The notes below the pieces were generated by a model. It had not been told where the DNA came from. It worked only from the letters and a program-made list of their open reading frames with translations, and searched no databases. Shown here piece by piece: positions 1 through 64,000 of a stretch of DNA of 64,000 nt. Source of the DNA: Candidatus Dojkabacteria bacterium. Its GTDB lineage: Bacteria > Patescibacteriota > Dojkabacteria > GCA-002793355. Numbering within the stretch: the first letter of the stretch is position 1; every line of letters begins with the position of its first letter. The stretch covers positions 138,259 to 202,258 of the forward strand of contig CP129477.1 in assembly GCA_030583825.1 (NCBI GenBank), in the 5' to 3' direction. The position numbers were made by a program, and so were the translations under genes.

Positions 1-1173
1 GGTAATGCTTTGTTTCAAACCTACCAATGCTCCAATTTCTCCTGCTCGCAACTCTTCAACTTCTTCACGATTGTTTGCATGCATAAGAAGTACGCGTCCT
101 GCACGCTCCTGAACTTTCTTTGATGAGTTCCATACATATGTACCTGGCTTTAATACGCCTGAGTATACACGAACATATGAAAGTGTTCCCACATGATAAT
201 CGCTGATAACTTTGAATACTAATGCTGTCAATGGCTCCTCTTCTGCTGGCTTTCGCAATACTGTTTCTTTTGAGTTTGGATCAATACCTTCTACTGGAGG
301 CAAATCGAGCGGTGCTGGAAGGTAAGAAACAATAGTGTCCAAAAGTTTTCGTGTGATTGGCCCTCGTGAGTCTCCACCTGTAACTGGATAAATCTGTGAT
401 GTAACAGTCGCCTGGCGAAGTCCTTTCTGAAGCTGCTCTTCGGTAATTTCTTTTCCATCAAGATATGCTGCCATTAATTCATCATCTGTCTCGACAACTT
501 TTTCTACAAGAATTGCGCGGTATTTCTCAACAATATCTTTCATGTCTGCAGGAACATCTACGACGTCCAATTCAAACTGATTTGTATCTTTATACATGTA
601 TGCCTTTCTTTCGATAAGGTCTACGAGTCCGTGCAAGTCTCCTTCAATTCCAATTGGCAAATGAACAGCAACTGCATTCTTTGAAAGTCTTTCTTGGATT
701 GATTTTAGTGTTGCAAAGAAATCTCCACCAATAATGTTTAGCTTGTTTGCGAAGCAAATACGTGGAACGCCATACTTGTCTGCCTGGCGCCATACTGTTT
801 CTGTCTGTGCCTGAACGCCTGATTTTCCATCGAAAATAACACATGCTCCGTCCAATACGCGAAGTGATCGCTCAACTTCTGCAGTAAAGTCTACGTGCCC
901 TGGTGTATCAATAAGGTTGATTCGGTACTTAGTATCTTTATATGTCCAAAAACATGTTGTTGCGGCAGCAACGATAGTAACACCTCTTGCCTTTTCTTCT
1001 GCAAGATAGTCCATAGTTGCTCCACCTTCGTGAACTTCACCAATTTTGTGAGTTCGTCCGGTAAAAAGCAAAATTCTTTCGCTGGTTGTTGTCTTTCCTG
1101 CATCAATGTGTGCAATAATTCCAATATTTCTTACATTTCTAAGATCAATTTTCGTGTTTTCTGCTTTGGACAT
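1..1173 (-). CDS. fusA: Elongation factor G, 5' portion; the C-terminus runs off the window edge
   Basis: Minus-strand translation begins MSKAENTKIDLRNVRNIGIIAHIDAGKTTTSERIL and continues through DTPGHVDFT. This is the canonical EF-G G-domain. The ATG is at 1171-1173. Confidence 0.9.
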   Translation of the reverse strand, partial: MSKAENTKIDLRNVRNIGIIAHIDAGKTTTSERILLFTGRTHKIGEVHEGGATMDYLAEEKARGVTIVAAATTCFWTYKDTKYRINLIDTPGHVDFTAEVERSLRVLDGACVIFDGKSGVQAQTETVWRQADKYGVPRICFANKLNIIGGDFFATLKSIQERLSKNAVAVHLPIGIEGDLHGLVDLIERKAYMYKDTNQFELDVVDVPADMKDIVEKYRAILVEKVVETDDELMAAYLDGKEITEEQLQKGLRQATVTSQIYPVTGGDSRGPITRKLLDTIVSYLPAPLDLPPVEGIDPNSKETVLRKPAEEEPLTALVFKVISDYHVGTLSYVRVYSGVLKPGTYVWNSSKKVQERAGRVLLMHANNREEVEELRAGEIGALVGLKQSIT

Positions 1174-1401
1174 AGAAAGCGATTTAGTAATTTTATATTC
1201 TTGGTTAGTAATATTCCCTGGATTTTGTTCAGGCAATTTCTTAACGGATTATATTACGATTCTCCTTTATAAAACAATCTTTCATCTCTCTGGAGAGTAA
1301 GTCGTAAGATATACACGCACGCAATTATACATAAGAACATAGAGCTTAGCAATAGGCTGACAGGTGTTTACATACTGTAGCACCAAATGTAAACGCTTCT
1401 G

Positions 1402-2100
1402 TTAATCAATAATATAAATTGTCAGCCAACGAGTGCTCCAATTTGCATAACGCAAATCATCATATGCCACATCTATTGTATTTCCTTTTACCGCACCTCC
1501 AACATCTTGAGCTTCTCCCCATCCATAGCCGGGAATATACATTTTGGTTCCAAGTGGAATAACACGTGGATCAACAGCGACTATACCTTTTGTTAAATAA
1601 CGCCCTGTAGCAGTTGTTTTGTTACATCCTAAACACGTATGATCATACGAAGTCGCTCGTACATATAATGCCCGCAAATACTGAAATTCCTCTCCCTCGT
1701 CTGTCCTGGCAACCTTATATACTTTATTTGTTCCGACTTCTATCACTTCCTGTTGTGGAGAACGGATTACTTTATCAGCAAGAAGAGTATGAATAATCTC
1801 TCCTTTTGCAAGTGTTAATGAATATGATTGTCTTCTCACTCCGGCAATTCCGGGAACTCCAACACGTTCTTGCCCTGGAGGAAGTGAGTTTACAAACCAT
1901 CGTTTTGAAGTATAAGGAATATCTTCATAGGTATGATATGTCCCTTTAAAATCAGTCCTCTTATCAATAATGCTCATTGGACGAAACTGGTACTGAGGAA
2001 TTGTATATGGAGGGTATTCCTGTGCAGAAACTGCAGGAATTAAGTGAACAAAAATAATAAGTAGTGAGGTAATAAAAACGAGTAGTCTTTTTAATAACAC
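1402..2100 (-). CDS. Secreted 3D-domain protein (MltA/YabE-like 3D domain), likely a cell-wall-active protein
   Basis: It has an N-terminal signal or TM segment. The C-terminal region carries the 3D-domain pattern RATSYD...TATGR...GIVAVDPRVIPLGTKMYIPGYGWGEAQDVGGAVKGN. Confidence 0.65.
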   Translation of the reverse strand: MLLKRLLVFITSLLIIFVHLIPAVSAQEYPPYTIPQYQFRPMSIIDKRTDFKGTYHTYEDIPYTSKRWFVNSLPPGQERVGVPGIAGVRRQSYSLTLAKGEIIHTLLADKVIRSPQQEVIEVGTNKVYKVARTDEGEEFQYLRALYVRATSYDHTCLGCNKTTATGRYLTKGIVAVDPRVIPLGTKMYIPGYGWGEAQDVGGAVKGNTIDVAYDDLRYANWSTRWLTIYIID

Positions 2101-2133
2101 ATATTTTTTAATAAATTTAATCTCGCCGCATTA

Positions 2134-4182
2134 TTACTGCATATATTCATCTTTTAATGTGGCGGGAATGTCCGCAAGATACTGTGAAGGAATTGTTTCA
2201 AAACTGATATTACCCATATTACGGCGACGCGCAGATGTCAAATATAGCTGCCTTTTGGCACGTGTCACAGCAACATAAAATAATCGGCGCTCTTCTTGAA
2301 GCTGAATTGGGTTTGTTAAAGACCGACTATGTGGAAAACTACCTTCTTCTAATCCAACAACAAATACTGTTCCGAATTCCAACCCCTTTGCGGCATGAAT
2401 ACTCATTAATTGAACTCTGCCTTTTATGTCAGAAGTATGAGATTCATTGGCCTCTTTGGTTTCTTCAACAAGTGCAATATCCTGCAAAAATGAATTTAAT
2501 CCTTCCCTTCCGGTATATGCTTGCTTTACAGCAACAGCGGAAAGCTCATTAACGTTTGCAAGACGGGAAATTTCCTCTTCTTTAGTCCCGGCCATTTTCT
2601 GAATCCATTGCTTATATCCTATTTTGTCTACCAGCAACTGAATATATTGAGATATTTCTCTGTTAGGATCAAAGCTTTCTTTAATAAGCTCTCCCATAAC
2701 GGTAAAGAAGTGCGAATATTTCGTAAAATAATCACTTCCTTCTTCTAAAATCTTTTCTATGTATTCTTGACTCATCATTGTTGCTGCAAAAACATCGTCA
2801 TGAGAAAGGAGCGACCCGTACCAAATAAATTCTCCAAAGGTCAATGCACACTTTTTTGCAATTTCTTTAAGTGAGCCAATCGCTTTATCTCCAATTTTAC
2901 GTGACGGAGTATTAATAATACGTAACATGCTTACCTCATCTCGAGCATTATTCACAAATTTGAGATATGCCAAGATGTCCTTAACTTCGAGGCGTTGGTA
3001 GAATCCAACGCCACCGACAAGCTTATAAGGGATATTGTATTTCACAAAAATATCTTCAAAGTTTCGTGATAACGAGTTTACTCTGTATAAAATTGCAACC
3101 TCGTCGAGGTTTCTTCTATATTTATCCAACTCTCGCAATACAAACATTGCTTCCATAAATGGATCTTCTAAGCGATTTGTAATAATTTTGTTAGTCCCTG
3201 AATTTTCTGTCCATAATGACTTTGCAATACGGTTTGGATTCTTGGAAATTACATAGTTTGCAGCATCGAGTATCACTTTAGTTGAACGATAATTTTGTTC
3301 GAGCTTAATAATCTTATGCTCTGGAAAGTCTTTTTGAAAGAACTTAATATTATCAACAGTTGCGCCACGCCACGAGTAAATTGACTGATCTTCATCTCCA
3401 ACGACACATAAATGACGGTGCTGAGATGCCAATGCGCGCACAATCTTATATTGCTGAATATTCGTATCCTGGTATTCGTCTACAAGAACAAATTTGTTCT
3501 CTTCCTGGTATCTCGCGAGAATATCGGGATGCTGTTCGAACATATCAACAACGCGTGATAATAAATCATCAAAATCAACAGCATTCAGATTTCTTAAACG
3601 CTTTACGTACTCTTTATATACTCTGGAAACAACTTCATCGAAGTCGTCTCCATAACTGTTTTTAAAGTACTCATCAGCAGTAATGCCCTTTGATTTTGCT
3701 TCAGAAATTTTCCCTTGAATCGCGCTCGGCTTTAGATTCACACTGATGTCAAAATCTTTACATATTGCCTTTACAACTGAAAGTTGATCATCACTATCAT
3801 AAATAGAGAATGACGCATCCATACCAATATTACGTGCATTCCGGCGAAGCAACATTGCACCATATGAATGGAAGGTACCAATAAAGTACCGACGATGTGG
3901 AGGTGCTCCAAGCAGAGTATTGATTCTTTCAGCCATTTCTCCCGCTGCTTTTTTTGTAAATGTGACAGCGACAATAGATTCGGGAGGATAATCTAAATCT
4001 CGAATGAGATGTGCAATTTTATGAGTAATAACCTTTGTCTTTCCTGAGCCGGCACCAGCCAAGATCATTAAAGGGCCATCATTATACAACACAGCTTCAC
4101 GCTGCTGAGGGTTAAGAGATTCTACAAGATCCATTGGAAAAATACTTAGTTGATAAATCGGAGATTCGGACGGTACATCCAT
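2134..4182 (-). CDS. pcrA: ATP-dependent DNA helicase of the UvrD/PcrA family
   Basis: Walker A is present (AGAGSGKTKVI) along with UvrD-family motifs across 682 aa. The first 37 nt overlap the upstream gene, so the true start may be the internal Met near 4134. Confidence 0.85.
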   Translation of the reverse strand: MDVPSESPIYQLSIFPMDLVESLNPQQREAVLYNDGPLMILAGAGSGKTKVITHKIAHLIRDLDYPPESIVAVTFTKKAAGEMAERINTLLGAPPHRRYFIGTFHSYGAMLLRRNARNIGMDASFSIYDSDDQLSVVKAICKDFDISVNLKPSAIQGKISEAKSKGITADEYFKNSYGDDFDEVVSRVYKEYVKRLRNLNAVDFDDLLSRVVDMFEQHPDILARYQEENKFVLVDEYQDTNIQQYKIVRALASQHRHLCVVGDEDQSIYSWRGATVDNIKFFQKDFPEHKIIKLEQNYRSTKVILDAANYVISKNPNRIAKSLWTENSGTNKIITNRLEDPFMEAMFVLRELDKYRRNLDEVAILYRVNSLSRNFEDIFVKYNIPYKLVGGVGFYQRLEVKDILAYLKFVNNARDEVSMLRIINTPSRKIGDKAIGSLKEIAKKCALTFGEFIWYGSLLSHDDVFAATMMSQEYIEKILEEGSDYFTKYSHFFTVMGELIKESFDPNREISQYIQLLVDKIGYKQWIQKMAGTKEEEISRLANVNELSAVAVKQAYTGREGLNSFLQDIALVEETKEANESHTSDIKGRVQLMSIHAAKGLEFGTVFVVGLEEGSFPHSRSLTNPIQLQEERRLFYVAVTRAKRQLYLTSARRRNMGNISFETIPSQYLADIPATLKDEYMQ

Positions 4183-5252
4183 CCTTTCGTTCCTTGTTTT
4201 GTTTCTATTTCAAGCCACGCTCCCTGATCATTTAAAATAATAACAACAGTATCAGGGTCAAGCTTAAATAGTTCCGCTGAATTTAAATCGGGCGCTGCGC
4301 GTACTCTCGCAAATGGTACATTATCTCGCGGACGAATAACTGCCAATGCAAGATTATCACTAAAAACTGTAAACTCAAGCTTTTTTGCTGAGTCTGGAAT
4401 CACTTTGTTGCCTACCTTCAATTCTAATAGTTGCTCATATTTACCCGGAACGATCGGAGTATTCAGCGTTAATTTTATTTCTGTTTGTTCACCAGGCTTT
4501 AATGAGCCAGTATTTTTTTGAATATTTGATGTGGAAATCCAGCTTACATCGTAAAAGGCACTGTTTCCGGGGACACTCACATATACTGGTGCAATAGAAT
4601 CTCCATAGACACCAAACTCTCCTACATTTTTAATAAAAATACTCACGGGCAATGTCTCACGTTGACCAATACGCTCATTTGCCGTAATTCGTTCAATTTC
4701 AAGCTTATATTCTCGTGTTTGCCAATTACCCTCTGCTGGACGAAGTTGCTCACAAACAGTTCCACACTCGGCTTTTTCTTCAAGTACAAGATTGCCGTCT
4801 GTAATTCGCGCAACAGCCGTACTTAAGGTCACTATATTATACTTATCTATTAACGACTGTAGCGAAGATGGTAATGCTCCAGTTGCACCAACAACAATAA
4901 CGGGTTTTCCATCTATTGTCATTTTTGATGAGATATCAGCAATATCACACTGGTGAAAAAAGACATCACCGTTTACAGCAATTGCGTGAAATGGCGAACG
5001 ACGCTGTGTATTGACATAGGTAAATTCATAGAAAAGCTCTTTACTGATATCGCTAGCACCGGTAGATGAACCTTTATAAACACGAAGCAAGTCAACAACA
5101 ATAAGCTCTTCAACGGGAGTAAATTCTGTAATTGCAGAACATTCATAAGGCAATGCCGACTCCGCCGTAATTGTGACAGCAGAAACACGTGGTATACCTA
5201 CTACAAAACTAGAGATAATTGCAGTAAATAAGGCAAAAACAATCCTTTTCAT
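4146..5252 (-). CDS. Secreted hypothetical protein with a C-terminal SH3b-like domain
   Basis: It has an N-terminal signal peptide. The C-terminus reads GAWLEIETKQGTKGWMYRPNL, which fits the bacterial SH3 pattern. Confidence 0.5.
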   Translation of the reverse strand: MKRIVFALFTAIISSFVVGIPRVSAVTITAESALPYECSAITEFTPVEELIVVDLLRVYKGSSTGASDISKELFYEFTYVNTQRRSPFHAIAVNGDVFFHQCDIADISSKMTIDGKPVIVVGATGALPSSLQSLIDKYNIVTLSTAVARITDGNLVLEEKAECGTVCEQLRPAEGNWQTREYKLEIERITANERIGQRETLPVSIFIKNVGEFGVYGDSIAPVYVSVPGNSAFYDVSWISTSNIQKNTGSLKPGEQTEIKLTLNTPIVPGKYEQLLELKVGNKVIPDSAKKLEFTVFSDNLALAVIRPRDNVPFARVRAAPDLNSAELFKLDPDTVVIILNDQGAWLEIETKQGTKGWMYRPNLRFIN

Positions 5253-5268
5253 ATGTCTATTATATACA

Positions 5269-6276
5269 CTACTTTATGAAATGTCGAAATTCAATGGCCG
5301 GATAAAAGATATAGTATGTTGTTGGAATGGCCTGTGGCGCTGCTCCTCCAATTGGTTGCCGCAAAGTTCCATTTAAGAAAAGTCTGTGGTGAGGCATTGC
5401 ATATAACTGTTTATCTTTAACAATTGTAGCATAGACAATATCTGCAGTCGTTAGCTGCATATTACGCGGAACTTCATTTAAAGAGGCACTGGAAACTTCT
5501 TCACAACCTTCTCCATCACAATGTAAATCATGATAACTCACGATTGTAAATTCTTCATGTTTTTTTTGTATTTCATCAATATTTTCCCATGAGCTGACAA
5601 TTCTATATTGTAAGTGTTCCGATGTCTGTAAATATTCAACAGAACATTCAAAACGTGTAACAACCTTATCTGTGACAAAAAATCGGCATAATGGGCCAAG
5701 TTCTTTTGTTACTACTTTTACTGAATCGAGAGTTTGATAAATACTTACTTCGCAGGAAGAAGTTCCTGTTGCTATTTCTTCAGCAGTCAACGTAATATTT
5801 GGAAAGAGAAATGATACAAAACCCGGGACAGCATTACCGCATTCAACATTTCCGGAAGAGATTCCCTTATTGGCAAAAAGAACAAATTTGGGTACTTCTC
5901 CTGAAAAAATAGTTAAAAATTTTTCTTCATCAGCGCTGGTATAACTCTCCTGCTCCTCAATAAAACTACTTTCAAGTTTTGTAACCAATTGCTCCGAATC
6001 TATAATTACGGTTGGATCAATTTTTGAAGTCGTCACTTTGTAGACCGGCATAGTAGTAGGCACAAATCCTTGAGAAGCATCTCGAACCATTGGTCTTACT
6101 AAATTATGAACTGTTATTTTATTGATAAGTGCATTATTTGTGTAATATTCTGGATAATTGAATGTGCCGTATGTTGGCAAATATGTTACTAATGAATATA
6201 ACAATAATCCTACAATCATAATTATTCCAGCAAAAAGCAGCGCGTATACAAGAGCTTTTCTTAGCTTAATAATCAT
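5269..6276 (-). CDS. N-terminally membrane-anchored hypothetical protein that is cysteine-rich and extracytoplasmic
   Basis: A single N-terminal TM helix is followed by about 300 aa carrying roughly 10 Cys. No motif was recognised. Confidence 0.5.
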   Translation of the reverse strand: MIIKLRKALVYALLFAGIIMIVGLLLYSLVTYLPTYGTFNYPEYYTNNALINKITVHNLVRPMVRDASQGFVPTTMPVYKVTTSKIDPTVIIDSEQLVTKLESSFIEEQESYTSADEEKFLTIFSGEVPKFVLFANKGISSGNVECGNAVPGFVSFLFPNITLTAEEIATGTSSCEVSIYQTLDSVKVVTKELGPLCRFFVTDKVVTRFECSVEYLQTSEHLQYRIVSSWENIDEIQKKHEEFTIVSYHDLHCDGEGCEEVSSASLNEVPRNMQLTTADIVYATIVKDKQLYAMPHHRLFLNGTLRQPIGGAAPQAIPTTYYIFYPAIEFRHFIK

Positions 6277-6303
6277 AATTTCTGCCTTTCATCTTATTAC
6301 ATG

Positions 6304-9099
6304 TTACCGACATGAGCCCCTGGAAGTATCTCCAATTGAGCAAGTAAACGAACCACACATTGCCATAAATCCAATTTGTGCATCAACAGTAGAAGCACCC
6401 TGCTTTATATATGCGTGAATATGCGGGCCAGTCCAACACTGGCTTTTAGGAACATTTCTTGTCATTGCACCGATCAATGTTCCTTTTGGAATAAGCGTTG
6501 AACTGCTTACTGGTTTTAATGGTGTGGAGTGCATAAATCCATATGTGACACCGCCTGTTGCACTAATAAATTCAAAGAAGTTACCAATACTTGGGCCGCC
6601 TGCTCCACCACAGTTATAATCTCCTCTTCGTATCATATAACCGTCAACTGGTGCATAAATACCATCACCACCGGACGGAGAAATATCAACAGCAGGTTGT
6701 TTACCAGTAAAGTTTGAACAACCATGACTATATCCACCGTATGGCCCTTGGCCACAAGAAAACGATCGAGACCATGGGCAATCTCCTTCTTGAAACTGCG
6801 CATATGTTGACGGGTCAATCGGATTGTTAATAACCGGAGTGTATGTAGCGAAGTCAGGTAACGCAACGCCTTCTGGATTATAAAACTCGTCAGGGATAAA
6901 TTCGGTTGATGAGTTTGCAGATTGTAATCCCGGATCAATCATATCTTGATATGCTCCGTTACAACAAATCATTAACATAATGATACTACCAACTATGATA
7001 ACAACCATAATATCAATGACCACCTTGAGTGCTTTTCCAACAAGCTTATCGAGCATGCCAAAACTCACAACGTTTAAGACCGTATATGCAATTCCTACAA
7101 CATTTGTGAGAGCAGTAAGCAGCATTTTTAGCCCTTTTTTAAGTACTTCGAGACCTAATCGTTTTAAGAGAGCCATAATTGCTGCCATGGCTTTATTCAA
7201 TACAAACTTCATTGCTTGCTTTGTCAATGAAGTAACCCGCTCAATTCCTTTGCTGACCAGTAATTGAGGAGCTCGTGCTACATATTGAGCGTATCTATTG
7301 AACTTAACAAACCGTTGGTATGCTTTATTATTCATCATTCTTGCAGCAAGCCTTGTTTGCCACCCATAGACATTCTTGCCTTTTGCGTCTTTGTCAAAAA
7401 TACCAAACGGTTTGCCTGTAGCAGGATCTATCTTAAAGTTTCCAAAATTTGTGCCACTTACAAGCATTCGTTGGAAGAGCGATCCATTTAAAAAGCCCTG
7501 TGCGATCTGCCATGGATGATATACATGAAGACGGTAGAACATTTTCTGCATTGCATTAGCGTCTTTAGACAGTACGAAGTCGTTGGCAATTACATTGAAT
7601 TTATCAATTTCCATGCCGCCGAATCTTCCACCGAGAGCATCAATTGAGCGAGGAACAATCTTACCGTCTTTCGTTTTATACCATCCTTCCATATTCCCTA
7701 ATCCACCACCACTATTATTTGCAAGCATTTGCAAATATTGTGCCTGAGACGTTGCACTCATACCGTATCTTCCTGACGCTTCAGCTAATACTCGGAATGT
7801 ATCTCCACGCACAAAACCAAGCATTGTGAAGGCGCCTGGGACGTTTTTCGTAAAGTTCTGCCAGCGACTGCGGGTATAATAGTACTGCTCGCTCCATGTC
7901 ATTTTCCCATCTAAACCTCGAGCTGTTGCTGCATATCCGACAAGCTTGCTTGCCATTTCAGTGTCACCGTTATTACGATATGCTTCACTGAGCTTGGCAA
8001 TAGCATATTCTGCCATTTGTCCTTCAGACTTACCGCCAGCTTTTGTTCCTTTTGCTGCTGTTTTTACAAAATCTTCGAATCCACCTGGGCCAGTACTATA
8101 TAGCCAGGCATTTAAATTTGCTTGAACGCCAGGATCAGAGACAGAAGCAAATAAGTTTGCAAGTGAAAGTCTCGCTTCTGCCATTCTGGTTGCTTCTCTT
8201 GCAGGATCAGTTGAATCTCCAGAAAAAATATTGGCAACGGTCATTCGTTTACCTTCGTGCGCACCTGAATTAAAATTGTATTGCTGGTGTTTTGTCCCTC
8301 TGTCTGGATCTTTCATTTGTCCAAGCGCCCTTTCAATTTCCGATGCAACTTGTGCACGCTGGCCTTTATCAGTTACACCTCCAATCATCGCGAATGCCTG
8401 TGCGTAAACACCATCACGGCGGTCTTCTGCAGCTCCTTGGCGAATTGCTTTATTTGAATCAGCGTTTAATGGATTGAAAACATCACGTTTTGCCCTTTCT
8501 TCTGCAAATAATCCTGCATCACGCTTTACATCCATAACAAATGAGGCGACATCACCTTCAATACCTGCCTTTCTGCCTGTGATATAGAGTGCCGCATCTT
8601 GGAAAGAATCTCCAACACCTCCCCAAAATTTCATACTTTTGGTTTGTTGCCAGTTTTCAAGCCATTTGTTGGCTATTTTTTCTGAAAAGCTACTAGGATC
8701 TTTGAAATAATTAATTGCGTTATCCAGGTTCGCGTTGATTTCAATATCGTTTTTACCAACTTCAAAGTTTCGGACATCCATTTGTTTGCCACTTGAGTCT
8801 GTGACAGCTGTAGAAAATCCAGGAGATGTACTTATTGTTATAACAGTGCTGTTTCCAAGCTGAGAACCTTGGTTTATCCATTTAGTAGCGGCACGTTCTG
8901 CAAGTTCACCAACATTATAGAAGGCACCTGCTTGCGCAGCGACGACAGGAAGTGCTTTTTCAAACGCGTCAGAATAAAGGAATAGTACTGGAGCTGAGTT
9001 TGGATTTTTAGTTTTTCGAGCAGAGTCTTCAGCAGTCGTGAATAATGCGTCAAAAATACCTGACAACCCTTCATATGTAGATGGCGCATCTTTAGGCAC
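6304..9099 (-). CDS. Large membrane-spanning protein with a C-terminal M23/LytM-like peptidoglycan hydrolase domain. A CHAP domain is not excluded.
   Basis: It is 931 aa. The N-terminal 650 aa are Ala/Gly/Lys-rich with no signal peptide. Hydrophobic segments lie near residues 660-730. The C-terminus has the pattern VDISPSGGDGIYAPVDGYM ... TGPHIHAYI, which resembles the M23 HxH motif. A GDCPW stretch resembles the CHAP Cys motif. Confidence 0.5.
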   Translation of the reverse strand: MPKDAPSTYEGLSGIFDALFTTAEDSARKTKNPNSAPVLFLYSDAFEKALPVVAAQAGAFYNVGELAERAATKWINQGSQLGNSTVITISTSPGFSTAVTDSSGKQMDVRNFEVGKNDIEINANLDNAINYFKDPSSFSEKIANKWLENWQQTKSMKFWGGVGDSFQDAALYITGRKAGIEGDVASFVMDVKRDAGLFAEERAKRDVFNPLNADSNKAIRQGAAEDRRDGVYAQAFAMIGGVTDKGQRAQVASEIERALGQMKDPDRGTKHQQYNFNSGAHEGKRMTVANIFSGDSTDPAREATRMAEARLSLANLFASVSDPGVQANLNAWLYSTGPGGFEDFVKTAAKGTKAGGKSEGQMAEYAIAKLSEAYRNNGDTEMASKLVGYAATARGLDGKMTWSEQYYYTRSRWQNFTKNVPGAFTMLGFVRGDTFRVLAEASGRYGMSATSQAQYLQMLANNSGGGLGNMEGWYKTKDGKIVPRSIDALGGRFGGMEIDKFNVIANDFVLSKDANAMQKMFYRLHVYHPWQIAQGFLNGSLFQRMLVSGTNFGNFKIDPATGKPFGIFDKDAKGKNVYGWQTRLAARMMNNKAYQRFVKFNRYAQYVARAPQLLVSKGIERVTSLTKQAMKFVLNKAMAAIMALLKRLGLEVLKKGLKMLLTALTNVVGIAYTVLNVVSFGMLDKLVGKALKVVIDIMVVIIVGSIIMLMICCNGAYQDMIDPGLQSANSSTEFIPDEFYNPEGVALPDFATYTPVINNPIDPSTYAQFQEGDCPWSRSFSCGQGPYGGYSHGCSNFTGKQPAVDISPSGGDGIYAPVDGYMIRRGDYNCGGAGGPSIGNFFEFISATGGVTYGFMHSTPLKPVSSSTLIPKGTLIGAMTRNVPKSQCWTGPHIHAYIKQGASTVDAQIGFMAMCGSFTCSIGDTSRGSCR

Positions 9100-9117
9100 T
9101 TTGTAACGACACTATGC

Positions 9118-10590
9118 TTATTTAAAGAATCCTCCGACAATTGGCGCACCAGAAGCGGCTTTCTTAACCGGATCTGCGGCTGCACTAGCTGCTTTACTGC
9201 CTTGAGTACCAAGAAGCTCATCAAGAATATTCGATGACGCAGGAGCCATAAGGAAGATAAGTACAGCAATAATAAGCTGCGGCCCAGCGGCTCTCAAGAA
9301 AGAATCTTCTATTCCTGTTGCTCCAATTGCACCACCCGAAATTGACTCAACAATACTCGCGTTTTCACCAAGGTCAATTGATGCAATGTACAATGCCAAG
9401 TTTACAAAAATAAAGATCATTGGAGGAACCAATGCATTTTTAAACATTTTTCGGATCCATCCCATATATCCATCCTGTTTTCCAGGCAATGATGCAACCA
9501 TAAAGTACACAGGAGCTAGGATAATATCAAGAATCATTCTAATATATGTAGTAAACAGCGTGAAGAATACTCGGAAACCTGCAGTAAAAAGCATTACGGC
9601 AAGAATAAGTTTCGACAAAACATGAACAATTGCGCCCACGATATCAAATCGAATATCAATATCCGTTGGTAAACCCAAAAAGCCAGATCCAGATGTTTCT
9701 ATACCGAGATATTCACCGAGATTTATGGCGCCTAAAATATCTCCATATCGCCCAAGCAATGCAAGCGGAGTCAAATTAATAATAGCAGCAAGACCATTTG
9801 GCAAAAGACCTGAAGATGATCCCTCACTATTAAACATTCCATAAAGAATAATGATCAAAAACTTTGAAAGGTTTAAGAAAAATCCACCCAAGGCAAAACT
9901 TGCAAGAGCAAAGAGAATACCAATAACCAAGTTTTGAAGTGACATACTCACAGTGACAATTGCTTGCCCACCAAGTCTTTGACGAAACATAATCATAAAC
10001 CCTGCATATAACAAGACAATGACAAACCCCATCATTGCAAAGGCAAACGAAAGTCCCCATATCTTACTAATTCCTAACTCTATACCACTTGTGCCCGTAC
10101 CAAGAAAGGCAGCAGCATTTGTATTCCAACTATCTAGTGGTGGACTTTCTGCATATGCAGGATAGTCTACAACTGAACGAAATTCTTTTGGCAATAATAT
10201 TTCTGCGTAGTGCGTTGGAATATCAACTTGTATGGGAGCAAAGAATGCCATTGTAACCATTTGACCTGTAAATTTCAAAAGTCCCGCATTACGCTGTTCT
10301 TCAGGCATTGCTTGAACTTGAGCTGTACATCCGTGTGCACTTTCAGGGCCGTAAAATAGAGTATCTGCAATAACTAATTGATTCATCCAATTAACGCTAC
10401 CTGATCGTAAAGAGTGTGGTTGTTCGTCACCTGAAGCAGATGCATTCATATCTGCTTCTTCGTATATCTTTGCCGAAGGTCGGAAAGTTGGGTCGGTCTG
10501 ACAATATCCCGCTGAAACTGGCTGTGGAGTAAGAAATGCAAAGAATCCTACAATCGTTAAGAATAAAAATATAGTTTTTAATCTATTCAT
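9118..10590 (-). CDS. Polytopic inner-membrane protein that is putatively VirB6/TrbL-like
   Basis: A signal peptide and a periplasmic domain of about 180 aa are followed by at least 6 TM helices and a Gly/Ala-rich C-terminus. The architecture and neighbourhood suggest a T4SS channel component. This is not a sequence-level identification. Confidence 0.4.
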   Translation of the reverse strand: MNRLKTIFLFLTIVGFFAFLTPQPVSAGYCQTDPTFRPSAKIYEEADMNASASGDEQPHSLRSGSVNWMNQLVIADTLFYGPESAHGCTAQVQAMPEEQRNAGLLKFTGQMVTMAFFAPIQVDIPTHYAEILLPKEFRSVVDYPAYAESPPLDSWNTNAAAFLGTGTSGIELGISKIWGLSFAFAMMGFVIVLLYAGFMIMFRQRLGGQAIVTVSMSLQNLVIGILFALASFALGGFFLNLSKFLIIILYGMFNSEGSSSGLLPNGLAAIINLTPLALLGRYGDILGAINLGEYLGIETSGSGFLGLPTDIDIRFDIVGAIVHVLSKLILAVMLFTAGFRVFFTLFTTYIRMILDIILAPVYFMVASLPGKQDGYMGWIRKMFKNALVPPMIFIFVNLALYIASIDLGENASIVESISGGAIGATGIEDSFLRAAGPQLIIAVLIFLMAPASSNILDELLGTQGSKAASAAADPVKKAASGAPIVGGFFK

Positions 10591-10598
10591 GCTCGATT

Positions 10599-10862
10599 TT
10601 ACTTACGATAGAGTAATGTTGTCAATACATTCATAACGGAAGACATAAGGTTTCCTGTACCGCGTTTAAATTGCGGCAAGACATTATTCTGAAAATCAAC
10701 TACTTTTGCATTTATACCCTTTACAGTATCGAGAATTGCGAGAATATCTTTCATCCTTAGTGCAATCTGAACAGAAATATATGTCGCAACACTTAAAAAT
10801 GCAATGAGTGCGAGCAATACGACAATTGAGAGAGACTGGATAATAAGATCAAGAGATTCCAT
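10599..10862 (-). CDS. Small single-pass membrane protein
   Basis: It is 87 aa with one TM helix and is tightly spaced within the operon. Confidence 0.45.
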   Translation of the reverse strand: MESLDLIIQSLSIVVLLALIAFLSVATYISVQIALRMKDILAILDTVKGINAKVVDFQNNVLPQFKRGTGNLMSSVMNVLTTLLYRK

Positions 10863-10893
10863 ATATACATTGGTTATATTTTATTTCGGTACT

Positions 10894-11103
10894 TTATCGA
10901 GATTGATATCTTTCAACCTCTTCGATCACATTATACACAAACTTACCAATGATAGGAACTGTTTTTATTTGAGTAAGAATAAGACCTCCAATAGCCAAAA
11001 GAACCGCTGCACCTAATACAGTACCCAATCCCCATGCGGTTCCACCGACAAAGCCTTCTACTGCAATTCTCTTGAGTGATTTCTTTTCAGAAGTGACCTT
11101 CAT
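10894..11103 (-). CDS. Small membrane protein, a possible pilin/VirB2-like subunit
   Basis: It is 69 aa with a Gly/Ala-rich hydrophobic core (GFVGGTAWGLGTVLGAAVLLAIGGLIL). Its start overlaps the groES stop by 1 nt. Confidence 0.4.
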   Translation of the reverse strand: MKVTSEKKSLKRIAVEGFVGGTAWGLGTVLGAAVLLAIGGLILTQIKTVPIIGKFVYNVIEEVERYQSR

Positions 11104-11390
11104 TATTTTGCTACTTTAGCAAGGATATCCTTTGCTGACAATAGCATGTATTTTTCACCATCAAGCTCGACTTCTGTTCCAGAATAGCGAGAATACACTA
11201 CCCAATCACCTACCTGAAGTCCTTTTTTCTCGATTTTCTTTGAATTTCCTACAGCAAGGATTTCTGCCATAACGGGTGTATGGTCTTCTTTAACATTTTC
11301 TGGAAGGTAAATACCTGACTTTGTCTTTTTCTCAGGCTCTACCTGCTTGATAAGAACTTGATCTGCAAGAGGAATAATTTTGTGGCTCAT
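11103..11390 (-). CDS. groES: Co-chaperonin GroES
   Basis: The 95-aa product aligns by eye across the full length of E. coli GroES, including the mobile-loop region EKKTKSGIYL and the LAVG motif. Confidence 0.9.
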   Translation of the reverse strand: MSHKIIPLADQVLIKQVEPEKKTKSGIYLPENVKEDHTPVMAEILAVGNSKKIEKKGLQVGDWVVYSRYSGTEVELDGEKYMLLSAKDILAKVAK

Positions 11391-11442
11391 AATATCTCTA
11401 TAAACACTTATAATTTATGATAACGTTGTGTAAAGTATAAAC

Positions 11443-11469
11443 TTGGCAGTCTTGAGTGTCAAGTGCTAG
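11443..11469 (-). promoter_or_regulatory. Putative degenerate CIRCE-like inverted repeat (HrcA operator) upstream of groES
   Basis: On the minus strand the sequence is CTAGCACTT-N9-GACTGCCAA, compared with the consensus TTAGCACTC-N9-GAGTGCTAA. That is 14 of 18 positions, with the correct 9-nt spacer. It lies about 50 nt upstream of the groES start. Confidence 0.35.
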
Positions 11470-11539
11470 AGAGTGTTTTTACGTATGCTGCACATAGAAA
11501 TTCATGTATAATACATTGCTTGTACGATATGAACGGAAT

Positions 11540-11628
11540 GGAGAGATGCCAGAGCGGTCGAACGGGCTCCCCTGGAAAGGGAGTATACGAGTTTCGTATC
11601 GAGGGTTCGAATCCCTCTCTCTCCGCCA
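11540..11628 (+). tRNA. tRNA-Ser(GGA), type II with a long variable arm and an encoded CCA
   Basis: The acceptor stem GGAGAGA/TCTCTCC pairs perfectly. The anticodon stem is CTCCC/GGGAG with loop CTGGAAA. The variable arm is 17 nt. The T-loop is GGTTCGAATCC. Confidence 0.85.
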
Positions 11629-11703
11629 GTTGAAAAATGAAGCCATTGACTCACACTCAACGAGGGGATACTCTATATGAAATAATTTAGAGTAAAACAT
11701 AAT

Positions 11704-12126
11704 ATGGCAACAATTAATCCTTATATAAATTTCAACGGAAATGCCGAAGAAGCTTTTATATTTTATAAATCGGTATTTGGTGGAGAATTTACAAAAATCA
11801 CACGGTTCAAAGATCTATTTCCAGTAGCAGAAAATGAGGCGAATAAAATATTCTATATTGCATTACCTATTGGCAAAAATATTTTAATAGCTAACGATGT
11901 TCCAGAAAGTATGGGACGTGTAAACGAAAATGAAAATAGATCAAAAATTTCAATCAGCGCAGAAAGCAAAGAAGAAGCAGATAGATTATTCAACGGTCTT
12001 TCGGCTGGTGGGAAAGTAGAAATGCCAATTGCTGATAGCCCTTGGGGTTCCTATTTCGGAATGTTTAGAGACAAATACGGAATTGAATGGACGGTAGAGT
12101 TCAAGCCAACAGAAGCGGATAGCTAA
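11704..12126 (+). CDS. Glyoxalase/VOC-superfamily protein (PhnB-like)
   Basis: The 140-aa product begins MATINPYINFNG, which is typical of PhnB/VOC family proteins. Confidence 0.6.
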   Translation: MATINPYINFNGNAEEAFIFYKSVFGGEFTKITRFKDLFPVAENEANKIFYIALPIGKNILIANDVPESMGRVNENENRSKISISAESKEEADRLFNGLSAGGKVEMPIADSPWGSYFGMFRDKYGIEWTVEFKPTEADS

Positions 12127-12141
12127 AAACTATCCGGCTTT

Positions 12142-13056
12142 GTGGTAGAATTAATAATGAAAAATATATCACGCTATTTAAGCATCTTATTTCCTTTAAC
12201 AATCGCGATAGGCGTTGGATATTATTTTGTGACACACTCACCCTTAGCTGGATTAAGTCTACTCTATTTGGCATTTGTCTATATGCCTGCTCCTTTTTAC
12301 TCATTACTACTCTTACGTTTGATTTATAAAGAAAAAGTAGAATACTCAAAGTTTCTCAGTATTAAAACAATAAAGATTAAAGATATTCTTTTTACAATTG
12401 GGATTTTCCTCACTTGGGTAGTTTCTCTATTTGTTTTAACCATTATTTTAGGGATAATTGCCCCAGATATCTTTGGCAAGTTAGTAACTACAAATGCAGA
12501 ATTATTGGAGATAGTTACAAAGATGGTTGGGCCGGAATTAGCCAAGAGTGCTAAATTACCGCCTACTCCATTTCTTTTAATTCCTATTGGTCTTGTCGGA
12601 GCGATAGTTTCGGGTTTTACAATAAATATGATCTTTGCGTTAGGTGAAGAAATTGCATGGAGAGGATATTTATGGACGCAGCTTAAAGAGCTGCCCTTTT
12701 TTAAAAAGCATTTATTAATCGGTGGATTATGGGGATTATGGCACGCATCTGTTATCATTCAAGGGTATAACTACGGAACTGATTACGCATGGGTCGGCGT
12801 TATATTCTTTATTCTTTTCTGCGCAGTATTTTCATTACTCTTTGGTGTATTAATTGAGAAAACACACAATGCTCTCTATGCGGCTGTATTACATGGCATG
12901 TTTAACGGATTTGCTGGCATTTTTGTGATTATGATAATTAATTACAATCCTTTTATCGGCGGAGGTATTGGTATTGTCTCTATGCTAGCAATTTTGTTGA
13001 GCTTTGCATTACTTAGGTTTTCTCAGGCTTGGACAAATAATAAAATGGTAAAATAA
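12142..13056 (+). CDS. CPBP-family intramembrane metalloprotease (CAAX protease/Abi family)
   Basis: It is a multi-TM protein with the motifs [14 protein letters not shown] and HGMFN, matching the family pattern EExxxR / FxxxH / HxxxN. Confidence 0.75.
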
Positions 13057-13060
13057 CACA

Positions 13061-13432
13061 ATGAGAGAAACAGATTCTTCGAAAAAACATCGCATCTATA
13101 CAATGAGCTTTGCAGGTGTGTATCCACACTACATTACCAAGGCAGAGAAAAAGAGACGCACAAAGGCCGAAGTTGACGAAATTATAAGATGGTTGATGGG
13201 ATATAGCCAAAAAGAGCTAGAGGTGTTACTCAAAGATCAAACAGACATTGAGACCTTTGTGACAAAGGCCCCTCAATTAAATCCGTCGAGGGCTTTAATT
13301 AAAGGAATCATCTGTGGTGTACGCGTTGAAGATATTGAAGATCCTGTAATGCAGGGTGTCCGCTATTTAGATAAGCTCATTGATGAGCTTGCAAAAGGGA
13401 GACCTATGCAAAAGATCTTGCGAAAGGAATAG
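13061..13432 (+). CDS. DUF2200-family protein
   Basis: The N-terminus [37 protein letters not shown] matches my recollection of the DUF2200 signature. Confidence 0.45.
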
Positions 13433-13471
13433 GTCTTCAACTATTATCTCTTTGAATTTAGTGTAAGTTTC

Positions 13472-13927
13472 ATGGGCACTCTTTTCTATACATTTCGAAC
13501 ATTTCCGACTCTTCTATTGAGTTCATTGGAGTTACAAAACGCGCCATTTATTTTCGGCAATCTAAAACAGGATCTGATAAATTTTCAAGATTCTTTTACC
13601 AAACATCGTCCGACACAGATTATTGGATTTGCAAAAGGTAGCTATTCACGTTTCGAGACAATAACAATTAATCATTTTGGTAGAAATAAACGCGTATTAG
13701 CAACAGACATAGAATCATATGTTTTACATTTCCCTCACAATGGATTCGGAAATATAAAACTTTCTAGGCGCCCAACTAATACATTTTGTAATTGGACAAT
13801 GTTTCAAATTGCTCACATTGCCAAGCCACTCAATATACCAGTACAATTCATTCATATTGCCCCTAAAGATATTTTAGACCTAAAAGACTTTTTAAAGTCA
13901 CAATATAATGAAAGTGTTGAATACTAA
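13472..13927 (+). CDS. Possible pyroglutamyl-peptidase I (C15)-like protein that is diverged or short
   Basis: TNTFCNWTMF resembles the catalytic-Cys motif and VQFIHIAP resembles the GFIHVP His motif. The N-terminal region is atypical and the protein is only 151 aa. Confidence 0.3.
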   Translation: MGTLFYTFRTFPTLLLSSLELQNAPFIFGNLKQDLINFQDSFTKHRPTQIIGFAKGSYSRFETITINHFGRNKRVLATDIESYVLHFPHNGFGNIKLSRRPTNTFCNWTMFQIAHIAKPLNIPVQFIHIAPKDILDLKDFLKSQYNESVEY

Positions 13928-15344
13928 ACAACTTCTTCTTTTTACAGGTGGACTTATCATTATGGTTGTTTCACTCCCACTTGTTCTTGCATACGCAGGA
14001 TTTTTATTTATGTTATTAGCTCCATCAGAAAAAGTGCTTACCTACTACCTTCAAGCAACAACTCTATCTACAGACAAAAATATAGAGACATTGATTAATA
14101 ATTACATAACCCAAAATAACGGACTGCCACTTCTTTATAAAAACTTGCTTCCACCGATTACGATTTCCGAAGTTAAAGAAACTGAAGCTGAAACACGCGG
14201 TTACAATCTGACATATTTGAGTGACAACCTTCCTGAAAATACCGTTGCGCATGTAAGTCTTCCTTCATCGGGTAAACAAAAAATTAAAAAAACGCTTATA
14301 ACGCTGGGATTAACAAAAACAAGTGTAGAACTGGAATCACGTTCCATAATTGAGTATCCAAAACATGGAGAAGTGGTCGTAGGAGCATCACCGCAAGAGC
14401 AAATCTCAGAAAAAACAACAGAGATATTTACTCAAGCCAGAGAATTATTCTTCGCAGAGAAAAAAGAAGAACTTGCGCAAATAATGAGTGATGCCAATAT
14501 AGATATTACAAGCATTTCTGAGGATGTAAAAGCTGCACTAAAAGAATCTACAGTAGCAAGTATCGAATATAAAGAGACGCTTGAGCCTGAGAATGGAATT
14601 ACCGTAATAGGCCACCTAACCATTCATCGTGCAAACTGTAATACCACAGGAACAATAGAGATATTTTATGACTTTAATACGCAGACCTATCGTCTTTCGA
14701 ATATTCTTTCAGCAGCTGAAGAGCTCTGTGTGCCAAAACGAAGCAACTATGGAGGTATTATTGTCAGTTGCCGGAACTGTATATACGCTCCAATTGGAAG
14801 AAGCTATGCATTGCCTGCTTCGTACATTCCTCCATTGGTAAAAACATTACTCCCAGGAGGAGGTGCAGTAACCCCAGATACAAAAAAGGCTCTTACATTG
14901 TTGTTTAATGATGCCTCTGCAAATGGGATTACTCTTACCGTGCGATCTTCGTATCGCTCGTATGAAACACAGGTTACTACATTCGAATCATACGTACAAA
15001 ATGAAATAGCATCAGGAAAAACACGAGCGCAAGCAGAAGCTGCTGCAAATACATATTCTGCCCGTCCAGGCCATTCAGAGCACCAGCTTGGCACCACAAT
15101 AGACGTAAAAGACGGCGAAAGGGTCTACGACTACATTGCAAAGAATGCTGTTACATTTGGATTTATTGTTTCGTATCCATACAATTGTAAAGCGTTCACC
15201 GGCTATGTCTACGAGCCATGGCATATTCGATACGTCGGAACAAAAATTGCGGCAGAAATGAGCACAAAAGGCTATTTACAATGCTCACAAGGGCGTTTCC
15301 CTGCAAAATATCTAGAAGAGATAAAACTTTACGAGAATATGTAA
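13908..15344 (+). CDS. Membrane-anchored D-Ala-D-Ala carboxypeptidase of the VanY/M15B family
   Basis: It has an N-terminal TM helix. The C-terminal domain has SEHQLGTTIDV (the SxHxxGxAxD pattern) and EPWHIRY. Confidence 0.7.
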   Translation: MKVLNTKQLLLFTGGLIIMVVSLPLVLAYAGFLFMLLAPSEKVLTYYLQATTLSTDKNIETLINNYITQNNGLPLLYKNLLPPITISEVKETEAETRGYNLTYLSDNLPENTVAHVSLPSSGKQKIKKTLITLGLTKTSVELESRSIIEYPKHGEVVVGASPQEQISEKTTEIFTQARELFFAEKKEELAQIMSDANIDITSISEDVKAALKESTVASIEYKETLEPENGITVIGHLTIHRANCNTTGTIEIFYDFNTQTYRLSNILSAAEELCVPKRSNYGGIIVSCRNCIYAPIGRSYALPASYIPPLVKTLLPGGGAVTPDTKKALTLLFNDASANGITLTVRSSYRSYETQVTTFESYVQNEIASGKTRAQAEAAANTYSARPGHSEHQLGTTIDVKDGERVYDYIAKNAVTFGFIVSYPYNCKAFTGYVYEPWHIRYVGTKIAAEMSTKGYLQCSQGRFPAKYLEEIKLYENM

Positions 15345-15937
15345 ATATATTCCACAATTTGCGCGATTACTTTACCGACATTTGCGTTTGCAGAATATGG
15401 AGCAATCGAATACTTTCCACTCGCGAACGATAAATATATATTTCCTTCTGTTGCAATGGATGTGGCTACACAAAGAAGAATTCCTTTTCTTTCTGGAAAA
15501 TCTTCAGAAACTGTGAGATTGTTAACATCCGACATATCCAACGCGAATAGAGAATCTTTTCCATATGTATGCACTGCTGGTAATGATGGACTAAAGAAAT
15601 ATGGAGTTCTCTGAATTGCAGATGAAATAGAATCACCATGCAATGGTAACTCTTTTATTAATGGAACTAACGTATTGTTTGTATGATACACTGGAGATGA
15701 ATCGTGAAGTTCCGGCGACGAGGAATCAAATTCCATAAAGAATACGCCTGCAGGAACATGCAATGCTTCGGCAATTTCGAGTATTTTCTGTAAAGGAGAA
15801 GATTTACCTCTTTCGTATCGGCTGATCATTTCCCATGTTACTCCAACTTTTTCTGCAAGCTCCTGTTGTGAATATCCTCTTTCAACTCTCAGACGCTTAA
15901 TAACCTTCCCTATTTGCAATAAATTCATGATACCCAT
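15329..15937 (-). CDS. XRE-family HTH transcriptional repressor with a C-terminal S24 (LexA/CI-like) peptidase-like domain
   Basis: The N-terminal HTH reads YSQQELAEKVGVTWEMISRYERGKSSP. The C-terminal approximately 110 aa follow the S24 pattern, with a candidate Ser near the residues LDMSD and a candidate Lys in SGKYSIA. Confidence 0.55.
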   Translation of the reverse strand: MGIMNLLQIGKVIKRLRVERGYSQQELAEKVGVTWEMISRYERGKSSPLQKILEIAEALHVPAGVFFMEFDSSSPELHDSSPVYHTNNTLVPLIKELPLHGDSISSAIQRTPYFFSPSLPAVHTYGKDSLFALDMSDVNNLTVSEDFPERKGILLCVATSIATEGNIYLSFASGKYSIAPYSANANVGKVIAQIVEYIYIFS

Positions 15938-16037
15938 TGTATGAAATGGGAGCTAATTATCCCATGAACTACCGTTTCTTACCAAGACTTTACAATACAT
16001 AGTTGAAACCAATGTTTTTTATAGGTACAATAGATAT

Positions 16038-16232
16038 ATGACATCAGATTCTATATATTCAAAAAGATCTCTCTTAATTCACGACTATTTTTTGATTTTG
16101 AGAACGTTTGAAACCCTCTTTCCACAATTAATGCAGGAGTCACATACAGTACTGACGAAACGGGATATCAAAAAGAAAATTGCAGAAGTCCGAAAGCTTC
16201 TGGACATACTTTCTCGAAAAATTGACAGCTAA
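16038..16232 (+). CDS. Small hypothetical ORF (64 aa) divergent from the XRE repressor gene
   Basis: This is ORF-only evidence with no recognisable motif. Confidence 0.2.
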   Translation: MTSDSIYSKRSLLIHDYFLILRTFETLFPQLMQESHTVLTKRDIKKKIAEVRKLLDILSRKIDS

Positions 16233-16258
16233 GGAATACACGAGATTACCACAAAGTA

Positions 16259-18175
16259 TTAGTTTTGTTGGGCAACACTTACACTTATATCTACTCTTGA
16301 TTCTTCTTTTGGAACATACCTCAAAAAGTCAGGCATCCACGTTGGGTAAAAGATAATATTTGGAGTTGTTGCGAGAGTATCAATTGCAGAGACGGTTGCA
16401 AGCATTTCCGGCCATTTCTTCCCTGCGATATCGGATCGAAGTTGTTCAACATTCAATCGTGGTGTCACTAAGGCAGAAGCACTAAGTACAAAGGTCACTT
16501 TATCGTCTGTTCCAACTGTTGTTTTTTCAGTCTTTATATCTCGCTGGTCAATGAGTAAGTCAACATCAGAGTTGATTGTCTTATTTAGTTTGTATTTATC
16601 GCCAAGAAATCTTTCTGCAAGCTTTTCATATGATTCTTGGTGGTAATAGTACGCCGTTGCAGTAGTTTTCATTTCAAGAAAAGCCTGTGTTGTTTCAGTT
16701 CCTACAGCTGGGTTTACAACTGGTGTACCGTCAACTTCGCTCTTAAATGATTCCACTATAAAAACGTATCCGTTGTTTTGATTCTTAAATTGCAAGTCTG
16801 ATTTGAGTTGCTCAAAAAGTTCCTTCTTTAGTTGATCAACAGCATCGTCTACATCCTGCTTGCTAAGAACTTTGAATGTTCTCTTTGTTCCGCCTGTAAA
16901 TGCTGCTGCATTTTCTCCTGTTAATGTTGGAAAACCAGCTACTGAATATCCTGTTGTTGGTGTAAGGTTATATTCTTCGCCGAAATCTGCAGCAACAATT
17001 CCTACACTTGAGCTTAAAGAAGGAGGAACATTAATTTCTGCCTGAGTAATGAATTTAAGACCACCAGAGCTTGTGACAGTGGTACCGGCTGGAACTTGTA
17101 TAAATCCTGGGCCAGGATTGCCTTCAATGGTAATAGTTCCGGTTGCTTTTGTTCCATCAACTCCATCACCTGTTGCATTGATATTTACTGATCCACGTTG
17201 TTCTGCACGCTCTTTAATAAGCTGAAATTCTTTTTTATTGACATCAAATCCAGTTACGGCAGTTGTTGCCACAACCGTTTCATTAATTTCGACTTTGTCA
17301 GACACAACTTTCAATTCGATTCGTAATCTTGGGAAAAAGAGATAGTATACAAGAAACATTCCACCAAAAAGTATTAATAACCCGGCACCAATAACTCCAG
17401 CAATGCGAAGCATTGCCTTCGATGAGCCGGCAGGTTTTGCCGGCGCTAATGTTTCAAATCCATCGTTGTCAGACGCTGTTTGCGTTGGCGGTGTTTTCTT
17501 TCTAAATAGAGACGCAAACGGCCCTGGTTGGGATTTGGCAACAACCTTAGAAACATCCATTCCCATAATTCCATATCCACCAGGAATTCGGTCTTCTTCG
17601 TTTACCTTAGGAGGTCGCAATCGTATGGGAGCTTCTACTTCTGGATCAGCCTCATCACTCTCGCTTTTTGCCTCATTATCTCGAGTTGCAGCCAAAGGCT
17701 TTATATCTTCGTCATCTTTTGAAGCATCCACCGTTCGTCCTCCGACGATAACTTCGGGTGCATCATCCTTTTCTTCTTTAGCTGTTTCCTTTGATTCTTT
17801 CTCAACTTTGTCTTCTTTTTCATCTTTTTTCGAGTTTAAACCTACCTGGCTCTGATGAAGCTCGTCTAATTCTTCCTGTCCTTTTGCCCACATATTTGGA
17901 GTAACATCGGACTGATTAGTGACAACAATATTTCCTGCATCTGAGGCAAGCTGAGCATATTTCTTATTTGGGGCAACCAACACAAGGTTTTTACCCAATG
18001 CCAACGCCTTTCTCTTGAGCGTCTTTAATCCTACAGGGCTGTTGATAAGGTCATTTCCTTCAGGCAAAACAAGAAGGATATTTGTTCCATCTGCCTTTTT
18101 AATAGTATCAACAACGATATTAATATCGTCATCAATAGTTGCATTTACTTTTATCACTTCTGTTTTTTTTGCCAT
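16259..18175 (-). CDS. Hypothetical bitopic membrane protein (638 aa) with a cytoplasmic N-domain, an acidic low-complexity linker, a TM helix, and an extracellular domain of about 350 aa
   Basis: There is a TM helix near residue 265 (MLRIAGVIGAGLLILFGGMFLVYYLFF). The gene starts 2 nt after the upstream FtsA-like gene. No domain was recognised. Confidence 0.5.
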   Translation of the reverse strand: MAKKTEVIKVNATIDDDINIVVDTIKKADGTNILLVLPEGNDLINSPVGLKTLKRKALALGKNLVLVAPNKKYAQLASDAGNIVVTNQSDVTPNMWAKGQEELDELHQSQVGLNSKKDEKEDKVEKESKETAKEEKDDAPEVIVGGRTVDASKDDEDIKPLAATRDNEAKSESDEADPEVEAPIRLRPPKVNEEDRIPGGYGIMGMDVSKVVAKSQPGPFASLFRKKTPPTQTASDNDGFETLAPAKPAGSSKAMLRIAGVIGAGLLILFGGMFLVYYLFFPRLRIELKVVSDKVEINETVVATTAVTGFDVNKKEFQLIKERAEQRGSVNINATGDGVDGTKATGTITIEGNPGPGFIQVPAGTTVTSSGGLKFITQAEINVPPSLSSSVGIVAADFGEEYNLTPTTGYSVAGFPTLTGENAAAFTGGTKRTFKVLSKQDVDDAVDQLKKELFEQLKSDLQFKNQNNGYVFIVESFKSEVDGTPVVNPAVGTETTQAFLEMKTTATAYYYHQESYEKLAERFLGDKYKLNKTINSDVDLLIDQRDIKTEKTTVGTDDKVTFVLSASALVTPRLNVEQLRSDIAGKKWPEMLATVSAIDTLATTPNIIFYPTWMPDFLRYVPKEESRVDISVSVAQQN

Positions 18176-18177
18176 AG

Positions 18178-19434
18178 TTAATAATCACCCAAATAATTAA
18201 AGTGGGGCTTTTTCAGTACTTCCCAATAAAAACGGGCAAGTGACGCAGGAGTAACATCATAAGGATTAACAAGTAACCCGCTTTTATCATAGACTCTATC
18301 CAGTTTATCTGGAGTTACGAGCTGAACTTTCGGAATTCTTTTGAACGGTAATCGTTTATACCATGGATACGCCAAAATTGCTTCTTTTAAATCTGGAAGC
18401 ATCGCACCACCACCACACATATAAAACTGTGCAGGATATTGCTTTACATTTTCAAGATCTTCCAGCGCAACTTCAAGTGCTTCTACCCACAACGAAACAT
18501 CTGTAGAAAGACTTCTTCTGACTTCGTCACGCATGTCTAGTGGTAATTCGCCTAGCGAGTACTTAATTTTTCGTCCTTCTGCAACATTAAAGCTTGCATC
18601 CATTGATTGAGAGATTCGTTTTGTAAATGCACGACCTCCAAAGGCGTACATTTTTGTTTGAATATGGTTTCCATTCTGCACCAGAGCAACGTCAGTTGTT
18701 CCACCACCGACATCAATAAAAATGCCGGAAAAATTGTGATCTGCACTTCCTGAAAATGCTCGCGAAACTGCAAAAGGCTGAGTAACAATAGATGCAATGC
18801 CAAGCTCAAGCTCCTTTGAAAGCTTTCTCAGTGTATCAATATAAGGCTTTGGTGCAAAAGATGCGTACAAATAAAGCTGAATTTCTTGTGGAGATGTGCC
18901 TTCAAGTTGTGGAACGGCAATACCATCTGCCCCAAGGCCAGTTACTGTAATTTGTAATACTTCAACTTGATCTTCAGTTTCACCTAATCGTTTAGCAAGC
19001 TCAGCTTTTCCATTTTCTAAAATATCAGAAATGACAGAGTTAATAATAAGCTGTGCTTCCTGATCTGAAATTTTCTTGCCAGCAGCACGTCCGCGGTCAT
19101 ATTGCACATTAATAGTAATTCCGTTAATCAATTCTCCTGCCATTCCTAGAACCATTCGTCGTGGTCTGTCTTCAGGATCAACTGCGTCTGCAAGCTTTTG
19201 CACAACTAACCGTGCATTTTCAAGAACTGTTTCTTCGTTAAGAATAACACCGCTTCGCATGGCATGAGTCTGCTGTTTTACCTGATACGAATACCAGACA
19301 TCAACACCAAGATCATTCATAGAAAATAAAAGGCCTTTAAGTACCTCGGTACCGATATCAAGTGAAATCAGATACTTCTCTTCTTTTTTCTCTTTTGGCT
19401 TTTCTTTCTGTCCAAAAAGCGGAAACAGTTTCAT
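18178..19434 (-). CDS. Actin-like ATPase of the FtsA/PilM type, more FtsA-like
   Basis: A phosphate-1-like motif ISLDIGTEVLKGLLF is present. The fold pattern and the 418-aa length resemble FtsA. No ftsZ is adjacent. Confidence 0.5.
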   Translation of the reverse strand: MKLFPLFGQKEKPKEKKEEKYLISLDIGTEVLKGLLFSMNDLGVDVWYSYQVKQQTHAMRSGVILNEETVLENARLVVQKLADAVDPEDRPRRMVLGMAGELINGITINVQYDRGRAAGKKISDQEAQLIINSVISDILENGKAELAKRLGETEDQVEVLQITVTGLGADGIAVPQLEGTSPQEIQLYLYASFAPKPYIDTLRKLSKELELGIASIVTQPFAVSRAFSGSADHNFSGIFIDVGGGTTDVALVQNGNHIQTKMYAFGGRAFTKRISQSMDASFNVAEGRKIKYSLGELPLDMRDEVRRSLSTDVSLWVEALEVALEDLENVKQYPAQFYMCGGGAMLPDLKEAILAYPWYKRLPFKRIPKVQLVTPDKLDRVYDKSGLLVNPYDVTPASLARFYWEVLKKPHFNYLGDY

Positions 19435-19449
19435 GAATCTAGTATAGCA

Positions 19450-21099
19450 TTAGACATCTACGACATCAATGGAAAGAAGCGGGGTCTCGCCGTAATACTT
19501 CATAAAATATGCACCAAGCTTTGCATACATATACTTTTTCAAGCGAGGCTTGTCAGTAAGCATCATGTACCAATGTGCAATTTTGGTTTCCAAATCGGCG
19601 ATAATTCTTTCAGTTTCCTGCACCATATCGAATCCACGGAGCAAAGTAGTTGTTTTTACCAACTCTTCACCCTTTTGAATAAATGTGACATGGCAAATTC
19701 CATTTGTAGCCAAAATTTTTCGCTCTGAAATCAATGGTTCGCCTTTTTCAAGAATTTTATCTCCAACGACAGCGGCTTCGCTGACCTTTAGCTTCTTTTC
19801 CTGGAGTACTTGTCCGTTTTTGAATGCATATACTGCTCCATCTACTGGAATAAGGACATTTGATTCAGGAAACCCTATTTCTTTTAGCAGTAACTTGTGC
19901 TGGCCAAGAAACGATGCGTATCCATGTACTGGAATAAAATACTTTGCGTTAAGCAATTGTGCCATTCGTTTCATATCTTCCTGATATGCGTGACCACTGA
20001 CGTGAATATCCATTAATTTGCTGTTAATAATTCGGGCTCCTTTGCGGGAGATCTCATCTAACAATCGCTGGACATCCAGTGTATTGGTTGGAATAACCGA
20101 TGATGAAATAATAACTGTGTCAGTTTTTTTAATTGTAATCACGTCGTGTTTATTAAATGCCATTCTCGTCAATGCCGCCATTGGTTCACCCTGGCTTCCT
20201 GTGGTCACAATAATTAATTGATTATCAGGAACTTTATGTGCTTCTTTAGCGGGAATAACTAAATTCGCCTGTGGAGTAACATATCCAATACGCATCGCAA
20301 TTTTAATGTTGTTTTCCAAGCTTCGCCCGGTAAATACAATCTTTTTATTATGCTTGCGAGCGACTTCGATTAATCCGGCAATTCTCGTTACCAATGATGA
20401 AAAAGTCGCGATAATAACGCGGCCTTCTGCTTTCACAATAACATCTTCTAAGACGCCAAGAATTTCTGTTTCTGACTTTGACTTTCCTGCTTCAAATGCG
20501 TTTGTTGAATCTAACAATGCAACAAGTACGCCTTTTTTGCCAAGCTCTTCAATCTTTTTGTAGTTTGACGGCTTTTCATTAAGTGGGCTATCGTCAAATT
20601 TGTAATCGCCAGTATATACCACTCTTCCTTCTGGAGTCTCAAAACATACGCCATAACATTGAGGGATGCTGTGAGTCACATGAAAAAATGAGATGGATAC
20701 TTGTCCTTTTCTGACAATATCACTTTCTTTAACTGGGAAAAACTGGGCTTTTTTGTGAAGTCCTGTTTCTCGGAACTTTTCACGGATAAACTCAATCGCA
20801 AATGGACTTGCATAAATAGGAGGAAATCCAAGCTTTTCAATCACAAACGGCAAGCCGCCAACGTGATCAAGGTGAGCATGAGTAATAATAATTCCTTTAA
20901 TGTGCTCTTTATTTTTCTGAAGCCATTGATAGTCTGGCAATAAATAGTCAACTCCGTAGCCATCTCCATCTGGAAACGTCAAGCCGTAGTCAACGACATA
21001 AATATCATTTTTGTATTGCACGACATAGCTATTTCGTCCGATAACTTCTACTCCGGACAGCGTGATAACTCGTAAGTCGCGCTCTTTCTGTTCATTCAT
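19450..21099 (-). CDS. rnj: Ribonuclease J (metallo-beta-lactamase/beta-CASP RNase)
   Basis: The HAHLDHVGG motif is present, the protein is 549 aa, and the N-terminal conservation is typical of RNase J. Confidence 0.85.
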   Translation of the reverse strand: MNEQKERDLRVITLSGVEVIGRNSYVVQYKNDIYVVDYGLTFPDGDGYGVDYLLPDYQWLQKNKEHIKGIIITHAHLDHVGGLPFVIEKLGFPPIYASPFAIEFIREKFRETGLHKKAQFFPVKESDIVRKGQVSISFFHVTHSIPQCYGVCFETPEGRVVYTGDYKFDDSPLNEKPSNYKKIEELGKKGVLVALLDSTNAFEAGKSKSETEILGVLEDVIVKAEGRVIIATFSSLVTRIAGLIEVARKHNKKIVFTGRSLENNIKIAMRIGYVTPQANLVIPAKEAHKVPDNQLIIVTTGSQGEPMAALTRMAFNKHDVITIKKTDTVIISSSVIPTNTLDVQRLLDEISRKGARIINSKLMDIHVSGHAYQEDMKRMAQLLNAKYFIPVHGYASFLGQHKLLLKEIGFPESNVLIPVDGAVYAFKNGQVLQEKKLKVSEAAVVGDKILEKGEPLISERKILATNGICHVTFIQKGEELVKTTTLLRGFDMVQETERIIADLETKIAHWYMMLTDKPRLKKYMYAKLGAYFMKYYGETPLLSIDVVDV

Positions 21100-21117
21100 A
21101 ATGTAATTTTTGGTTAA

Positions 21118-22293
21118 TTAACCTAGTACGCTAACATCCTCGGGGAGATAATGCTTCACATTTTCCGGTGTAATATTCACCGAGCTTGTTTCTTGATTAA
21201 CAATTTGATACGCAACACGTCTGGCAAGGTTCAAAAGAGTCCTTTCCAACTGTCGAATTCCGGCGTCAAATCCCATAGGACGGACAATTGCCGGCCACGT
21301 TTCTTCGTTAATCACAAGCTGTTGCTCTGTAAGTCCCGTTTCTTTTAAGACTCGAGGCATAACGTAATTTTTTGCAATAAAAATTTTATCGTCATCAGAA
21401 TAACTTGTAAACCTGATGATTTCGAGACGGTCGAGCAATGCTGCTGTTAATGTCCCGAGTGTGTTTGCAGTGGTAATAAAGAATACCTTCGATAAGTCCA
21501 ACGGATAGTTAATATATCTATCGCTGAACGCTTCGTTTTGGGCAGGATCAAGAATTTCAAGGAGTGCTGCCATGATGTCATTTCGTAGCGTTTCGATTCC
21601 ACTGCTTTTATCAATTTCGTCAATCAAAATGACCGGATTCATTGTTCCTGCTCGGGTAATTGCCTGAATAATCATTCCTGGCTCTGCTTCACCAGTTATT
21701 TTTGCACTTCCGCGAAGCTGTGCAATGCTACCGAATGCCGCAAGAGAGATTCTTTCAAATTTTCGGCCTAAAGCATTTGCAATTGACTTTGCAATTGTTG
21801 TTTTACCCAAACCTTGCAATCCAACAAAACATAGAATAGGTGGCCGCATCAATGTTGAGGTCATACCATCCGGGCTTTGCTGGGCTGTTTGAATATATTG
21901 ACCTGTTTGTTCATCAAACTGCTGCAAAGTACCTGAAGTGCCCTGGTTCATTTGCTGTAACTGAATTACCGCCATGTAACTGAGGATTTTCTCTTTTACT
22001 TTGCCAAGTCCAAAGTGATAGCGATCTAACTCTTCGCGAATAGACTGCAAGTCAATGCGGTCTTCGCTATATACCCCCCAGGGTATTCGGGTTACCCAAT
22101 CAACGTATTTTGCAACAGATTCAAATTCGGAGGTGTAACTTCCTTTTTTGGCCATACGATACACACGAACAATCATCTTACGGCAATCGTCTTTGAGATC
22201 TTCGGGGGCAGCACTTGCCTCCAATTTATTGAGCAACTCTTGAATATCTCCGAACCCTTCGGATTGTGCTTCTAAATCTAAAACTGTGGACAT
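21118..22293 (-). CDS. Lon-protease-like AAA+ module without an N-terminal LAN domain or a C-terminal protease domain
   Basis: The region from YVDWVTRIPWG through the Walker A (GLQGLGKTT) and Walker B (LIDEIDK) motifs to LLDRLEIIRF tracks Lon residue by residue. The arginine-finger region RGHRRTY is replaced by RGSAKIT. The ORF ends before any S16 protease domain. Confidence 0.6.
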   Translation of the reverse strand: MSTVLDLEAQSEGFGDIQELLNKLEASAAPEDLKDDCRKMIVRVYRMAKKGSYTSEFESVAKYVDWVTRIPWGVYSEDRIDLQSIREELDRYHFGLGKVKEKILSYMAVIQLQQMNQGTSGTLQQFDEQTGQYIQTAQQSPDGMTSTLMRPPILCFVGLQGLGKTTIAKSIANALGRKFERISLAAFGSIAQLRGSAKITGEAEPGMIIQAITRAGTMNPVILIDEIDKSSGIETLRNDIMAALLEILDPAQNEAFSDRYINYPLDLSKVFFITTANTLGTLTAALLDRLEIIRFTSYSDDDKIFIAKNYVMPRVLKETGLTEQQLVINEETWPAIVRPMGFDAGIRQLERTLLNLARRVAYQIVNQETSSVNITPENVKHYLPEDVSVLG

Positions 22294-22410
22294 TATTCTA
22301 TTCGTTATTCACTTTAATACCCGAAACTCAATCTGGAATATTTATCTTACTTAGTTTGTATGCGGATTTAAGAGTAAGAAAAACACTCCAAAACACTAAT
22401 TCAGAGTATT

Positions 22411-24522
22411 CTATTTTACCTGTTTTACGGAAAGACGCAAACGGCCATTTTCATCAATACCGACAACTTTGACCTTTACTTTGTCTCCCATATTTACGAC
22501 TTCTTCAACAGTTTTAATGAATTTGTCTGCAAGTTCAGAAATGTGAACAAGACCTTGCTCATCCATATTTCCTTTTTCAATGCGGACAATTGCACCAAAT
22601 GGCTTTATTCCAATAACTTCTGCATCGTATACTTCACCAATTTTGAAATCGCCAAAGATATCGTCAATCATTTGCTTTGCTCTGTCGCGATTTTCCTGAC
22701 CAACTCCAAAAATTTCAACTGTTCCGTCTTCTTTAATGTTAATCTCCATGCCTGATTGCTTGGTGATCTCTTTGATCATTTTTCCGCCCGGGCCGATCAA
22801 TTTTCCAATATTGTCAGGATCAATTCTAATAACATCAACTCGAGGTGCGCTTTCTGCAAGCTCTGTACGGTGAGTCGGGATAGCTGCAACAATAACATCA
22901 AGGATTTGTTCTCTTGCTGTTTTTGCGTATCCGAATGCTTCGAAAATTACTTCGTAAGGAATGCGAAGCTTTTTCTGATCCATTTGAATTGCAGTAATAC
23001 CTGTTCGTGATCCTGCAACTTTGAAATCCATGTAACCATAGAAATCTTCAATTTCTTCGATGTCTGTCATAAGCTGGTATTGTGAGAAGTCATCGTTTGC
23101 GATGACTCCAACTGAAATACCTGCAACTGGTGTCTTAATTGGAACTCCTGCATCCATAAGTGCAAGTGTGCTTCCACATGTTGATGCCATTGAGGTTGAG
23201 CCTGCTGAAGAAACGACTTCACTGACGACACGAATCATATATGGGAATTCTGTTTCTGCTGGCAATACTCTTTCTAATGCTTTTTCTGCGAGTGCTCCGT
23301 GTCCAATCTCACGTCGTCCTGGATGTGTATTGTAACGTCCTGTTTCTCCGTATGCTGCTGGAGGTGCACTATATTCGTGAATATACATTTTTGTTGCTTC
23401 ACCTGTCATGTCTTCCAATGTTTGAGACTTTGTCGGTGCTGCAAGTGTTACCAATGACAATACATGAGTATCGCCTCGCTTGAATAAACCTGTACCGTGC
23501 ACTTGTGGAATAATTCCAACCTCTGCGCTGAGTGTACGGATTTCATCAAACTTTCTTCCATCAATTCGCTTATGTTCGTCAAGTACTTCGTGAAGGATTT
23601 CTTTCTTCATAATGCGTGACATCGCTTCTGCGATGACTGAGCCTGTAACAGTTTCATCTTCTTTGAACTTCTCAACTACCTTTTCTTTCACAGCTGCTTC
23701 AAGAAGTTTTCGACTCTCTTTATCTTTCTGGCTGATTGCTTCTTTGATTTCTGTACCGAATTCAGACTTAATTGTATCAACAACACCTTCTGGCAATGTA
23801 AACATTGCTCCTGCTTTCTTTTCTGTCTTTACTAATGCTGCGAATTCTTTTTGTGCTGTATAAATATGCTCTGCGTTATCTCGTGCAAACTTTACTGCTT
23901 CGATAGATTTATCTTCTGGAACTTCTGCCATATCTGCATCAAACATAACAACACCTTCGCGATCAACAGAAATAACCATGTTCATTGAAGGAATTTCACC
24001 TTTTGCAGTATAGTCCAAAGCAACAACATCTGCTGGGTTTAAGAATAAGTTTTCTTCTTTATCCATAGAAACGCGAACTCCTGCGAGCTCTCCTTCAAAT
24101 GGAATATCTGATGTCATGATTGCTGCAACCGCAGTATTGAATCCAAGAATCATTGGATCATACTTTTTGTCGTATGCTAATACATGAATAAAAATCTGGA
24201 CATCATCTAATAATTCTTTTGGAAAACGTGGACGAAGTGCGCGATCAATAATACGACCTCGTAAAATTGCTTCTTGTGATGGAAAACCTTCTCTTTTAAC
24301 GTAAGGTGAAGATGCGATTGTTCCTGCTGCATAAAGCTTTTCGATGTATTCTACCTGCAATGGGAAGAAATCCATTCCTTCACGTGCTTTACCACGGAGG
24401 ACGGTAACATTTACTGCAGTGTTTCCCCAAGTCGCATATACTGCGCTGTTTGCAAGGTGATTAAACTTCTTAAAATGCCAGGTTGCTGGTGTGCCGAATA
24501 GGGCAAATGTATAAGGTGACAT
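22411..24522 (-). CDS. pnp: Polyribonucleotide nucleotidyltransferase (PNPase)
   Basis: The 703-aa product has two RNase PH domains, a KH domain and a C-terminal S1 domain (GIVRIEKGNMDEQGLVHISEL). Confidence 0.9.
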   Translation of the reverse strand: MSPYTFALFGTPATWHFKKFNHLANSAVYATWGNTAVNVTVLRGKAREGMDFFPLQVEYIEKLYAAGTIASSPYVKREGFPSQEAILRGRIIDRALRPRFPKELLDDVQIFIHVLAYDKKYDPMILGFNTAVAAIMTSDIPFEGELAGVRVSMDKEENLFLNPADVVALDYTAKGEIPSMNMVISVDREGVVMFDADMAEVPEDKSIEAVKFARDNAEHIYTAQKEFAALVKTEKKAGAMFTLPEGVVDTIKSEFGTEIKEAISQKDKESRKLLEAAVKEKVVEKFKEDETVTGSVIAEAMSRIMKKEILHEVLDEHKRIDGRKFDEIRTLSAEVGIIPQVHGTGLFKRGDTHVLSLVTLAAPTKSQTLEDMTGEATKMYIHEYSAPPAAYGETGRYNTHPGRREIGHGALAEKALERVLPAETEFPYMIRVVSEVVSSAGSTSMASTCGSTLALMDAGVPIKTPVAGISVGVIANDDFSQYQLMTDIEEIEDFYGYMDFKVAGSRTGITAIQMDQKKLRIPYEVIFEAFGYAKTAREQILDVIVAAIPTHRTELAESAPRVDVIRIDPDNIGKLIGPGGKMIKEITKQSGMEINIKEDGTVEIFGVGQENRDRAKQMIDDIFGDFKIGEVYDAEVIGIKPFGAIVRIEKGNMDEQGLVHISELADKFIKTVEEVVNMGDKVKVKVVGIDENGRLRLSVKQVK

Positions 24523-24524
24523 AA

Positions 24525-24794
24525 TTACTTTCTCAAACCGAGTACTTCAATTAACTGTGCGTAACGCTTTTCATCTTCGCGCTTAAGATATGCAAGAAGG
24601 CGCTGGCGATTCTTTACAAGCTTGATAAAGCCTCTCTTTGAGTGAAAGTCTTTGCCATGCTTTTCAAAGTGTGCTGTTAACTTTTGAATTCTTGCTGTTA
24701 ATAATGCAATTTGAACTTCAGGAGAGCCTGTGTCTGCATCTGAAAGTGCGAACTTCGTAATAAGTTCTGTCTTTTCACCCTTCTTTAGAGCCAT
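24525..24794 (-). CDS. rpsO: 30S ribosomal protein S15
   Basis: The product is 89 aa and reads LTARIQKLTAHFEKHGKDFHSKRGFIKLVKNRQRLLAYL. It sits directly upstream of pnp. Confidence 0.9.
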   Translation of the reverse strand: MALKKGEKTELITKFALSDADTGSPEVQIALLTARIQKLTAHFEKHGKDFHSKRGFIKLVKNRQRLLAYLKREDEKRYAQLIEVLGLRK

Positions 24795-24974
24795 GTAAAT
24801 CTGAACATTAATTTTATTATTCTCTACCTATGCCCGGTATTACACCAGGTGAAGTATCAGTAGCATCCTTAACAAATATTAAGAATTTTTGATACTTACA
24901 ATATATCATCCTTTCTTCGTGGATTCAAGGTATTTAATAGTGTAACACAACTATAAGATACTTGCAAGCATCTT

Positions 24975-26489
24975 TTACTGTGTGCTTTTAATCCTCTTTG
25001 CAATCTCTCCGAAGTTTAAAACCTGACCGCTAGTACTTCTTTGTGGGATATTATTCTGTGGCGTAGCATTCTGCTGCTGTGGAGTACTCTGAGTCGCAGG
25101 TGCTGTAGTCTGAGGAGCTTTTTGTTCCTGAGGCTGTGGCTTACTCGCTACTGGAGGAGTTGCGACAGTTTGAGGCTTTGGTGCAACCTGTGATTGTGAC
25201 TGTACTTGTGGTTGATTTACCGGAGTTTGTGGTTTTACACTTGGCTGAGGTTGAGGTCTATTTGGTTGTGGTTGCTGTGGCTGTGTTTGAGTACTTGAAG
25301 GTCGTGCTGAAGATGTTGACTGCGATTGTTGTGATGATGTCGGAGCCTTTGCAGTTTCTGATGTAAATCCAAGAGTCTGCGAGAATGTTTTCATTTCCTG
25401 AGTTAAGACCAATCCTACGCCTTTATTTCCAAAAACAACAAGTTTAAGCTTTGCCATATTCTGGCGTGCATCTTCTGACTCGCCTGCTGCATATACCAAT
25501 GAATAGTTGTTATCGTATTCAATAGAAATAAGTGCTTGCGAAACCTGAAGTGCTTTTACCATATCTTCAGGAGTAACAATCAAATCACTCAGCTTTATGC
25601 CTAATGTTTCGACTTCTGACTTCGAAAGTGATGCATATGCAATTCGCTTTGGTGCATTTACTTTCATTTTTTCTGTTAACTTTTTGCTAAATGCGGCGTA
25701 TTCAGGTTTTTTATTCAACGATGCCTGTGAAATTGCACCGACATTAACTCCTGATTTGAATAATTCTCCTAATACGCGGAATACTTCTGCCATAAATGCT
25801 GTCTCTTTGACTTGCAATGCGTTTACTCGAAGCAAGAATGTTGCGACTGCGTCTTTTGCTTTGTCATTCATTTTGCCAAGTCGGGAAATTCCAAGAACAA
25901 TTTTTGCAACTGGTATAAGTTCTGTTTCTACAGGATAGGTCTGTGCGACTGCAACAACTTTCTGGAAGTTTTCTACTCCATTTGAACCGAATGCAATGTG
26001 TTGTGCTTCCATGACCGATGATTTGGCTTCTCCAAGAAGCTTTTCAAGCTCGTCTGCCGACTGAATACCAAGAGTAATGAATACATCGTGCTGTGCTCCA
26101 AATGTCTTAAATTGAACCTGATTAAAGTCAAACTTTGCCGTACCAGGAACAATATACAAGAAGAACTTTCCTCCGGAAATATCGTAGCTTACGCTTGATA
26201 CTGAACCATCTCCACACGGAATTTCAATGACATGCTTAAGTGTTTGGACTGTATCGTTATATTCAACGCCAAAGTGGGTAAAAACGTGCTTTAACCATCC
26301 TTCGGGAGATCCCTGAGAAATAAGTGTTACTTTTCGTCCTGAATCTTTCTGCATATGCGCAATAATTGAGGTGACTAATGCATACTCTTCGGGAACGAGT
26401 TTGTTAACAACAATTAATGGATGCTGGGCACTTTGTAATAAAGAAATAACCTTTGTAATATCTGTATTCATGGAGATATTATAGGACAA
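24975..26489 (-). CDS. Hypothetical protein, a possibly degenerate DHH/DHHA1 (NrnA-like) paralog, with a C-terminal Pro/Gln/Ser/Thr-rich disordered tail of about 130 aa
   Basis: It occupies the infB-(rbfA/truB)-rpsO slot, where a DHH phosphoesterase sits in Mycobacterium (Rv2837c, next to rbfA and infB; recalled from memory). The N-terminal stretch NKLVPEEYALVTSIIAHMQKDSGRKVTLI aligns positionally with the NrnA motif HxNPDGDAIGSSLAL...GKxVT, but the catalytic Asp and His residues are absent. The tail ends in SGQVLNFGEIAKRIKSTQ. Confidence 0.3.
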   Translation of the reverse strand: MSYNISMNTDITKVISLLQSAQHPLIVVNKLVPEEYALVTSIIAHMQKDSGRKVTLISQGSPEGWLKHVFTHFGVEYNDTVQTLKHVIEIPCGDGSVSSVSYDISGGKFFLYIVPGTAKFDFNQVQFKTFGAQHDVFITLGIQSADELEKLLGEAKSSVMEAQHIAFGSNGVENFQKVVAVAQTYPVETELIPVAKIVLGISRLGKMNDKAKDAVATFLLRVNALQVKETAFMAEVFRVLGELFKSGVNVGAISQASLNKKPEYAAFSKKLTEKMKVNAPKRIAYASLSKSEVETLGIKLSDLIVTPEDMVKALQVSQALISIEYDNNYSLVYAAGESEDARQNMAKLKLVVFGNKGVGLVLTQEMKTFSQTLGFTSETAKAPTSSQQSQSTSSARPSSTQTQPQQPQPNRPQPQPSVKPQTPVNQPQVQSQSQVAPKPQTVATPPVASKPQPQEQKAPQTTAPATQSTPQQQNATPQNNIPQRSTSGQVLNFGEIAKRIKSTQ

Positions 26490-28037
26490 TTATCGAGTTT
26501 TTGCAACCACTTCGATCGTGTCACCTTCTTTAACATCTGCTCCTTTTCCGAGGTTTAAACCACACTCGGAACCCTTTTTGACTTCGTTTCGCTCATCTTT
26601 CAACACACGAAGTGAGGTAATACCATATTCTCCAACGAGAACTCCTTCACGCATAACACGGCAGATTCCGCTTTTTCTAATTTCACCATCGGTAACAACA
26701 CCACCTGCAACAACTGTTCCATCTGAAAGTGTAAATACCTGCTTAACACGAAGTGTTCCAATTTGTGTCATTTTATCTCCGCCTTGTCCCATGACATTTG
26801 AAATATGCTCAGAGAGATAGTCGTAAAGATGATATACAACATCAAATGTTTTAAATTCGAGATGATTTTGTCGAGCATAGTCCTGAACATTATTTGGAGC
26901 TTTTACTCTAAATCCTAAAAGAACTGCTTTAAATGTTAATGCCATGTCAACATCGTTTGTTGTAATACCGCCGACTCCGGAAGAAACTACTTTCACTGCT
27001 AATCGCTCATTATTGAATTTCTCGAATGTTGGAAGAATTGACTGCAAGGATGCTTTTACGTCTGTTCGAATAATGACTGGAACAACAAATTCATGGCCAT
27101 CATTAAAAATACTGTCCAAAAGATCTTCTTCTGATGAATGCTCATCAACTAAGTCTTTATGCTGATTTTTCTTTAATTCTTTTTCAAATGCTGCACCGTC
27201 TGCTGTTTTTACAATATCAATGCCTGATGCGGGAAGTTCCTGAAGTCCGGTCATAATAAATGCCTGACCTGCCACAACTTCTTTAATCGGCTTTTTTAGT
27301 GAATCAAAGAGCATGCCGGCTTTTTCTTTTTGCTCGCCAATATATAAAGAATCGCCCTTAGCCAATGTACCATATTTTAATACTGCAAAGATTGTTTTGC
27401 CCAATGCTTTATCAACGCTACTATCAAGAACAACTCCATAAGAAGTAATTGCCTCTGCTGCATCGCGATACTGTTCCATAAGTTTTAGCTTTTCATTTTC
27501 TGGGTCAAGGAGGTTTTCAACTTCTGTCAAAAGAAAAACCAGATCCAAAAGCTTGTCGAGACCTTCTTTTGTATGAGCTGAAACTTCAACAAATGGAATA
27601 TCTCCACCATACCCTTCGAGATAGATTCCGTTTGCAACAAGATCGTTGATTACTTTTTGAGTATTTGCTTCTGGTTTATCTATTTTTGTCAGCACGACAA
27701 TAAATTTCACGCCTTGCTGCTGGATAATCTGAAATGACTCCAATGTTTGAGGCTTGATACTTTCGTCTGCTGCAACAATAAGAAGCGCGATGTCTGCAAC
27801 TTTACCACCATTGACGCGCATTAAGCTAAAAACTTCGTGGCCTGGAGTGTCAACAAATGTCACTCTTTTCTCTTTCCAGAGAATATCTGAAATATAGATA
27901 TTTTGAGTAATACCACCAGATTCGCCACTTTGGACGCTTGTATTGCGTACAGCGTCTAGTAAAGAGGTTTTTCCGTGGTCAACATGGCCAAGTACGACAA
28001 CTATTGGAGGCCTCTGTTGGGATGTTTTATTGCTCAT
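26490..28037 (-). CDS. infB: Translation initiation factor IF-2, short form that starts at the G domain
   Basis: The G1 motif GHVDHGKTSLLD and the downstream IF-2 domains are present. The product is 515 aa. Confidence 0.85.
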   Translation of the reverse strand: MSNKTSQQRPPIVVVLGHVDHGKTSLLDAVRNTSVQSGESGGITQNIYISDILWKEKRVTFVDTPGHEVFSLMRVNGGKVADIALLIVAADESIKPQTLESFQIIQQQGVKFIVVLTKIDKPEANTQKVINDLVANGIYLEGYGGDIPFVEVSAHTKEGLDKLLDLVFLLTEVENLLDPENEKLKLMEQYRDAAEAITSYGVVLDSSVDKALGKTIFAVLKYGTLAKGDSLYIGEQKEKAGMLFDSLKKPIKEVVAGQAFIMTGLQELPASGIDIVKTADGAAFEKELKKNQHKDLVDEHSSEEDLLDSIFNDGHEFVVPVIIRTDVKASLQSILPTFEKFNNERLAVKVVSSGVGGITTNDVDMALTFKAVLLGFRVKAPNNVQDYARQNHLEFKTFDVVYHLYDYLSEHISNVMGQGGDKMTQIGTLRVKQVFTLSDGTVVAGGVVTDGEIRKSGICRVMREGVLVGEYGITSLRVLKDERNEVKKGSECGLNLGKGADVKEGDTIEVVAKTR

Positions 28038-28064
28038 TATGACAAATGTTTACACTAATAAATA

Positions 28065-29141
28065 TTACGCTTCTGCTCCTTCGGTTGATCCTTCTTCAGA
28101 AGCTTCACTTTTTTCTTCTACTGCTTCGACGACATCAATTTCGACACCAGTCAACTGGGAGGCGAGTTTTACATTGATACCTTCTTTTCCAATTGCGAGT
28201 GAAAGCTGATCTTTTGGAACTGTCACTTCTGCACGATTCTTTTTATGATCATATTCAACATGAGAAACCGATGCCGGTGACAATGAGTTTTTAATATATT
28301 CAATCATGTCGAGATCCCACTTTACAATGTCAACTTTTTCTTCGTTAAGCTCACCCATGATTGCGGCAATCCTCATTCCACGCTGACCGATACATGCACC
28401 AATTGGATCAAGTCCATCCTGGTTTGAAGACACTGCTACTTTTGAACGATGTCCTGCAAATCGGGCAATTGCCTTAATTTCGACTTGGTCGTTCATAATT
28501 TCCGGAACTTCCATGCTGAACAATGCTTTAAGGAACTCTTCCGATCCTCGGGAAAGAATGACATGTCGGTTATTTTCCTCGTTTATAAGTTTTGTCACAA
28601 GGAAGCGATATCGTTTTCCAATCTCGTAAAATTCGCCTGGAATTTGCTCTTCTTCTGGTAATTCTGCAACGCCTTTTTCAAGCTCGACAAGAATCAGATC
28701 TCCACGAACGCTCTGAACTTTTCCACTGACAATATCGTTGAGTTTTGATTGGTAAAATTCTACAACTGCTGCTTTTTCTGCATCTTTGATTTTGTTCAAT
28801 ACAACATATTTTGCTGTCTGAGCTGCAATACGTCCTAATGTTCCAACAGGAATTTCAATTTCCATTGCGTCACCGATAACAATATCTTTTGACATCTTTT
28901 TTGCTTCAGTAAAGGAAATCTCTGTATCGTTATTTTCAACGCGTTTTACGACATTTTTAACGATATATAAGTGAAGACCTCCAGAAAGCTTGTCAATTTC
29001 TACTTTGACATTCGTATGCTCACCATGCTCTTTTTTATATGCGTCTGCAATTGCAATTTGCAATGCGGAAATAACGGTTGCTGGGTCAAGTCCGCGATCT
29101 GCACAAATTTGGTTGATAGCTGACAATAATTCACCACTCAT
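28065..29141 (-). CDS. nusA: Transcription termination/antitermination factor NusA
   Basis: An S1 domain is followed by KH domains containing GACIGQRGMRI. The product is 358 aa and the gene lies upstream of infB. Confidence 0.85.
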   Translation of the reverse strand: MSGELLSAINQICADRGLDPATVISALQIAIADAYKKEHGEHTNVKVEIDKLSGGLHLYIVKNVVKRVENNDTEISFTEAKKMSKDIVIGDAMEIEIPVGTLGRIAAQTAKYVVLNKIKDAEKAAVVEFYQSKLNDIVSGKVQSVRGDLILVELEKGVAELPEEEQIPGEFYEIGKRYRFLVTKLINEENNRHVILSRGSEEFLKALFSMEVPEIMNDQVEIKAIARFAGHRSKVAVSSNQDGLDPIGACIGQRGMRIAAIMGELNEEKVDIVKWDLDMIEYIKNSLSPASVSHVEYDHKKNRAEVTVPKDQLSLAIGKEGINVKLASQLTGVEIDVVEAVEEKSEASEEGSTEGAEA

Positions 29142-29234
29142 GTAATGATAATTTCAATTTAAAGTATTGCTGCAGAATTATAGCACACCTTACGAGGGAT
29201 AACTTTGTTATGTTGTCCAACGAGAAAAAACAGT

Positions 29235-30356
29235 CTATGAGAGTTCACTTAATTTCTTCCACAGTTTTTTCTGCTCTGCCGAGAGTTTCTTTGGAATATC
29301 AAGCTTTACTGTTAAAAGAATGTCCCCTTTTTGTGTGGAATTAAGCTTATATGCTCCCTGCCCTTTAACCTTTAGAATTTCTCCATGTTGAATACCTGCA
29401 GGAAAGGAAATAGTTTTATCGCCATAGGGAGTTTTAATATCAATCTTTCCTCCAAGCACCGCATCCGTTACTGGAATTTTTGCTTCGCCGTATAACGTTT
29501 CTTTCTTTCGCTCGTACGTTTCGAACTTTGGAACAGTTAATACAACAAAAAGATCTCCTGCTTTTCCATTATTGCGCCCGACATTGCCACCGCCTACAAA
29601 TTTAAGAGTAAGACCATCATACGATCCTTTTGGAACTTTTAAGGTGACAGAGACAGCATCTGGAATACGACCTGTTGTTTTACATGCTGAACATGGGTTT
29701 TCTGCTCGTTTTCCTGAGCCTCCACAATTTGGACATTGCGTTGCATACATAAAGTTCCCAAGAAATGAGGCATTTCTCATATGAACATATCCACTTCCCT
29801 GACAATTTTCACATGTGACCATTTTTCCAGTTGTACTACCTACTCCATTACATGTTTTACAACCAACATAACGCTCATAGGTAAGAGTTACTTCGCCCCC
29901 GTCGTTTGCTGTTTCAAAGGGAACTTTAAGCTCTACTTCGCGATCTTCTCCAATTTCCTGGCCTCGACGAGAACGTCGGCCAGCCATTTGCTCTTCAAAT
30001 AAATTGCCAAATAGTCCACCAAAGAGGTCAGACATATCTCCCATATCAAAAGTTGCTCCGCCGCCGAAGTCATTAAATCCTCCAAATGGAGCGCCTCCAG
30101 GCTGGCCACCTCCTGATCGCGCATATTGTTCGTATCCTGCTTTGCCATAGGTGTCGTACATATTTTTCTTTTGTGGATCTGACAAGACTTCGTAAGCTTC
30201 TCCCACTTCTTTGAATTTTGCCTCTGCATCTGGGCTTTTGTTCCTATCAGGATGATATTTTGCCGCGAGTTTGCGGTATGCGCGCTTTATTTCATCTGCA
30301 CTTGCTGAACGAGACACGTTCAAAATATCATAATAATCGTTATTATTCTTTGACAT
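29235..30356 (-). CDS. dnaJ: Chaperone DnaJ
   Basis: The J-domain contains HPDRN. A Gly-rich linker is followed by four CxxCxGxG zinc-finger repeats. Confidence 0.85.
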
Positions 30357-30383
30357 AGCTATAGTAAGTTCCTATAATAGGTT

Positions 30384-31172
30384 ATGCTCCCGATTTTACC
30401 AAAGACTGCCCTTTCTTCACAAGAAAAGAGGGTAAAATATACGGAGAAGTCAAAACAAAGCAATACTCAAAAATTGAGTGTTCTTAAAGGTCTCTCCAAG
30501 TTCGTTATTATAGGTGGATTATTATTGTTGGTTACTCAATTATTACCACTTGGAGTTTCATATGCACAATCATTTATTGTACACGCATATAATGGAGAAA
30601 CATATATTCCCGTCAGCCAGAATTTCTTACAAAAAATGATTTCGGTGCAATATATTGATCCGGGACAGGCATATTTTCAATCAGTTGTAGACCATCAAAG
30701 GGTACAAGATATCACGATTGATACGAGCTATACACAGCCAATGAATATAACCGTCGGCACGGCAGAAATTAATAATATCCTTTTAACTCCGAATGTTCCC
30801 GGCTCTGACAAATCTCTGTACGAAGCAGCACTTAAAAAAGGAGTTGCCCACTTAAAAGGAACCCCCTTGCCGGGCAGCGGGGGTACATCCATAATTTATG
30901 GACACAGCGGACTTTCGGGACTTCTTGTGAGCCCACATAATCCACAGATTATTTTTTCACGATTAGATGCAGCAAATGTTGGAGATACTGTTACAATACA
31001 CAGAGACGGTAAAGAGTTGCAATATCTTGTGACATCTAAGAAAATCATAGAGCCGACCGATGTCACATTTATTACAGATACGAGTCACAAAGAAAAAATT
31101 GTGCTCATTACCTGTTGGCCACTCGGCATCGGCACAAAAAGATTAGTTTTAATTGGTGAAAAAATACAATGA
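30384..31172 (+). CDS. Sortase-family transpeptidase with an N-terminal membrane anchor
   Basis: The TLxTC-type catalytic motif is present as VLITCWP, and an upstream His region reads IIYGHSGLSG. A TM helix is present. The start codon lies 27 bp from the divergent dnaJ start, so it may be mis-set. Confidence 0.7.
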   Translation: MLPILPKTALSSQEKRVKYTEKSKQSNTQKLSVLKGLSKFVIIGGLLLLVTQLLPLGVSYAQSFIVHAYNGETYIPVSQNFLQKMISVQYIDPGQAYFQSVVDHQRVQDITIDTSYTQPMNITVGTAEINNILLTPNVPGSDKSLYEAALKKGVAHLKGTPLPGSGGTSIIYGHSGLSGLLVSPHNPQIIFSRLDAANVGDTVTIHRDGKELQYLVTSKKIIEPTDVTFITDTSHKEKIVLITCWPLGIGTKRLVLIGEKIQ

Positions 31173-32488
31173 ATAGAAATATTCTGATCCTCGTTCTGGT
31201 TATTATCATTATTATTGCAGTACTCGTTGGTATTGTTATATTTCTGCCACGAGGCGATAGTTCCGGACAGAAAGTCGTTATTAACTATTGGGGATTATGG
31301 GATCCTCCAGAAGTATACGAAGAGCTTTTCCAAGAATATGAAAATAACAATCCAAATGTTGATGTTGTCTATGCTCAGCGACGATTTGGAAACGATCAGT
31401 CAAATAGCTACAAAGGCCAATACCAGGCATCTGTAGATGAGCGTCTCGCAAACGGGGAAGTTGACATTGTGAGAGTACACCAAAGCTGGATTCCACGAAT
31501 CTTACCGCAGCTTTCTGCAGCACCGCAAAGCATTTTTAATGATCAGGAAGTAAAAGCAAATTACTATCCTGCAGTCAGCGAAGCAATTGTGACAACTCGA
31601 GGAGAAGTCTACGGAGCACCAATGATTATTGATGGATTGGTACTGTTTTATAATAAGGATTTATTCACAAAGGCAGGCGTTACAAATCCTCCTACAGATT
31701 GGGATGATGTCGTTGAAGTCAGCAAAAAGCTTACAGTCACTGTAAACGGAGAAATTCAGCAGGCAGGTATTAATCTTGGATCAGCAAGCAACTCTTTGCA
31801 CGCATTTGAAATTGTCCTTCTGATGATGACACAGGCAGATGTTGATATGGTATCTCTTGATGCAACAAATAAAATTCAGGCATCATTTGCAACACAGAAA
31901 GCTGCTGACGCAGTGAATATGTATTTTGACTTTGCTCGTGTCCATAAAGTATGGTCGAGCCGATTACCAAATGATTTACAGTTATTTACTGAAGGCCGAC
32001 TTGCAATGATGATTGCGCCAAGTTGGAGAGCAAACGACATTATTAATGCAAATGCAAATCTTAATTTTGATGTTGCAGCCGTTCCTATTTTGCCAGGTGC
32101 AAACCGAGATACTCCTCAATATCTTGCATCATATTGGGTTGATGTCGTCTCTAAAAAATCACGAAACCCCGCAGAAGCATGGAAGTTGCTTGCATGGTTA
32201 TCACAGCCTGCACAAATGAAACGAATTTATCAGAAGCAGGCTTCATTAAGAGCCTTTGGATCACCCTATCCTCGAACGGAAATGGCAAGTGAATTAACCA
32301 ATACGCCGATTTCAAAAGTAATTTTGCAAATGGCTCCGGGTATGAAATCATGGCCACTCTATGATTATGGAAACTGGGAAGTTATTTTTAACTCAGAGCT
32401 TGCAAAACTTGAGACATCGACAGCAGCAGTAAATGCTGGTAATCTTGAGAGTGCACAGTCACAATTGAACCAGTTAATTTTTAAATAG
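31169..32488 (+). CDS. Membrane-anchored extracellular solute-binding-protein-like protein (SBP family 1-like)
   Basis: An N-terminal TM helix is followed by [21 protein letters not shown], a typical SBP_bac_1 start. It overlaps the sortase stop in an ATGA arrangement. No ABC permease or ATPase genes are adjacent. Confidence 0.55.
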
Positions 32489-32495
32489 AGCTTTT

Positions 32496-35400
32496 GTGCC
32501 CAGGAAGCGTTTACAACAATTTGTTCTTTTCTTTTCCTTCCTTTTGTTGTTGATTTTACCTACAGCGATTGTCGGGTACGATAACTTCGGTGATTTACGA
32601 AACATTGCATTTGGAAAACGATTTTTACAGGAAGAAGGACTCTATACAGTGTCAACAGAAAGCTCGACAAATATCACAAAAGATTCTCCCTTTGTTGTTA
32701 CGGCAGAAATATCTTCTCCTGCAGCATTACCACTTAATTATTTTGCGGCTGTTGTTGAATTTGACTCTACAAAGGTAAGTATTTCTGATATTGAACTTGA
32801 AGAAAACAGTGGATTGAAAGTGATTCAGGCAGAAGGATTGTATGTCATTATGCCAAATGGCAACCATGTTCCATCGTCGGTTGAGGATTTGCTTCCTGAA
32901 GGATGTTATGAAGCAAAGACCTGTGACTTCGTTTCGTTTCAAAAGAACACAGCCCGAATGAGAATTAACGGCTTACTCAAAGACGAATTAACTGAGCAAC
33001 AGCGACCGATAAAAATTACATTTGTTGCAGCGAGCGAGTCATCCTCTTCATTTTTTTGGAATAGAAAAACTGTCTCTCCCGAACTAAAGCTTGGCTCTTT
33101 TGTTCGGAATGCAGTACCAGAGTTTCTTACTGAACCGACACTGTATATTACAGAAAACGAGCGTTACTCTTACAAAATCTCCACTCGCGACTTTGATAAT
33201 GACCTTGTTTCCCTATCACTCTCATGCCCACCAAACATTGTCTGTTCTCAGGAAGTTAGCTCACCTGAAGGCATGCAGATTATAGGAAATGAGCTTGTTT
33301 GGGAAACTCCACGAGCTCGACAGGATAAATACATTATTACTATCTATGCGGATGATGGAAAAAGCGTTTCTACACAAACATTTGCGTTAAAAGTCCTTCG
33401 TGCAGAAGAAAGGAATTTTTCATGCACATTCACAATTGGATACGCAGTAAAGGTTGTTGATTACAAAAAAGTAACTCCGCTCATTTTAGATGCGCAGCTT
33501 TCGTCGGGAATTTCAAAAGTAGATGTGTCATTAGCTAAAGAAAATACTGTTGAAACAACATTTTCTTACACATTCGAGAATAATCCACAGTCAATAATTC
33601 TCGATGAGAATGCAAACCCACCTCTCGCATACAAATTCAACGAAGGAACATATACAGGTGAAGCAATCATTACTGATCCTTCGGGCAATGTGTATAGTTG
33701 TGAGCTGGTTAATAGCTATGGTGATAACAGTATTAACATCTCTCCTGTAACGGCAGCAGTTTCAGATTTTTTAGATAGCGTTGTCCAATCGGTGCGCGCC
33801 GCATCTGCTATTATCGTTGGCGATAACAGACCTCCAACATTTACAACGAATCCATACACGCAATCACAACCGGGAGTTTCTTTTGTTGTTAACACTTCTT
33901 ATAACTATGTACTGACTGCGCAGGATCCAGATGGAGACCCTCTTTCATATACAAGAGTAGCTGCGCCTTCATGGGCAAATGTATCAGTGCTGCAAAATTC
34001 GGGAGGAACTTTATCACTGCAAATAACTGGTGTTCCTACAACTGGAGGCAGCAATTTATTTGCATTCACAATTAACGATGGTAACGGTAGTTTTATTACA
34101 CAAACTTGGGTGATCAATGTTGATTATCCTGACAACGATATTCCAAGAGTCACTATTAAACAGCCGACAACCGGTATTACGCGAACACAAGGCCAGACTT
34201 TTTTTCTTGAATGGGATGTTGAAGATCGGAATCAAATCGTTAAATTCGAACTGTACTATACTAAACAGTTAGGCGGGCCATTAACAACATTTAACAATAA
34301 TATTGGCTTTCGCACGAGATCAATGACTCTTGGTACAGGCAATATTCCCCCTGGAGATTATTACTTTGTTCTTAAAGCGTACGATAACAGAAATCCAGCA
34401 GGTATTGGACAGGGAGTTACTCAACTTGTTCGTATTCTTCCACGACCGCAACCAACCCAAACAGTTGCACCAACACCGACTCCCACACAAACAACAGCTC
34501 CAACAAGTACACCATCCGTAACTCCTTCAGGAACGGTGACGCCAACTCCCACCCCTACGCCTACAGAATCAGTAACTCCAACACCGACTGTGTCAGAAAC
34601 ACCTACTCCGACCCCAACCCCAACAGAAGAGATTCCCACCCCTACACCGGAATTGGTCTTTATTAGTGTTGTCAAACCTATTGAAGGGGGGAAGCTTGCT
34701 GCTGAAGAATTAGAAATTGTCGCACGTATAAATGCATCAAATGAGGCGACATTGCAATGGAGAAACGTTACTGTATTAATTAACGATCTCGACGTTTCTT
34801 CAAAAGTATCTCGCTCAAGCGAAGAAGGAAAAACAATTTCGTTAGCGTATCGCCCTGCAAATTTGCTACCGAAAGGAAACCACACAATTACTATTCGAGC
34901 TACCGATAGCGAAGGAAATGTAGGAGAAAAGAAAGTCTCGTTCAGCATTACAGAACTCATGATTACTGAAGATGTCGAAGATACGACAAACTTTCTTGGG
35001 TTTAAAATTCCAACAGCTATTCGAAATATTTTCCTGATAGGACTTGTTATTCTCGTACTGGCACTCTTACTTCCAATATTGCTGTACATGACCTGGAGTC
35101 GAGGCAATAAGAAAACAACAGTTCAGACGACAGTAACACCGCCAGCACCAAAACCGGCAAGCCCAGCAGTATTCCCCACGACTCAATCAGGAATGCCAAA
35201 AGTGACAAATACAACACCGCAACCATCAGCACCTGTTATGCCATCTGCACCGCCGGCTCCAGCGCCTCAACCACAGCGTGTATCGTCGTATTCTCCAGAA
35301 AATGCAGGCCTTACGACAGCATCCAGTAATGCACCTCAGTCAGTACAACCTGCACAGGTAACACAGAGTGCTGCTCCTAAGCCATCACCGTTGCCGGCAA

Positions 35401-35969
35401 GTACACCGAGTTCGTCACAGATTCCTCGGTCAGCAAATATTCCAAACTTTATTCAACCGAAAGCAGGCGCACCGAGCACTCTGCAAACTTCCCAGCCTAG
35501 TGCATCAGTACCAACGTCTCAGGCCAAAGTGAATGCTCCCGCAGCAGCTCCACAACCTCAACCACGTCCTGTACAACCGACACAGTCATATGCTCCACCG
35601 CAACAACCGAGTGTTGCGCCTCAAGCTCCGTCAATGACTCCAGCTGCTCCTCAAAAGCCAGCACCAACGAACATACAAAAACCGGATATGATTCCTTCTA
35701 AGAATATTCCTACATCGCAAACGACACCAACACAAAGGCCTGCAACGGTAACACCAATTCAGAAACCAGGAACTGTAACACCGGTGGGACAAAAAGTACC
35801 GACAACAGTACCTGTTCAAAGTACTCCCGTAGCAAAAGCTCCAATCGCACAACCACCACAGAAACCACAAGGGCCTGCAACTGTTCCTCAGAATATTCCT
35901 GCATCAGGAGATAAGCCTTTGACGCAAAACCAGAAACTCCCACCAAAGTCTCCAGTGACGATAACATAG
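32496..35969 (+). CDS. Giant surface protein (1157 aa) with dystroglycan-type cadherin-like/putative Ig domains, a Pro-Thr linker, a TM helix and a 300-aa Pro/Gln/Ala-rich C-terminal tail
   Basis: It has a signal peptide. The cadherin-like pattern appears in PPTFTTNPY...[25 protein letters not shown]...[18 protein letters not shown]-rich linker reads [20 protein letters not shown].... A TM helix lies near residue 840 ([22 protein letters not shown]). No LPXTG or LAXTG sorting motif was found. Confidence 0.6.
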
Positions 35970-35983
35970 TGCTATAATACCCC

Positions 35984-37927
35984 ATGAAGAACACTCAATG
36001 GACGAGCTCTCAGTTAAAACAGAGCTTTTTAGATTTTTGGAAATCAAAAGGACATACGATTATTCGCAATGCCAGTTTGCTTCCTGAAAATGATCCGTCT
36101 GCTCTCTTTACGTCAGCAGGAATGCATCCACTCGTTTCGTATTTAATGGGAACACCACACGAGTCAGGAAATACAAAGCTTGCTAATATTCAACGATGCT
36201 TGCGTACAGGAGATATTGAAGAAGTCGGAGTTACCCGACGCCACCTCACTTTTTTTGAAATGGCCGGAAACTGGTCGCTTAATGATTACTTTAAAAAAGA
36301 AGCGATCAATTGGTCATTTGAATATCTCACATCAAAAGAATGGCTTGGACTTGATCCTGCACGATTATACGCAACAGTCTTCAGAGGCGACGATGATGCT
36401 TCAAAAGACGAAGACAGCATTCAAATATGGAAAGATGTTTTTAACACAGTAGGTATTGGTGCAAATGTCGTAGATTTACCTGAAGATTCTGACACTATCG
36501 AGCATATTTCATGCTATTCAAAAAAAGAAAACTGGTGGGGCCCTGTATCAAAAACTGGCCCATGTGGCCCCGACACTGAAATCTTTTATGACACTGGAGC
36601 ACAGCATGACCCCGCATTTGGAAAGTACTGCCATCCAAACTGCGATTGCGGCCGATTCATCGAAATCTGGAACAATGTATTCATGGAATTCTTTAAAAAC
36701 GATGCAGGTCAGTACGAAAAAGCTCCTTTAAAGAACGTTGACACAGGGCTTGGAATTGAAAGAGTCATCCTTATTTTGCAATATAAAGATAATGACGGAA
36801 ACGTAGACAAGCGATTGACTATCTTTTCTACCGATTTATTTGAATCACTCTCAAAAATCCTTGTTAATTATTTCTTCGATAATACACTCACTCAGCCATT
36901 AGATATTTACCTAAGCGAAAAGAATATTCCAGAACCCGATCAGATTGCCATAAAAGTTATTATTGAACATACACGAGCAGCAGCAATGGTTCTCTCGGAA
37001 CATATTGAGCCGTCCAATAAAGACAGAGGATATGTATTACGACGTTTGCTCCGCAGAGCGATGCGAAATATGATGAAACTTGCTGATACATATGCTCCAA
37101 CCAAAAAACAAAAACTCGATGAATTATTGGGAACTCTTTTAGAAGATATTATTACCCAATATGGAAATGAATATCCGGAGTTAACAAAAGAAAAAGAAGC
37201 TATTCTTTCGCTTGCGCATACAGAATTTAAAAAGTTTGAGCAGGCATTGCAGCGTGGAAGCACCCTCTTTATGAATACTATTCCAGAAAAATTGAATGGA
37301 GAACTTGCATTCGATTTATACCAAAGTTATGGTTTTCCTTTTGAGCTCACGCAGGAAATGGCAGCAGAGCGAGGCATTACAATTTCAACAGTTGATTTTG
37401 AAAAAGCAAAACAGCTTCATCAGGAAGTTTCCCGCAAAGGAATGGAAAAGAAATTTGCCGGAGGGTTGGGAGATAAATCTCCACAGTCAGTAATGTATCA
37501 CACGCTCACTCATTTGCTTCATAAGTCGCTTCGAGACATCTTTGGCCAGGACATTCACCAGCAAGGAAGTAATATCACACCGGAACGATTACGCTTTGAT
37601 ATTAACATAAAAGAAAGGCTTACCGACGAGCAAATCAAAGAAGTTGAAAACAGAATTAACGGTTGGATTGCAGAAAAACTTCCTGTGACCCGTGATGAAG
37701 TTTCAGCAGAGGAAGCAGATCGCCGTGGAGCTTTAGCATTCTTTAGTGAAAAATACGGAAGCACAGTTACGGTATATACAATTGGATCTCCGGATTCTCC
37801 TGTTTCAATTGAACGTTGCATGGGGCCACATGTTACAAATACCGGAGATATTCAGGGAACATTCAAAATCACAAAGCAAGAAAAAATCGGCGCCAACCTT
37901 CTCCGAATTAAAGGTCAACTTGTATAA
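35984..37927 (+). CDS. alaS: Alanine--tRNA ligase, short form lacking the C-Ala domain
   Basis: The N-terminal class II core reads FTSAGMHPLV...RCLRTGDIEEVG...HLTFFEMAGNWS. The editing-domain motif HTLTHLLH is present. The product is 647 aa. Confidence 0.8.
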   Translation: MKNTQWTSSQLKQSFLDFWKSKGHTIIRNASLLPENDPSALFTSAGMHPLVSYLMGTPHESGNTKLANIQRCLRTGDIEEVGVTRRHLTFFEMAGNWSLNDYFKKEAINWSFEYLTSKEWLGLDPARLYATVFRGDDDASKDEDSIQIWKDVFNTVGIGANVVDLPEDSDTIEHISCYSKKENWWGPVSKTGPCGPDTEIFYDTGAQHDPAFGKYCHPNCDCGRFIEIWNNVFMEFFKNDAGQYEKAPLKNVDTGLGIERVILILQYKDNDGNVDKRLTIFSTDLFESLSKILVNYFFDNTLTQPLDIYLSEKNIPEPDQIAIKVIIEHTRAAAMVLSEHIEPSNKDRGYVLRRLLRRAMRNMMKLADTYAPTKKQKLDELLGTLLEDIITQYGNEYPELTKEKEAILSLAHTEFKKFEQALQRGSTLFMNTIPEKLNGELAFDLYQSYGFPFELTQEMAAERGITISTVDFEKAKQLHQEVSRKGMEKKFAGGLGDKSPQSVMYHTLTHLLHKSLRDIFGQDIHQQGSNITPERLRFDINIKERLTDEQIKEVENRINGWIAEKLPVTRDEVSAEEADRRGALAFFSEKYGSTVTVYTIGSPDSPVSIERCMGPHVTNTGDIQGTFKITKQEKIGANLLRIKGQLV

Positions 37928-37933
37928 ACAGCT

Positions 37934-38344
37934 ATGACTGTACTCGGCATTGATTACGGCTCTAAAAAGATAGGACTTGCATTGCTCAGCACGGAAACAG
38001 AAATGATATTTCCGCTGAAAGCTGTGTTGAATACGAGAGCGATTCTTGCTGACATTGTGAAAATCTGTGACGAATATCGAATAGAAACTGTCGTTATTGG
38101 ACTTCCCTCTTCTGGAAGCATCGTTAAAAAGATACATAGATTTGCTACGAATTTACATCAAATAAAGAATGTAGCAATAGAATTTGTTTCAGAAGATCTA
38201 AGTTCCCGCTACGCTCATTCTATGCTATCATCCCTAAGAGACAATAATGCCGTTTCAATAAAAGGGTTCGGCAAAAAAGATACTTTTAGTGCCACAGTTA
38301 TTTTGGAAGAATGGCAGACAAAAATAAAATCTAAACACACATAA
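37934..38344 (+). CDS. ruvX: Putative pre-16S rRNA nuclease / Holliday junction resolvase-like YqgF
   Basis: The product begins MTVLGIDYGSKKIGLAL and is 136 aa. The alaS-yqgF-mltG gene order is conserved elsewhere. Confidence 0.75.
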   Translation: MTVLGIDYGSKKIGLALLSTETEMIFPLKAVLNTRAILADIVKICDEYRIETVVIGLPSSGSIVKKIHRFATNLHQIKNVAIEFVSEDLSSRYAHSMLSSLRDNNAVSIKGFGKKDTFSATVILEEWQTKIKSKHT

Positions 38345-39477
38345 TGGCCAGTTACTCAACTGAAAAAATACGCCCACAAAAGTCTGGAAAAAAAGGCCCA
38401 ATTATCCTATTAGGATTATTAATTCTCATTCTTGCACTTGCTGGAGGAACAGTATTTGCACTCGACTCGTTCAATATTGTGAAAATTCAGAGCTATTCAT
38501 GTTACTGGGATTATGGTCACGCAACAGAAAAACTTACGCCCGAAGGAATGACTGAGCAAGACAAAGTGCCGCTTCTTATTGAAAGTGGCGATACAGTTGT
38601 AAGAATCGGACAAAAGTTACAAGAAAAAGGATTGGTCTCTTCTCCTGAATATTTTGCCTGCTATGTAAAAAAGACAAGCGCTGGAGAAAAAATCCAGGCA
38701 GGCTATTTTGAATTACCAGTACCAATTAGCGTTGAACAGCTTGTTCCATTATTGCAAACAGCGAAAGTTCCATCAATACGCATTACTATTAAAGAAGGAC
38801 TTCGACTTGATGAAATTGCCGATATTGTTGACGCCGCACTATCAGAATCAAACCCGATCAAGGCTTTTAATAAAGAAGAATTTCTTGCACTTACGGTAGA
38901 TACGACGGTTATAGAAAATTTTGACTTTATGAAAGGAAAATCTTCACTTGAAGGTATTTTGTTCCCTGATACTTACGATATTCCCAAAAATGCAGATTCG
39001 AAAGCAGTCATTGATTTATTAACTTCAACCTTCCAACGTAAAGTGCTTAATCAGCTTGGTGGAACACTTTCGGTACAGACTCTTTCTACATACGATGTTA
39101 TTACTCTCGCCTCTATTATCGAAAAAGAAGCAGGAAGCAATTTTGAAGAGAAACAAATGGTTGCAGACATTCTACTGCGTCGGTTACGAGATGGGTGGTT
39201 ACTGCAAGTTGATGCAACTTTTATGTATGAACACAAAGATTGGAAGCACGTTATTACAGTACAAGATAAAGCAACAAACACTCCATACAATACATATCTT
39301 CGAAAAGGATTACCTCCAACGCCAATTAATAATCCTGGACTTGATAGTATTCGAGCAGCATTAACTCCAAAAAGTAACCAATATTGGTATTACCTTCATG
39401 GAACAGACGGACAAATTCGCTACGGAGTTACTTACGATGACCATCTTCGTAATATTTCAACTTACCTAAGGCCATAA
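38344..39477 (+). CDS. mltG: Endolytic murein transglycosylase MltG (YceG-like)
   Basis: An N-terminal TM helix is followed by the YceG-like domain containing PYNTYLRKGLPPTPINNPG. Confidence 0.75.
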   Translation: MASYSTEKIRPQKSGKKGPIILLGLLILILALAGGTVFALDSFNIVKIQSYSCYWDYGHATEKLTPEGMTEQDKVPLLIESGDTVVRIGQKLQEKGLVSSPEYFACYVKKTSAGEKIQAGYFELPVPISVEQLVPLLQTAKVPSIRITIKEGLRLDEIADIVDAALSESNPIKAFNKEEFLALTVDTTVIENFDFMKGKSSLEGILFPDTYDIPKNADSKAVIDLLTSTFQRKVLNQLGGTLSVQTLSTYDVITLASIIEKEAGSNFEEKQMVADILLRRLRDGWLLQVDATFMYEHKDWKHVITVQDKATNTPYNTYLRKGLPPTPINNPGLDSIRAALTPKSNQYWYYLHGTDGQIRYGVTYDDHLRNISTYLRP

Positions 39478-39479
39478 CC

Positions 39480-40976
39480 ATGACACGATCAGTAACAGGA
39501 GTAAAAAAGAGCCTCTTCCCTACGGAGAAGTCTGCGGAAGATATAAAAAAAGAGGCGGCAATAAACAGTAAGCCTGAACAAGCAGCTGTGTCTGCTGCAA
39601 AGAAAGGTACACCAAAGAGTCCGACAGGACGCAAAAATTGGATTAGTATTGGATTGCGGTTTCTCATTATTACAATTACTTTTGGGGTATTTGTAGTTGC
39701 CATCCCTACACAGTTCAGAGACTTAGCAGAAGTAACACAGGCATTTGTAAAATCAACAAACTTTACAATCGAATCAAACAGCTCTTTAGATATCGGAAAT
39801 GTGAAAAAGAATCCTGAGCTTAGAAAAGACGCAAATGGAAAAACAAATGTTATGCTTGTAGGTGTTGACACTCGATATGTCGTTGCACGTGGAGGTGGTA
39901 CACTTCGTAATACCGACTCTCTTATGGTTGCAACATATGATCATAAAACTCACCGTGTCGGCCTTATTTCTTTCCCTCGAGATATTATTGCAAACTTTCC
40001 CAATACTCCATCATATATGAAAATTAATGCAATCTACGCAACAGGAGAATCAAGAAGCAAAGGATCAGGGTTAGAATCAATCAAGCAAACACTCGAAAAC
40101 ATGTCTGGACTAAAAATTCAGTACTATGCAATGGTGGATTTAAAAGGCTTCATGACAGTCATTGATCTCCTTGGTGGCATTGATGTATACGTCGAGCGAT
40201 CATTTACAGACTACCAGTATCCCACAGATAATTATCGCTGGAGAACTGTTTCCTTTACCCAAGGATGGGCACATATGAATGGAGATACTGCACTCGCATT
40301 TTCGCGGTCACGACATTCTCAACAAGCTGGTGAAGGTTCAGATTTTGCCCGTGCTCGAAGACAACAAAAAGTTATTCAAGGAGTTATTGATCAGGCACTA
40401 AAGCAAGAAACATTACAAAATCCAAAGAAAATCTTTGAAATTCTAAACGCTATTGCGGGGAGTATTCAAGTAAACCAATTGACACCTGAAGATGTCGAAG
40501 CAGCTTTGGCAATTCTCACAGCAAAAGGAAAACCAGAAATTTTCAATGTTGTTCTCGATCCAACAGTTGCAAACAAAAAGCTTTTACAAGTTGGAGGATA
40601 TGGCACCGGCTATACAATTACAACGATTGGGGGAGTAAAAAATACCGGCCCAATGAGGCAATTTCTTACTGATTTCTCAAACGAGCCAACAATTGTAAAT
40701 GACGTTACTATCCCTGTTTACAATGGAAAATCAGGATCATTTACAAGCAAATACCGTAACCTTACCGGAAGATTCTTCTACATGAAACTCTATAATGCAG
40801 GCACAACAGAAGAATACCAAGGAGACACAGTATTTAACCATGGCGGTGCTCAATACGAACGAGTTAGTAAATTTATTGCTGCAACTATGGGGATGACGTA
40901 TCAGGAAGTCACAGACGAATCTATTCGTGCTCCACGACCAAACGGTGTTCCAGTTGTTATTGTTCTTGGCAAATAA
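39480..40976 (+). CDS. LytR-CpsA-Psr (LCP) family cell-envelope phosphotransferase
   Basis: A TM anchor is followed by the LCP core MLVGVDTR...SFPRD...INAIYATGE...YYAMVDLKGF. Confidence 0.75.
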   Translation: MTRSVTGVKKSLFPTEKSAEDIKKEAAINSKPEQAAVSAAKKGTPKSPTGRKNWISIGLRFLIITITFGVFVVAIPTQFRDLAEVTQAFVKSTNFTIESNSSLDIGNVKKNPELRKDANGKTNVMLVGVDTRYVVARGGGTLRNTDSLMVATYDHKTHRVGLISFPRDIIANFPNTPSYMKINAIYATGESRSKGSGLESIKQTLENMSGLKIQYYAMVDLKGFMTVIDLLGGIDVYVERSFTDYQYPTDNYRWRTVSFTQGWAHMNGDTALAFSRSRHSQQAGEGSDFARARRQQKVIQGVIDQALKQETLQNPKKIFEILNAIAGSIQVNQLTPEDVEAALAILTAKGKPEIFNVVLDPTVANKKLLQVGGYGTGYTITTIGGVKNTGPMRQFLTDFSNEPTIVNDVTIPVYNGKSGSFTSKYRNLTGRFFYMKLYNAGTTEEYQGDTVFNHGGAQYERVSKFIAATMGMTYQEVTDESIRAPRPNGVPVVIVLGK

Positions 40977-40977
40977 T

Positions 40978-41901
40978 ATGCTCTATGTTGTAAAAACCTC
41001 ACACCCTGATTCAGACAGTTTCACTCTGACAAATACCGTATTGCCTCTTATTTCAAAAGAGCCTCTTCAAAAAAAACGCTTCGACTGTAATGATCCAAAA
41101 GAATTGGAAAAGTTTTTTCTTGATACTCAGGTTATCTCGTTTTTACCAAAAGAAAAAACGGTGTATCTTCTCTCCGGGCTAAAACTTACCGAAAGCGATG
41201 GGAAAAAACTTCTTGCTGCAGCAGAGGCCGAAGATATTGTTCTTATAAGTCCTGCAGGAAAATCTTTGCCAAAATCTTCTCAGGTAAAAGAGTTTATAAC
41301 ACCGATCAAATCACAGCAGGTGAAGACATTTATTGCAAACGAAATAAAAGATTTGACTTTACCGTCGTGGCTATCGGTGCAAAAAATCCTTGAAAAAACC
41401 AGCATTCTTGATGATATGGGAAATGTATATCACTCACCATTGCAGGCTGTTATTTTGGTAAAACAGGTTTCTTTGTTGAAAGATTCTCCGGAACTTTTAA
41501 AAGCTCTCTTTGCAGAGGACTCCAACTTTGTTTCTCAATGGGCAATTTTAGAAAAACTTTTCTCTACACCAGTTGAGAGAATGGAATATTTTGAACAATT
41601 AGCAACCGTTTACGATCCTTATGAGCTTCTTAACATGATTAAACACAATCTTTTATTGGCTATTCCTATTGCCGAAGCACTGCAATCACGCATGGACACA
41701 GACTCTATTGCAAAAACATTAAAGAAACATCCTTTTTATATTAAGAATATTGCTTCGACTATTTCGAAGTTCTCAATAACACAAAGTAATGCACTTGCAT
41801 TACTTTCACGAATTATCCGTGTTGAAGAGAAGGTTAAAAGTGGAGAACTTGATGACCCCTCTATCGGCATTGATACTGTTCTCGCAACAGTAAGACATTA
41901 G
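40978..41901 (+). CDS. Possible DNA polymerase III delta subunit (HolA-like)
   Basis: The size (about 308 aa from the ATG at 40978) and alpha-helical composition fit. The sequence match is weak. The ORF track extends it to 40927, overlapping the LCP gene. Confidence 0.35.
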   Translation: MLYVVKTSHPDSDSFTLTNTVLPLISKEPLQKKRFDCNDPKELEKFFLDTQVISFLPKEKTVYLLSGLKLTESDGKKLLAAAEAEDIVLISPAGKSLPKSSQVKEFITPIKSQQVKTFIANEIKDLTLPSWLSVQKILEKTSILDDMGNVYHSPLQAVILVKQVSLLKDSPELLKALFAEDSNFVSQWAILEKLFSTPVERMEYFEQLATVYDPYELLNMIKHNLLLAIPIAEALQSRMDTDSIAKTLKKHPFYIKNIASTISKFSITQSNALALLSRIIRVEEKVKSGELDDPSIGIDTVLATVRH

Positions 41902-41910
41902 CTTGCAAAC

Positions 41911-42369
41911 TTATTTTGCAAATGATTCAACACTAATTGCCGATTCCTGAATACCATACAATATATCGTTTGACACAATCACCATGTACGGAGACTCTTT
42001 TAATACTGCTCGTGGCACATGTGCCATAAAATCTGTCGTCGGAGTAGATCCTTGAAATGCTAATACTTTTTCTGACTGTGTTGAAAACTGATTCGGCAAT
42101 GCCGAAAGTAAAAGATAGGTTACACACTGGTCTTTAGTTTTCCACGTAACGACAAGCTTTTCTTCTTCATTGTTTTGAACTTGGAAGTCGTGCGGCGTAC
42201 ACTTTTCAATTGTCTGCGATGCCAGTCTTTGAGATTGTGTTTCGGTAATATACTTATTCCATACAAATGTCATTGCAATAGGGATTACAATAACAGCAAT
42301 TCCTGAAAGTACTAGGACTATTTTGACAATTTTAATCATGATGAGAATACGATGTAATAACAAGGCCAC
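41911..42369 (-). CDS. N-terminally anchored hypothetical protein (152 aa)
   Basis: It has one N-terminal TM helix and no recognisable motif. Confidence 0.4.
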   Translation of the reverse strand: MALLLHRILIMIKIVKIVLVLSGIAVIVIPIAMTFVWNKYITETQSQRLASQTIEKCTPHDFQVQNNEEEKLVVTWKTKDQCVTYLLLSALPNQFSTQSEKVLAFQGSTPTTDFMAHVPRAVLKESPYMVIVSNDILYGIQESAISVESFAK

Positions 42370-43171
42370 TTCGTGTTTTAATCACACTTCCTTCGGATGA
42401 TGGAAGCTGAGTAAACTTCTGTGAACGAAACATTATAATAACAGCAGCAGTAAACAGTACAATTCCAATAACAATTGCAGGAATAATCAGTTTTGAAATA
42501 TTAATACTTGATGCACCAAGCACACTTCGTGTGCTCTCATTTTGTGCAACAATACTCCCTGCAGCCGTAGGAACTTCTCCTGTTGTATTCTCAACGTGTA
42601 GTACCCTTTCTTGTGCCGGCAAAGAAGCTTGAGGATGATACGGATCTTCCCATTCATCAATGCTTGTGCCAGAAACCAAAAATGGGGAACCTTCCGATTC
42701 CTCAATAGTAACTTGACTTATAGCTGTAGGAGACGGTGTTACACTTGGCGTTACCAGCAGTTGTTCCTCAACAATACGAATAGACGTATTTTGTTGGGAA
42801 GAAAGTATTCCAGCAGATACTGTGAATCGCAACGTAAATACTTGAATATCGTCAGGAATTTGCCCGCTAAAACTAAACGACTGTGAATCCCATACCAACC
42901 AACTTGGTTTTTCTTCAACAAGCAATGATACTGCATCAGAACCTGTGTACATATATACAACCTTGTATTCAAAGAAACTTCCTGACACAACTTGCTCAGG
43001 AGGAATTGATGTAATTTGTAATGTCTGTTGTGGAACTGAGTCTCTATTTTGCGAGTCACCATTACGAGAATTGCCGAAATAAAGCTGCAAACTCATAGGA
43101 ATAATGAACGTAACAAGCATGATGAGAAAGACGACAAAAATTTTAAAGATGATGCCCATACGTTCAGTCAT
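42332..43171 (-). CDS. Membrane protein with a dystroglycan-type cadherin-like/putative Ig domain and a C-terminal TM helix
   Basis: The cadherin-like pattern is SIPPEQVVSGSFFEYKVVYMYTGSDAVSLLVEEKPSWLVWDSQSFSFSGQIPDD. TM helices lie at both termini. The start is probably an internal Met (MTERMGIIF), because the annotated start at 43237 overlaps the divergent gene. Confidence 0.45.
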   Translation of the reverse strand: MTERMGIIFKIFVVFLIMLVTFIIPMSLQLYFGNSRNGDSQNRDSVPQQTLQITSIPPEQVVSGSFFEYKVVYMYTGSDAVSLLVEEKPSWLVWDSQSFSFSGQIPDDIQVFTLRFTVSAGILSSQQNTSIRIVEEQLLVTPSVTPSPTAISQVTIEESEGSPFLVSGTSIDEWEDPYHPQASLPAQERVLHVENTTGEVPTAAGSIVAQNESTRSVLGASSINISKLIIPAIVIGIVLFTAAVIIMFRSQKFTQLPSSEGSVIKTRSGLVITSYSHHD

Positions 43172-43216
43172 ATGTTTAAGTGTAGCATAACGCCAAAAAG
43201 ATGCTATACTTAACTG

Positions 43217-43792
43217 ATGAGTACGTTTATCAAACATTTATTCCTGGAATCACTCTTTGCAAGCGGTGTACTCCTTGTGGGCAAAATCATTGGAGTTATT
43301 GGTGGTTTATGGATTACAGGAACAACATTTTCGCTAACACAAACGACAAATATTATTCCTACGTTAAGCATCACTTTGCAGCAAGAAACAGCATTGTTAC
43401 AGGTTAATTCTTTGTCAAACATTATATTTCTTGTATTTGTTTTATTGTTTGCAAGTATTGCTGTATCAAAAATCTATCTTTCTCACGAAGTCAGAAAGAA
43501 TAAAAAGCTTGCTGCAAAAATTATTTACTACAATCTTGCAGATTGGGTTGAAAACGGTGAAAGTATTTATTCAAAATTATTTGCATGGGCCATATTTCTT
43601 TGGCTTTCTGCAATCTTAGTACTCAGAGATAGCCTTATTGGAATCTCTTGGAATGGCATTGCAATTATTGCTATCACATTTGCAGCAGTGTACAGCGCAA
43701 TGATCTTCCTTTATATTGAAAAACGTATTCAACTAATTTCGTTTCATAGGTCTCATGGAAAAAAGCGTGCCACCGTCAAAACTTCTCTCTAG
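43217..43792 (+). CDS. Polytopic membrane protein, hypothetical
   Basis: The 191-aa product has at least 4 predicted TM helices. Confidence 0.45.
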   Translation: MSTFIKHLFLESLFASGVLLVGKIIGVIGGLWITGTTFSLTQTTNIIPTLSITLQQETALLQVNSLSNIIFLVFVLLFASIAVSKIYLSHEVRKNKKLAAKIIYYNLADWVENGESIYSKLFAWAIFLWLSAILVLRDSLIGISWNGIAIIAITFAAVYSAMIFLYIEKRIQLISFHRSHGKKRATVKTSL

Positions 43793-44321
43793 AGCTCTTG
43801 AAGCTGTTGGCTTATTTGCTGTTGTCGTTATTATCGGAGGAACATATCTTGCTTTTGGAGCATTAACACCGAAAGTCACATCACAAAAATCTGCTAATGT
43901 CTTAGGAGCACGAACAGAAAATACTGTGTTTTATTATCCAGTAGACGTCAGCGCGCAACCGATAATTGATGATACAGTAATGCGAGTTGATCCAGATCAG
44001 CCAAATGTGACAACATTTGAATATGAGTTTAATTCGTTTATGCCGTCTGAATACGCAATTCCAATTATTGAAATTCGCAACAATAACGACGAGGCAGGGG
44101 CAATAAAGATTTCGCCAACATTGTCTGCTGATCAGACACCTGTTGAAATTGCTTTGGAAATTGATGGCATCGAAATTCCACTCATTGATAAAAACGGTAC
44201 ATACCTTATTCCAGAAGTGACACTCCAACCTCGAACAATTACGCCAGTTGTTTTGCATATCCGAAGCACAGAGCAACTATTTAGTCCACCATCATTAACA
44301 CTGACGTTCGTACAATTCTAA
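43755..44321 (+). CDS. N-terminally anchored hypothetical extracytoplasmic protein
   Basis: The 188-aa product has one TM helix. Confidence 0.4.
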   Translation: MEKSVPPSKLLSRALEAVGLFAVVVIIGGTYLAFGALTPKVTSQKSANVLGARTENTVFYYPVDVSAQPIIDDTVMRVDPDQPNVTTFEYEFNSFMPSEYAIPIIEIRNNNDEAGAIKISPTLSADQTPVEIALEIDGIEIPLIDKNGTYLIPEVTLQPRTITPVVLHIRSTEQLFSPPSLTLTFVQF

Positions 44322-44388
44322 TCATTGTAAATCCACAGTACTAGGCAAATTTTGCATTCAGCTAATCAATTTAATGATATAATCCGTT

Positions 44389-46191
44389 ATGAGTGAATCC
44401 CAAAATACCGTGCGAAACTTCTGTATCATTGCACATATTGACCACGGAAAAACAACTTTGACTGACAGAATTCTTGAATTAACATCTCAAAGTCATCACA
44501 AAGACCTACGCGAAAAAGACCGCTTAACCGATATTCTCGAAATTGAGCAAGAGAGAGGTATTACAATCAAACTGCAGCCGGCAACAATGCAATGGAAAGG
44601 TCATACCTTGAACCTTATTGATACGCCAGGACATGTTGACTTCACTTACGAAGTATCACGATCTCTTAAAGCATGCGAAGGAGCATTACTGCTTATTGAT
44701 GTTACTCAGGGAATCCAAGCACAGACAATTTCAAACTTATTGCTTGCTATGGAGGCTGATCTTGTTATCATTCCAGTTATTAACAAGGTTGACCTTGATC
44801 CACAGTTGGTGCCTGAACGATTAAAAGAAATTAAAGATATTCTTGGATTCAAAGAAGATGAAGTAATTCTTGCATCAGGAAAAACAGGCCTCGGTATAGA
44901 TACAATTCTGGACACAGTTATTGAAAAAGTTCCTGCACCAGAAATTCCAAACAAGACTTCTCTTTCAGCATTGATATTCGACTCTTTCTACGATGAACAC
45001 AAAGGAATTGTTGCTGCAATTCGAGTCATTGACGGAAAAATCACTAATGCAAGTCAGTTGCATTTATTAAATACAACGACAGAATTCACTCCAAAAGAGA
45101 TTGGAATCTTTACACCAGAGCTTGTTCCTTCACAAGAATTAGCTGCAGGATCGGTTGGTTACATTGCAACAGGTATTAAAGATATCCGTAAAGTAGGCAT
45201 TGGCGATACTATTTCAGACAAAAAAGATGCCGACGCAATTCCAGGATATCAACGTCCGGTTCCCAAAGTATTTGCATCTATTTTCCCTGAAAACCAGGAA
45301 GATTACATTGATTTAAAAGAAAGCATTGGAAAACTCTCACTTAATGATGCTGCACTACAGATTTCAGACGACTACTCTCCACTGCTTGGACAAGGATTCC
45401 GCGTAGGATTTCTTGGACTTCTTCATCTTGAGATTACAAAAGAACGATTGGAGCGTGAGTTTGCAGTCAGAACAGTAGTCACAATTCCGAGTGTAGAATA
45501 TAAAGCAGTCTTAAAGACAGGAGAGCAAATTTCAGTCAAGTCGGCATATGACCTTCCAAATATTAGCACTATAGAATCGTTGTCAGAGCCATTTATTAAA
45601 GGAGAAATTCTTACACCATCGTCGCATATTAGCAGTCTGTACGAAACAGTTATTCGCTTTAGAGGAACAATTCTCAATACACGCGACTTATACTCGTCAC
45701 AATTCTCTAGTTATAACTATGTTGTGCTCGATATTGAAATGCCGTTTGCAGAGCTTCTGAAAGGCTTTTTTAACACATTGAAGAGTGTCAGCCATGGATT
45801 TGCATCATTCCAGTATGGAGACATTTCTTATAGAGAAACAAAGCTTATTCGAATTGATATTTTGGTTAACAAAGAAATTGTTCCGCCATTATCGTTTCTT
45901 GATATTCCAGAACGTGCTGTTGAACGGGCATCGAGTATGCTGAACACGCTAAAGAAAACTATTCCTCCGCATGTATTTTCTATTCCGCTACAAGCAACTG
46001 TTGGAGGGAAAATTATTGCCCGTGAAGATGTCTCAGCCTTCCGCAAAAATGTTACTGGCAAGCTATACGGCGGCGATATCACGCGAAAGAAAAAGCTGCT
46101 GGAAAATCAGAAAAAGAAGAAAAAAGAAATGCAGATTGCTGGAAAGGTACGTATTCCTTCAGAGACATTCATAAAAATCATTAATAGCTAG
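44389..46191 (+). CDS. lepA: Elongation factor 4 (LepA)
   Basis: The product begins VRNFCIIAHIDHGKTTLTDR, is 600 aa, and has a LepA-type C-terminus. Confidence 0.9.
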   Translation: MSESQNTVRNFCIIAHIDHGKTTLTDRILELTSQSHHKDLREKDRLTDILEIEQERGITIKLQPATMQWKGHTLNLIDTPGHVDFTYEVSRSLKACEGALLLIDVTQGIQAQTISNLLLAMEADLVIIPVINKVDLDPQLVPERLKEIKDILGFKEDEVILASGKTGLGIDTILDTVIEKVPAPEIPNKTSLSALIFDSFYDEHKGIVAAIRVIDGKITNASQLHLLNTTTEFTPKEIGIFTPELVPSQELAAGSVGYIATGIKDIRKVGIGDTISDKKDADAIPGYQRPVPKVFASIFPENQEDYIDLKESIGKLSLNDAALQISDDYSPLLGQGFRVGFLGLLHLEITKERLEREFAVRTVVTIPSVEYKAVLKTGEQISVKSAYDLPNISTIESLSEPFIKGEILTPSSHISSLYETVIRFRGTILNTRDLYSSQFSSYNYVVLDIEMPFAELLKGFFNTLKSVSHGFASFQYGDISYRETKLIRIDILVNKEIVPPLSFLDIPERAVERASSMLNTLKKTIPPHVFSIPLQATVGGKIIAREDVSAFRKNVTGKLYGGDITRKKKLLENQKKKKKEMQIAGKVRIPSETFIKIINS

Positions 46192-46227
46192 CCTGGTTGT
46201 AAGCCTCGCACCTACGCTGAGAAAGTA

Positions 46228-47013
46228 CTATTCATTTCGAATGGAATTCCAGGTAAAAAATTCATTCACAAATATTTCTTTTTTGCCTGGTAGTGTGAAT
46301 TTCCCAGTTCGCTTAATATATTGAATAACTCCAAGCAAGTACTCTATTGCGTCTAAGAAAGGCAATGAAGGCTTTTTATTTTCAATTGATTTTTCCAGTA
46401 AGGCCGCATAATCACTCATCTCTTTATGCCATGCAGGAAAGTATTTCGCAATCCACCTATTTGCTTTAACAAGCTCCCAAAATGTATCATGTCGCTGAAA
46501 CAAAATGATTGAATCAACTGCCTGTACAGCAAACGCAAGGCTTTGGTGTAACGCAAAGTTATCAGATGTTTTATAAAAGTTAATACAGAATTTGTCTGTA
46601 ACATTTGAAGCATGACGATTTCTTCTTTTACCAAGCAATGAAAAGACAAGCCAATCGTAAAAACGTGTGAGCCAAATTCTTCGAGGAGAAACAATAATCC
46701 AAAGATCAATATCGTGATCAGGTGATGCATTTAACGATGCAACAGATCCTGTAATAGCAACCATTTCTACCCATGGGAGAAACTTCCAAACCCACAAAAA
46801 CTTTTTTGCAAGCGTAATTTTGCGTAGTGATTCTTTTACTCTCTGTGCACGATCATGGTCAGAAAATAACTTTGCATTCTCAGAGACGACATATCGCCTT
46901 GCCGAATCTGGCATATCGGCATAACGAAGAGCATCGTACGGCCATTGATATTTCGCTTTATATGCTATAACTTCGGAAGAAATTTGTGTCTTTGGTAATT
47001 TCATAAATTGCAT
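46228..47013 (-). CDS. Nucleotidyltransferase-domain (Pol-beta superfamily) protein
   Basis: The NTase signature GS-x10-DHDIDLWIIV (GSVASLNASPDHDIDL) is present. No partner HEPN gene is adjacent. Confidence 0.45.
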   Translation of the reverse strand: MQFMKLPKTQISSEVIAYKAKYQWPYDALRYADMPDSARRYVVSENAKLFSDHDRAQRVKESLRKITLAKKFLWVWKFLPWVEMVAITGSVASLNASPDHDIDLWIIVSPRRIWLTRFYDWLVFSLLGKRRNRHASNVTDKFCINFYKTSDNFALHQSLAFAVQAVDSIILFQRHDTFWELVKANRWIAKYFPAWHKEMSDYAALLEKSIENKKPSLPFLDAIEYLLGVIQYIKRTGKFTLPGKKEIFVNEFFTWNSIRNE

Positions 47014-47083
47014 TATAATCGAGCCCCCTGGGAATTAATACTATACCTCGAAATATTATAACTTTTTTGATACACTTAGCATA

Positions 47084-47860
47084 ATGTATGAGCACGCAAT
47101 CCCCCAAAATATTATGGACTATGAGTTCAAACTTTTTGCGGGATTAACAATCAAACAATTTATTATTATTGCAATTAGTGGTGGGTTAGCATTTGGTATC
47201 TTTCAATTGCGACAAATCGGTATTTTGCCTGATGTATTTATGTGGGTACTTTTGCCGACAGTACTGCTTGGCGGGATCGCACTTGGCATGGGAAGTTATC
47301 AAAAGCGTCCGTTTGACGAGTGGGTAACTCACTTTTTTAGAGCGATTAACTCTCCATTACGCCGGTCATGGAAAAAAACAGATGCTGCAGTTCCTAAAGA
47401 GCAATTCTTTGGTACAAAAATCTCGGTATTTCCAAAGTATCTTAGCGTATATTTTCTAAGCGAAGATGAATATCGCAAGTTTACTCAATATTCTGTAAAT
47501 CAGGCTCCCGTCGCAACTACTCCATCAACATTGAGTCCAGTTATTCCAATTACAGCAGAAAACATTGGAGACTACGCAGATCCGAACATTGTATTGCCAA
47601 TGATTCCAAATACAATTGCCTTTCGTATTATGCAGGATGGAATCCCAACAGAAGGAGTTATCGTGTACGTAAAAGATAGCAATGGTAACGTGGTAACCGC
47701 CCTTAAAAGCAATGAATCAGGTATTTTGTACTTTGACCAAAGTTTCCCTAATGGTGTGTATATTTTCGAGTTTCAGTCCGATATGGTCGAACTACCAAAG
47801 TTGCAGATTATGTTTGAAGGCGGAAACTATCCATTACTTAACATTAGTCCGTTGTCATAA
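47084..47860 (+). CDS. PrgI-family (VirB3-like) T4SS membrane protein with a C-terminal beta-sandwich-like extension
   Basis: The N-terminus IPQNIMDYEFKLFAGLTIKQFIIIA plus two TM helices matches the PrgI family. An extra 130 aa contain GVIVYVKDSNGNVVTALKSNESGILYF. The stop overlaps the start of the next gene (ATAATGG). Confidence 0.6.
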   Translation: MYEHAIPQNIMDYEFKLFAGLTIKQFIIIAISGGLAFGIFQLRQIGILPDVFMWVLLPTVLLGGIALGMGSYQKRPFDEWVTHFFRAINSPLRRSWKKTDAAVPKEQFFGTKISVFPKYLSVYFLSEDEYRKFTQYSVNQAPVATTPSTLSPVIPITAENIGDYADPNIVLPMIPNTIAFRIMQDGIPTEGVIVYVKDSNGNVVTALKSNESGILYFDQSFPNGVYIFEFQSDMVELPKLQIMFEGGNYPLLNISPLS

Positions 47861-48495
47861 TGGCGAGCAATCCAACAGACCCACGAAACGCGCCAATTGT
47901 GGCGTCAACTCAAGAATACCTTGAAATTGCTGATGTCATTAGTGATTTATTGTTAACCAAAAATGGCACTGTCTGTCTCATTATTCGTACATCATCTGTA
48001 AACTTTGATCTTCTTTCAGAAGTTGAACAGGATATTAAAATTCAATCTTTTGCATCGCTCGTAAACTCGCTTGACTACGATATGCAGATTTTGATTGAAA
48101 CTCAAAAAGTAAATATCAGCTCTTATGTAGAATTTCTCGATCAAATGGATACTCCTGACCTTTCTCCTGGATTGAAAAGACAATTTACCATTTATAAAGA
48201 GTTTATTCGAAACCTTATCACTAAAAAAGAAATTCTCGATAAGAAGTTTATGATTGTTATTCCATTCCGATCAACAACGCCAGTAAGCCCATTGTCTCCA
48301 CTTGAATACAAACATAAGATCCTTGAAACAGCGATTAACTTTTTATACCCTAAAAAGTACCACATGTTGAAAATGCTCAAAGGAATGGGACTTGATGGCT
48401 ACCAGATGACAAATAAAGAAATTGTTAAATACTTTTTTGATGTGTTTAACCCGGACAATCAAATCCAGATTGAAGGAATTAATATTCGGTTATAA
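47860..48495 (+). CDS. virB4: VirB4/PrgJ-like T4SS ATPase, N-terminal fragment, ending at an in-frame TAA
   Basis: QEYLEIADVISDLLLTKNGTVCLIIRTSSVNFDLLSEVEQDIKIQSFASLVNSL follows the conserved N-terminal pattern of Gram-positive VirB4 proteins (IPY..V.DG.I.T..G.F.K.Y.L.DVNF..AS.EEQE.IF..Y..FLNS). It is in the same reading frame as the next ORF. Confidence 0.65.
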   Translation: MASNPTDPRNAPIVASTQEYLEIADVISDLLLTKNGTVCLIIRTSSVNFDLLSEVEQDIKIQSFASLVNSLDYDMQILIETQKVNISSYVEFLDQMDTPDLSPGLKRQFTIYKEFIRNLITKKEILDKKFMIVIPFRSTTPVSPLSPLEYKHKILETAINFLYPKKYHMLKMLKGMGLDGYQMTNKEIVKYFFDVFNPDNQIQIEGINIRL

Positions 48496-48501
48496 TTATT
48501 T

Positions 48502-50376
48502 ATGGACTTTCAGGCACTGCTTAAAAATTTGCCGTTTGCGAAAAAAGAAGAACAGGGTGTTGTTATCCCCGGAGCCGATGGAACTGCAGTTACTGTGGAT
48601 CCAAACGATATGAACATTGTGGACTTGATTGCCCCTCAGTACTTAGAAATGGATTGGAACTACATGAAAATCAACAACAAGTACTACTCTGTTCTCATGA
48701 TCACGGATTATCCCCGAACTGTACGTTCAACATGGCTTTCTCCACTCATTAACTTTGAATCATCACTTGCGATCAGCACATTTTACTATCCGGTAGATTC
48801 AGACGAAATTCTCGACAAGCTAAAAAAGAAAATTGCAGAGCTTGAAGCATCACTCGCAACAGAATACGAAAAAGGAAAGGTTCTCGATCCAAAAAATAAG
48901 GTCGCATTGCAGGACGCACAATCACTGCTTGATAATGTCGCCTCCGGAAAAGAAAAGTTCTTTAACACAGGAATGTATATCCGTGTTTCTGCAGCATCTC
49001 CAAAAGAGCTTGATTCGTTAATCAAAAACGTTCAGAACACGCTTCGTGCAATCGGATTAAATGCCGTTCCATTAACCTTACGTGTTGATGAAGGAATTAC
49101 TTCGACATTGCCATATGCTCTCGACCCTATTTATAAAGTCCGTAACATGGATACAACTGCCCTCGCCATGACCTTTCCGTTCGTGACGTCTGACTTAACC
49201 ATGAGTCAGGGTATCCTGTACGGCGTTAATATGCACAATAATAGTATGGTTATTTTCGACAGGTTTGAAATGCCGAACTTGAACGAAGTTATCTTTGCTA
49301 CATCAGGTGCTGGTAAAAGCTACCTCGTTAAACTCGAAGCGATGCGTTACCTTTTGACCGGATGTCAGGTACTTATCATTGACCCGGAAAGCGAATACGA
49401 AAAACTTTCACGAGCGGTTGATGGTGAATACATTACATTCTCCCAAGATACAGGGTCAAAAATTAACCCGTTCGAATTTCTTAAGTCCTCGAAAGGTGGA
49501 ACAAAAAATATCTTGAACGACAAAATTCAAGGTTTACATACTCTTATGAAGCTAATGCTTGGAGAGCTTTCAAATGTAGAGTCTTCACTACTTGACCGAG
49601 CATTCCGTATGACTTACAACGAAAAAGGAATTAACAACGATCCTGATACCTGGACAAATCCAGCGCCACTTTTGGAAGACTTGTATAAAGTTCTAAAAGG
49701 TATGGCAGAAAAAGAATCGCACGAGCTTGCCGCACGACTTGAAAAGTTCGTATTTGGTAGCGCTGCCGGAGTATTTAACCAACCGACAAATATTGAAATT
49801 ACAAACAAGTTTACTGTATTTAGCATTCGTGACCTTCAAGACGATTTGCGACCTATCGCAATGTACATGATTCTTGATTTCATCTGGACACGAGTTCGCG
49901 AAGACTTACGAAAACGAATTCTTATCGTTGACGAAGCATGGACAATGATGCAATACGAAGATTCTGCGCGTTTCTTGTATGGAATCGCAAAGCGCGGACG
50001 AAAATACTATCTTGGACTCACGACAATCAGCCAGGACGTAGACGAATTCCTTGCCTCTCGATACGGAAAGGCTGTTGTCACAAACTCAAGCTTGCAATTT
50101 TTGTTAAAGCAAAGCCCTGCAGCAATTGACCTTATCACAAACACATTCAACCTATCGTCAGGTGAAAGAAACTTCCTGTTAAGCGCAGGTGTTGGAGAAG
50201 GTATCTTCTTTGCAGGACGAAATCACGTTGCTATTAAAATCATCGCGAGCCGAGGTGAACACCGCTTAATCACGTCGAACCCGAAAGAGCTTTCAAAAAT
50301 GAAAGAACAAAACCTCCAGTTCAGCGAAGAAGATATAGCTGAAAGCGCATTGATTTATGAGCCAGGAACAGAGTAA
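48502..50376 (+). CDS. virB4: VirB4/TrbE/CagE-like T4SS ATPase, C-terminal 624 aa including the ATPase domain
   Basis: Walker A is ATSGAGKSYLVK and Walker B is ILIVDEAWTMM. Family-typical regions include DYPRTVRSTWLSPL and GLTTISQDVDEF. Confidence 0.8.
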   Translation: MDFQALLKNLPFAKKEEQGVVIPGADGTAVTVDPNDMNIVDLIAPQYLEMDWNYMKINNKYYSVLMITDYPRTVRSTWLSPLINFESSLAISTFYYPVDSDEILDKLKKKIAELEASLATEYEKGKVLDPKNKVALQDAQSLLDNVASGKEKFFNTGMYIRVSAASPKELDSLIKNVQNTLRAIGLNAVPLTLRVDEGITSTLPYALDPIYKVRNMDTTALAMTFPFVTSDLTMSQGILYGVNMHNNSMVIFDRFEMPNLNEVIFATSGAGKSYLVKLEAMRYLLTGCQVLIIDPESEYEKLSRAVDGEYITFSQDTGSKINPFEFLKSSKGGTKNILNDKIQGLHTLMKLMLGELSNVESSLLDRAFRMTYNEKGINNDPDTWTNPAPLLEDLYKVLKGMAEKESHELAARLEKFVFGSAAGVFNQPTNIEITNKFTVFSIRDLQDDLRPIAMYMILDFIWTRVREDLRKRILIVDEAWTMMQYEDSARFLYGIAKRGRKYYLGLTTISQDVDEFLASRYGKAVVTNSSLQFLLKQSPAAIDLITNTFNLSSGERNFLLSAGVGEGIFFAGRNHVAIKIIASRGEHRLITSNPKELSKMKEQNLQFSEEDIAESALIYEPGTE

Positions 50377-51625
50377 AAACAAAAAAACACAAGATACTGC
50401 GTTTGATCTTTCCAGTCTTTTCCTGCGAAAAAACCGCAGGCGTGTACTTATATCGTCCGTGATATTAGTGCTGGTTATCGCATTTATCGTGGGGATCATC
50501 GTCATTGTTCAGCCGGGTAAGCTACTTTTTGGATCTACATACCGTACCATTGAAACCTCCGGAGATCTTAGCGAAAAACTTACTGTTGAGCCCGTAATCA
50601 CAGATTTAGAAGTTCCATGGAGCATTTCTTTTATTGATAACGATAGCTTTTTCTTTACAGAACGTCCGGGAAGACTTCGTTTGTATCGCAACGGAGAGTT
50701 ACTGCTAGAACCCGTTTTGGTAGTTGAAACCCTTGCAAACGGAGAAGCAGGCCTCTTGGGCATGACCTTGCATCCAGATTTCCCTTCTTCTCGATTTTTA
50801 TATCTTGCCTACACTTACCGACATAATGGATCAATCGCTGTAAAAATTGAAAGATATTCTGTAACTGAAGATTTAGCATTGACATCTCCACGAACATTAA
50901 TTGATCAGATCCCAGCTGGCGCATTTCACGCAGGTTGTAAACTTGCATTTGGGCCAGATAAAAAACTATATATTACAACCGGAGATGCGGGAGATCGCCA
51001 TTCTGCACAGTCGCTGGCATCGCTTGCAGGCAAAACACTGAGAATTAACGATGATGGCAGCATTCCTGACGATAATCCATTTGTAAATACTCCAGGTGCA
51101 CAAAAAGAAATTTGGTCATACGGACATCGAAATGCTCAGGCTCTTGACTGGGACAGCCACGGAATCATGTATCTTGCAGAGCACGGGCCATCCGGCTTTG
51201 ATGGCGGATTCGGCAATGACGAAATCAATATAATTACAAAAGGCGGAAATTATGGTTGGCCCGTACAAATTGGCAATGAAAAAGGCCAATGGGCAAATAA
51301 TGTAGAAATAATGATGCCGGTAAAAGTATATCCAGAAGCCATTGCCCCTGGTGGATTAACAATTCCAAAAAACAGTATTATTCCGGAGCTGAAAGATAAA
51401 GTGCTGGTATCCGGCCTTCGTGGAACAACAATTCTCGCACTTCGCATCGAGAAAGGCATTGTACTTTCGCAGGAACTTGTCATTGATAACTCATTTGGAA
51501 GAATTCGTGAACTTGTAACTTCACCGGAAGGCTATGTCTATTTCAGTACATCGAATAGAGATGGACGAGGCAATCCAAAATCCTCCGATGATGCGATTTA
51601 TAGAATCATCTTGAAAGAGGAATAG
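50357..51625 (+). CDS. Membrane-anchored PQQ-dependent sugar (glucose/sorbosone) dehydrogenase-family beta-propeller protein
   Basis: An N-terminal TM helix is followed by GLLGMTLHPDF...RFLYLAYTY and SYGHRNAQALDWD...DEINIITKGGNYGWP, which are GSDH-family motifs. Confidence 0.7.
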   Translation: MSQEQSKNKKTQDTAFDLSSLFLRKNRRRVLISSVILVLVIAFIVGIIVIVQPGKLLFGSTYRTIETSGDLSEKLTVEPVITDLEVPWSISFIDNDSFFFTERPGRLRLYRNGELLLEPVLVVETLANGEAGLLGMTLHPDFPSSRFLYLAYTYRHNGSIAVKIERYSVTEDLALTSPRTLIDQIPAGAFHAGCKLAFGPDKKLYITTGDAGDRHSAQSLASLAGKTLRINDDGSIPDDNPFVNTPGAQKEIWSYGHRNAQALDWDSHGIMYLAEHGPSGFDGGFGNDEINIITKGGNYGWPVQIGNEKGQWANNVEIMMPVKVYPEAIAPGGLTIPKNSIIPELKDKVLVSGLRGTTILALRIEKGIVLSQELVIDNSFGRIRELVTSPEGYVYFSTSNRDGRGNPKSSDDAIYRIILKEE

Positions 51626-51723
51626 TTTGTAGAATATCGGCACAAAACTTGATATAATTCCCTAGTTAGTATTAGTTTCATCTCTTAATAGAATTCCACG
51701 GCTTACAGTAGCTGAGGTAATAA

Positions 51724-51809
51724 GGAAGGGTGTCAGAGTGGTCGAATGAGACGGTCTTGAAAACCGTTATAGGGTCTCCCTATCGTGGGTTCGAATCCCA
51801 CCCCTTCCG
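51724..51809 (+). tRNA. tRNA-Ser(TGA), type II
   Basis: The acceptor stem is GGAAGGG/CCCTTCC. The anticodon stem is ACGGT/ACCGT with loop CTTGAAA. The variable arm is 17 nt. The T-arm is GTGGG-TTCGAAT-CCCAC. No CCA is encoded. Confidence 0.85.
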
Positions 51810-51844
51810 TATCTCGGAACACGCTCGAAATTCCCCTAACTAAC

Positions 51845-51885
51845 AGGCTTCTTCGGTTCGAATCTCATCCTCTTCTTCCTTTATA
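51845..51885 (+). other. Degenerate tRNA 3'-end-like fragment (CGGTTCGAATCTCATCC), a possible att-like remnant
   Basis: It lies about 40 nt downstream of tRNA-Ser(TGA) and resembles its T-arm GGGTTCGAATCCCACCC. It does not fold into a complete tRNA. Confidence 0.25.
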
Positions 51886-52095
51886 TTTCTCTTTTTCCAT
51901 GAGTTGTAAAAAACAACTGCGTATCCATAAAGGTTGTTGGCGATATTAAAAACTCTTTCATCGGAGAGCTTTTCACCATAACGAGGCTCAAAGATTTTTC
52001 GGACTTAGTCTAGGAATGATTGCAGCCATTTGGGGGAGTTAGATTCATAAGAACTGTGTTAATAAGTTACACTATTGTATAATTAGCCTACATAA

Positions 52096-52815
52096 GTGAA
52101 ACTTACTATTAAAATGAAATTTGAACTTGATAATTATGCTAGAAACATCTCCGACAATCTTCTGATTGAAGATTTAATTGCTATTGCTAATAAATTGAAC
52201 AAAAATTCAATTACTCACGATGAATACAATCGAGAGGGAAAGTATAGTAGCTCGACTTATCTCCGAAGATTTGGCAGTTGGTTTAATGCTTTAGAAAAAG
52301 CTGGTTTACAAAAAACTAGAACACCCGCAAATATTCCAGAGGAAGACTTATTTAGAAATATTGAGGAAGTTTGGACAAAGCTTGGTAGACAGCCACGATA
52401 TCAAGAAACTAAAACGCCACTTTCTAAATATAGTGCTGGAACTTACGAAAATCGTTTTGGCACCTGGCGGAAAGCACTCGAAAAATTCATATTATATATC
52501 AACGCAGACAAATTTGGTGAAGAAGAAGGTACAAACGATTCTCCAAATGAGGTAACTTCTGTTAATGATGATTCAGGAAAAGTTTTCAAGCATAAAACAA
52601 AAAGAGAAATATCCGAGAGATTACGATTTAGAATATTGATGAGGGATGGATTTACATGTAAGAAATGTGGTCGTAGCCCTATGAAAGAAATGGGGGTTGA
52701 GTTACATGTTGATCACATTGCCCCATGGTCAAAAGGTGGCGAAACTCTTCCCGAAAATTTAGAGACAAAATGCTCACGTTGTAATTTAGGAAAGGGAAAC
52801 GCTTTTAACGAATAG
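52096..52815 (+). CDS. HNH endonuclease with tandem N-terminal HNH-associated repeats
   Basis: The C-terminal HNH motif is HVDHIAPWSKGGETLPENLETKCSRCNLGKG. The unit KYSxxTYxxRFG[ST]WxxALEK occurs twice (KYSSSTYLRRFGSWFNALEKAG and KYSAGTYENRFGTWRKALEKF). The ORF has a GTG start, and an ATG at 52114 is an alternative. A TATAAT lies at 52078-52083. Confidence 0.7.
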   Translation: MKLTIKMKFELDNYARNISDNLLIEDLIAIANKLNKNSITHDEYNREGKYSSSTYLRRFGSWFNALEKAGLQKTRTPANIPEEDLFRNIEEVWTKLGRQPRYQETKTPLSKYSAGTYENRFGTWRKALEKFILYINADKFGEEEGTNDSPNEVTSVNDDSGKVFKHKTKREISERLRFRILMRDGFTCKKCGRSPMKEMGVELHVDHIAPWSKGGETLPENLETKCSRCNLGKGNAFNE

Positions 52816-52818
52816 ATC

Positions 52819-53352
52819 TTAGTTTAATTCTACTATGCCAGACAATGGATAAGCTGGAAGTATTTGATTTGCTGAATTGATGGCTTCGCTTCTCATTTTC
52901 TTTAAATATTCCGCGACAGCAGGATTAGTTATTTCAAGATTAACAATATTCTGTGCAATGATATCTAAAACATCATTTGTTATATCTATCATTAATTTAT
53001 TTATTGATATGTTACTTTCTCTTTGGTTAAGAGGATTAAGATGTAGGACTTTTGCTTCAATAGTGCGTTTATATTTCTTAAATAACTGGCTGACAGGGAG
53101 TTTGGGTAATATATTGTAAGCGTCGGAAATATGTGGTGATTTTTGTTTAGCCTGCTCAGTAAAAAAAAGATAAAGATTACGGCTATGAACAAATACCGAA
53201 GTCATTGCATATACCTGCATATGGATATTATCTTTAATCTTTTTATCTTCAATCAACTTCCACACCTTTGTAGCGCAAAGAAGATATTTAAGCTCATTAA
53301 ATAAGTGCACTTCAATATACTTATTAGTACCTGTAATTATAGGCATGACCAA
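52819..53352 (-). CDS. Hypothetical protein (177 aa), AT-rich, next to the HNH gene
   Basis: This is ORF-only evidence. No motif was recognised. Confidence 0.35.
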   Translation of the reverse strand: MVMPIITGTNKYIEVHLFNELKYLLCATKVWKLIEDKKIKDNIHMQVYAMTSVFVHSRNLYLFFTEQAKQKSPHISDAYNILPKLPVSQLFKKYKRTIEAKVLHLNPLNQRESNISINKLMIDITNDVLDIIAQNIVNLEITNPAVAEYLKKMRSEAINSANQILPAYPLSGIVELN

Positions 53353-53491
53353 AAATTAAAAGCTTAAATATTCTTAGGTAAGTTTAAATCAAACGACAAT
53401 CTCGGTAAACTTAACTCGAATTAGGAATGCAGGTCAAACCAAGTCCGAACTTTGTCCACCCCACACACTAAATAATCAGGTATAATACACA

Positions 53492-54394
53492 ATGAACCAA
53501 ACAAAAGGATTTATTGCCCTTATATCAACTGCCGCTATTTTAGGAACATTTGGAGTTCTTATTCGAGAACTTGCAAAAACATTCAGTGATCCTGGACAAG
53601 TTTTTGCACGCTCTTTTTTCGCACTACTTATAATCGTTGGTATTGTACTTTTCAAGAAAATAAACCCGCTAAAAATTGGGAAGAAAAACCTTAAATATAT
53701 TGTTGCATTTAGCATTGTTTTTCCTTTATCAATTCTCTGCTTCACAATCTCGGTAAACGCGATCAAGGTGACCAACAGTTTGTTTATGCTATACGTAGGA
53801 AGCCTTATTTCCACCGCATTTCTAGGGAGAATCTTTTTTAAAGAAACGTTTAGTGCACAACATATTATTGCACTCGTACTAGTACTTATTGGATTGGGCT
53901 TCTTTGTTTACCCATTCAGCATTGAATCATTGACTGTTGGACTTGTCTTAGGTCTTTTGGCAGGAATACTTGAAGGCTCCAGCCATACACTTCGAAAATT
54001 AATGAAAGATGTAAAGCGAGAAGTTGTTGTTTTTTATCAAAGCCTTTCTGGAGTAATTCTCGCAGCAGTACTACTGTTTTTCAGTGGAGAAGTCTTTATC
54101 AAAGAATTCCACGTGAGTGCAATTTTTGTAGCATTACTCTTCGGCGCATTACTTGTTGCAATCGGATACTTCCTTGTATATGGTTTTAGTAATTTCAATG
54201 TAAACTGGGGAACTATTATTCTTGCAACAGAGCTCTTTTTTGCTATCGTTGTAAACGCACTCATTCTAAAAGAATATCCGACCTTTTACGAACTCATTGG
54301 AGGATTATTAATTTTTGCAGGTACCGCTATTACGACATTAAAATTCGATGACGAGCTTATAAAACTACTGAAACAGAGATTCAATTTAAAGTAA
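53492..54394 (+). CDS. EamA/DMT-superfamily transporter
   Basis: The 300-aa product has about 10 TM helices in the duplicated EamA-like architecture. Confidence 0.6.
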   Translation: MNQTKGFIALISTAAILGTFGVLIRELAKTFSDPGQVFARSFFALLIIVGIVLFKKINPLKIGKKNLKYIVAFSIVFPLSILCFTISVNAIKVTNSLFMLYVGSLISTAFLGRIFFKETFSAQHIIALVLVLIGLGFFVYPFSIESLTVGLVLGLLAGILEGSSHTLRKLMKDVKREVVVFYQSLSGVILAAVLLFFSGEVFIKEFHVSAIFVALLFGALLVAIGYFLVYGFSNFNVNWGTIILATELFFAIVVNALILKEYPTFYELIGGLLIFAGTAITTLKFDDELIKLLKQRFNLK

Positions 54395-54742
54395 TTGCTT
54401 AAATATATGCAGATTTCTTACAACGAATTCGACAAAGTAGATATCCGTGTTGGAAAAATAGTCCACATCGAAGACTTTCCCGAAGCACGAAAACCAGCAT
54501 ACAAGCTAGAAATTGATTTCGGCCCTGAAATTGGAATGAAATGGTCTTCAGCGCAAATCACCGTCCACTACCAAAAAGAAGACCTGCTCGGCAAATTAGT
54601 CATTGCCGTCGTTAATTTCCCTCCAAAACAGATTGGCCCATTCATGTCTGAGTGCCTTACCCTCGGAGTTCCTGACAAAAACGGAGATGTCGTATTGTTA
54701 AGCCCTACAAAAAGTGTCCCCCTTGGTGGGAAGATGTTTTAA
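54395..54742 (+). CDS. tRNA-binding-domain protein (CsaA/Trbp111-like, OB fold)
   Basis: VDIRVGKIVHIEDFPEARKPAYKLEIDFGPEIG...LGKLVIAVVNFPPKQIGPFMSE matches the MetRS-C/CsaA tRNA-binding domain. Confidence 0.7.
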   Translation: MLKYMQISYNEFDKVDIRVGKIVHIEDFPEARKPAYKLEIDFGPEIGMKWSSAQITVHYQKEDLLGKLVIAVVNFPPKQIGPFMSECLTLGVPDKNGDVVLLSPTKSVPLGGKMF

Positions 54743-56028
54743 ACCCACTCAATATCCGCTCCTAAGCCTTTCAGCTTCTCTGCAAAGTGAGGATGTGCCC
54801 GCTTGATAGAATCTGCACCGCGAATTGTGCTTTCCCCTTCAATAGATAACGCCACCATCGTCAGTGAAATTGCTGCACGAATAATATTAGGAGCATCTAC
54901 AGTTGCCGCGCTTAATTCATGTCCGCCATAAATAATGACTCGGTGCGGGTCACATAATGTTGCCTTCACTCCAAACTTTACCAGCTCTGGAATCCAGAAC
55001 AATCCACCTTCATAGACTTTGTTCCAAAACATAATTTCTCCTTTCGCTTTAACTGCAAGCGCGATCATCAATGGGTGCAGATCAACTGGGAAGTATGGCC
55101 ATGGAGCGGCTTCTATCTTTTGCAGCATATTCTGTGTAAACGGCTTTTCAATAACTAAACGCTGACTTTTACGAACAATCGCTGTATTGCCATCGTATTC
55201 GACGTAAACTCCAAGCTTTTTAAATGCTCTCACGATCAATGGAAAATGTTCCGGCAGTGCATTTTGCACTTCAATTTCACCGCCGGTCATTGCTCCAAGC
55301 GCAAGAAATGTCGTTATTTCGTGATGATCACTCCAAATAGTATATTCTGTTCCTGATAGCGTTTCGACTCCTTCGATGACCAATGTGCTTGTTCCAATGC
55401 CTTCGATTTTTGCTCCCATTTGCACAAGAAAACGGCATAATTCCTGCACATGAGGCTCACACGCAGCATTTGTAATTTTAGACTTCCCTTTTGCCAAAAC
55501 TGCACCGTTAATAAAGTTCTCGGTTGTGGTTACACTCATATAATCGGGCCATAATTCTCCACCTGTAAATCGGCCATCAACGCTTAGCTCGATAATATCC
55601 CCGCGGACAACTTTTGTTCCTAATGCTTCAAGTGCATCAAGATGCGGATCAATTTCGCGAATGCCAAGTGCACATCCCCCAATCTCGTTTTTCATTCGGA
55701 GCTTTTTCATCCGAAATAGTAGCGGAGGAAAAAGCAAAATCGAGCCTCTCATCCCGATAGGAAAATCTTCTGTGAACAAGTCTCTATTGAGTTTTGAGTT
55801 GTTAATAACCATCGTTGTAGAATCTTTGTCCCACTGAATATCACTGCCTATCGACTGCAGCTGCTCTACAAGCTTGTTGACATCTGTCAGATCTGGAACA
55901 TTATGAAGTGTTATGGTTTCGTCTGTTAACAACGACGCACACAAAATAGGTAGCACACTATTCTTATTTCCAGACGGAGTAACTGAACCTGACAATGGAT
56001 TGCCTCCATTCACAATAATATTGCTCAT
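54739..56028 (-). CDS. murA: UDP-N-acetylglucosamine 1-carboxyvinyltransferase
   Basis: The 429-aa product begins with VNGGNPLSGSVTPSGNKNSVLPIL and shows the EPSP-synthase fold pattern. Confidence 0.85.
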   Translation of the reverse strand: MSNIIVNGGNPLSGSVTPSGNKNSVLPILCASLLTDETITLHNVPDLTDVNKLVEQLQSIGSDIQWDKDSTTMVINNSKLNRDLFTEDFPIGMRGSILLFPPLLFRMKKLRMKNEIGGCALGIREIDPHLDALEALGTKVVRGDIIELSVDGRFTGGELWPDYMSVTTTENFINGAVLAKGKSKITNAACEPHVQELCRFLVQMGAKIEGIGTSTLVIEGVETLSGTEYTIWSDHHEITTFLALGAMTGGEIEVQNALPEHFPLIVRAFKKLGVYVEYDGNTAIVRKSQRLVIEKPFTQNMLQKIEAAPWPYFPVDLHPLMIALAVKAKGEIMFWNKVYEGGLFWIPELVKFGVKATLCDPHRVIIYGGHELSAATVDAPNIIRAAISLTMVALSIEGESTIRGADSIKRAHPHFAEKLKGLGADIEWV

Positions 56029-56133
56029 AAAAAGATGATCATATTATGTACGGAATGAGTGAGAAAAAAGTACTCGAATTGAGACCTAGAATATTTAATT
56101 ATAACACACTATAAATATCGCACATATGGACAT

Positions 56134-56169
56134 AGTTAGATTATTAGATAACTATCTAAATATCTAACT
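56134..56169. promoter_or_regulatory. Nested imperfect palindrome (putative operator) in the divergent murA / DUF1801 intergenic region
   Basis: AGTTAGAT-TAT-TAGATA-AC-TATCTA-AAT-ATCTAACT. The outer 8-bp arms and the inner 6-bp arms are each perfect reverse complements. Confidence 0.4.
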
Positions 56170-56313
56170 CTCAAACTGCTAACAATAGCAGAGACTGCTA
56201 AATCAAATCACTATCGTATCGTTTTGCTTTCATATTTCAGAAATAAGCGCATTAAAATCAGGTTCATTCTGTAAGTGATAGAATAACTATATTACTTAAT
56301 ACCTACTCTTCTC

Positions 56314-56670
56314 ATGAATATACAAGAGCAAATTGATTCTTACATCCAAAGCCTCCCTTCGTGGCAACAAGACAACCTAAAGCTATTTCGTAAGGTGCTT
56401 CACAATGCCATGCCTGATATTGTTGAAGATTGGAAATGGGCTGTTCCAGTATTTCTCATTAAAAAGAAAGTACTTTTTGCAATGTCAGCATTTAAAGCGC
56501 ATACAAAGTTCAATTTCTTTGTTGGATCTATAATTTCAGATCAACATAAGCTCTTTAATGGCGGACTGGATTCCAAAAAACACCGCTCAATTGATCTGCA
56601 TGAAGGTGAAAAAGTTAATGAGCAAAAACTTATAGACTTAGTGCACGAAGCCATTAATTCAGTGAAATAA
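56314..56670 (+). CDS. DUF1801 (YdhG-like) family protein
   Basis: The product is 118 aa and begins QEQIDSYIQSLPSWQQDNLKLFRKVLHNAMPDIVEDWKW, which is the typical DUF1801 start. Confidence 0.55.
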   Translation: MNIQEQIDSYIQSLPSWQQDNLKLFRKVLHNAMPDIVEDWKWAVPVFLIKKKVLFAMSAFKAHTKFNFFVGSIISDQHKLFNGGLDSKKHRSIDLHEGEKVNEQKLIDLVHEAINSVK

Positions 56671-56672
56671 GC

Positions 56673-57068
56673 ATGCAGCAAGTTGTCACAATTATTACAA
56701 AAGGTGAACAAGTTCTCATCGGAAAGCTCACGCAAGAAAAGAAAGAGGCATTTGGCGGATTAGAATACGTGTTTCCCGGAGGGAAAGTTGAAGAATCTGA
56801 AACTTTAGAAGAAGCTGCTATTCGCGAGGCCTACGAAGAAACCGGGCTTAATGTAGAAATCTCTCAACATATTGGAGAACGAATTCATCCGGTCACGCAA
56901 AAAGAAATTCATTATTTTCTGTGCAAAGTCATGAGTGGAGAGTTAACTGTGGCGCACGAAAAGAATAACGATATCGAGGAACTTTTATGGGTAGACAGGC
57001 AGAAACTTTTAGAATACATGCCGACGCTATTTGAAAAAGTAGCACAATTTTTTAACCTGAGATCATAA
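56673..57068 (+). CDS. NUDIX hydrolase
   Basis: The Nudix box GGKVEESETLEEAAIREAYEETGL is present. Confidence 0.8.
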   Translation: MQQVVTIITKGEQVLIGKLTQEKKEAFGGLEYVFPGGKVEESETLEEAAIREAYEETGLNVEISQHIGERIHPVTQKEIHYFLCKVMSGELTVAHEKNNDIEELLWVDRQKLLEYMPTLFEKVAQFFNLRS

Positions 57069-57115
57069 TTCACGCGTTGATTTGGAAAAGATACCGTTAT
57101 ACCGATTTTTTACAA

Positions 57116-57994
57116 CTAAGTTTCTAAGTATTCCCCGCGCACATACGAACCTAGAATTTTCAAATGCTTCGTATAGCTGACAAGCTCCTGAATTGCTTTC
57201 ATAAACTTTGGGTTATTGGCATTTGCAAGCACGTCGAGATAAAAACGATATTCCCAATCTGTATTTAGCACAGGGCGGCTTTCAATTTTTGTAAGGGCAA
57301 GCCCTCGTTTCGCAAAACATCCAAGCGCTTTGTACAAAGAGCCTGCTTCTTCTCCTAGCTGAAACTGGATAGTCGTTTTACGCTTTTGCTTCTCTTTGTT
57401 TGTCATGTACTGAGAAACTTCTTTTCGCATTTCCGGGCGCGTCACGACAAAAAACCGCGTGTAATTTTTAGGGTTCTCATGAATATTTTCTGCAATCACT
57501 TCCATTCCGTAATACTCTGCTGCAAAGCGACTGGCACAAGCTCCGGCACTTTGAAGCTTTTTCTTTTTGACCATTTTTACCGCCCCAGCAGTGTCATCAT
57601 GCTCAATAAATTCGATATTCGGGTGATTTTGTATAAAGGCCTGAATCTGCCCAAGCCCAACGGGATGGCTATAAACACGCTTTATGTCGGGCACATTTTT
57701 GCCCGGATGGGCAATTAGATGAAAATTAATTTTAAGAATAATTTCTCCAATAAGCGAGCTTTCGTTTTTCGAAATATTGTCGTAGTTTTGGTAAATTGAG
57801 CCGTATGTAGAGTTTTCAATAGGCACAACCGCCGCATGTGCCCCACCACGAGAGAGGGCGCTAAAGACATCGCCAAATGTGTCACATTCAATAAGGCTGA
57901 TATCTCTACCGAATAGTTTCATTGCCGCAATATGGGAAAAAGACGCAACTTTTCCTTGAATCGCAATTATTATTTTTGTTTTTGCTTCTGCCAC
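57116..57994 (-). CDS. pheA: Prephenate dehydratase (PDT domain plus C-terminal ACT domain)
   Basis: The product begins IAIQGKVASFSHIAAMKLFG, continues through the PDT domain to a C-terminal ACT-like region, and is 292 aa. Confidence 0.7.
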   Translation of the reverse strand: MAEAKTKIIIAIQGKVASFSHIAAMKLFGRDISLIECDTFGDVFSALSRGGAHAAVVPIENSTYGSIYQNYDNISKNESSLIGEIILKINFHLIAHPGKNVPDIKRVYSHPVGLGQIQAFIQNHPNIEFIEHDDTAGAVKMVKKKKLQSAGACASRFAAEYYGMEVIAENIHENPKNYTRFFVVTRPEMRKEVSQYMTNKEKQKRKTTIQFQLGEEAGSLYKALGCFAKRGLALTKIESRPVLNTDWEYRFYLDVLANANNPKFMKAIQELVSYTKHLKILGSYVRGEYLET

Positions 57995-58321
57995 AAGAGA
58001 AATTATAACACTCCTGTGGTGAAAAAGAGTACAACGTTCTCACCCGCACTATAGGTTTCGTAGTATAATCCTGTGTTGATGTGATTGGGATCCTGCGAGA
58101 TGATGGGCAATGGTAAAGACGGTTAAGTGCACTTATGATGGTGCACAATGCAATTTCCGCAGATGTATTGCTTTTCACGAAGTGTATGGCGGTTGTCCCA
58201 CTGACCGCAGGTACTGGCCGCAAAACGCGGACAGGAAAGAGAATTCGGATCAATTCTTTAATTCTGACGAGGAATTGAAACCCGAATTTAAGAAAAAGTC
58301 CTAACAAGCTGGGGGAGCAAT

Positions 58322-59155
58322 GTGTATTTTTACCCATCCCAATCGCCAATCATTGCTCCTCCAACCCAACCTGTTATCATTTACATAATGACACTTTCCA
58401 AAAAGCAACAATTAATGGCAAGCCTAGTTCAGGAAATGACGCAAGATAAGACTGCGGCATCGCTACAAGCAACGCGAAAAGGCAAAGTTGTGGATATTGG
58501 ACTTGTGAACCATTTCCAACTTCATGATCTTATTCCAAATAAGTGGTTTGATTGGACACGACGTGCGAATGCATCAATTATGATAGTTGGTCAGGATTGG
58601 GGGCCATATATCGCTTTAAAACGTTATTTGGACGACTACGAAGCACAAAAAGATCTTCCTGATTTTAACTATGACAAGTTTTTATTTTCTGGATTTTCCT
58701 CTCGCACAGAAAAGTTTATTTTAAAAGCTATCACCGAGGCGTATTTTTTGGCGACAAACAATGAAATTCCACAGGAAAAATGGAATGACATCATATTTAC
58801 AATGTCTGTGTTATTCACCCGCCAAGGAAAGCACTTTCGAGGAACAGAATTCTTCGACAATGAAAAAAGTAGAAATCACAGTTTTTCCTATGTGTCTCGA
58901 CAAATAGATATTGTTAAGCCAAAAGTAATCATGACTCTTGGAGGGATGGCGTGGCAAACGGTTGCGGAACATTTTTCACTCACACAGTTTAAAGGTCAGA
59001 CAGTAACACAAGTAATACAGAACGTTTCAGATCGCGGATATATTCAATTGGAACATACAACGATTATTCCGAATTTTCACCCAGCATCTCATGTCTCTCC
59101 GGCAATTATGAAAAAGATTTGGCAAAGTAAGCCTTTCTTGGATGCGCTGGTATAA
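58322..59155 (+). CDS. Uracil-DNA-glycosylase-superfamily protein (family 4/5-like)
   Basis: A motif-A-like stretch IMIVGQDWGP is present. The C-terminal motif-B-like stretch reads KPKVIMTLGGMAWQ...IIPNFHPASHVSP. The start may be the internal Met at 58388. Confidence 0.4.
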   Translation: MYFYPSQSPIIAPPTQPVIIYIMTLSKKQQLMASLVQEMTQDKTAASLQATRKGKVVDIGLVNHFQLHDLIPNKWFDWTRRANASIMIVGQDWGPYIALKRYLDDYEAQKDLPDFNYDKFLFSGFSSRTEKFILKAITEAYFLATNNEIPQEKWNDIIFTMSVLFTRQGKHFRGTEFFDNEKSRNHSFSYVSRQIDIVKPKVIMTLGGMAWQTVAEHFSLTQFKGQTVTQVIQNVSDRGYIQLEHTTIIPNFHPASHVSPAIMKKIWQSKPFLDALV

Positions 59156-59206
59156 TTATTGTAAGTTCACACGAGTTTCACACACTTAGCGATACTATAA
59201 ATACAT

Positions 59207-59866
59207 ATGAGATTACTGTTAGTAGAAGATGAGCTCGCAATTGCTCAACCATTAAAAACAGCACTGGAAAAAAGACAGTTCGCTGTAGATATTGCCATAG
59301 ACGGAAAAGAAGGCTTTGATAAAGCTCGGTTTACCAATTACGACTGTATCATTCTTGATCTAAACTTGCCCGAAATGGATGGTCTTGATGTTGCAAAACA
59401 GTTACGACAAAAGAACATCCGTACCCCTATTTTAATGCTGACTGCGCGAACTTCTCAGGACAATATTTACGAAGGATTTGAATCGGGAACAGACGATTAC
59501 CTTCCAAAACCCTTTGATTTTAAAGAATTACTTTACAGAGTTCAGGCACTCATCCAGCGGAATGTCGCAGCCCCCGAAACGACGCTTACATACAGAGACA
59601 TTACTGTTGATACACGTGGATTACATGTTAGGTACAAGAATCAGGAAGTAAAACTCACGGCAAAGGAATATGGCATTATTGAGTATCTCATGCGCCATAA
59701 GGGAAGAGTTATCAGCCAGGAAGAACTTTTAGAGCATGTCTGGAATGAAAATATTGACGAACTGAGCCAAACTGTACGAACAACCATAAAAACACTTCGT
59801 AAAAAGGTGGATCCTGATAAAACACTTATTCAAACATTCAAAGGAAAAGGCTATGTCATCAATTAA
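59207..59866 (+). CDS. OmpR-family response regulator
   Basis: It has a receiver domain (DCIILDLNLPEMDG) and a winged-helix C-terminal domain. Confidence 0.85.
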   Translation: MRLLLVEDELAIAQPLKTALEKRQFAVDIAIDGKEGFDKARFTNYDCIILDLNLPEMDGLDVAKQLRQKNIRTPILMLTARTSQDNIYEGFESGTDDYLPKPFDFKELLYRVQALIQRNVAAPETTLTYRDITVDTRGLHVRYKNQEVKLTAKEYGIIEYLMRHKGRVISQEELLEHVWNENIDELSQTVRTTIKTLRKKVDPDKTLIQTFKGKGYVIN

Positions 59867-61019
59867 ACTCCCGTTTTATCAAACAATCCGATTCAAGCTG
59901 ACACTCTTCTACTCTTTTGTGCTTTTTCTTTTCTCAAGCGTAATTGTACTTTCATTGAACTTATATATGAATGATTATTTGCAGAATGACCCATCCCTCA
60001 ATGACAGGATCATGTTTATTATCCCCCGCCCTAGAAACGATTTATTTAATCAACTGACATTGGAAGACAAACTATTTATCAGACAACAGCGTCTTAATGA
60101 TTTACAGCAAATGCAAGAACTCAGTATTTTGCTTCTTGCTCCAATTGCCATTACAAGTTTCGTGCTTGGCTACATTGTTTCTGGAAGATTTCTTGAGCCT
60201 ATCACAAAATTAAACACGGAAATTGACCAAATGACCGACACGACAATTGGAAAAACTATCCCTGTGGAAATTCAGGACGAAGTTGGATCGCTTGTTCAAA
60301 GCTTTAACAAGCTTTCTTTACGTCTCAAAGACTCATTCGAGGCGCAGAAACGTTTTGTACAGGATGCTTCGCATGAGATAAAAACTCCACTAACGGTTAT
60401 TCAAACTAATCTCGATACCGTATTGGATGATCCAAAAGCAACAAAAGAAGAACTCTCAACCGCAATTGAGCAGGCACTTCTCGCCGTAAAACATTTACGA
60501 AAACTTACTGACTATCTGCTTACATTAACAATGCCTTCTCAGCGATCATTAAAGAAAGTGAATGTGTCAAAAATAACCGAATCACAAATTGAACTTTTGA
60601 AGTCATACGCACAAGAATACAATGTACGACTTACGCAAGACGTAGAAGAAGACCTATACATAAAAGGTGACTCTTATGCGCTCGAGCAGGCAATTAAAAA
60701 TGTCATTGAGAACGCCATAAAGTATTCTTCTGAACATAAAGATGCCACAGTTATTATTCATGCTAAACAGGAGAATAATTCAGTAATTATGACAATTCAT
60801 GACAATGGAAAAGGTATTCCAGCAGAAACACTTCCAAAAATATTCGAGCGGTTTTATCGAGTTGATAAATCCAGAAACAGTAAAACCGGGGGATTTGGCT
60901 TAGGTCTCGCAATTACAAAAAAAATAGTCACTGAGCATTCAGGAACAATCGGCGCAAAAAGTGAACCAGGAAATACAGTATTTACACTAACATTCCCTGC
61001 ATTTGACGAAAAGAATTAA
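59853..61019 (+). CDS. Sensor histidine kinase
   Basis: It has two TM helices, an H-box HEIKTPLTVI, and a G2 box GGFGLGLAITKKIV. It overlaps the response-regulator gene stop. Confidence 0.85.
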   Translation: MSSIKLPFYQTIRFKLTLFYSFVLFLFSSVIVLSLNLYMNDYLQNDPSLNDRIMFIIPRPRNDLFNQLTLEDKLFIRQQRLNDLQQMQELSILLLAPIAITSFVLGYIVSGRFLEPITKLNTEIDQMTDTTIGKTIPVEIQDEVGSLVQSFNKLSLRLKDSFEAQKRFVQDASHEIKTPLTVIQTNLDTVLDDPKATKEELSTAIEQALLAVKHLRKLTDYLLTLTMPSQRSLKKVNVSKITESQIELLKSYAQEYNVRLTQDVEEDLYIKGDSYALEQAIKNVIENAIKYSSEHKDATVIIHAKQENNSVIMTIHDNGKGIPAETLPKIFERFYRVDKSRNSKTGGFGLGLAITKKIVTEHSGTIGAKSEPGNTVFTLTFPAFDEKN

Positions 61020-61047
61020 TAGACTTCCCACGTATCAAAGGTAAAAT

Positions 61048-61386
61048 GTGATACCATTATCTATGGCGGTAACAGCATTCCAACAAAAAGTATATGATGC
61101 CTTGCAAAGAGTTCCAAAAGGACAGGTCACTACGTATAAATACCTTGCCCATGCAATTGGCAGCAAAGCATATAGAGCTATTGGAACCGCAATGAAAGTT
61201 AATCCTTTTGCCCCCGAAGTTCCCTGTCACCGCGTTGTTGCAAATGACGGCTCTATTGGCGGGTTCATGGGCCACAAAACAGGAGAAACAATTGATAAAA
61301 AGATACAGATGCTCGCCGACGAAGGAGTTATCGTAAAAAATAGAAAAGTTGTAAATTTCGAAAAGATTGTATGGAAGGGAGACTAA
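61048..61386 (+). CDS. Methylated-DNA--protein-cysteine methyltransferase (MGMT) DNA-binding/active-site domain protein
   Basis: The PCHRV active-site motif is present as VPCHRVV, and the product is 112 aa. Confidence 0.75.
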   Translation: MIPLSMAVTAFQQKVYDALQRVPKGQVTTYKYLAHAIGSKAYRAIGTAMKVNPFAPEVPCHRVVANDGSIGGFMGHKTGETIDKKIQMLADEGVIVKNRKVVNFEKIVWKGD

Positions 61387-62099
61387 CAGCAAAAGCTGTC
61401 ATGCAAGAACTTGAGCAATATATCATCCCAGAAAAAGCAGCCTTTTTCCCAAGATTTTTCAAAACAGGAAAAGGACAATACGGCGAAGGAGATCTTTTTA
61501 TTGGAGTAACAGTGCCTTCACAGCACAAAGTTGCGCGAATGTTTAAAATGCTTCCTTTGGCGGAAATTCAGAAACTCCTCGATTCTAAGATTCACGAGCA
61601 TCGCCTTACTGGAATTATGATCTTGTGCCTTCAGTATGCTAAAGCAAAAACTGTCGAAGAAAAACATCCGTTTATTGATTTTTACCTCAAAAATACATAT
61701 CGAGTAAACAATTGGGATCTTGTTGACTCATCTGCGCATATTGTTGGGCTTTGGGAAATTGAAACAGGAGAAGAGTTGCTTGAAAAACTATCTCGGTCAG
61801 AAATGTTATGGGAGCAGCGTATCAGCATTGTTGGGACATACCCAATGATCAAAGCAAACAAACTAGCATTGACTTTCAAAATTGCCGAATCATTTCTCAC
61901 TCATAAGCATGATCTTATGCATAAAGCTGTTGGCTGGATGCTTCGAGAAGCTGGAAAACGAGATATTTCTTTACTTGTAAGCTTTTTAGATAGATTTGCG
62001 ACTAAAATGCCTCGAACAATGCTCCGCTATGCGATTGAAAAGTTTCCAGAGGATCAACGCCAGTATTATCTAAAGCTCCGCTCTGTAAACACAAAATAG
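61371..62099 (+). CDS. DNA alkylation repair protein (AlkD/AlkC-like HEAT-repeat glycosylase)
   Basis: The product begins ...IIPEKAAFFPRFFKTGKGQYGEGDLFIGVTVP and is 242 aa, fitting the AlkD family. Confidence 0.6.
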   Translation: MEGRLTAKAVMQELEQYIIPEKAAFFPRFFKTGKGQYGEGDLFIGVTVPSQHKVARMFKMLPLAEIQKLLDSKIHEHRLTGIMILCLQYAKAKTVEEKHPFIDFYLKNTYRVNNWDLVDSSAHIVGLWEIETGEELLEKLSRSEMLWEQRISIVGTYPMIKANKLALTFKIAESFLTHKHDLMHKAVGWMLREAGKRDISLLVSFLDRFATKMPRTMLRYAIEKFPEDQRQYYLKLRSVNTK

Positions 62100-62279
62100 A
62101 AAGCTTTTATTATATCCTTGCTTACTATCCCGATAGTGAAATCCTAGACTGCTCATAGTCACCTATATAAATGCAGTTACAAGACATATTGCTAGGAATA
62201 TTTTCCCAAACGAATACGTCGTGTTATTCTTACTCTTTTTGCTTTTAAATAACCCTATAGAGGTGTATAATCATCCTAC

Positions 62280-62981
62280 ATGAGTAATACTATCTACCGG
62301 CAGTCTTTTTCTAATAATGGAAGGAAAGCCTACGAGATCACAATTGACGTTGAAGAAACACACTTTTATGAGGCATCTGTTCAGCATTATGCTAATATTC
62401 CGACGCAAACGATAGAAGCTCCACAGGCACAAATTTCGGCAAAAAATAAATACCTTACCTATTTGCCTATTCAGCCACGAGAGGTTTCAAAAATTATTGC
62501 AACAAATCCTAAAGAAATGCCGCTTGCGCTCTTTTACCTGACAAATATGATTTCACGAGAAGATAAAATCCATGCAATGAACTTCTTGCTCTCAGCACAT
62601 GCCGATGTAGAAAATACAATTTTCCAAACATATCTGAACACTCCTCTGCCAACGCATATTCTTGGGTACAGAACAATTCATCAACTGAGAGAAGCTTCAA
62701 ATGCAGAAACGAAAGCCGTCATTCAGGCAACTGGACTACTCATGAATAAAGAGATAGAAATTACACCACAGTCTTTGTCATGGGTAATCGGCGAAGATCT
62801 CAGAAACGAATATGATGGACTTATAGCAGCAGTAACACAGGCATATGCAGTGTTGTGGAGACATAATGATCTCTTTTCACAGTTTTATGCAAAGGCTGTG
62901 ACGTCTTTGCTCCCATCGCTAACACTGCCCGGGACATTGGGAATTGCAGAAAACGGCGAGCTTGTATCACAGCCAACATAG
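62280..62981 (+). CDS. Hypothetical protein (233 aa)
   Basis: This is ORF-only evidence. A possible upstream promoter lies about 62255-62270. Confidence 0.4.
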   Translation: MSNTIYRQSFSNNGRKAYEITIDVEETHFYEASVQHYANIPTQTIEAPQAQISAKNKYLTYLPIQPREVSKIIATNPKEMPLALFYLTNMISREDKIHAMNFLLSAHADVENTIFQTYLNTPLPTHILGYRTIHQLREASNAETKAVIQATGLLMNKEIEITPQSLSWVIGEDLRNEYDGLIAAVTQAYAVLWRHNDLFSQFYAKAVTSLLPSLTLPGTLGIAENGELVSQPT

Positions 62982-63016
62982 CGATACAATAGACCAATTC
63001 ACATAACAAAATACTT

Positions 63017-64000
63017 ATGGCATTACCATTCACAGAACGTTTTACTGCATTTTTCACAAAAGAAGGACGCTTAGGACTTATAAAAAATGTCTCTATCGTA
63101 TTCACTGGAAGTGTTTTCAGCCGCGCATTAAACCTTCTTGTATTCGTTTTGCTTGCGCGAGGACTCACCGTTGAACAATACGGGATTTTAACTGTTCTCT
63201 TGTCTGTAACCACAACAATGGCCGATCTTGTAAATTCTGGATTAACCGCTTCAACAATGCGGCAAACAGCGTTACTTAATGGCAAAGATCAAAAAGCTCG
63301 AATAGGAAATCTCCTCAGTACAGTAATGATTAATTCTTTTGTAATCACAATTGTTACTGCGTTTATAGTGTTTATTCTTGCTGCTCCGCTTTCAGACGTT
63401 CTCTTTAAAGCTGACTACAAGCTCTTAATTATTGCATCTGCATGTGGATTGTTCACAACGTTCATGTACGGACATATTTACAGCACACTTCACGGATTAC
63501 AAGATTTTACTGGAATGCTTATTTACTCAGTTGGATTTGGACTCGAACGATTGCTTCCAATTTCATTGCTATTCTTTTCTGGAAATCTGAATATTGGCAC
63601 AATTGTTATTCTTTTTACAGTGACACCTTTTATTCCATTGCTTTTTGGCTTTTACAGAATCAAATCGAAGTTTGGAGTTCCATTTACCTTCCCCACATAC
63701 GATCGTCCGCTAATGAAAGAGATGCTTGGATTTGGAGGATGGATGACATTATGGTCTGTTGTTGCAATCGTGCAGTCAAGAATGGATGTATTTCTTCTCG
63801 CCTCTTTAACAAGCACTGTCCAAGCATCTTTTTATGATGTTGCACAAAAAATGTCCTCAATTTTAAGTATGGGAGTTGGTGCATACGCAAACGTTATCAA
63901 CCCTAAAATAGCAACCTATACAAATAAAGAAAAGATTCTTCAGGAAATGAGAAAGATTATAAAAGTCACCGTTGCAATGACTTTTGGTCTTGTTGTTGGA
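63017..64000 (+). CDS. Polysaccharide/oligosaccharide flippase (Wzx/MOP-superfamily), 5' portion running off the window
   Basis: The ATG is at 63017 and the product has multiple TM helices. LNLLVFVLLARGLTVEQYGILTVLLSV...LTASTMRQ matches the polysaccharide-biosynthesis protein family. Confidence 0.6.
   Translation, partial: MALPFTERFTAFFTKEGRLGLIKNVSIVFTGSVFSRALNLLVFVLLARGLTVEQYGILTVLLSVTTTMADLVNSGLTASTMRQTALLNGKDQKARIGNLLSTVMINSFVITIVTAFIVFILAAPLSDVLFKADYKLLIIASACGLFTTFMYGHIYSTLHGLQDFTGMLIYSVGFGLERLLPISLLFFSGNLNIGTIVILFTVTPFIPLLFGFYRIKSKFGVPFTFPTYDRPLMKEMLGFGGWMTLWSVVAIVQSRMDVFLLASLTSTVQASFYDVAQKMSSILSMGVGAYANVINPKIATYTNKEKILQEMRKIIKVTVAMTFGLVVG

Follow-up and report, generated by a model that had tools for sequence, protein, structure and literature searches.

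The systems closest to the locus described here are the conjugation modules of Gram-positive bacteria and the T4SS of Patescibacteria. The Gram-positive modules compared are Orf15 (VirB6-like) and Orf14 (lysozyme/NlpC-P60) of Tn916, ConG and CwlT of ICEBs1, and PrgH and PrgK of pCF10. Published T4SS clusters of Patescibacteria contain growth-essential peptidase or lysozyme homologues and pilin arrays (PMC12102498, PMC10633639). In Microgenomatia VirB6 is reported to be scarce, 'suggesting extreme sequence divergence', and most VirB1-like genes lie away from virB4 (PMC12102498).

The features of the analysed window, a 64-kb stretch of a Dojkabacteria genome of 1.09 Mb, are presented in Table 1. 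All genes described in an earlier reading made from the letters alone (the sequence-only reading) are found on the minus strand in the ORF listing, at the coordinates given there. The intergenic gaps of this string range from -37 to +31 nt: the stop of groES and the start of the DUF5665 gene have 1 nt in common, and the SH3b gene and pcrA overlap by 37 nt. No terminator-like sites were found between the genes from groES through pcrA. The 87-aa protein is single-pass as proposed, with one N-terminal TM predicted, and the proposed order of a Cys-containing anchored protein, an SH3b-tailed protein and pcrA also holds (six Cys and an anchor in the first, an SH3_3 match in the second). The distance from the module (the genes for the 87-, 490-, 931-, 335- and 368-aa proteins) to the PrgI and VirB4 genes is 35.7 kb, given as 36 kb in the sequence-only reading. 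The surroundings of the module are housekeeping genes (pcrA, groES, rnj, pnp, nusA, infB), and a Baseplate_J-like gene is located 5 kb from it.

Table 1. Positions of the studied features in the 64-kb window
Feature	Position	Strand	Evidence
groES, 95 aa	11103-11390	minus	Pfam Cpn10 8e-26; NCBIfam GroES models ~2e-25
DUF5665 small membrane protein, 69 aa	10894-11103	minus	Pfam DUF5665 2e-13
Bitopic protein, 87 aa, N-terminal TM and helical tail	10599-10862	minus	TM at 7-25
Polytopic membrane protein, 490 aa, probable divergent VirB6 equivalent	9118-10590	minus	AF2, Foldseek, hhalign
Bitopic giant protein, 931 aa, C-terminal M23	6304-9099	minus	TM region 660-711; M23 profile
Anchored extracytoplasmic protein, 335 aa, 6 Cys	5269-6276	minus	TM at 8-26
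Secreted protein, 368 aa, C-terminal SH3b cell-wall-binding domain	4146-5252	minus	Pfam SH3_3 1.2e-9, SH3_4 1.2e-5
pcrA, UvrD-family helicase	2134-4182	minus	TIGR01073 7e-203
G5 and 3D-domain (RpfB-like) cell-wall protein	1402-2100	minus	Pfam 3D 1.5e-12, G5 1.1e-11
CIRCE-like inverted repeat upstream of groES, CTAGCACTT-N9-GACTGCCAA	11443-11469	minus	Mismatch count to CIRCE consensus
PrgI-like protein, 258 aa	47084-47860	plus	Pfam PrgI 6e-12
Unknown protein, 211 aa, in PrgI-VirB4 block	within 47084-50376	plus	
VirB4-like ATPase, 624 aa	48502-50376	plus	P-loop_TraG 2e-23, CagE_TrbE_VirB 5e-7

The conservation of the string was followed in 88 related loci (89 sources with the window counted). 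The conserved unit is 87aa-490aa-931aa-335aa-368aa-pcrA, not the groES string. The giant TM and hydrolase gene directly follows the 490-family gene in 73/89 sources; downstream of the module, an SH3b ortholog is found in 48 loci and pcrA in 45, and the G5 and 3D gene is located beside pcrA in 38. The order 490-931-(~330)-SH3b-pcrA is repeated across dozens of genomes that have diverged to 22-50% identity (relatives of the 490-aa protein of the window go as low as 22%), and because of this recurrence the gene string is more than a chance arrangement. Of the neighbours, pcrA is a conserved downstream housekeeping gene outside the machine, and the G5 and 3D protein is also a conserved neighbour. 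More than one cassette (two or three) occurs in some genomes (L081/L083, L037/L071, with tandem copies in L005 and L046), and in most Dojkabacteria the genes that precede the module encode Fn3 surface proteins. Within 10 kb of the cassette, virB4 is absent from all Dojkabacteria-type loci, and therefore we infer, rather than observe, a physical cooperation of the module with VirB4. These three traits would also suit an autonomous module of cell-wall remodelling or surface attachment unrelated to VirB4. In such a module an M23 autolysin tethered to the membrane would be regulated or anchored by the polytopic protein, with a logic analogous to FtsEX-EnvC/PcsB or SweCD-CwlO, and would serve in division, in wall turnover or in the digestion of the host wall at the site of contact. 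The cell-wall neighbours (M23, SH3b, G5/3D) would fit a pure wall function equally well; however, the string contains no FtsE/FtsX-like ATPase or permease, and we regard this explanation as unlikely, if still a serious contender.

Concerning groES, the sequence-only reading had coupled it to the module. Such a coupling would mean a GroEL-independent co-chaperonin which, together with the DUF5665 protein, is co-expressed with the membrane/hydrolase machine and helps to assemble it. The 1-nt overlap, the tight spacing and the lack of intergenic terminators through to pcrA are consistent with this, as are the retention of the groES arrangement in 6 other loci and the absence of GroEL signature motifs from the 64-kb window. 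However, groES is upstream of the module in only 7/89 sources, window included, which form a small clade, and elsewhere unrelated genes precede the module. A CIRCE-like heat-shock operator is typical of ordinary groES genes; such a site is found upstream of groES in 6/7 groES-carrying loci, and in the 64-kb window it is the sole site with up to four mismatches to the CIRCE consensus and overlaps the -35 hexamer of the groES promoter-like site (11462-11434; 11/12 positions matched). A strong promoter-like site (10625-10596) is located directly upstream of the 490-aa gene. Also, a published survey reports groEL and groES together in CPR genomes (PMC12641178). Functional coupling is improbable: groES seems to be an ordinary heat-shock gene adjoining the module, and is probably a neighbour of it, not a functional part. 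With the DUF5665 gene, which is limited to 6 loci, all of them with groES, it would form a heat-shock unit with its own CIRCE-like operator and promoter; the upstream position of the two genes is an adjacency in one clade only. The 69-aa DUF5665 protein, which had been read as pilin-like, has one TM (25-43) and no signal peptide, and was rejected as a VirB2-like pilin (hhalign P 0.043).

The 490-aa protein comprises an N-terminal signal/TM segment, ~150 aa of extracytoplasmic helices and five long TM helices, with a VirB2-like TM hairpin at about 167-241 and a VirB6-like helix bundle at about 315-460. No Pfam model exists for its family, which is very large (3,979 clusters at 50% identity), and the window protein is recognised by no sequence library searched. 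Based on an AF2 model (150-sequence MSA; pLDDT 80, pTM 0.80), the highest-probability Foldseek matches in the PDB (350,542 chains) are R388 TrwI/VirB6 chains (8rtd_L 0.97, 7o3v_J 0.94, 7o3v_F 0.93, 8rt9_F 0.92, 7o3v_G 0.75, 7o3v_H 0.63), with non-significant E-values of 0.24-0.4 and target TM-scores of 0.40-0.48 (8rtd_L: 0.43). In BFVD the top fold match is gp153 of phage G, and two TrbL/VirB6-annotated proteins are among the few high-probability matches (0.87 and 0.94). An hhalign comparison of the family with a 13-sequence VirB6 profile gives a score of 34.4 (P 1.5e-3), above all controls (reversed 20.8; 40 block-shuffles ≤31.1), and aligns the near-invariant P360...W378 helix-loop-helix with TrwI 175-229, the conserved GP...W region of VirB6. 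In the same region one relative (P0138) has a Pfam TrbL match at 5e-4; across 76 relatives TrbL is matched in 3, all below the gathering score, and TrbC gives 8 matches. The match to a T4SS pilin profile is weak but above controls (P 6e-4). The HH probabilities against the pilin and VirB6 profiles are low (17% and 28%), and among plasmid ORFs the family profile does not pick out TrwI, PrgH or Orf15.

Relatives of the 490-aa protein are also found in T4SS clusters of other lineages. In one of these (L086) the family member is the only polytopic protein of a cluster with at least five PF18895 pilin genes, PrgI and a 1359-aa TM and M23 protein (M23 1e-19); in Beckwithbacteria (L087) it lies 4 genes from PrgI, and in two further loci (L007 and L008) a pilin gene is directly upstream. 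Because of the fold matches, the weak profile match and these relatives, the best candidate in the string for a VirB6-like protein is the 490-aa one, in line with the VirB6/TrbL-like role first suggested for it, and it appears to be homologous to VirB6. Every VirB6 link is statistically weak, which would favour the wall-remodelling explanation; against that explanation, the sole recurring fold matches are VirB6/TrbL, and members of the family are located inside pilin-PrgI clusters. Like VirB6/TrbL (TrwI of R388, PDB 7O3V/8RTD, Pfam PF04610), the protein is polytopic and helical with an extracytoplasmic N-terminal part; unlike them, it has the extra ~150-aa helical domain and the pilin-like hairpin, lacks a Pfam TrbL match and is encoded 36 kb from virB4.

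The 931-aa protein (G 10.6%, A 10.4%) begins with a domain of ~650 aa that lacks a signal peptide and is presumably cytoplasmic, followed by the TM region and an M23 domain at about 760-931. One strong TM precedes the C-domain in every member of the family, and an N-terminal hydrophobic segment is found in 0/67. The N-terminal 650 aa have no counterpart in PrgK, TraG or CwlT and no detectable homology to the giant M23 proteins of L086-type T4SS clusters. In the protein alone, Pfam Peptidase_M23 is matched weakly (802-906; 22.8 bits vs the gathering cut-off of 28.7); a profile of 39 C-domains matches solved M23 peptidases (8s3m_A 1.6e-8, 9gy1_A 8.5e-8, LytM 3e-4). As in Peptidase M23 of the LytM/lysostaphin type (PF01551), no substitution is seen in the Asp, the mid-domain His or the HxH motif (D805, H857, H893 and H895, conserved in 39/39 C-domains), and H792 is invariant in a 5-sequence alignment. 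Unlike standard M23 domains, the C-domain has five conserved Cys, and its first His is located 13 residues before the Asp, in place of HxxxD. The sequence-only reading had left the choice between M23-like and CHAP-like: no SLT, CHAP or NlpC/P60 domains were found in the protein, and the profile and conserved catalytic residues confirm, at the level of sequence, a real M23 peptidase, which is likely to act as a hydrolase.

M23 domains also occur in phage tail proteins, and the C-domain profile matches phi29 gp13 (3e-4) and phage Gp16/hub proteins. Together with the phage G match of the 490-aa model and the Baseplate_J-like gene, this would suit a degenerate prophage or tail-like remnant, in which the 931-aa protein is a tape measure or tail lysin with M23 and the others are tail-associated. 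However, PHROG matches are found for 0/6 module proteins, the giant protein is membrane-anchored and bitopic, the surrounding genes are housekeeping ones, and synteny is kept across genomes at 22-50% identity and is therefore not prophage-like. We consider such a remnant very improbable. The tape-measure-like reading of the 931-aa protein found no support: the protein has no match in PHROG or PADLOC and none to a tape-measure or other phage family.

The 87-aa and 335-aa proteins have no family match in the libraries searched. The former shows a weak similarity (hhalign prob 50%, P 1.6e-4) to a ~105-111-aa TM protein that precedes the module in most Dojkabacteria and is a probable small subunit of the module. 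The latter is the positional equivalent of a ~320-375-aa gene found after the giant protein in most loci, with a weak C-terminal similarity (hhalign prob 56%, P 1e-4); it has no detectable VirB8/TcpC similarity, and no VirB8-like subunit was identified. The 368-aa protein has a signal-like N-terminus.

Compared with the Gram-positive modules, the parts are of the style that the sequence-only reading had recognised: in the Tn916 segment of pCF10 (orf15/orf14) a polytopic membrane gene is also directly followed by a cell-wall hydrolase gene, PrgK (871 aa) of pCF10 is also a large membrane-anchored hydrolase, and the hydrolase domain is exchangeable (M23 in the window, Glyco_hydro_25 in its place in a relative in L005). 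Unlike the Gram-positive hydrolases, the 931-aa protein has a long signal-less domain before the TM and M23 only; unlike the conjugation modules, the window module has no relaxase or coupling protein near it and is found in a chromosomal housekeeping context, not on a mobile element. With the T4SS of Patescibacteria (Southlakia epibionticum SEML1_0006-0019; Quinonero-Coronel et al. 2025) the genome shares PrgI and VirB4 of MPF_FATA-like type, and the L086 cluster unites a pilin array, a 490-family member, a giant M23 protein and PrgI. Unlike the published systems, that of the window is split over two loci, and PF18895 pilin genes were not detected in the 64 kb. The VirB6-like subunit would be too divergent for the HMMs of the published survey, in which VirB6 is scarce or absent in some classes (PMC12102498).

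We favour, as reasonably probable, the explanation that the module is the divergent VirB6-like and hydrolase part of the known Patescibacteria T4SS, located apart from virB4; of the sequence-only reading this core is supported, and its pilin, tape-measure and groES elements are not. The five genes (10862-4146) would make up an envelope module conserved on the chromosomes of Dojkabacteria. Among their products, the 490-aa protein would be a highly divergent VirB6-type subunit, with a first TM hairpin that is also similar to a VirB2-type pilin. The 931-aa protein would keep its N-terminal domain in the cytoplasm and, through one strong TM, display an active-looking M23 zinc endopeptidase outside, which may cut peptidoglycan cross-links locally. 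The 335-aa and SH3b-tailed 368-aa proteins would be extracytoplasmic accessories, probably positioning the machine on the wall. The module would provide a Gram-positive-type (MPF_FATA-like) T4SS with its membrane platform and its breach through the cell wall, PrgI and VirB4 being the presumed energising half. If this is true, the missing T4SS parts of this ultra-small Dojkabacteria bacterium would be a VirB6-like protein and a giant hydrolase.

The genes of the minus-strand string, together with their downstream neighbours and the VirB4 locus, are presented in the table below. Every ORF listed by the sequence-only reading is found, on the minus strand and with the coordinates it had reported.

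Genes of the minus-strand string, the genes downstream of it and the PrgI/VirB4 locus of the window
Feature	Coordinates	Strand	Domains and remarks
G5+3D wall protein	1402-2100	-	
pcrA	2134-4182	-	
368-aa secreted protein	4146-5252	-	C-terminal SH3b, SH3_3 1.2e-9
335-aa protein	5269-6276	-	anchored at N-terminus, 6 Cys
931-aa protein	6304-9099	-	C-terminal M23
490-aa polytopic protein	9118-10590	-	
87-aa single-pass protein	10599-10862	-	
69-aa protein	10894-11103	-	DUF5665 2e-13, one TM
groES	11103-11390	-	Cpn10 8e-26
PrgI, 211-aa ORF, VirB4	47084-50376		

The window derives from a MAG of Candidatus Dojkabacteria (CPR/Patescibacteria, WS6); its 490-aa and 931-aa proteins have the same sequences as QY314_00810 and QY314_00805, respectively. 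Intergenic spacing across the string varies from -37 to +31 nt, the ATG of the 69-aa gene has one base in common with the groES stop, and no terminator-like sites are found between the genes. A tRNA-Ser(GGA) gene (11540-11628, plus strand), located between the groES promoter region and a divergent glyoxalase-family gene, forms the upstream boundary of the string. The remaining genes of the window are housekeeping ones (rnj, pnp, infB, nusA, dnaJ, alaS, mltG, lepA), and the region therefore belongs to the core chromosome and not to a mobile element. The separation of PrgI/VirB4 from the string is confirmed, at 36 kb. The PrgI-like protein (47084-48495 region) is long, with 258 aa and a PrgI domain only at residues 6-87; the 211-aa protein between it and VirB4 has no family match and, by position, may correspond to the TrsD-like component reported from Patescibacteria. 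Two further proteins of the window deserve mention. A 638-aa protein (16259-19434, minus strand) matches baseplate wedge/Baseplate_J families (phrog_6 4.7e-9; PF04865 8e-7) and has a 418-aa FtsA/PilM-like actin-fold protein directly upstream; the pair is kept amid housekeeping genes in a divergent Dojkabacteria contig (L001, 3457-6597), an odd place for a baseplate-like protein. A 1157-aa protein (32496-35969) with Ig-like/cadherin-like domains, an N-terminal signal-like and a C-terminal hydrophobic segment is a candidate adhesin, and its gene falls in the one part of the window where G+C rises (to 0.456 at 34-36 kb, vs ~0.39).

The distribution of the string across genomes was followed in contigs with homologs that were looked up and in a motif scan of one genome per GTDB species. 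The scan found a relative of the 490-aa protein encoded in 485 genomes; 80 loci were fetched, and all ORFs of the fetched loci were scanned by iterative HMM searches. Among the 89 sources (the window and 88 related loci), the gene directly 3' of the 490-aa family gene encodes, in 73, a giant protein that has TM segments and, in most cases, a hydrolase domain; an SH3b protein (48), pcrA (45) and a G5/3D gene (38) follow downstream. In the window, the SH3b domain of the 368-aa protein (residues 314-364) scores 38.6 bits vs the SH3_3 cut-off of 27 and also matches SH3_4 (1.2e-5). The 335-aa family has no match to PrgL, Tn916 Orf13, TrwG or a candidate PrgD in any comparison. In most Dojkabacteria, the upstream genes encode a pair of surface proteins with Fn3 domains, a TM protein of ~105 aa and another protein of ~450 aa. 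The 87-aa protein shows a weak relationship to the ~105-aa one (hhalign probability 50%, P 1.6e-4) and, unlike groES and DUF5665, probably belongs to the module. Hereafter, the cassette refers to the genes of the 87-, 490-, 931-, 335- and 368-aa proteins.

Several variants of the cassette are also seen. Some genomes contain a tandem duplicate of the 490-aa family gene ahead of the giant protein (L005 10001-16109; L046; L081), and in several a second cassette is found on a separate contig (L081/L083, L037/L071, L025/L066). In another Dojkabacteria lineage (L002, 6248-7507), a separate secreted protein of 419 aa, rich in Cys and with a GPHFHVE motif in its M23-like C-domain, lies upstream, accompanied by three paralogous anchored proteins of ~365-410 aa. 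A Patescibacteria-type cassette is also present on contigs labelled Pseudomonadales, Gammaproteobacteria, Prolixibacteraceae or, often, 'Candidatus Saccharibacteria' (L031, L054, L064, L079, L085 and L086). The Saccharibacteria-labelled contigs show Dojkabacteria-style synteny, and the taxonomy given in such MAG records seems untrustworthy.

The two genes at the 5' end of the string have a more limited distribution. GroES lies upstream of the cassette in only seven of the 89 sources (the window, L001, L005 and L009-L012). Its product is a Cpn10 protein (PF00166 8.2e-26, residues 4-93 vs profile 1-93), and 15 GroES models of NCBIfam are matched under their equivalog cut-offs. A sigma-70-like site (11/12 match) is found upstream, and its -35 element is overlapped by a CIRCE-like inverted repeat (11443-11469), the only site of the window with four or fewer mismatches to CIRCE, which is kept in six of the seven groES-bearing loci. 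An ordinary groES is classically under heat-shock control of this kind, a promoter combined with CIRCE, and the conservation of the repeat implies that HrcA-type control probably operates in this CPR clade. The GroEL partner gene usually adjoins groES; GroEL motifs are absent from the 64-kb window, and no groEL is found beside groES in six related loci. According to a published comparison, groEL and groES co-occur in CPR genomes and are generally retained (PMC12641178). Based on its own CIRCE-like control, the few loci concerned and this published co-occurrence, we treat the groES link as a clade-specific adjacency; the aspect is ordinary, and the unusual coupling of a chaperonin cofactor to the module that had been proposed is unsupported. 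Read-through transcription from groES into the module is possible, and a further 11/12 promoter-like site lies immediately 5' of the 490-aa gene (10625-10596).

The 69-aa protein had been described as pilin-like. Pilins of the VirB2/TrbC/T4SS_pilin type were recognised by a signal peptide, two hydrophobic helices and a match to PF04956 or PF18895; the 69-aa protein has one TM, no signal peptide and DUF5665 as its sole Pfam match, and the pilin reading is unsupported. Compared with a profile of 33 pilins, it gives an hhalign P of 0.043 (probability 1.2%). DUF5665 is detected in six of the seven groES-bearing sources, the exception being L010.

Single-sequence searches of the 490-aa protein against Pfam, NCBIfam, PHROGs, PADLOC and PDB sequences give no match, PF04610 (TrbL) included. 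An exhaustive profile search retrieves 3,979 family representatives at E<=1e-3 and 2,109 at E<=1e-30; the family is very large and has no Pfam model. A first AF2 model from an 11-sequence MSA (pLDDT 47) was unusable and was superseded by a confident AlphaFold model from 150 sequences (pLDDT 80, pTM 0.80), which consists of a signal/TM helix, a helical extracytoplasmic domain of ~150 aa and five long TM helices. The latter are seen both in the model and in a hydrophobicity scan (174-201, 208-259, 315-366, 373-404 and 427-460), in agreement with the five or more TM helices of VirB6/TrbL proteins. Foldseek against the PDB finds no match at E<=1e-3; the matches of highest probability are the TrwI/VirB6 chains of R388 (8rtd_L 0.97, 7o3v_J 0.94, 7o3v_F 0.93, 8rt9_F 0.92; two further chains 0.75 and 0.63), with target-normalised TM-scores of 0.39-0.48. 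In BFVD, two of the few high-probability matches carry a TrbL/VirB6 annotation.

At the sequence level, VirB6 proteins were drawn from plasmids because a metagenome scan for TrwI relatives gave one locus. Against a profile of 13 sequences from diverse plasmids, the family scores 34.4 in hhalign (P 1.5e-3, probability 17%), compared with 20.8 for the reversed control and at most 31.1 for 40 block-shuffled ones; the near-invariant P360...PG...W378 of the family is aligned to the conserved GP...W region of TrwI (175-229). Among 76 relatives searched with Pfam, three match TrbL, all sub-threshold (best 4.8e-5), and eight match TrbC/VirB2; the TrbL match of one relative (P0138, 20.2 bits vs a cut-off of 25.9) is located in the region corresponding to the VirB6-aligned segment. 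Profiles seeded with PF18895 T4SS pilins extend to the family's first TM hairpin (residues 167-241), a pilin-only profile giving P 6e-4 (probability 28%; reversed control 15.0). The VirB6 fold, VirB6 profile and pilin signals are each weak and mutually independent, and they point in the same direction. An hmmsearch of the family profile against PDB sequences and all pCF10 and R388 ORFs shows no enrichment of VirB6, PrgH or Orf15, and hhalign against single TrwI or PrgH sequences is not significant. Some long members have weak Hint-module matches on C-terminal extensions (P0094 621-692, P0082 581-651; E 0.0075-0.05), which may be an autoprocessing/intein-like domain or noise.

Relatives of the 490-aa protein are also encoded together with T4SS genes. 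The L086 cluster encodes no polytopic protein other than the family member; alongside it are five or more PF18895 pilin genes and a gene for a 1359-aa protein that combines TMs in its middle part with Peptidase_M23 (1e-19) and NAGPA, and PrgI lies where the fetched DNA ends. In the complete genome of L087 (Beckwithbacteria) the member is four genes from PrgI, and in L007 and L008 a T4SS_pilin gene lies directly upstream. This gene context is the strongest evidence for the family as a T4SS component. None of the Dojkabacteria-type loci has virB4 within 10 kb of the cassette.

Concerning the 931-aa protein, single-sequence searches against the same five databases give only a sub-threshold M23 match (22.8 bits vs the Pfam cut-off of 28.7). 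A profile of 39 orthologous C-domains matches solved M23 structures (8s3m_A 1.6e-8, 9gy1_A 8.5e-8, 5kqb_A 3.3e-7, ShyA 2.7e-5, LytM 3e-4 and phi29 gp13 3e-4), and the ortholog P0014 has a precomputed PF01551 match. D805, H857, H893 and H895 are invariant in the 39 C-domains; H792 is invariant in a full-length alignment of five sequences, its spacing from D805 being atypical. The profile match and the H...D, H and HxH (H893/H895) ligands identify the C-domain as M23, settling the earlier choice between M23 and CHAP; judged from these residues, it looks catalytically competent. No SLT/lysozyme or CHAP/NlpC-P60 domain is found in the window protein. The giant protein of L005 contains Glyco_hydro_25 (3e-37) in place of M23, and the hydrolase head is exchangeable, as is also the case in T4SS and phage wall hydrolases.

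In each of the 67 family members examined, a single strongly hydrophobic segment immediately precedes the C-domain and the N-terminus lacks one, and the charge distribution around TM 693-711 fits an N-in/C-out orientation; from these features we infer that the N-terminal part of ~650 aa is cytoplasmic and the Cys-containing hydrolase extracellular. The conserved cores (residues ~100-200 and ~480-760) have no match in PDB sequences, PHROGs or PADLOC. A word-indexed homolog search retrieves three relatives only, even with an alignment as query. Detectable similarity to the L086-type giant proteins is limited to the M23 domain, no relation being detected in the mid and N-terminal regions. The tape-measure-like character attributed to the 931-aa protein was discarded, as there is no PHROG at E<=0.01, no Pfam TMP family and a housekeeping context. 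Prophage and defence-system readings of the module were likewise rejected, with no match in PHROGs or PADLOC.

Known conjugation systems offer a parallel. pCF10 contains prgH-prgI-prgJ(VirB4)-prgK, with PrgK an 871-aa hydrolase, and in its Tn916 segment the gene of the polytopic Orf15 is immediately followed by that of the Orf14 lysozyme/C40 hydrolase. The cassette likewise has a polytopic subunit gene followed by an anchored hydrolase gene; it differs in the extreme divergence and pilin-like hairpin of the polytopic subunit, the large cytoplasmic domain and M23-only head of the hydrolase, and the distance from virB4. A survey of Patescibacteria T4SSs reports that certain classes have few or no VirB6 proteins, 'suggesting extreme sequence divergence', and VirB1-like hydrolases mostly away from virB4 (PMC12102498). 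As regards a VirB1-like gene position, the 931-aa type immediately follows the VirB6-like candidate in 73 loci and is not near virB4 in the window. Because the Pfam TrbL and SLT/CHAP criteria gave no qualifying match, we do not file the cassette in the VirB6/TrbL or PrgK/TraG/CwlT families, and describe it as working like them.

The proposal that a VirB6-like subunit and a wall hydrolase form the second half of the T4SS is plausible and has comparative support; on balance we regard it as probable. Its main rival, an autonomous wall-remodelling or attachment module, would suit the distance from virB4 and is confronted with the T4SS clusters that encode relatives; we consider it unlikely. A fuller reading is tentative when all its parts are taken jointly. 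The 490-aa family might be a T4SS subunit that occurs throughout the phylum Patescibacteria and had escaped recognition, uniting a VirB2-like pilin hairpin with a VirB6-like platform on a single chain; the bitopic giant that partners it might couple an extracellular, exchangeable hydrolase (M23/GH25) to the cytoplasmic side through its ~650-aa domain. The pair might represent the VirB6 (and VirB1) 'missing' from Dojkabacteria and Microgenomatia, and the essential T4SS of Patescibacteria could then be genetically divided between two loci, one for the ATPase and one for the channel and hydrolase.

Only one Patescibacterium has been tested genetically; its epibiotic growth requires the T4SS, whose role is not known (PMC10633639, PMC11665869). 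The cassette is of interest because this system is essential yet poorly defined in Patescibacteria, and because so large a family has no Pfam model. If it is the channel and wall-breaching half, the VirB6/VirB1 gap of the survey would be filled for Dojkabacteria and probably for Microgenomatia, and a family of 3,979 clusters at 50% identity would become usable for T4SS detection tools. The unusual hydrolase architecture, with its large cytoplasmic domain, may then connect wall cutting with the machine's cytoplasmic side.

Follow-up and report, generated by a model that had tools for sequence, protein, structure and literature searches.

Relation to described systems

Each of the proteins considered here belongs to a known family. 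Class C (pilus-assembly) sortases, such as PDB 8t28 and SrtC of Streptococcus and Corynebacterium, combine the sortase fold and a His-Cys-Arg triad with a TLxTC-like motif, an N-terminal membrane anchor, a C-terminal transmembrane (TM) helix, and a lid motif, DP[WFY]. Solute-binding proteins (SBPs) of the CUT1 type (E. coli MalE; CpMnBP1, 4r9f; UgpB) have a two-lobe fold with acidic and Trp sugar-contact positions, carry a lipobox or a cleaved signal peptide, and are normally encoded next to their permeases, as in MalEFG-type systems. Gram-positive Ig-repeat LPXTG adhesins (MSCRAMM-type) and He_PIG/Big_9/cadherin-like repeat proteins display a beads-on-a-string beta-sandwich ectodomain and a Pro/Thr-rich stalk and can be encoded beside a sortase; the LPXTG adhesins end in a sorting pentapeptide, a hydrophobic stretch, and a short basic tail. 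ChvE-VirA, LuxP-LuxQ, and TorT-TorS are SBP-dependent transmembrane receptors, and in Actinomyces a sortase and an LCP enzyme act on one glycosylated surface protein, GspA. The combination of a sortase, an SBP, and a large Ig-chain protein in one conserved operon, as described below, is unusual and represents a new arrangement of these known components.

A conserved three-gene locus

The window, a stretch of 64,000 nucleotides (64 kb) of DNA from a Candidatus Dojkabacteria (CPR/Patescibacteria) genome analyzed as a whole, contains the following features.

30350 to 30378, plus strand: promoter of the trio, a perfect sigma-70 consensus (TTGACA-17 nt-TATAAT)
30384 to 31172, plus strand: sortase, 262 aa (Pfam Sortase)
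31169 to 32488, plus strand: membrane-tethered CUT1/MalE-type SBP, 439 aa (Pfam SBP_bac_1 and SBP_bac_8)
32496 to 35969, plus strand: bitopic multi-Ig membrane protein, 1157 aa, GTG start (ORF, AF2 model, Big_9)
34455 to 34649, plus strand: Pro-Thr-rich disordered linker of the large protein, between domains 5 and 6
34986 to 35096, plus strand: juxtamembrane motif [13 protein letters not shown] and conserved TM helix (homologue alignments)
35097 to 35966, plus strand: cytoplasmic low-complexity tail, about 290 aa (composition, homologue alignments)
35970 to 35978, plus strand: extended -10 box TGcTATAAT, 5 nt 5' of the alaS ATG (35984)

The open reading frames are exactly those of the preliminary description, with the SBP start codon overlapping the sortase stop by 4 nt and the large gene beginning 7 nt after the SBP stop. 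The -10 box of the trio promoter, the sole 12/12 sigma-70 match within 29 to 43 kb of the window, ends 5 nt upstream of the sortase ATG, so the trio mRNA is probably leaderless; the same layout (TTGACA...TATA(C/A)T-5 nt-ATG) precedes the sortase in related loci L001-L003, L009-L012, and L032. At the other end, the trio is bounded by the extended -10 box, which opens the next transcription unit, and a (T/G)G-TATAAT box 4 to 6 nt 5' of the alaS ATG recurs downstream of the large gene in most Dojkabacteria loci. Because of these conserved leaderless promoters before the sortase and before alaS, the trio looks like one transcription unit, and a scan of the region found no terminator-like site on the plus strand between the genes. 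A plus-strand terminator was not found 3' of the large gene either, so that read-through into alaS is possible.

Genome comparison showed that the trio is conserved as a unit in relatives, down to about 34% SBP identity: of 27 distinct Dojkabacteria-type genome loci, 26 have all three genes, and in 24 these are immediate neighbors. Across Dojkabacteria the order of the genes is maintained, as are their close or overlapping junctions and the leaderless promoters at either end; L047 alone has the SBP and large genes without a sortase gene next to them. The neighborhood consists of housekeeping and cell-envelope genes, with dnaJ upstream and alaS-ruvX-mltG/yceG-LCP-holA downstream; the YceG/MltG gene (38344 to 39477) and a LytR_cpsA_psr enzyme gene (39480 to 40976) lie 2.4 to 3.5 kb downstream of the trio on the same strand, and no pilus or secretion genes were found in this neighborhood. 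Since the entire region is syntenic in Dojkabacteria, the adjacency of the trio is not clearly better conserved than that of the flanking genes.

The sortase

The assignment of the first gene to a membrane-anchored sortase was supported by its match to PF04203 (1.2e-20; 73.9 bits against a cut-off of 26.6) and by a single N-terminal TM helix (residues 40-60, hydropathy); P0121, "sortase [Candidatus Dojkabacteria bacterium]", matches it at 100% identity. A short cytoplasmic N-terminus and the helix are followed by a spacer of about 85 aa with an invariant DPG motif (residues 92-94) and by the catalytic domain (residues ~145-261), whose His174, Cys244 (LITCWP), and Arg253 align with the catalytic residues of the class C sortase 8t28, the nearest solved relative (5.5e-17). 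None of H174, C244, R253, D92, and P93 varies among 23 orthologues, and D92-P93, G94, and F98 form an invariant pattern (Y-x-D-P-G-x-x-Y-F) upstream of the barrel. The sequence passes TIGR01076 (75.3 against 39.35) and none of the class-specific NCBIfam models, the best of which, class C (NF033745), scores 79.3 bits, far below its cut-off of 160. The enzyme is predicted from these residues to be catalytically intact, with class C enzymes closest.

It shares with class C sortases the fold, the triad, the TLxTC-like LITCWP, and the N-terminal anchor, and its Asp-Pro motif recalls the class C lid, although this motif reads DPG..YF. Unlike those enzymes, it ends directly after the catalytic domain without a C-terminal TM helix, and neither the window nor any related locus contained LPXTG pilin genes. 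ORFs with a C-terminal sorting signal were likewise absent from the 64-kb window and from about 0.9 Mb of related loci. The sortase is probably the general wall-anchoring enzyme of the cell.

The solute-binding protein and its relatives

The second protein, previously described as membrane-anchored and SBP-like, matches SBP_bac_1 (3.9e-27) and SBP_bac_8 (3.6e-26) and carries an N-terminal TM helix (residues 5-26, hydropathy), with only about four residues (Met-Asn-Arg-Asn) in the cytoplasm before this 22-residue hydrophobic helix, which AF2 models at residues 3-24. The helix looks uncleaved, there is no lipobox, and the N-terminal 35 residues contain no Cys, so the mode of tethering differs from that of CUT1 SBPs. 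The AF2 model (pLDDT 92.7) has the two-lobe fold, shared with CUT1 SBPs at a Foldseek E value of about 1e-22, and the top Foldseek and PDB-sequence matches are oligosaccharide binders, namely CpMnBP1 (mannooligosaccharides; full-length profile alignment, 4.7e-30), a beta-1,2-glucooligosaccharide binder, and MalE proteins. The acidic and Trp contact positions are kept, invariant D155 and W286 aligning with E111 and W230 of MalE, and further Trp, Tyr, Asn, and Gln residues are invariant among 30 diverse homologues. The model thus confidently predicts a MalE/CUT1 oligosaccharide-binder fold with conserved sugar-contact residues.

The reported lack of transporter partners extended well beyond this genome. 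In contrast to CUT1 SBPs, this protein and its homologues have no ABC permease next to them in any of 63 loci, which come from Dojkabacteria, WWE3, CPR3, Woesebacteria/Microgenomates, and Parcubacteria-type genomes; phmmer and jackhmmer searches seeded with the permease half of P0089 gave no match there, and neither an EAA-loop protein nor an ABC ATPase adjoins the SBP in these loci. Across 108 genes neighboring the SBP, Pfam counts placed no permease among the 25 commonest of 63 families. The genome may still carry permeases at other sites. P0089, a distant family member with 27% identity, contains a fused permease domain, so the SBP family derives from true transport SBPs.

The SBP is found on its own, lacking both the sortase and the large protein, in WWE3, CPR3, and Parcubacteria-type genomes. 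Its neighbors in other CPR lineages are envelope and surface genes, including VanW/PG_binding_4 (16 loci), Wzy_C (6 loci), MurT/GatD-type, and T4SS_pilin genes. Unlike CUT1 SBPs, 14 of the 32 homologues from outside Dojkabacteria carry a Pro-rich N-terminal cytoplasmic extension of 65 to 144 aa and have no large-protein gene; this extension occurs in none of the 31 Dojkabacteria-type SBP ORFs, where the tail is on the adjacent large protein. The distribution of Pro-rich cytoplasmic disordered regions is complementary, on the SBP in sister lineages versus on the large protein in Dojkabacteria. CPR membrane proteins in general may often have such tails, which would weaken an argument from their placement in cis or in trans.

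The large Ig-chain protein

The third protein begins with a hydrophobic segment (residues 9-27, hydropathy) that may be an uncleaved anchor instead of a cleaved signal peptide. Its AF2 model (14 homologues, mean pLDDT 75.7) contains six beta-sandwich domains (residues 40-195, 205-302, 305-405, 438-545, 550-650, and 720-820), for which Foldseek returned only generic multi-Ig chains (titin, DSCAM, and cadherins). For the several dystroglycan-type cadherin-like/Ig domains proposed earlier, Big_9 (residues 444-540; 26.6 bits, just above the cut-off of 23.6) is the one Pfam match above cut-off, Cadherin_5 (20.0 versus 26.5) and Big_13 (23.4 versus 27) fall below theirs, and He_PIG was recorded only for the homologues P0243 and P0255. 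Domain 2 (residues ~205-302) matches a repeat widespread in giant repeat proteins, and the N-terminal three-domain region has only about a dozen matches over most of its length among 1.84 billion cluster representatives. The Pro-Thr linker of the preliminary description occupies residues 654-718 (T 40%, P 29%; pLDDT <50), and no DNA tandem repeat was found in this region. A signal or anchor segment, an ectodomain of 480 to 810 aa, one TM helix, and a tail of 76 to 400 aa are kept in 24 full-length homologues.

The single TM helix (residues ~843-867), with invariant Pro860 and Tyr864, directly follows a juxtamembrane motif with the family consensus N-[IF]-F-G-[FY]-x-[IV]-P-K-R. Beyond the helix, the long Pro-rich cytoplasmic tail noted earlier is net basic (P 23%; T, A, and Q 12% each; 21 K+R versus 3 D+E) and ends in a conserved peptide, [10 protein letters not shown] (35937 to 35966), whose NLPP[KE]SP motif is shared by the nearest clade. 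In a relaxed motif scan of the protein, no hydrophobic segment was preceded by an LPXTG-like pentapeptide, in line with the original observation that LPXTG and LAXTG motifs are missing, and none of the 24 full-length homologues carries a conventional sorting signal. The juxtamembrane motif was rejected as a sortase pentapeptide, with Pro at the "LP"-like position in only ~14 of 24 homologues, Thr not conserved, and Gly-Phe as the only near-invariant residues. Because the TM helix is conserved and a tail follows it in every full-length homologue, anchoring by the helix, as initially supposed, rather than by sorting appears to be the better reading. Although the ectodomain, stalk, and sortase-adjacent gene are shared with LPXTG adhesins, the protein lacks their terminal signal and resembles a type-I membrane protein with a cytoplasmic tail of about 290 aa.

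Possible functions of the trio

Our favored reading, held tentatively and at somewhat less than even chances, is that the trio forms a lineage-specific cell-surface module in which the SBP, partnered with the Ig-chain protein, serves as a glycan receptor that needs no permease, while the sortase serves other substrates. The three genes would be transcribed together, and each product would be anchored in the cytoplasmic membrane, its folded part exposed on the outside. Lacking a dedicated ABC permease, the SBP would be a lectin-like surface receptor working jointly with the Ig-chain protein, which would project through the wall and be connected to the cytoplasm by its disordered tail; the sortase would be co-expressed with both and use substrates whose genes lie elsewhere. 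As ligand, either a host-cell glycan, in attachment, or a polymer of the cell's own wall, in envelope assembly, is conceivable, and the data are compatible with both. The role in host attachment or as a surface organelle proposed in the preliminary description is plausible from the domain types only.

The three genes may instead be independent neighbors, namely a housekeeping sortase, an ordinary uptake SBP docking on a permease encoded elsewhere, and an unrelated surface protein, brought together by general CPR synteny. We consider this rather unlikely, though a serious alternative: the flanking genes are equally syntenic across Dojkabacteria, the SBP retains a normal fold and MalE-like ligand residues, its distant relative P0089 is fused to a permease, and the SBP occurs without the other two proteins in WWE3, CPR3, and Parcubacteria-type genomes. 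In genomes of about 1 Mb, operons can also join unrelated genes, which counts against a shared function. Yet no permease adjoins the SBP in any of the 63 loci, spanning at least five CPR lineages, co-expression is favored by genes that overlap or nearly abut behind a single conserved promoter, and an SBP devoted to transport would need no Pro-rich cytoplasmic extension of the kind seen in sister lineages.

Less probable again is a cell-envelope assembly module, in which the SBP would bind the cell's own wall glycan or lipid-linked precursor, the Ig-chain would form a wall-spanning scaffold, and the sortase, LCP, and MltG would attach and trim wall components. The downstream YceG/MltG and LytR_cpsA_psr genes, the sister-lineage SBPs divergently paired with VanW/PG_binding_4 or placed after MurT/GatD and Wzy_C genes, and the GspA precedent are consistent with it. 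This is guilt by association, however; a separate conserved promoter serves alaS, the alaS-ruvX-mltG cluster occurs widely among bacteria with or without sortases, and structurally the SBP is closest to proteins that bind soluble oligosaccharides of plant or microbial origin. That the large protein is itself a non-canonical sortase substrate, cut at the juxtamembrane motif so that its ectodomain is linked to peptidoglycan and the TM helix and tail are left behind, seems very improbable. The motif does occupy a low-pLDDT, flexible linker that runs straight into the helix, the usual place of sorting motifs, an [ILV]-P-[KTS] tripeptide occurs there in many homologues, and L047, with no adjacent sortase, lacks the FGF motif. 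L024, however, has a sortase and also lacks this motif, the Pro and the LPXTG Thr are not consistently conserved, and a conserved TM helix followed by a long tail with a conserved terminal peptide is the opposite of a disposable signal.

If the SBP and the Ig-chain protein do act as a surface receptor, a parallel would be the SBP-dependent transmembrane receptors, in which a binding protein is likewise encoded beside a bitopic membrane protein with a large outside domain and a cytoplasmic part. Unlike the partners in ChvE-VirA, LuxP-LuxQ, and TorT-TorS, the large protein has no kinase or recognizable output domain and instead presents to the cytoplasm a disordered tail that ends in a short conserved peptide.

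Organization and conservation of the three-gene locus

ORF calling reproduced exactly the three plus-strand genes that the preliminary description had placed at 30384-35969, which encode a sortase, a CUT1/MalE-type solute-binding protein (SBP), and a large membrane protein with a chain of Ig-like domains (Ig-chain protein).

30384-31172, plus strand: sortase gene, 262 aa
31169-32488, plus strand: SBP gene, 439 aa; its ATG overlaps the sortase stop by 4 nt
32496-35969, plus strand: Ig-chain protein gene, 1157 aa; its GTG start lies 7 nt past the SBP stop

Upstream of the trio lies dnaJ on the minus strand; on its 3′ side, alaS, ruvX, yceG/mltG, a LytR_cpsA_psr (LCP) enzyme gene, and holA follow on the plus strand. 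A scan with an SBP profile (16-sequence alignment; one genome per species) returned 54 loci, and ORFs in these and eight other loci were called and labeled with jackhmmer profiles. Homologues of the large gene were found in 27 distinct loci; all belong to Dojkabacteria-type genomes, and SBP identity among them falls as low as about 34%. All three genes occurred in the order sortase, SBP, large protein in 26 of these loci and were strictly adjacent in 24, so the proposed trio is conserved as a unit in relatives. Small ORFs separated the SBP and large genes in two loci (L022 and L023), one locus (L047) carried the SBP and large genes without an adjacent sortase, and three more loci were cut by contig ends.

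A perfect TTGACA-17-TATAAT promoter, the sole 12/12 consensus match within 14 kb, ends 5 nt ahead of the sortase ATG, and alaS is preceded by an extended -10 box (TGcTATAAT) whose end lies 5 nt from its ATG. Both promoters recur at equivalent positions in related Dojkabacteria loci, where the sortase-SBP junction is an overlap or shorter than about 20 nt in most cases and the SBP-large gene junction measures 1-80 nt. Because these bounding promoters and tight junctions recur, the trio seems to form a discrete operon that is conserved and translationally coupled. No terminator-like site was found between the large gene and alaS, so read-through into alaS is possible.

TATAAT also stands at -11 from the ATG in three further genes of the window and at -12 in a fourth, and Shine-Dalgarno motifs are rare in the window; together, these features suggest that leaderless mRNAs are widely used in this organism. 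TATAAT (or TATACT/TAAAAT) boxes ending 5-6 nt ahead of the start codon were seen at many window genes (30373-30386, 35973-35986, 44378-44391, 48491-48504, and 53481-53494; further boxes at 5252 [-], 19434 [-], 43217 [+], 10590 [-], and 13061 [+]).

A sortase accompanied by a probable bitopic Ig-chain protein

The sortase matched the Pfam Sortase model (1.2e-20), exceeded the cut-off of the generic NCBIfam sortase model, and is 100% identical to an NCBI protein named 'sortase [Candidatus Dojkabacteria bacterium]' (P0121). None of the class-specific NCBIfam models was passed, the best being class C (79 bits against a cut-off of 160). A single TM helix (residues 40-60) lies near the N-terminus, and nothing follows the catalytic domain at the other end. 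His174, Cys244 (LITCWP), and Arg253 are invariant across 23 orthologues sharing 35-56% identity, as is an Asp-Pro pair upstream of the barrel within Y-x-D-P-G-x-x-Y-F, a motif that recalls the class C sortase lid but does not match it; among solved structures, 8t28, a class C sortase, gave the best match (5.5e-17). The protein appears to be an active enzyme that is maintained by purifying selection and belongs to a class outside current models. According to Méheust et al. 2019 (PMC6744442), a sortase family occurs in over half of all CPR genomes and in nearly every Microgenomates genome.

The layout of the Ig-chain protein was derived from hydropathy and an AlphaFold2 model.

Layout of the 1157-aa Ig-chain protein (model from 14 homologues, mean pLDDT 75.7)
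Residues 9-27: N-terminal hydrophobic segment
Residues 40-195: beta-sandwich domain 1
Residues 205-302: beta-sandwich domain 2
Residues 305-405: beta-sandwich domain 3
Residues 438-545: beta-sandwich domain 4
Residues 550-650: beta-sandwich domain 5
Residues 654-718: disordered Pro-Thr linker
Residues 720-820: beta-sandwich domain 6
Residues ~843-867: TM helix
Residues ~868-1157: tail of ~290 aa (P 23%; T, A, and Q 12% each; net basic)

Where several cadherin-like/Ig domains had been proposed earlier, the model shows six beta-sandwich domains, and only Big_9 (residues 444-540) scored above the Pfam cut-off. Foldseek against the PDB returned generic multi-Ig chains only, giving no functional clue. 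In an exhaustive HMMER search, about a dozen of 1.84 billion cluster representatives aligned over most of the first three domains, whereas domain 2 taken by itself resembles a repeat that is common in giant repeat proteins. No DNA tandem repeats were found in the Pro-Thr linker or the tail. At 34001-36000, over the Pro-rich part of the gene, GC content reaches a raised value of 0.456 and GC skew is strongly negative, and a Gly/Val-rich 228-aa minus-strand ORF (34421-35107) was dismissed as a shadow of the Pro-Thr codons.

An LPXTG-like pentapeptide followed by a hydrophobic stretch was absent from the Ig-chain protein and from every window ORF in both strict and relaxed scans, upholding the earlier remark that the giant protein lacks such a motif. 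Sorting signals were likewise not found in about 0.9 Mb of related loci; in the window and these loci together, multi-pass membrane proteins and shadow ORFs accounted for all matches. Ahead of the TM helix, 24 full-length homologues share the consensus N-[IF]-F-G-[FY]-x-[IV]-P-K-R; this juxtamembrane FGF/IPKR motif was rejected as a sorting signal, with Pro present in only ~14 of the 24 and Thr not conserved. The TM helix is conserved too, with Pro860 and Tyr864 invariant, and in every case a low-complexity tail of 76-400 aa comes after it; in the nearest clade, this tail ends in a conserved NLPP[KE]SP peptide. Given the missing sorting signal, the conserved helix, the constant tail, and the conserved end peptide, the Ig-chain protein is predicted to be a permanent bitopic membrane protein, anchored by its helix as originally suggested, rather than a sortase substrate; that it is a substrate of a non-canonical kind seems very improbable.

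The NLPP[KE]SP-type C-terminus, at the cytoplasmic end of the protein, is encoded at 35937-35966. A further short peptide, MLPILPK (30384-30404), forms the cytoplasmic N-terminus of the sortase and is kept within the nearest clade. Neither peptide is present in more distant Dojkabacteria; a partner in the cytoplasm might dock onto them, or they might reflect simple shared ancestry.

A MalE-like protein with no permease gene beside it

SBP_bac_1 and SBP_bac_8 matched the SBP at about 1e-27, and its AlphaFold2 model reached a pLDDT of 92.7. The proteins most similar to it in structure and sequence bind oligosaccharides for CUT1 ABC importers; they include CpMnBP1 (mannooligosaccharides, 4r9f), a beta-1,2-glucooligosaccharide binder, MalE proteins, and UgpB. 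In a profile alignment, the invariant D155 and W286 fall on the E. coli MalE sugar-contact residues E111 and W230. The N-terminus consists of Met-Asn-Arg-Asn and a 22-residue hydrophobic helix without cysteine, so the protein is probably tethered via this helix rather than lipid-anchored. In the nearest complete genome (Dojkabacteria CP129470.1), the SBP is 49% identical; with the full identity of the sortase to P0121, this assigns the window to Dojkabacteria (formerly WS6), a class of CPR/Patescibacteria. P0089, a remote relative at 27% identity, carries a fused permease domain, which indicates that the family descends from true transport SBPs.

For the gene neighborhood, the claim that the SBP has no ABC transporter partners was borne out: no MalF/MalG-type permease or ABC ATPase adjoined it in 63 loci spanning Dojkabacteria, WWE3, CPR3, Woesebacteria/Microgenomates, and Parcubacteria-type genomes. 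Permease and ATPase genes were sought with the permease half of P0089 as query in phmmer and jackhmmer, with regular expressions for the EAA loop and for Walker/LSGGQ motifs, and with Pfam models on the multi-TM ORFs of the window. The two permease-sized multi-TM ORFs of the window proved to be Rce1-like and EamA proteins, and neither of the two Walker/LSGGQ matches adjoins an SBP: one is an SMC protein of L008, the other a 590-aa ORF of L040 that lies ~4.5 kb upstream of the SBP.

Among 108 genes neighboring the SBP in the non-Dojkabacteria loci, the recurrent families were VanW/PG_binding_4 (16), LeuRS (11), a cytidylyltransferase (8), TsaD (7), Wzy_C (6), GatD-type amidotransferase (5), and T4SS_pilin (3); no transporter component was found among the 25 most frequent of the 63 Pfam families represented. 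In Parcubacteria-type genomes, arrays of small T4SS_pilin (PF18895) genes follow the SBP, four in L007 (3053-5461) and seven in L008 (11410-11823 and 16369-18879), another association with surface proteins and not with a transporter.

Possible roles of the trio

An N-terminal extension of 65-144 aa before the TM anchor was present in 14 of 32 non-Dojkabacteria SBP homologues and in 0 of 31 Dojkabacteria-type SBP ORFs. It is Pro-rich in 13 of the 14 (P 17-32%, with S/T/A), Ser/Asn-rich in the remaining one, and predicted by topology to be cytoplasmic. The loci concerned are largely those pairing the SBP with VanW/PG_binding_4, and the large gene is not found there. The Dojkabacteria SBP has almost no cytoplasmic residues, and the adjoining Ig-chain protein carries a tail of similar composition. 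It is chiefly this cis/trans complementarity of Pro-rich cytoplasmic regions that hints at a joint action of the SBP with the Ig-chain protein and at a role of the SBP beyond supplying a transporter.

The extension-bearing ORFs are those of L006, L036-L041, L044, L052, L054, L056, L057, L060, and L062; extensions also occur in the homologous proteins P0028, P0029, P0031, P0033, and P0036-P0040, with an overall range of 50-144 aa in Microgenomates/Woesebacteria-type genomes. Such a cytoplasmic low-complexity extension is unusual for a solute-binding protein. In most of these loci, the SBP gene is divergent from the VanW/PG_binding_4 gene.

We tentatively favor, with a little less than even confidence, a lineage-specific surface module in which the SBP would work with the Ig-chain protein as a glycan receptor that needs no permease, and the sortase, co-expressed with both, would act on substrates encoded elsewhere. 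The preliminary suggestion of host attachment would be compatible with such a module. Independent neighboring genes, with the permease unlinked, are a somewhat unlikely explanation. The flanks of the trio are also largely syntenic, so adjacency alone is no proof of functional coupling. If permeases are encoded elsewhere in the genome, the locus would be an ordinary set of envelope genes. A role in envelope assembly, for which the nearby MltG and LCP enzymes and the associations of the SBP with VanW/MurT/Wzy in sister lineages speak, appears unlikely.

A bolder and rather improbable form of the surface-module reading is that the tethered SBP and the Ig-chain protein constitute a transmembrane glycan receptor that works without a permease and is specific to CPR bacteria. 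Inside the cell, the output of this receptor would be a disordered, Pro-rich tail with NLPP[KE]SP at its end; in Dojkabacteria the large protein would provide this tail in trans, and in Microgenomates-type lineages the N-terminal extension of the SBP would provide it in cis. If true, this would represent a new coupling of the SBP fold to the cell interior, possibly for sensing or holding host cells.

CPR/Patescibacteria constitute a large share of bacterial diversity and apparently live attached to other cells, yet functions have been assigned to few of their surface proteins. All three protein families are already known; what is new is the conserved three-gene combination, a MalE-like family that spans CPR, is tethered by a TM helix, and lacks adjacent permease genes, and a family of Ig-chain membrane proteins restricted to Dojkabacteria. 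Literature searches turned up nothing specific on this locus, CPR sortase substrates, orphan Patescibacteria SBPs, or Dojkabacteria surface proteins. These findings offer a testable class-wide operon, a sortase family, and a binding-protein family that has seemingly departed from ABC transport; if the SBP is a glycan receptor acting with the Ig-chain protein, they would point to host recognition or wall organization. The CPR 'Pam' pilus system, with its chaperone-usher-like assembly and different gene context, is unrelated to the trio (bioRxiv 10.64898/2026.03.03.709456).

Other genes in the window

Further envelope-processing genes lie about 16-18 kb upstream of the trio, namely those for an Rce1-like CAAX-type intramembrane protease (12142-13056, plus strand; 8.4e-12) and a VanY D-Ala-D-Ala carboxypeptidase (13908-15344, plus strand; 6.8e-29). 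A VirB4/TraG-type type IV secretion ATPase (48502-50376, plus strand; P-loop_TraG 2.3e-23, CagE_TrbE_VirB 4.8e-07) is followed by a glucose/sorbosone dehydrogenase (50357-51625). AlaRS (35984-37927, plus strand) has only 647 aa, its orthologues comprising the catalytic tRNA-synt_2c domain and tRNA_SAD only, with no C-terminal domain, and IF2 (26490-28037, minus strand) has only 515 aa; typical bacteria have much longer versions of both, which agrees with genome reduction in CPR. Between rpsO and infB, a 504-aa ORF (24975-26489, minus strand) has no Pfam match, and three related loci (L001, L003, and L005) have equivalent ORFs of 431-527 aa there, likewise unannotated, which marks it as a conserved unknown within a translation-gene cluster.

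What the first reader, a model, noticed from the sequence alone, without database searches (positions are those of the whole stretch)
47084..50376. T4SS core (PrgI/VirB3-like then VirB4) in which virB4 is split by a single in-frame TAA
ORFs 47860..48495 and 48502..50376 are in the same reading frame. They are separated only by TAA (48493-48495) followed by two codons before an ATG. Together they total 835 aa. They reconstruct a full-length Gram-positive-type VirB4/PrgJ: the conserved N-terminal region is followed by the Walker A/B ATPase domain. The upstream PrgI-like gene is translationally coupled (ATAATGG). TAA is used as a genuine stop elsewhere in the window, for example at alaS, mltG and the LCP gene, so this is not a recoding signature. 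The possibilities are a recent nonsense mutation (pseudogene), a bona fide two-polypeptide VirB4, programmed readthrough or reinitiation, or a sequencing error. No VirD4 or relaxase is in the window, which argues for a non-conjugative T4SS-like apparatus. Such systems have been reported in CPR lineages with roles in host interaction or DNA uptake (recalled from the literature).
Basis: partly seen in the sequence, partly recalled or inferred. Interest (0 to 1): 0.78.

Follow-up and report, generated by a model that had tools for sequence, protein, structure and literature searches.

The report
Two-gene TrsD plus VirB4, already known

Summary
ORFs 47860-48495 (211 aa) and 48502-50376 (624 aa) share a frame, separated by TAA plus 6 nt, and follow a PrgI/VirB3-like gene with a TAATG overlap.

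The reading "virB4 split by a stop" is not what happened recently.
- The 211-aa protein belongs to a large family of stand-alone proteins (71 of 71 word-index hits are 173-233 aa; 3,562 cluster representatives match).
- It is a remote homologue of staphylococcal TrsD/TraD (hhalign 95%, E 2e-8).
- In 81 related loci the two genes are never fused, and virB4 is out of frame in 75.
- A relative with 95% identical proteins keeps the same TAA but has a 5-nt spacer, so its virB4 is out of frame.
- Both genes are under strong purifying selection (dN/dS about 0.02).

The prgI-trsD-virB4 module in Patescibacteria, and the absence of relaxases, were published in 2025 (PMC12102498). I found no VirD4 or relaxase in the window.

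Verdict: real, ordinary, already known.

The parts
47084..47860 (+). prgI / virB3-like membrane protein (258 aa). It has two predicted TM helices (residues about 17-35 and 51-69) and a beta-rich C-terminal extension of about 170 aa.
   Evidence: Pfam PF12666 PrgI 6.2e-12, 46.3 bits against a cutoff of 27. Hydropathy scan. Homologue found by tblastn (E<=1e-4) in 80 of the 92 loci held.
47860..48495 (+). trsD/traD-like gene (211 aa, soluble). It is a stand-alone homologue of the N-terminal region of long VirB4 proteins.
48493..48501 (+). Gene boundary: the genuine TAA stop of trsD (48493-48495) plus a 6-nt spacer TTATTT before the virB4 ATG.
   Evidence: The TAA is at the homologous position in L087, L091, L089 and L001, with spacers of 5, 103, 13 and 2 nt. 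No fusion was found in 81 loci.
48502..50376 (+). virB4 ATPase, short form (624 aa). Walker A GAGKS is at residues 269-273 (nt 49306-49320) and Walker B IVDEAW at residues 475-480 (nt 49924-49941).
   Evidence: NCBIfam NF045971 CD1110-type VirB4, 377.6 bits against a cutoff of 325, aligned to model positions 183-734 of 752. Pfam P-loop_TraG 2e-23, AAA_10 and CagE_TrbE_VirB 5e-7. Motif positions. dN/dS is 0.025.

Best explanation
This is a chromosomal three-gene module, prgI(virB3)-trsD-virB4, of the Patescibacteria (Dojkabacteria-type) type IV secretion system.

The 211-aa product is a TrsD/TraD-family protein. It is a separately encoded counterpart of the first roughly 200 residues that are part of the polypeptide in long VirB4 ATPases. 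The 624-aa product is a short VirB4 that starts at the CagE/TrbE/VirB domain and carries the Walker A/B ATPase.

The three genes are probably co-transcribed and translationally coupled (TAATG overlap, then a 6-nt spacer).

Inferred mechanism: the two-TM PrgI/VirB3-like protein anchors the VirB4 hexamer at the membrane. TrsD supplies in trans the N-terminal subdomain that contacts VirB3 and the membrane complex in single-chain VirB4s. Together they form the energising base of a non-conjugative T4SS.

The shared reading frame in this genome is a coincidence of spacer length.

Shown here: the gene identities, the conservation of the boundary, purifying selection, and colinearity with long VirB4. 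Inferred: the physical TrsD-VirB4-PrgI complex and its role.
For: Stand-alone family:
- 71 of 71 homologues are 173-233 aa, down to 36% identity.
- 3,562 cluster representatives match at E<=1e-3, and the domain is N-terminal in all but two of the 150 listed (P0137 and P0149 carry a 55-82-residue leader).
- At least 572 genome loci across Patescibacteria encode a relative.

Boundary conserved:
- Of 81 loci, none is fused. Frame offsets are 40, 35 and 6, and 50 loci have overlapping stop and start codons.
- A relative with 95% identical proteins has the same TAA but a 5-nt spacer.

Selection: dN/dS is 0.02 for trsD and 0.025 for virB4, with synonymous sites near saturation.

Identity of the two proteins:
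- NCBIfam TrsD 1.1e-6.
- hhalign to bona fide S. aureus TraD (NF041427, 1e-67) gives 95.3% probability, E 2.4e-8, over 177 columns.
- The same gene order, traC-traD-traE, is on pV605.

Link to the VirB4 N-terminus:
- VirB4_plasma model positions 112-280 match TrsD and 293-892 match VirB4.
- VirB4 residue 41 aligns to residue 174 of a 740-aa Lactococcus VirB4.
- A rare natural fusion, P0109, is colinear: TrsD at 6-210 and VirB4 at 210-774.

Literature: TrsD is the most abundant T4SS component in Patescibacteria (2,272 homologues, 1,664 next to virB4). It has remote homology to the VirB4 N-terminus and is essential in Ca. Southlakia epibionticum. Relaxases are mostly absent (PMC12102498).
Against: - Similarity to curated TrsD is far below the NCBIfam cutoff (28.6 against 200 bits).
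- The profile comparison with one long Lactococcus VirB4 was not significant (E 0.65).
- The profile found no solved structure by sequence.
- No experiment shows that TrsD binds VirB4 or PrgI, and the literature says no function has been assigned.
- Other core parts (VirB6, VirB8, VirB1) are not adjacent to the module here.
Confidence: 0.9

Rival explanations
1. Recent nonsense mutation: a formerly single 835-aa virB4 was inactivated by a TAA, leaving a pseudogene.
For: The two ORFs are in frame, only 9 nt apart, and together are colinear with long VirB4s.
Against: The same TAA and a separate ATG occur in all close and distant relatives, with different spacers and frames. Both ORFs have dN/dS of about 0.02 with synonymous sites near saturation. 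All 71 homologues are stand-alone proteins.
Confidence: 0.01
2. Sequencing or assembly error created a false stop at 48493-48495.
For: None beyond the in-frame geometry. Reads were not available.
Against: Independent assemblies from different samples (JGI 3300037311, SRR13020431, SRR6483250, JGI 3300068448, CP129470) all have the stop at the homologous codon.
Confidence: 0.01
3. Programmed stop-codon readthrough (or a low-level fusion) yields an 835-aa TrsD-VirB4 in this genome in addition to the two separate proteins.
For: The in-frame 6-nt spacer would permit it. A natural fused homologue exists (P0109). No obvious Shine-Dalgarno sequence lies close to the virB4 ATG.
Against: 75 of 81 related loci, including the relative with 95% identical proteins, are out of frame or overlapping, so readthrough cannot be a conserved mechanism. 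TAA is the commonest ordinary stop in the window. No recoding signal was identified.
Confidence: 0.03
4. The 211-aa protein is an independent accessory subunit. It is unrelated by descent to the VirB4 N-terminus and merely always sits next to virB4.
For: The sequence links to VirB4 are weak (E 7e-6 to one model; E 0.65 to a Lactococcus VirB4). PDB sequence search found nothing. Many family members carry long, unrelated C-terminal extensions.
Against: - The short VirB4 lacks exactly the region that long VirB4s have (it aligns from model position 183 of 752).
- The matches are colinear within the single VirB4_plasma model.
- The best structural match is VirB4 itself.
- A colinear fusion exists.
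- Published profile work reached the same conclusion (PMC12102498, citing Guglielmini 2014).
Confidence: 0.06

Closest known systems
TrsD/TrsE of Staphylococcus aureus pGO1, equal to TraD/TraE of pSK41-type plasmids (seen here in pV605, CP013960.1)
   Same: Same gene order: a small VirB3-like membrane protein, then a soluble TrsD/TraD of about 210-230 aa, then a short VirB4 of about 620-670 aa. Profile-profile match is 95.3%, E 2.4e-8, over nearly the full length, including the VN..LL...EQ motif. Both VirB4s align from about position 183 of the CD1110 model.
   Different: Identity is only about 24%, and the window protein scores 28.6 bits against the NCBIfam cutoff of 200. The staphylococcal system is plasmid-borne and conjugative (relaxase, coupling protein). 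The window module is chromosomal, next to lepA, with no relaxase or VirD4 in 64 kb. PrgI here is 258 aa, against 135 aa for TraC.
Patescibacteria T4SS as described by Quinonero-Coronel et al. 2025 (PMC12102498) and Wang et al. 2023 (Ca. Southlakia epibionticum)
   Same: The components VirB3/PrgI, TrsD and VirB4 are adjacent, the VirB4 is MPF_FATA-related, the system is chromosomal, and relaxase is absent. The TrsD family was reported as the most abundant T4SS component, with 1,664 copies next to virB4.
   Different: Nothing substantive. This window is one more instance, of Dojkabacteria type. Here the module is reduced to three adjacent genes, and a candidate VirB6-like gene lies 37 kb away rather than in a cluster.
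Single-chain long VirB4 (R388 TrwK, F TraC, Lactococcus/Clostridioides CD1110-type, Mycoplasma Mbov_0397-type)
   Same: TrsD plus the short VirB4 are colinear with these proteins. The fold of TrsD best matches TrwK. A PrgI gene precedes the long VirB4 in Lactococcus pSD96_03.
   Different: There the N-terminal region is covalently part of the ATPase. Here it is a separate polypeptide. Only one fused form was seen among the 150 best cluster representatives (P0109).

Membership tests
TrsD/TraD family (NCBIfam NF041427) | Scores above the curated cutoff of the family model (200 bits) | tested here: not met
   28.6 bits, E 1.1e-6, aligned over model positions 19-193 of 201. It is a remote relative, not a member by NCBI's subfamily threshold.
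TrsD/TraD family (NCBIfam NF041427) | Full-length homology to a bona fide member | tested here: met
   hhalign of the A1 profile against S. aureus pV605 TraD (itself 227.7 bits to NF041427): probability 95.3%, E 2.4e-8, 177 columns.
TrsD/TraD family (NCBIfam NF041427) | Stand-alone soluble protein of about 200-230 aa, encoded between a VirB3-like gene and a short virB4 | tested here: met
   211 aa with no TM segment. The gene order prgI-trsD-virB4 is found here, in 81 related loci, and on pV605.
Pfam PF26593 'TraC-like' | Significant match to the Pfam model | not testable with these tools
   The local Pfam-A copy evidently lacks this model: P0062, whose precomputed hit is strong, returns nothing. 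Precomputed hits exist for 70 of 71 homologues, including the 95%-identical P0001, where it is marked weak.
VirB4 N-terminal region (homology of TrsD to it) | Sequence or fold similarity to the N-terminal roughly 200-280 residues of single-chain VirB4 | tested here: inconclusive
VirB4 ATPase, monoderm CD1110 type (NCBIfam NF045971) | Scores above the curated cutoff; Walker A and Walker B motifs present | tested here: met
   377.6 bits against a cutoff of 325, but only model positions 183-734 of 752 are covered. GAGKS is at residues 269-273 and IVDEAW at 475-480.
PrgI / VirB3 (Pfam PF12666) | Above the gathering score; small membrane protein with two TM helices encoded just upstream of virB4 | tested here: met
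   46.3 bits against 27. Two hydrophobic helices. At 258 aa it is about twice the usual length.
Conjugative T4SS (mobile element) | Relaxase and VirD4-type coupling protein associated with virB4 | tested here: not met
   No relaxase or T4CP Pfam domain in any of the 46 window ORFs scanned; the five left unscanned are 123-151 aa, too short for either. The context is housekeeping and syntenic with other Dojkabacteria. The test covers only these 64 kb.
Pseudogene created by a nonsense mutation | Stop absent from orthologues; relaxed selection on the fragments | tested here: not met
   The stop is conserved in all 81 loci. dN/dS is 0.02-0.06.

The most novel reading that the evidence does not exclude
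TrsD may not be just a detached piece of VirB4. It may be a separately dosed adaptor that couples PrgI/VirB3 to the VirB4 hexamer. Its separate translation would let the cell set a stoichiometry or assembly order different from the ATPase. Its lineage-specific C-terminal extensions (up to about 500 aa in relatives) would be consistent with such a role. In Dojkabacteria a minimal prgI-trsD-virB4 module is kept at a fixed site next to lepA, while the channel genes are dispersed. A weaker variant of this reading is that the in-frame 6-nt spacer here allows occasional readthrough to a fused 835-aa form like the natural fusion P0109.
Probability: 0.2. Interest if true: 0.4.

Novelty: already known. 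Interest (0 to 1): 0.12.

Why it matters
It matters mainly as a caution. In monoderm-type and Patescibacteria T4SS loci, a 200-aa ORF directly upstream of a short virB4 is a real gene (trsD/traD), not a broken virB4, even when the two happen to be in frame. Annotators should not merge them or flag a pseudogene.

Biologically, the module belongs to the Patescibacteria T4SS, which has been reported as essential for epibiotic growth in one cultured species. The role of TrsD in that system is still unassigned. This window adds one more instance but no new principle.

Tried and rejected
- A profile search of PDB sequences with the TrsD alignment found nothing, even at E 10.
- hhalign of the TrsD profile against a single long Lactococcus VirB4 was not significant. 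The best stretch fell at residues 10-62, where it would be expected, but E was 0.65. I therefore rate the homology to the VirB4 N-terminus as supported but not proven here.
- Local Pfam scans gave no family for the 211-aa protein. The model seen in the precomputed annotations (PF26593) is evidently not in the local copy.
- Pfam and NCBIfam at permissive E-values gave nothing for the candidate VirB6-like 490-aa membrane protein or its neighbours.
- A literature search for 'TrsD' returned only one relevant paper.
- The pseudogene, sequencing-error and conserved-readthrough readings were considered and rejected on the comparative data.
- I did not attempt a complex prediction. The structure tool takes one chain and only sequences from the window or from the homologue search.
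Full report
**Observation.**
- A 258-aa ORF (47084-47860) ends in TAA, overlapping by one base the ATG of a 211-aa ORF (47860-48495).
- That ORF ends in TAA (48493-48495), followed by TTATTT and the ATG (48502) of a 624-aa ORF ending at 50376.
- The last two ORFs share a reading frame.
- TAA is the commonest ordinary stop in the window: it ends 13 of 19 Pfam-supported genes, and TAG ends the other 6.

**Identities.**
- The first ORF is a PrgI/VirB3-family membrane protein. Pfam PF12666 scores 46.3 bits against a cutoff of 27, and there are two hydrophobic helices.
- The 624-aa ORF is a VirB4 ATPase of the monoderm CD1110 type. NCBIfam NF045971 scores 377.6 bits against a cutoff of 325. Pfam hits are P-loop_TraG, AAA_10 and CagE_TrbE_VirB. 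Walker A GAGKS and Walker B IVDEAW are present.
- The VirB4 aligns only from position 183 of the 752-position CD1110 model, and from position 238 of the 792-position VirB4_CagE model. It therefore lacks the N-terminal region of about 180-240 residues found in single-chain VirB4s.
- The 211-aa ORF has no hit in the local Pfam. In NCBIfam it weakly matches the TrsD/TraD family (E 1.1e-6, well below the cutoff). It also matches positions 112-280 of the Mbov_0397-type VirB4 model, whose positions 293-892 are matched by the 624-aa ORF.

**Is the boundary a lesion or a gene boundary?** A word-index search found 71 homologues of the 211-aa protein. Their identity ranges from 95% down to 36%, and every one is a stand-alone protein of 173-233 aa. 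They come from Dojkabacteria, Shapirobacteria and other Patescibacteria, and 70 of 71 carry a precomputed Pfam PF26593 'TraC-like' hit. An exhaustive profile search found 3,562 cluster representatives at E<=1e-3. In the 150 listed, the domain starts within the first 21 residues of all but two, which carry a 55-82-residue leader. A scan of one genome per species found at least 572 loci.

I analysed the fetched loci.
- Among 81 distinct loci that hold both genes, none is fused.
- virB4 is offset by +1 in 35 loci, by +2 in 40, and is in frame in only 6.
- In 50 loci the virB4 start precedes the trsD stop (overlaps of 1 to 317 nt, most commonly -1 and -4).
- trsD ends in TAA (54 loci), TGA (20) or TAG (7).

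The closest relatives settle the question.

| Locus | Identity to the window 211-aa protein | Stop | Spacer | virB4 frame |
|---|---|---|---|---|
| L087/L088 | 95% (VirB4 also 95% identical) | TAA at the same codon | AAACA (5 nt) | out of frame |
| L091 | 85% | TAA | 103 nt | out of frame |
| L089 | 77% | TAA | 13 nt | out of frame |
| CP129470 (L001) | 66% | TAA | 2 nt | out of frame |

Synonymous sites between the window and L087 are near saturation (dS about 2), while dN is 0.04. That gives dN/dS of 0.02 for trsD and 0.025 for virB4. A recent nonsense mutation and a sequencing error are therefore excluded, and a conserved readthrough mechanism is very unlikely. The shared frame is the accident of a 6-nt spacer.

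**What the 211-aa protein is.**
- A 43-kb S. aureus conjugative plasmid (pV605, pSK41/pGO1 type) has the same order: traC (135 aa), traD (227 aa), traE (670-aa short VirB4).
- Its TraD is a bona fide NF041427 member at 227.7 bits.
- The profile of the window family matches it with 95.3% probability, E 2.4e-8, over 177 columns.
- One of the 150 best cluster representatives, P0109 (787 aa), is a natural fusion. The TrsD part occupies residues 6-210 (34% identity to the window protein). It abuts a VirB4 part at residues 210-774 (53% identity, aligned to window VirB4 residues 40-603).
- A Lactococcus plasmid shows the fused architecture directly after PrgI: a 740-aa VirB4 whose residue 174 aligns to window VirB4 residue 41.
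- Weaker points: the TrsD profile did not match that Lactococcus protein significantly, and it found no PDB sequence.

**Literature.** Quinonero-Coronel et al. 2025 (PMC12102498) surveyed T4SS genes in Patescibacteria.
- Among monoderm systems it is otherwise known only from the pGO1 subclass.
- The TrsD homologue of Ca. Southlakia epibionticum is listed as essential (Wang et al. 2023).
- Relaxases are absent from most of these systems, so a non-conjugative role is proposed.
- A 2025 FEMS review (PMC12857230) repeats the picture.

**Context.** Pfam found no VirD4-type coupling protein or relaxase in any of the 46 window ORFs scanned; the five left unscanned are 123-151 aa, too short for either. 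The neighbourhood is housekeeping: uvrD, RNase J, pnp, infB, nusA, dnaJ, alaS, yceG/mltG, an LCP gene, holA and lepA. It is syntenic with other Dojkabacteria, in the order lepA, a divergent 250-270-aa gene, prgI, trsD, virB4. The module is therefore vertically inherited and chromosomal, not part of a mobile element within these 64 kb.

**Mechanism.**
- Shown here: three adjacent, coupled, strongly conserved genes. TrsD plus the short VirB4 is colinear with long VirB4.
- From established knowledge of VirB3 and VirB4 (PMC12102498, citing Mossey 2010 and others): VirB3 anchors VirB4 to the membrane.
- Inferred: PrgI anchors the VirB4 hexamer and TrsD supplies the missing N-terminal subdomain in trans. 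Together they form the cytoplasmic-face energising complex of a T4SS used for something other than conjugation.
- Confidence that this is a genuine, ancient two-gene TrsD/VirB4 arrangement is 0.9. Confidence in the detailed docking model is lower, because it is untested.

**Verdict.** The arrangement is already known, so interest is low (0.12).

Noticed in passing
window 9118-10590 (-), with neighbours 6304-9099 (-), 5269-6276 (-) and 4146-5252 (-): A 490-aa protein with a signal-like N-terminus and about 7-9 hydrophobic helices has no Pfam or NCBIfam hit. Its tblastn homologues lie 2-9 kb from trsD-virB4 in 13 non-Dojkabacteria Patescibacteria loci. It is a candidate VirB6-like T4SS channel subunit, lying 37 kb from virB4 in this window. 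Its neighbours may belong with it: a 931-aa protein with a weak Peptidase_M23 hit (1e-4) and two TM helices, a 335-aa protein with an N-terminal TM helix, and a 368-aa SH3_3 protein.
   Followed up: partly
window 46228-47013 (-): A 261-aa protein with only weak nucleotidyltransferase-fold hits (NTP_transf_2, 0.003) is transcribed divergently from prgI. A homologue lies near the module in 32 related loci, on the opposite strand just upstream of prgI in nearly all; 22 of these 32 loci also carry lepA. This may be conserved synteny or a functional partner; I cannot say which.
   Followed up: partly
window 47084-47860 (+), residues about 90-258: The PrgI/VirB3-like protein is about twice the usual size (258 aa, against 122-135 aa on Lactococcus and Staphylococcus plasmids). 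It has a beta-rich C-terminal extension with only weak Ig-like or beta-sandwich hits (bMG3, SdrD_B). The extension is kept in relatives, whose proteins are 248-271 aa.
   Followed up: no
window 51724-51809 (tRNA-Ser tga) and 52096-52815 (+): An HNH homing-endonuclease-type gene (HNH_repeat 1e-30, HNH 3e-12) lies directly downstream of a tRNA-Ser, in the lowest-GC stretch of the window (0.344). It may be a small mobile insertion.
   Followed up: no
L003 3631-7365 and L004 3222-6956 (Shapirobacteria): virB4 in this lineage encodes 1,244 aa because it carries an intein (Intein_splicing plus a LAGLIDADG_3 homing endonuclease). The cluster lies near dnaA and dnaN.
   Followed up: no
P0109 (787 aa; cluster representative, genomic origin not looked up): This is a rare colinear TrsD-VirB4 fusion protein, the only one among the 150 best cluster representatives of the TrsD profile. 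I did not check whether it is a true fusion or a frameshift or gene-calling artefact.
   Followed up: partly
P0075-P0221 (cluster representatives): Many TrsD-family proteins carry C-terminal extensions of 100-500 aa. None of the nine long (398-715 aa), unfused proteins that I scanned has a Pfam domain in its extension.
   Followed up: no
window 16259-18175 (-): A 638-aa protein has a Baseplate_J-like match (8e-7). It lies next to an FtsA/PilM-like ATPase gene at 18178-19434. Its significance is unknown.
   Followed up: no
window 50357-50376: The annotated start of the downstream glucose/sorbosone dehydrogenase gene (GSDH, 1e-87) overlaps the virB4 3' end by 20 nt. The same adjacency is present in L087, and GSDH also follows virB4 in L089. 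It is absent in L091 and CP129470, so GSDH is a lineage-specific neighbour rather than part of the module.
   Followed up: partly
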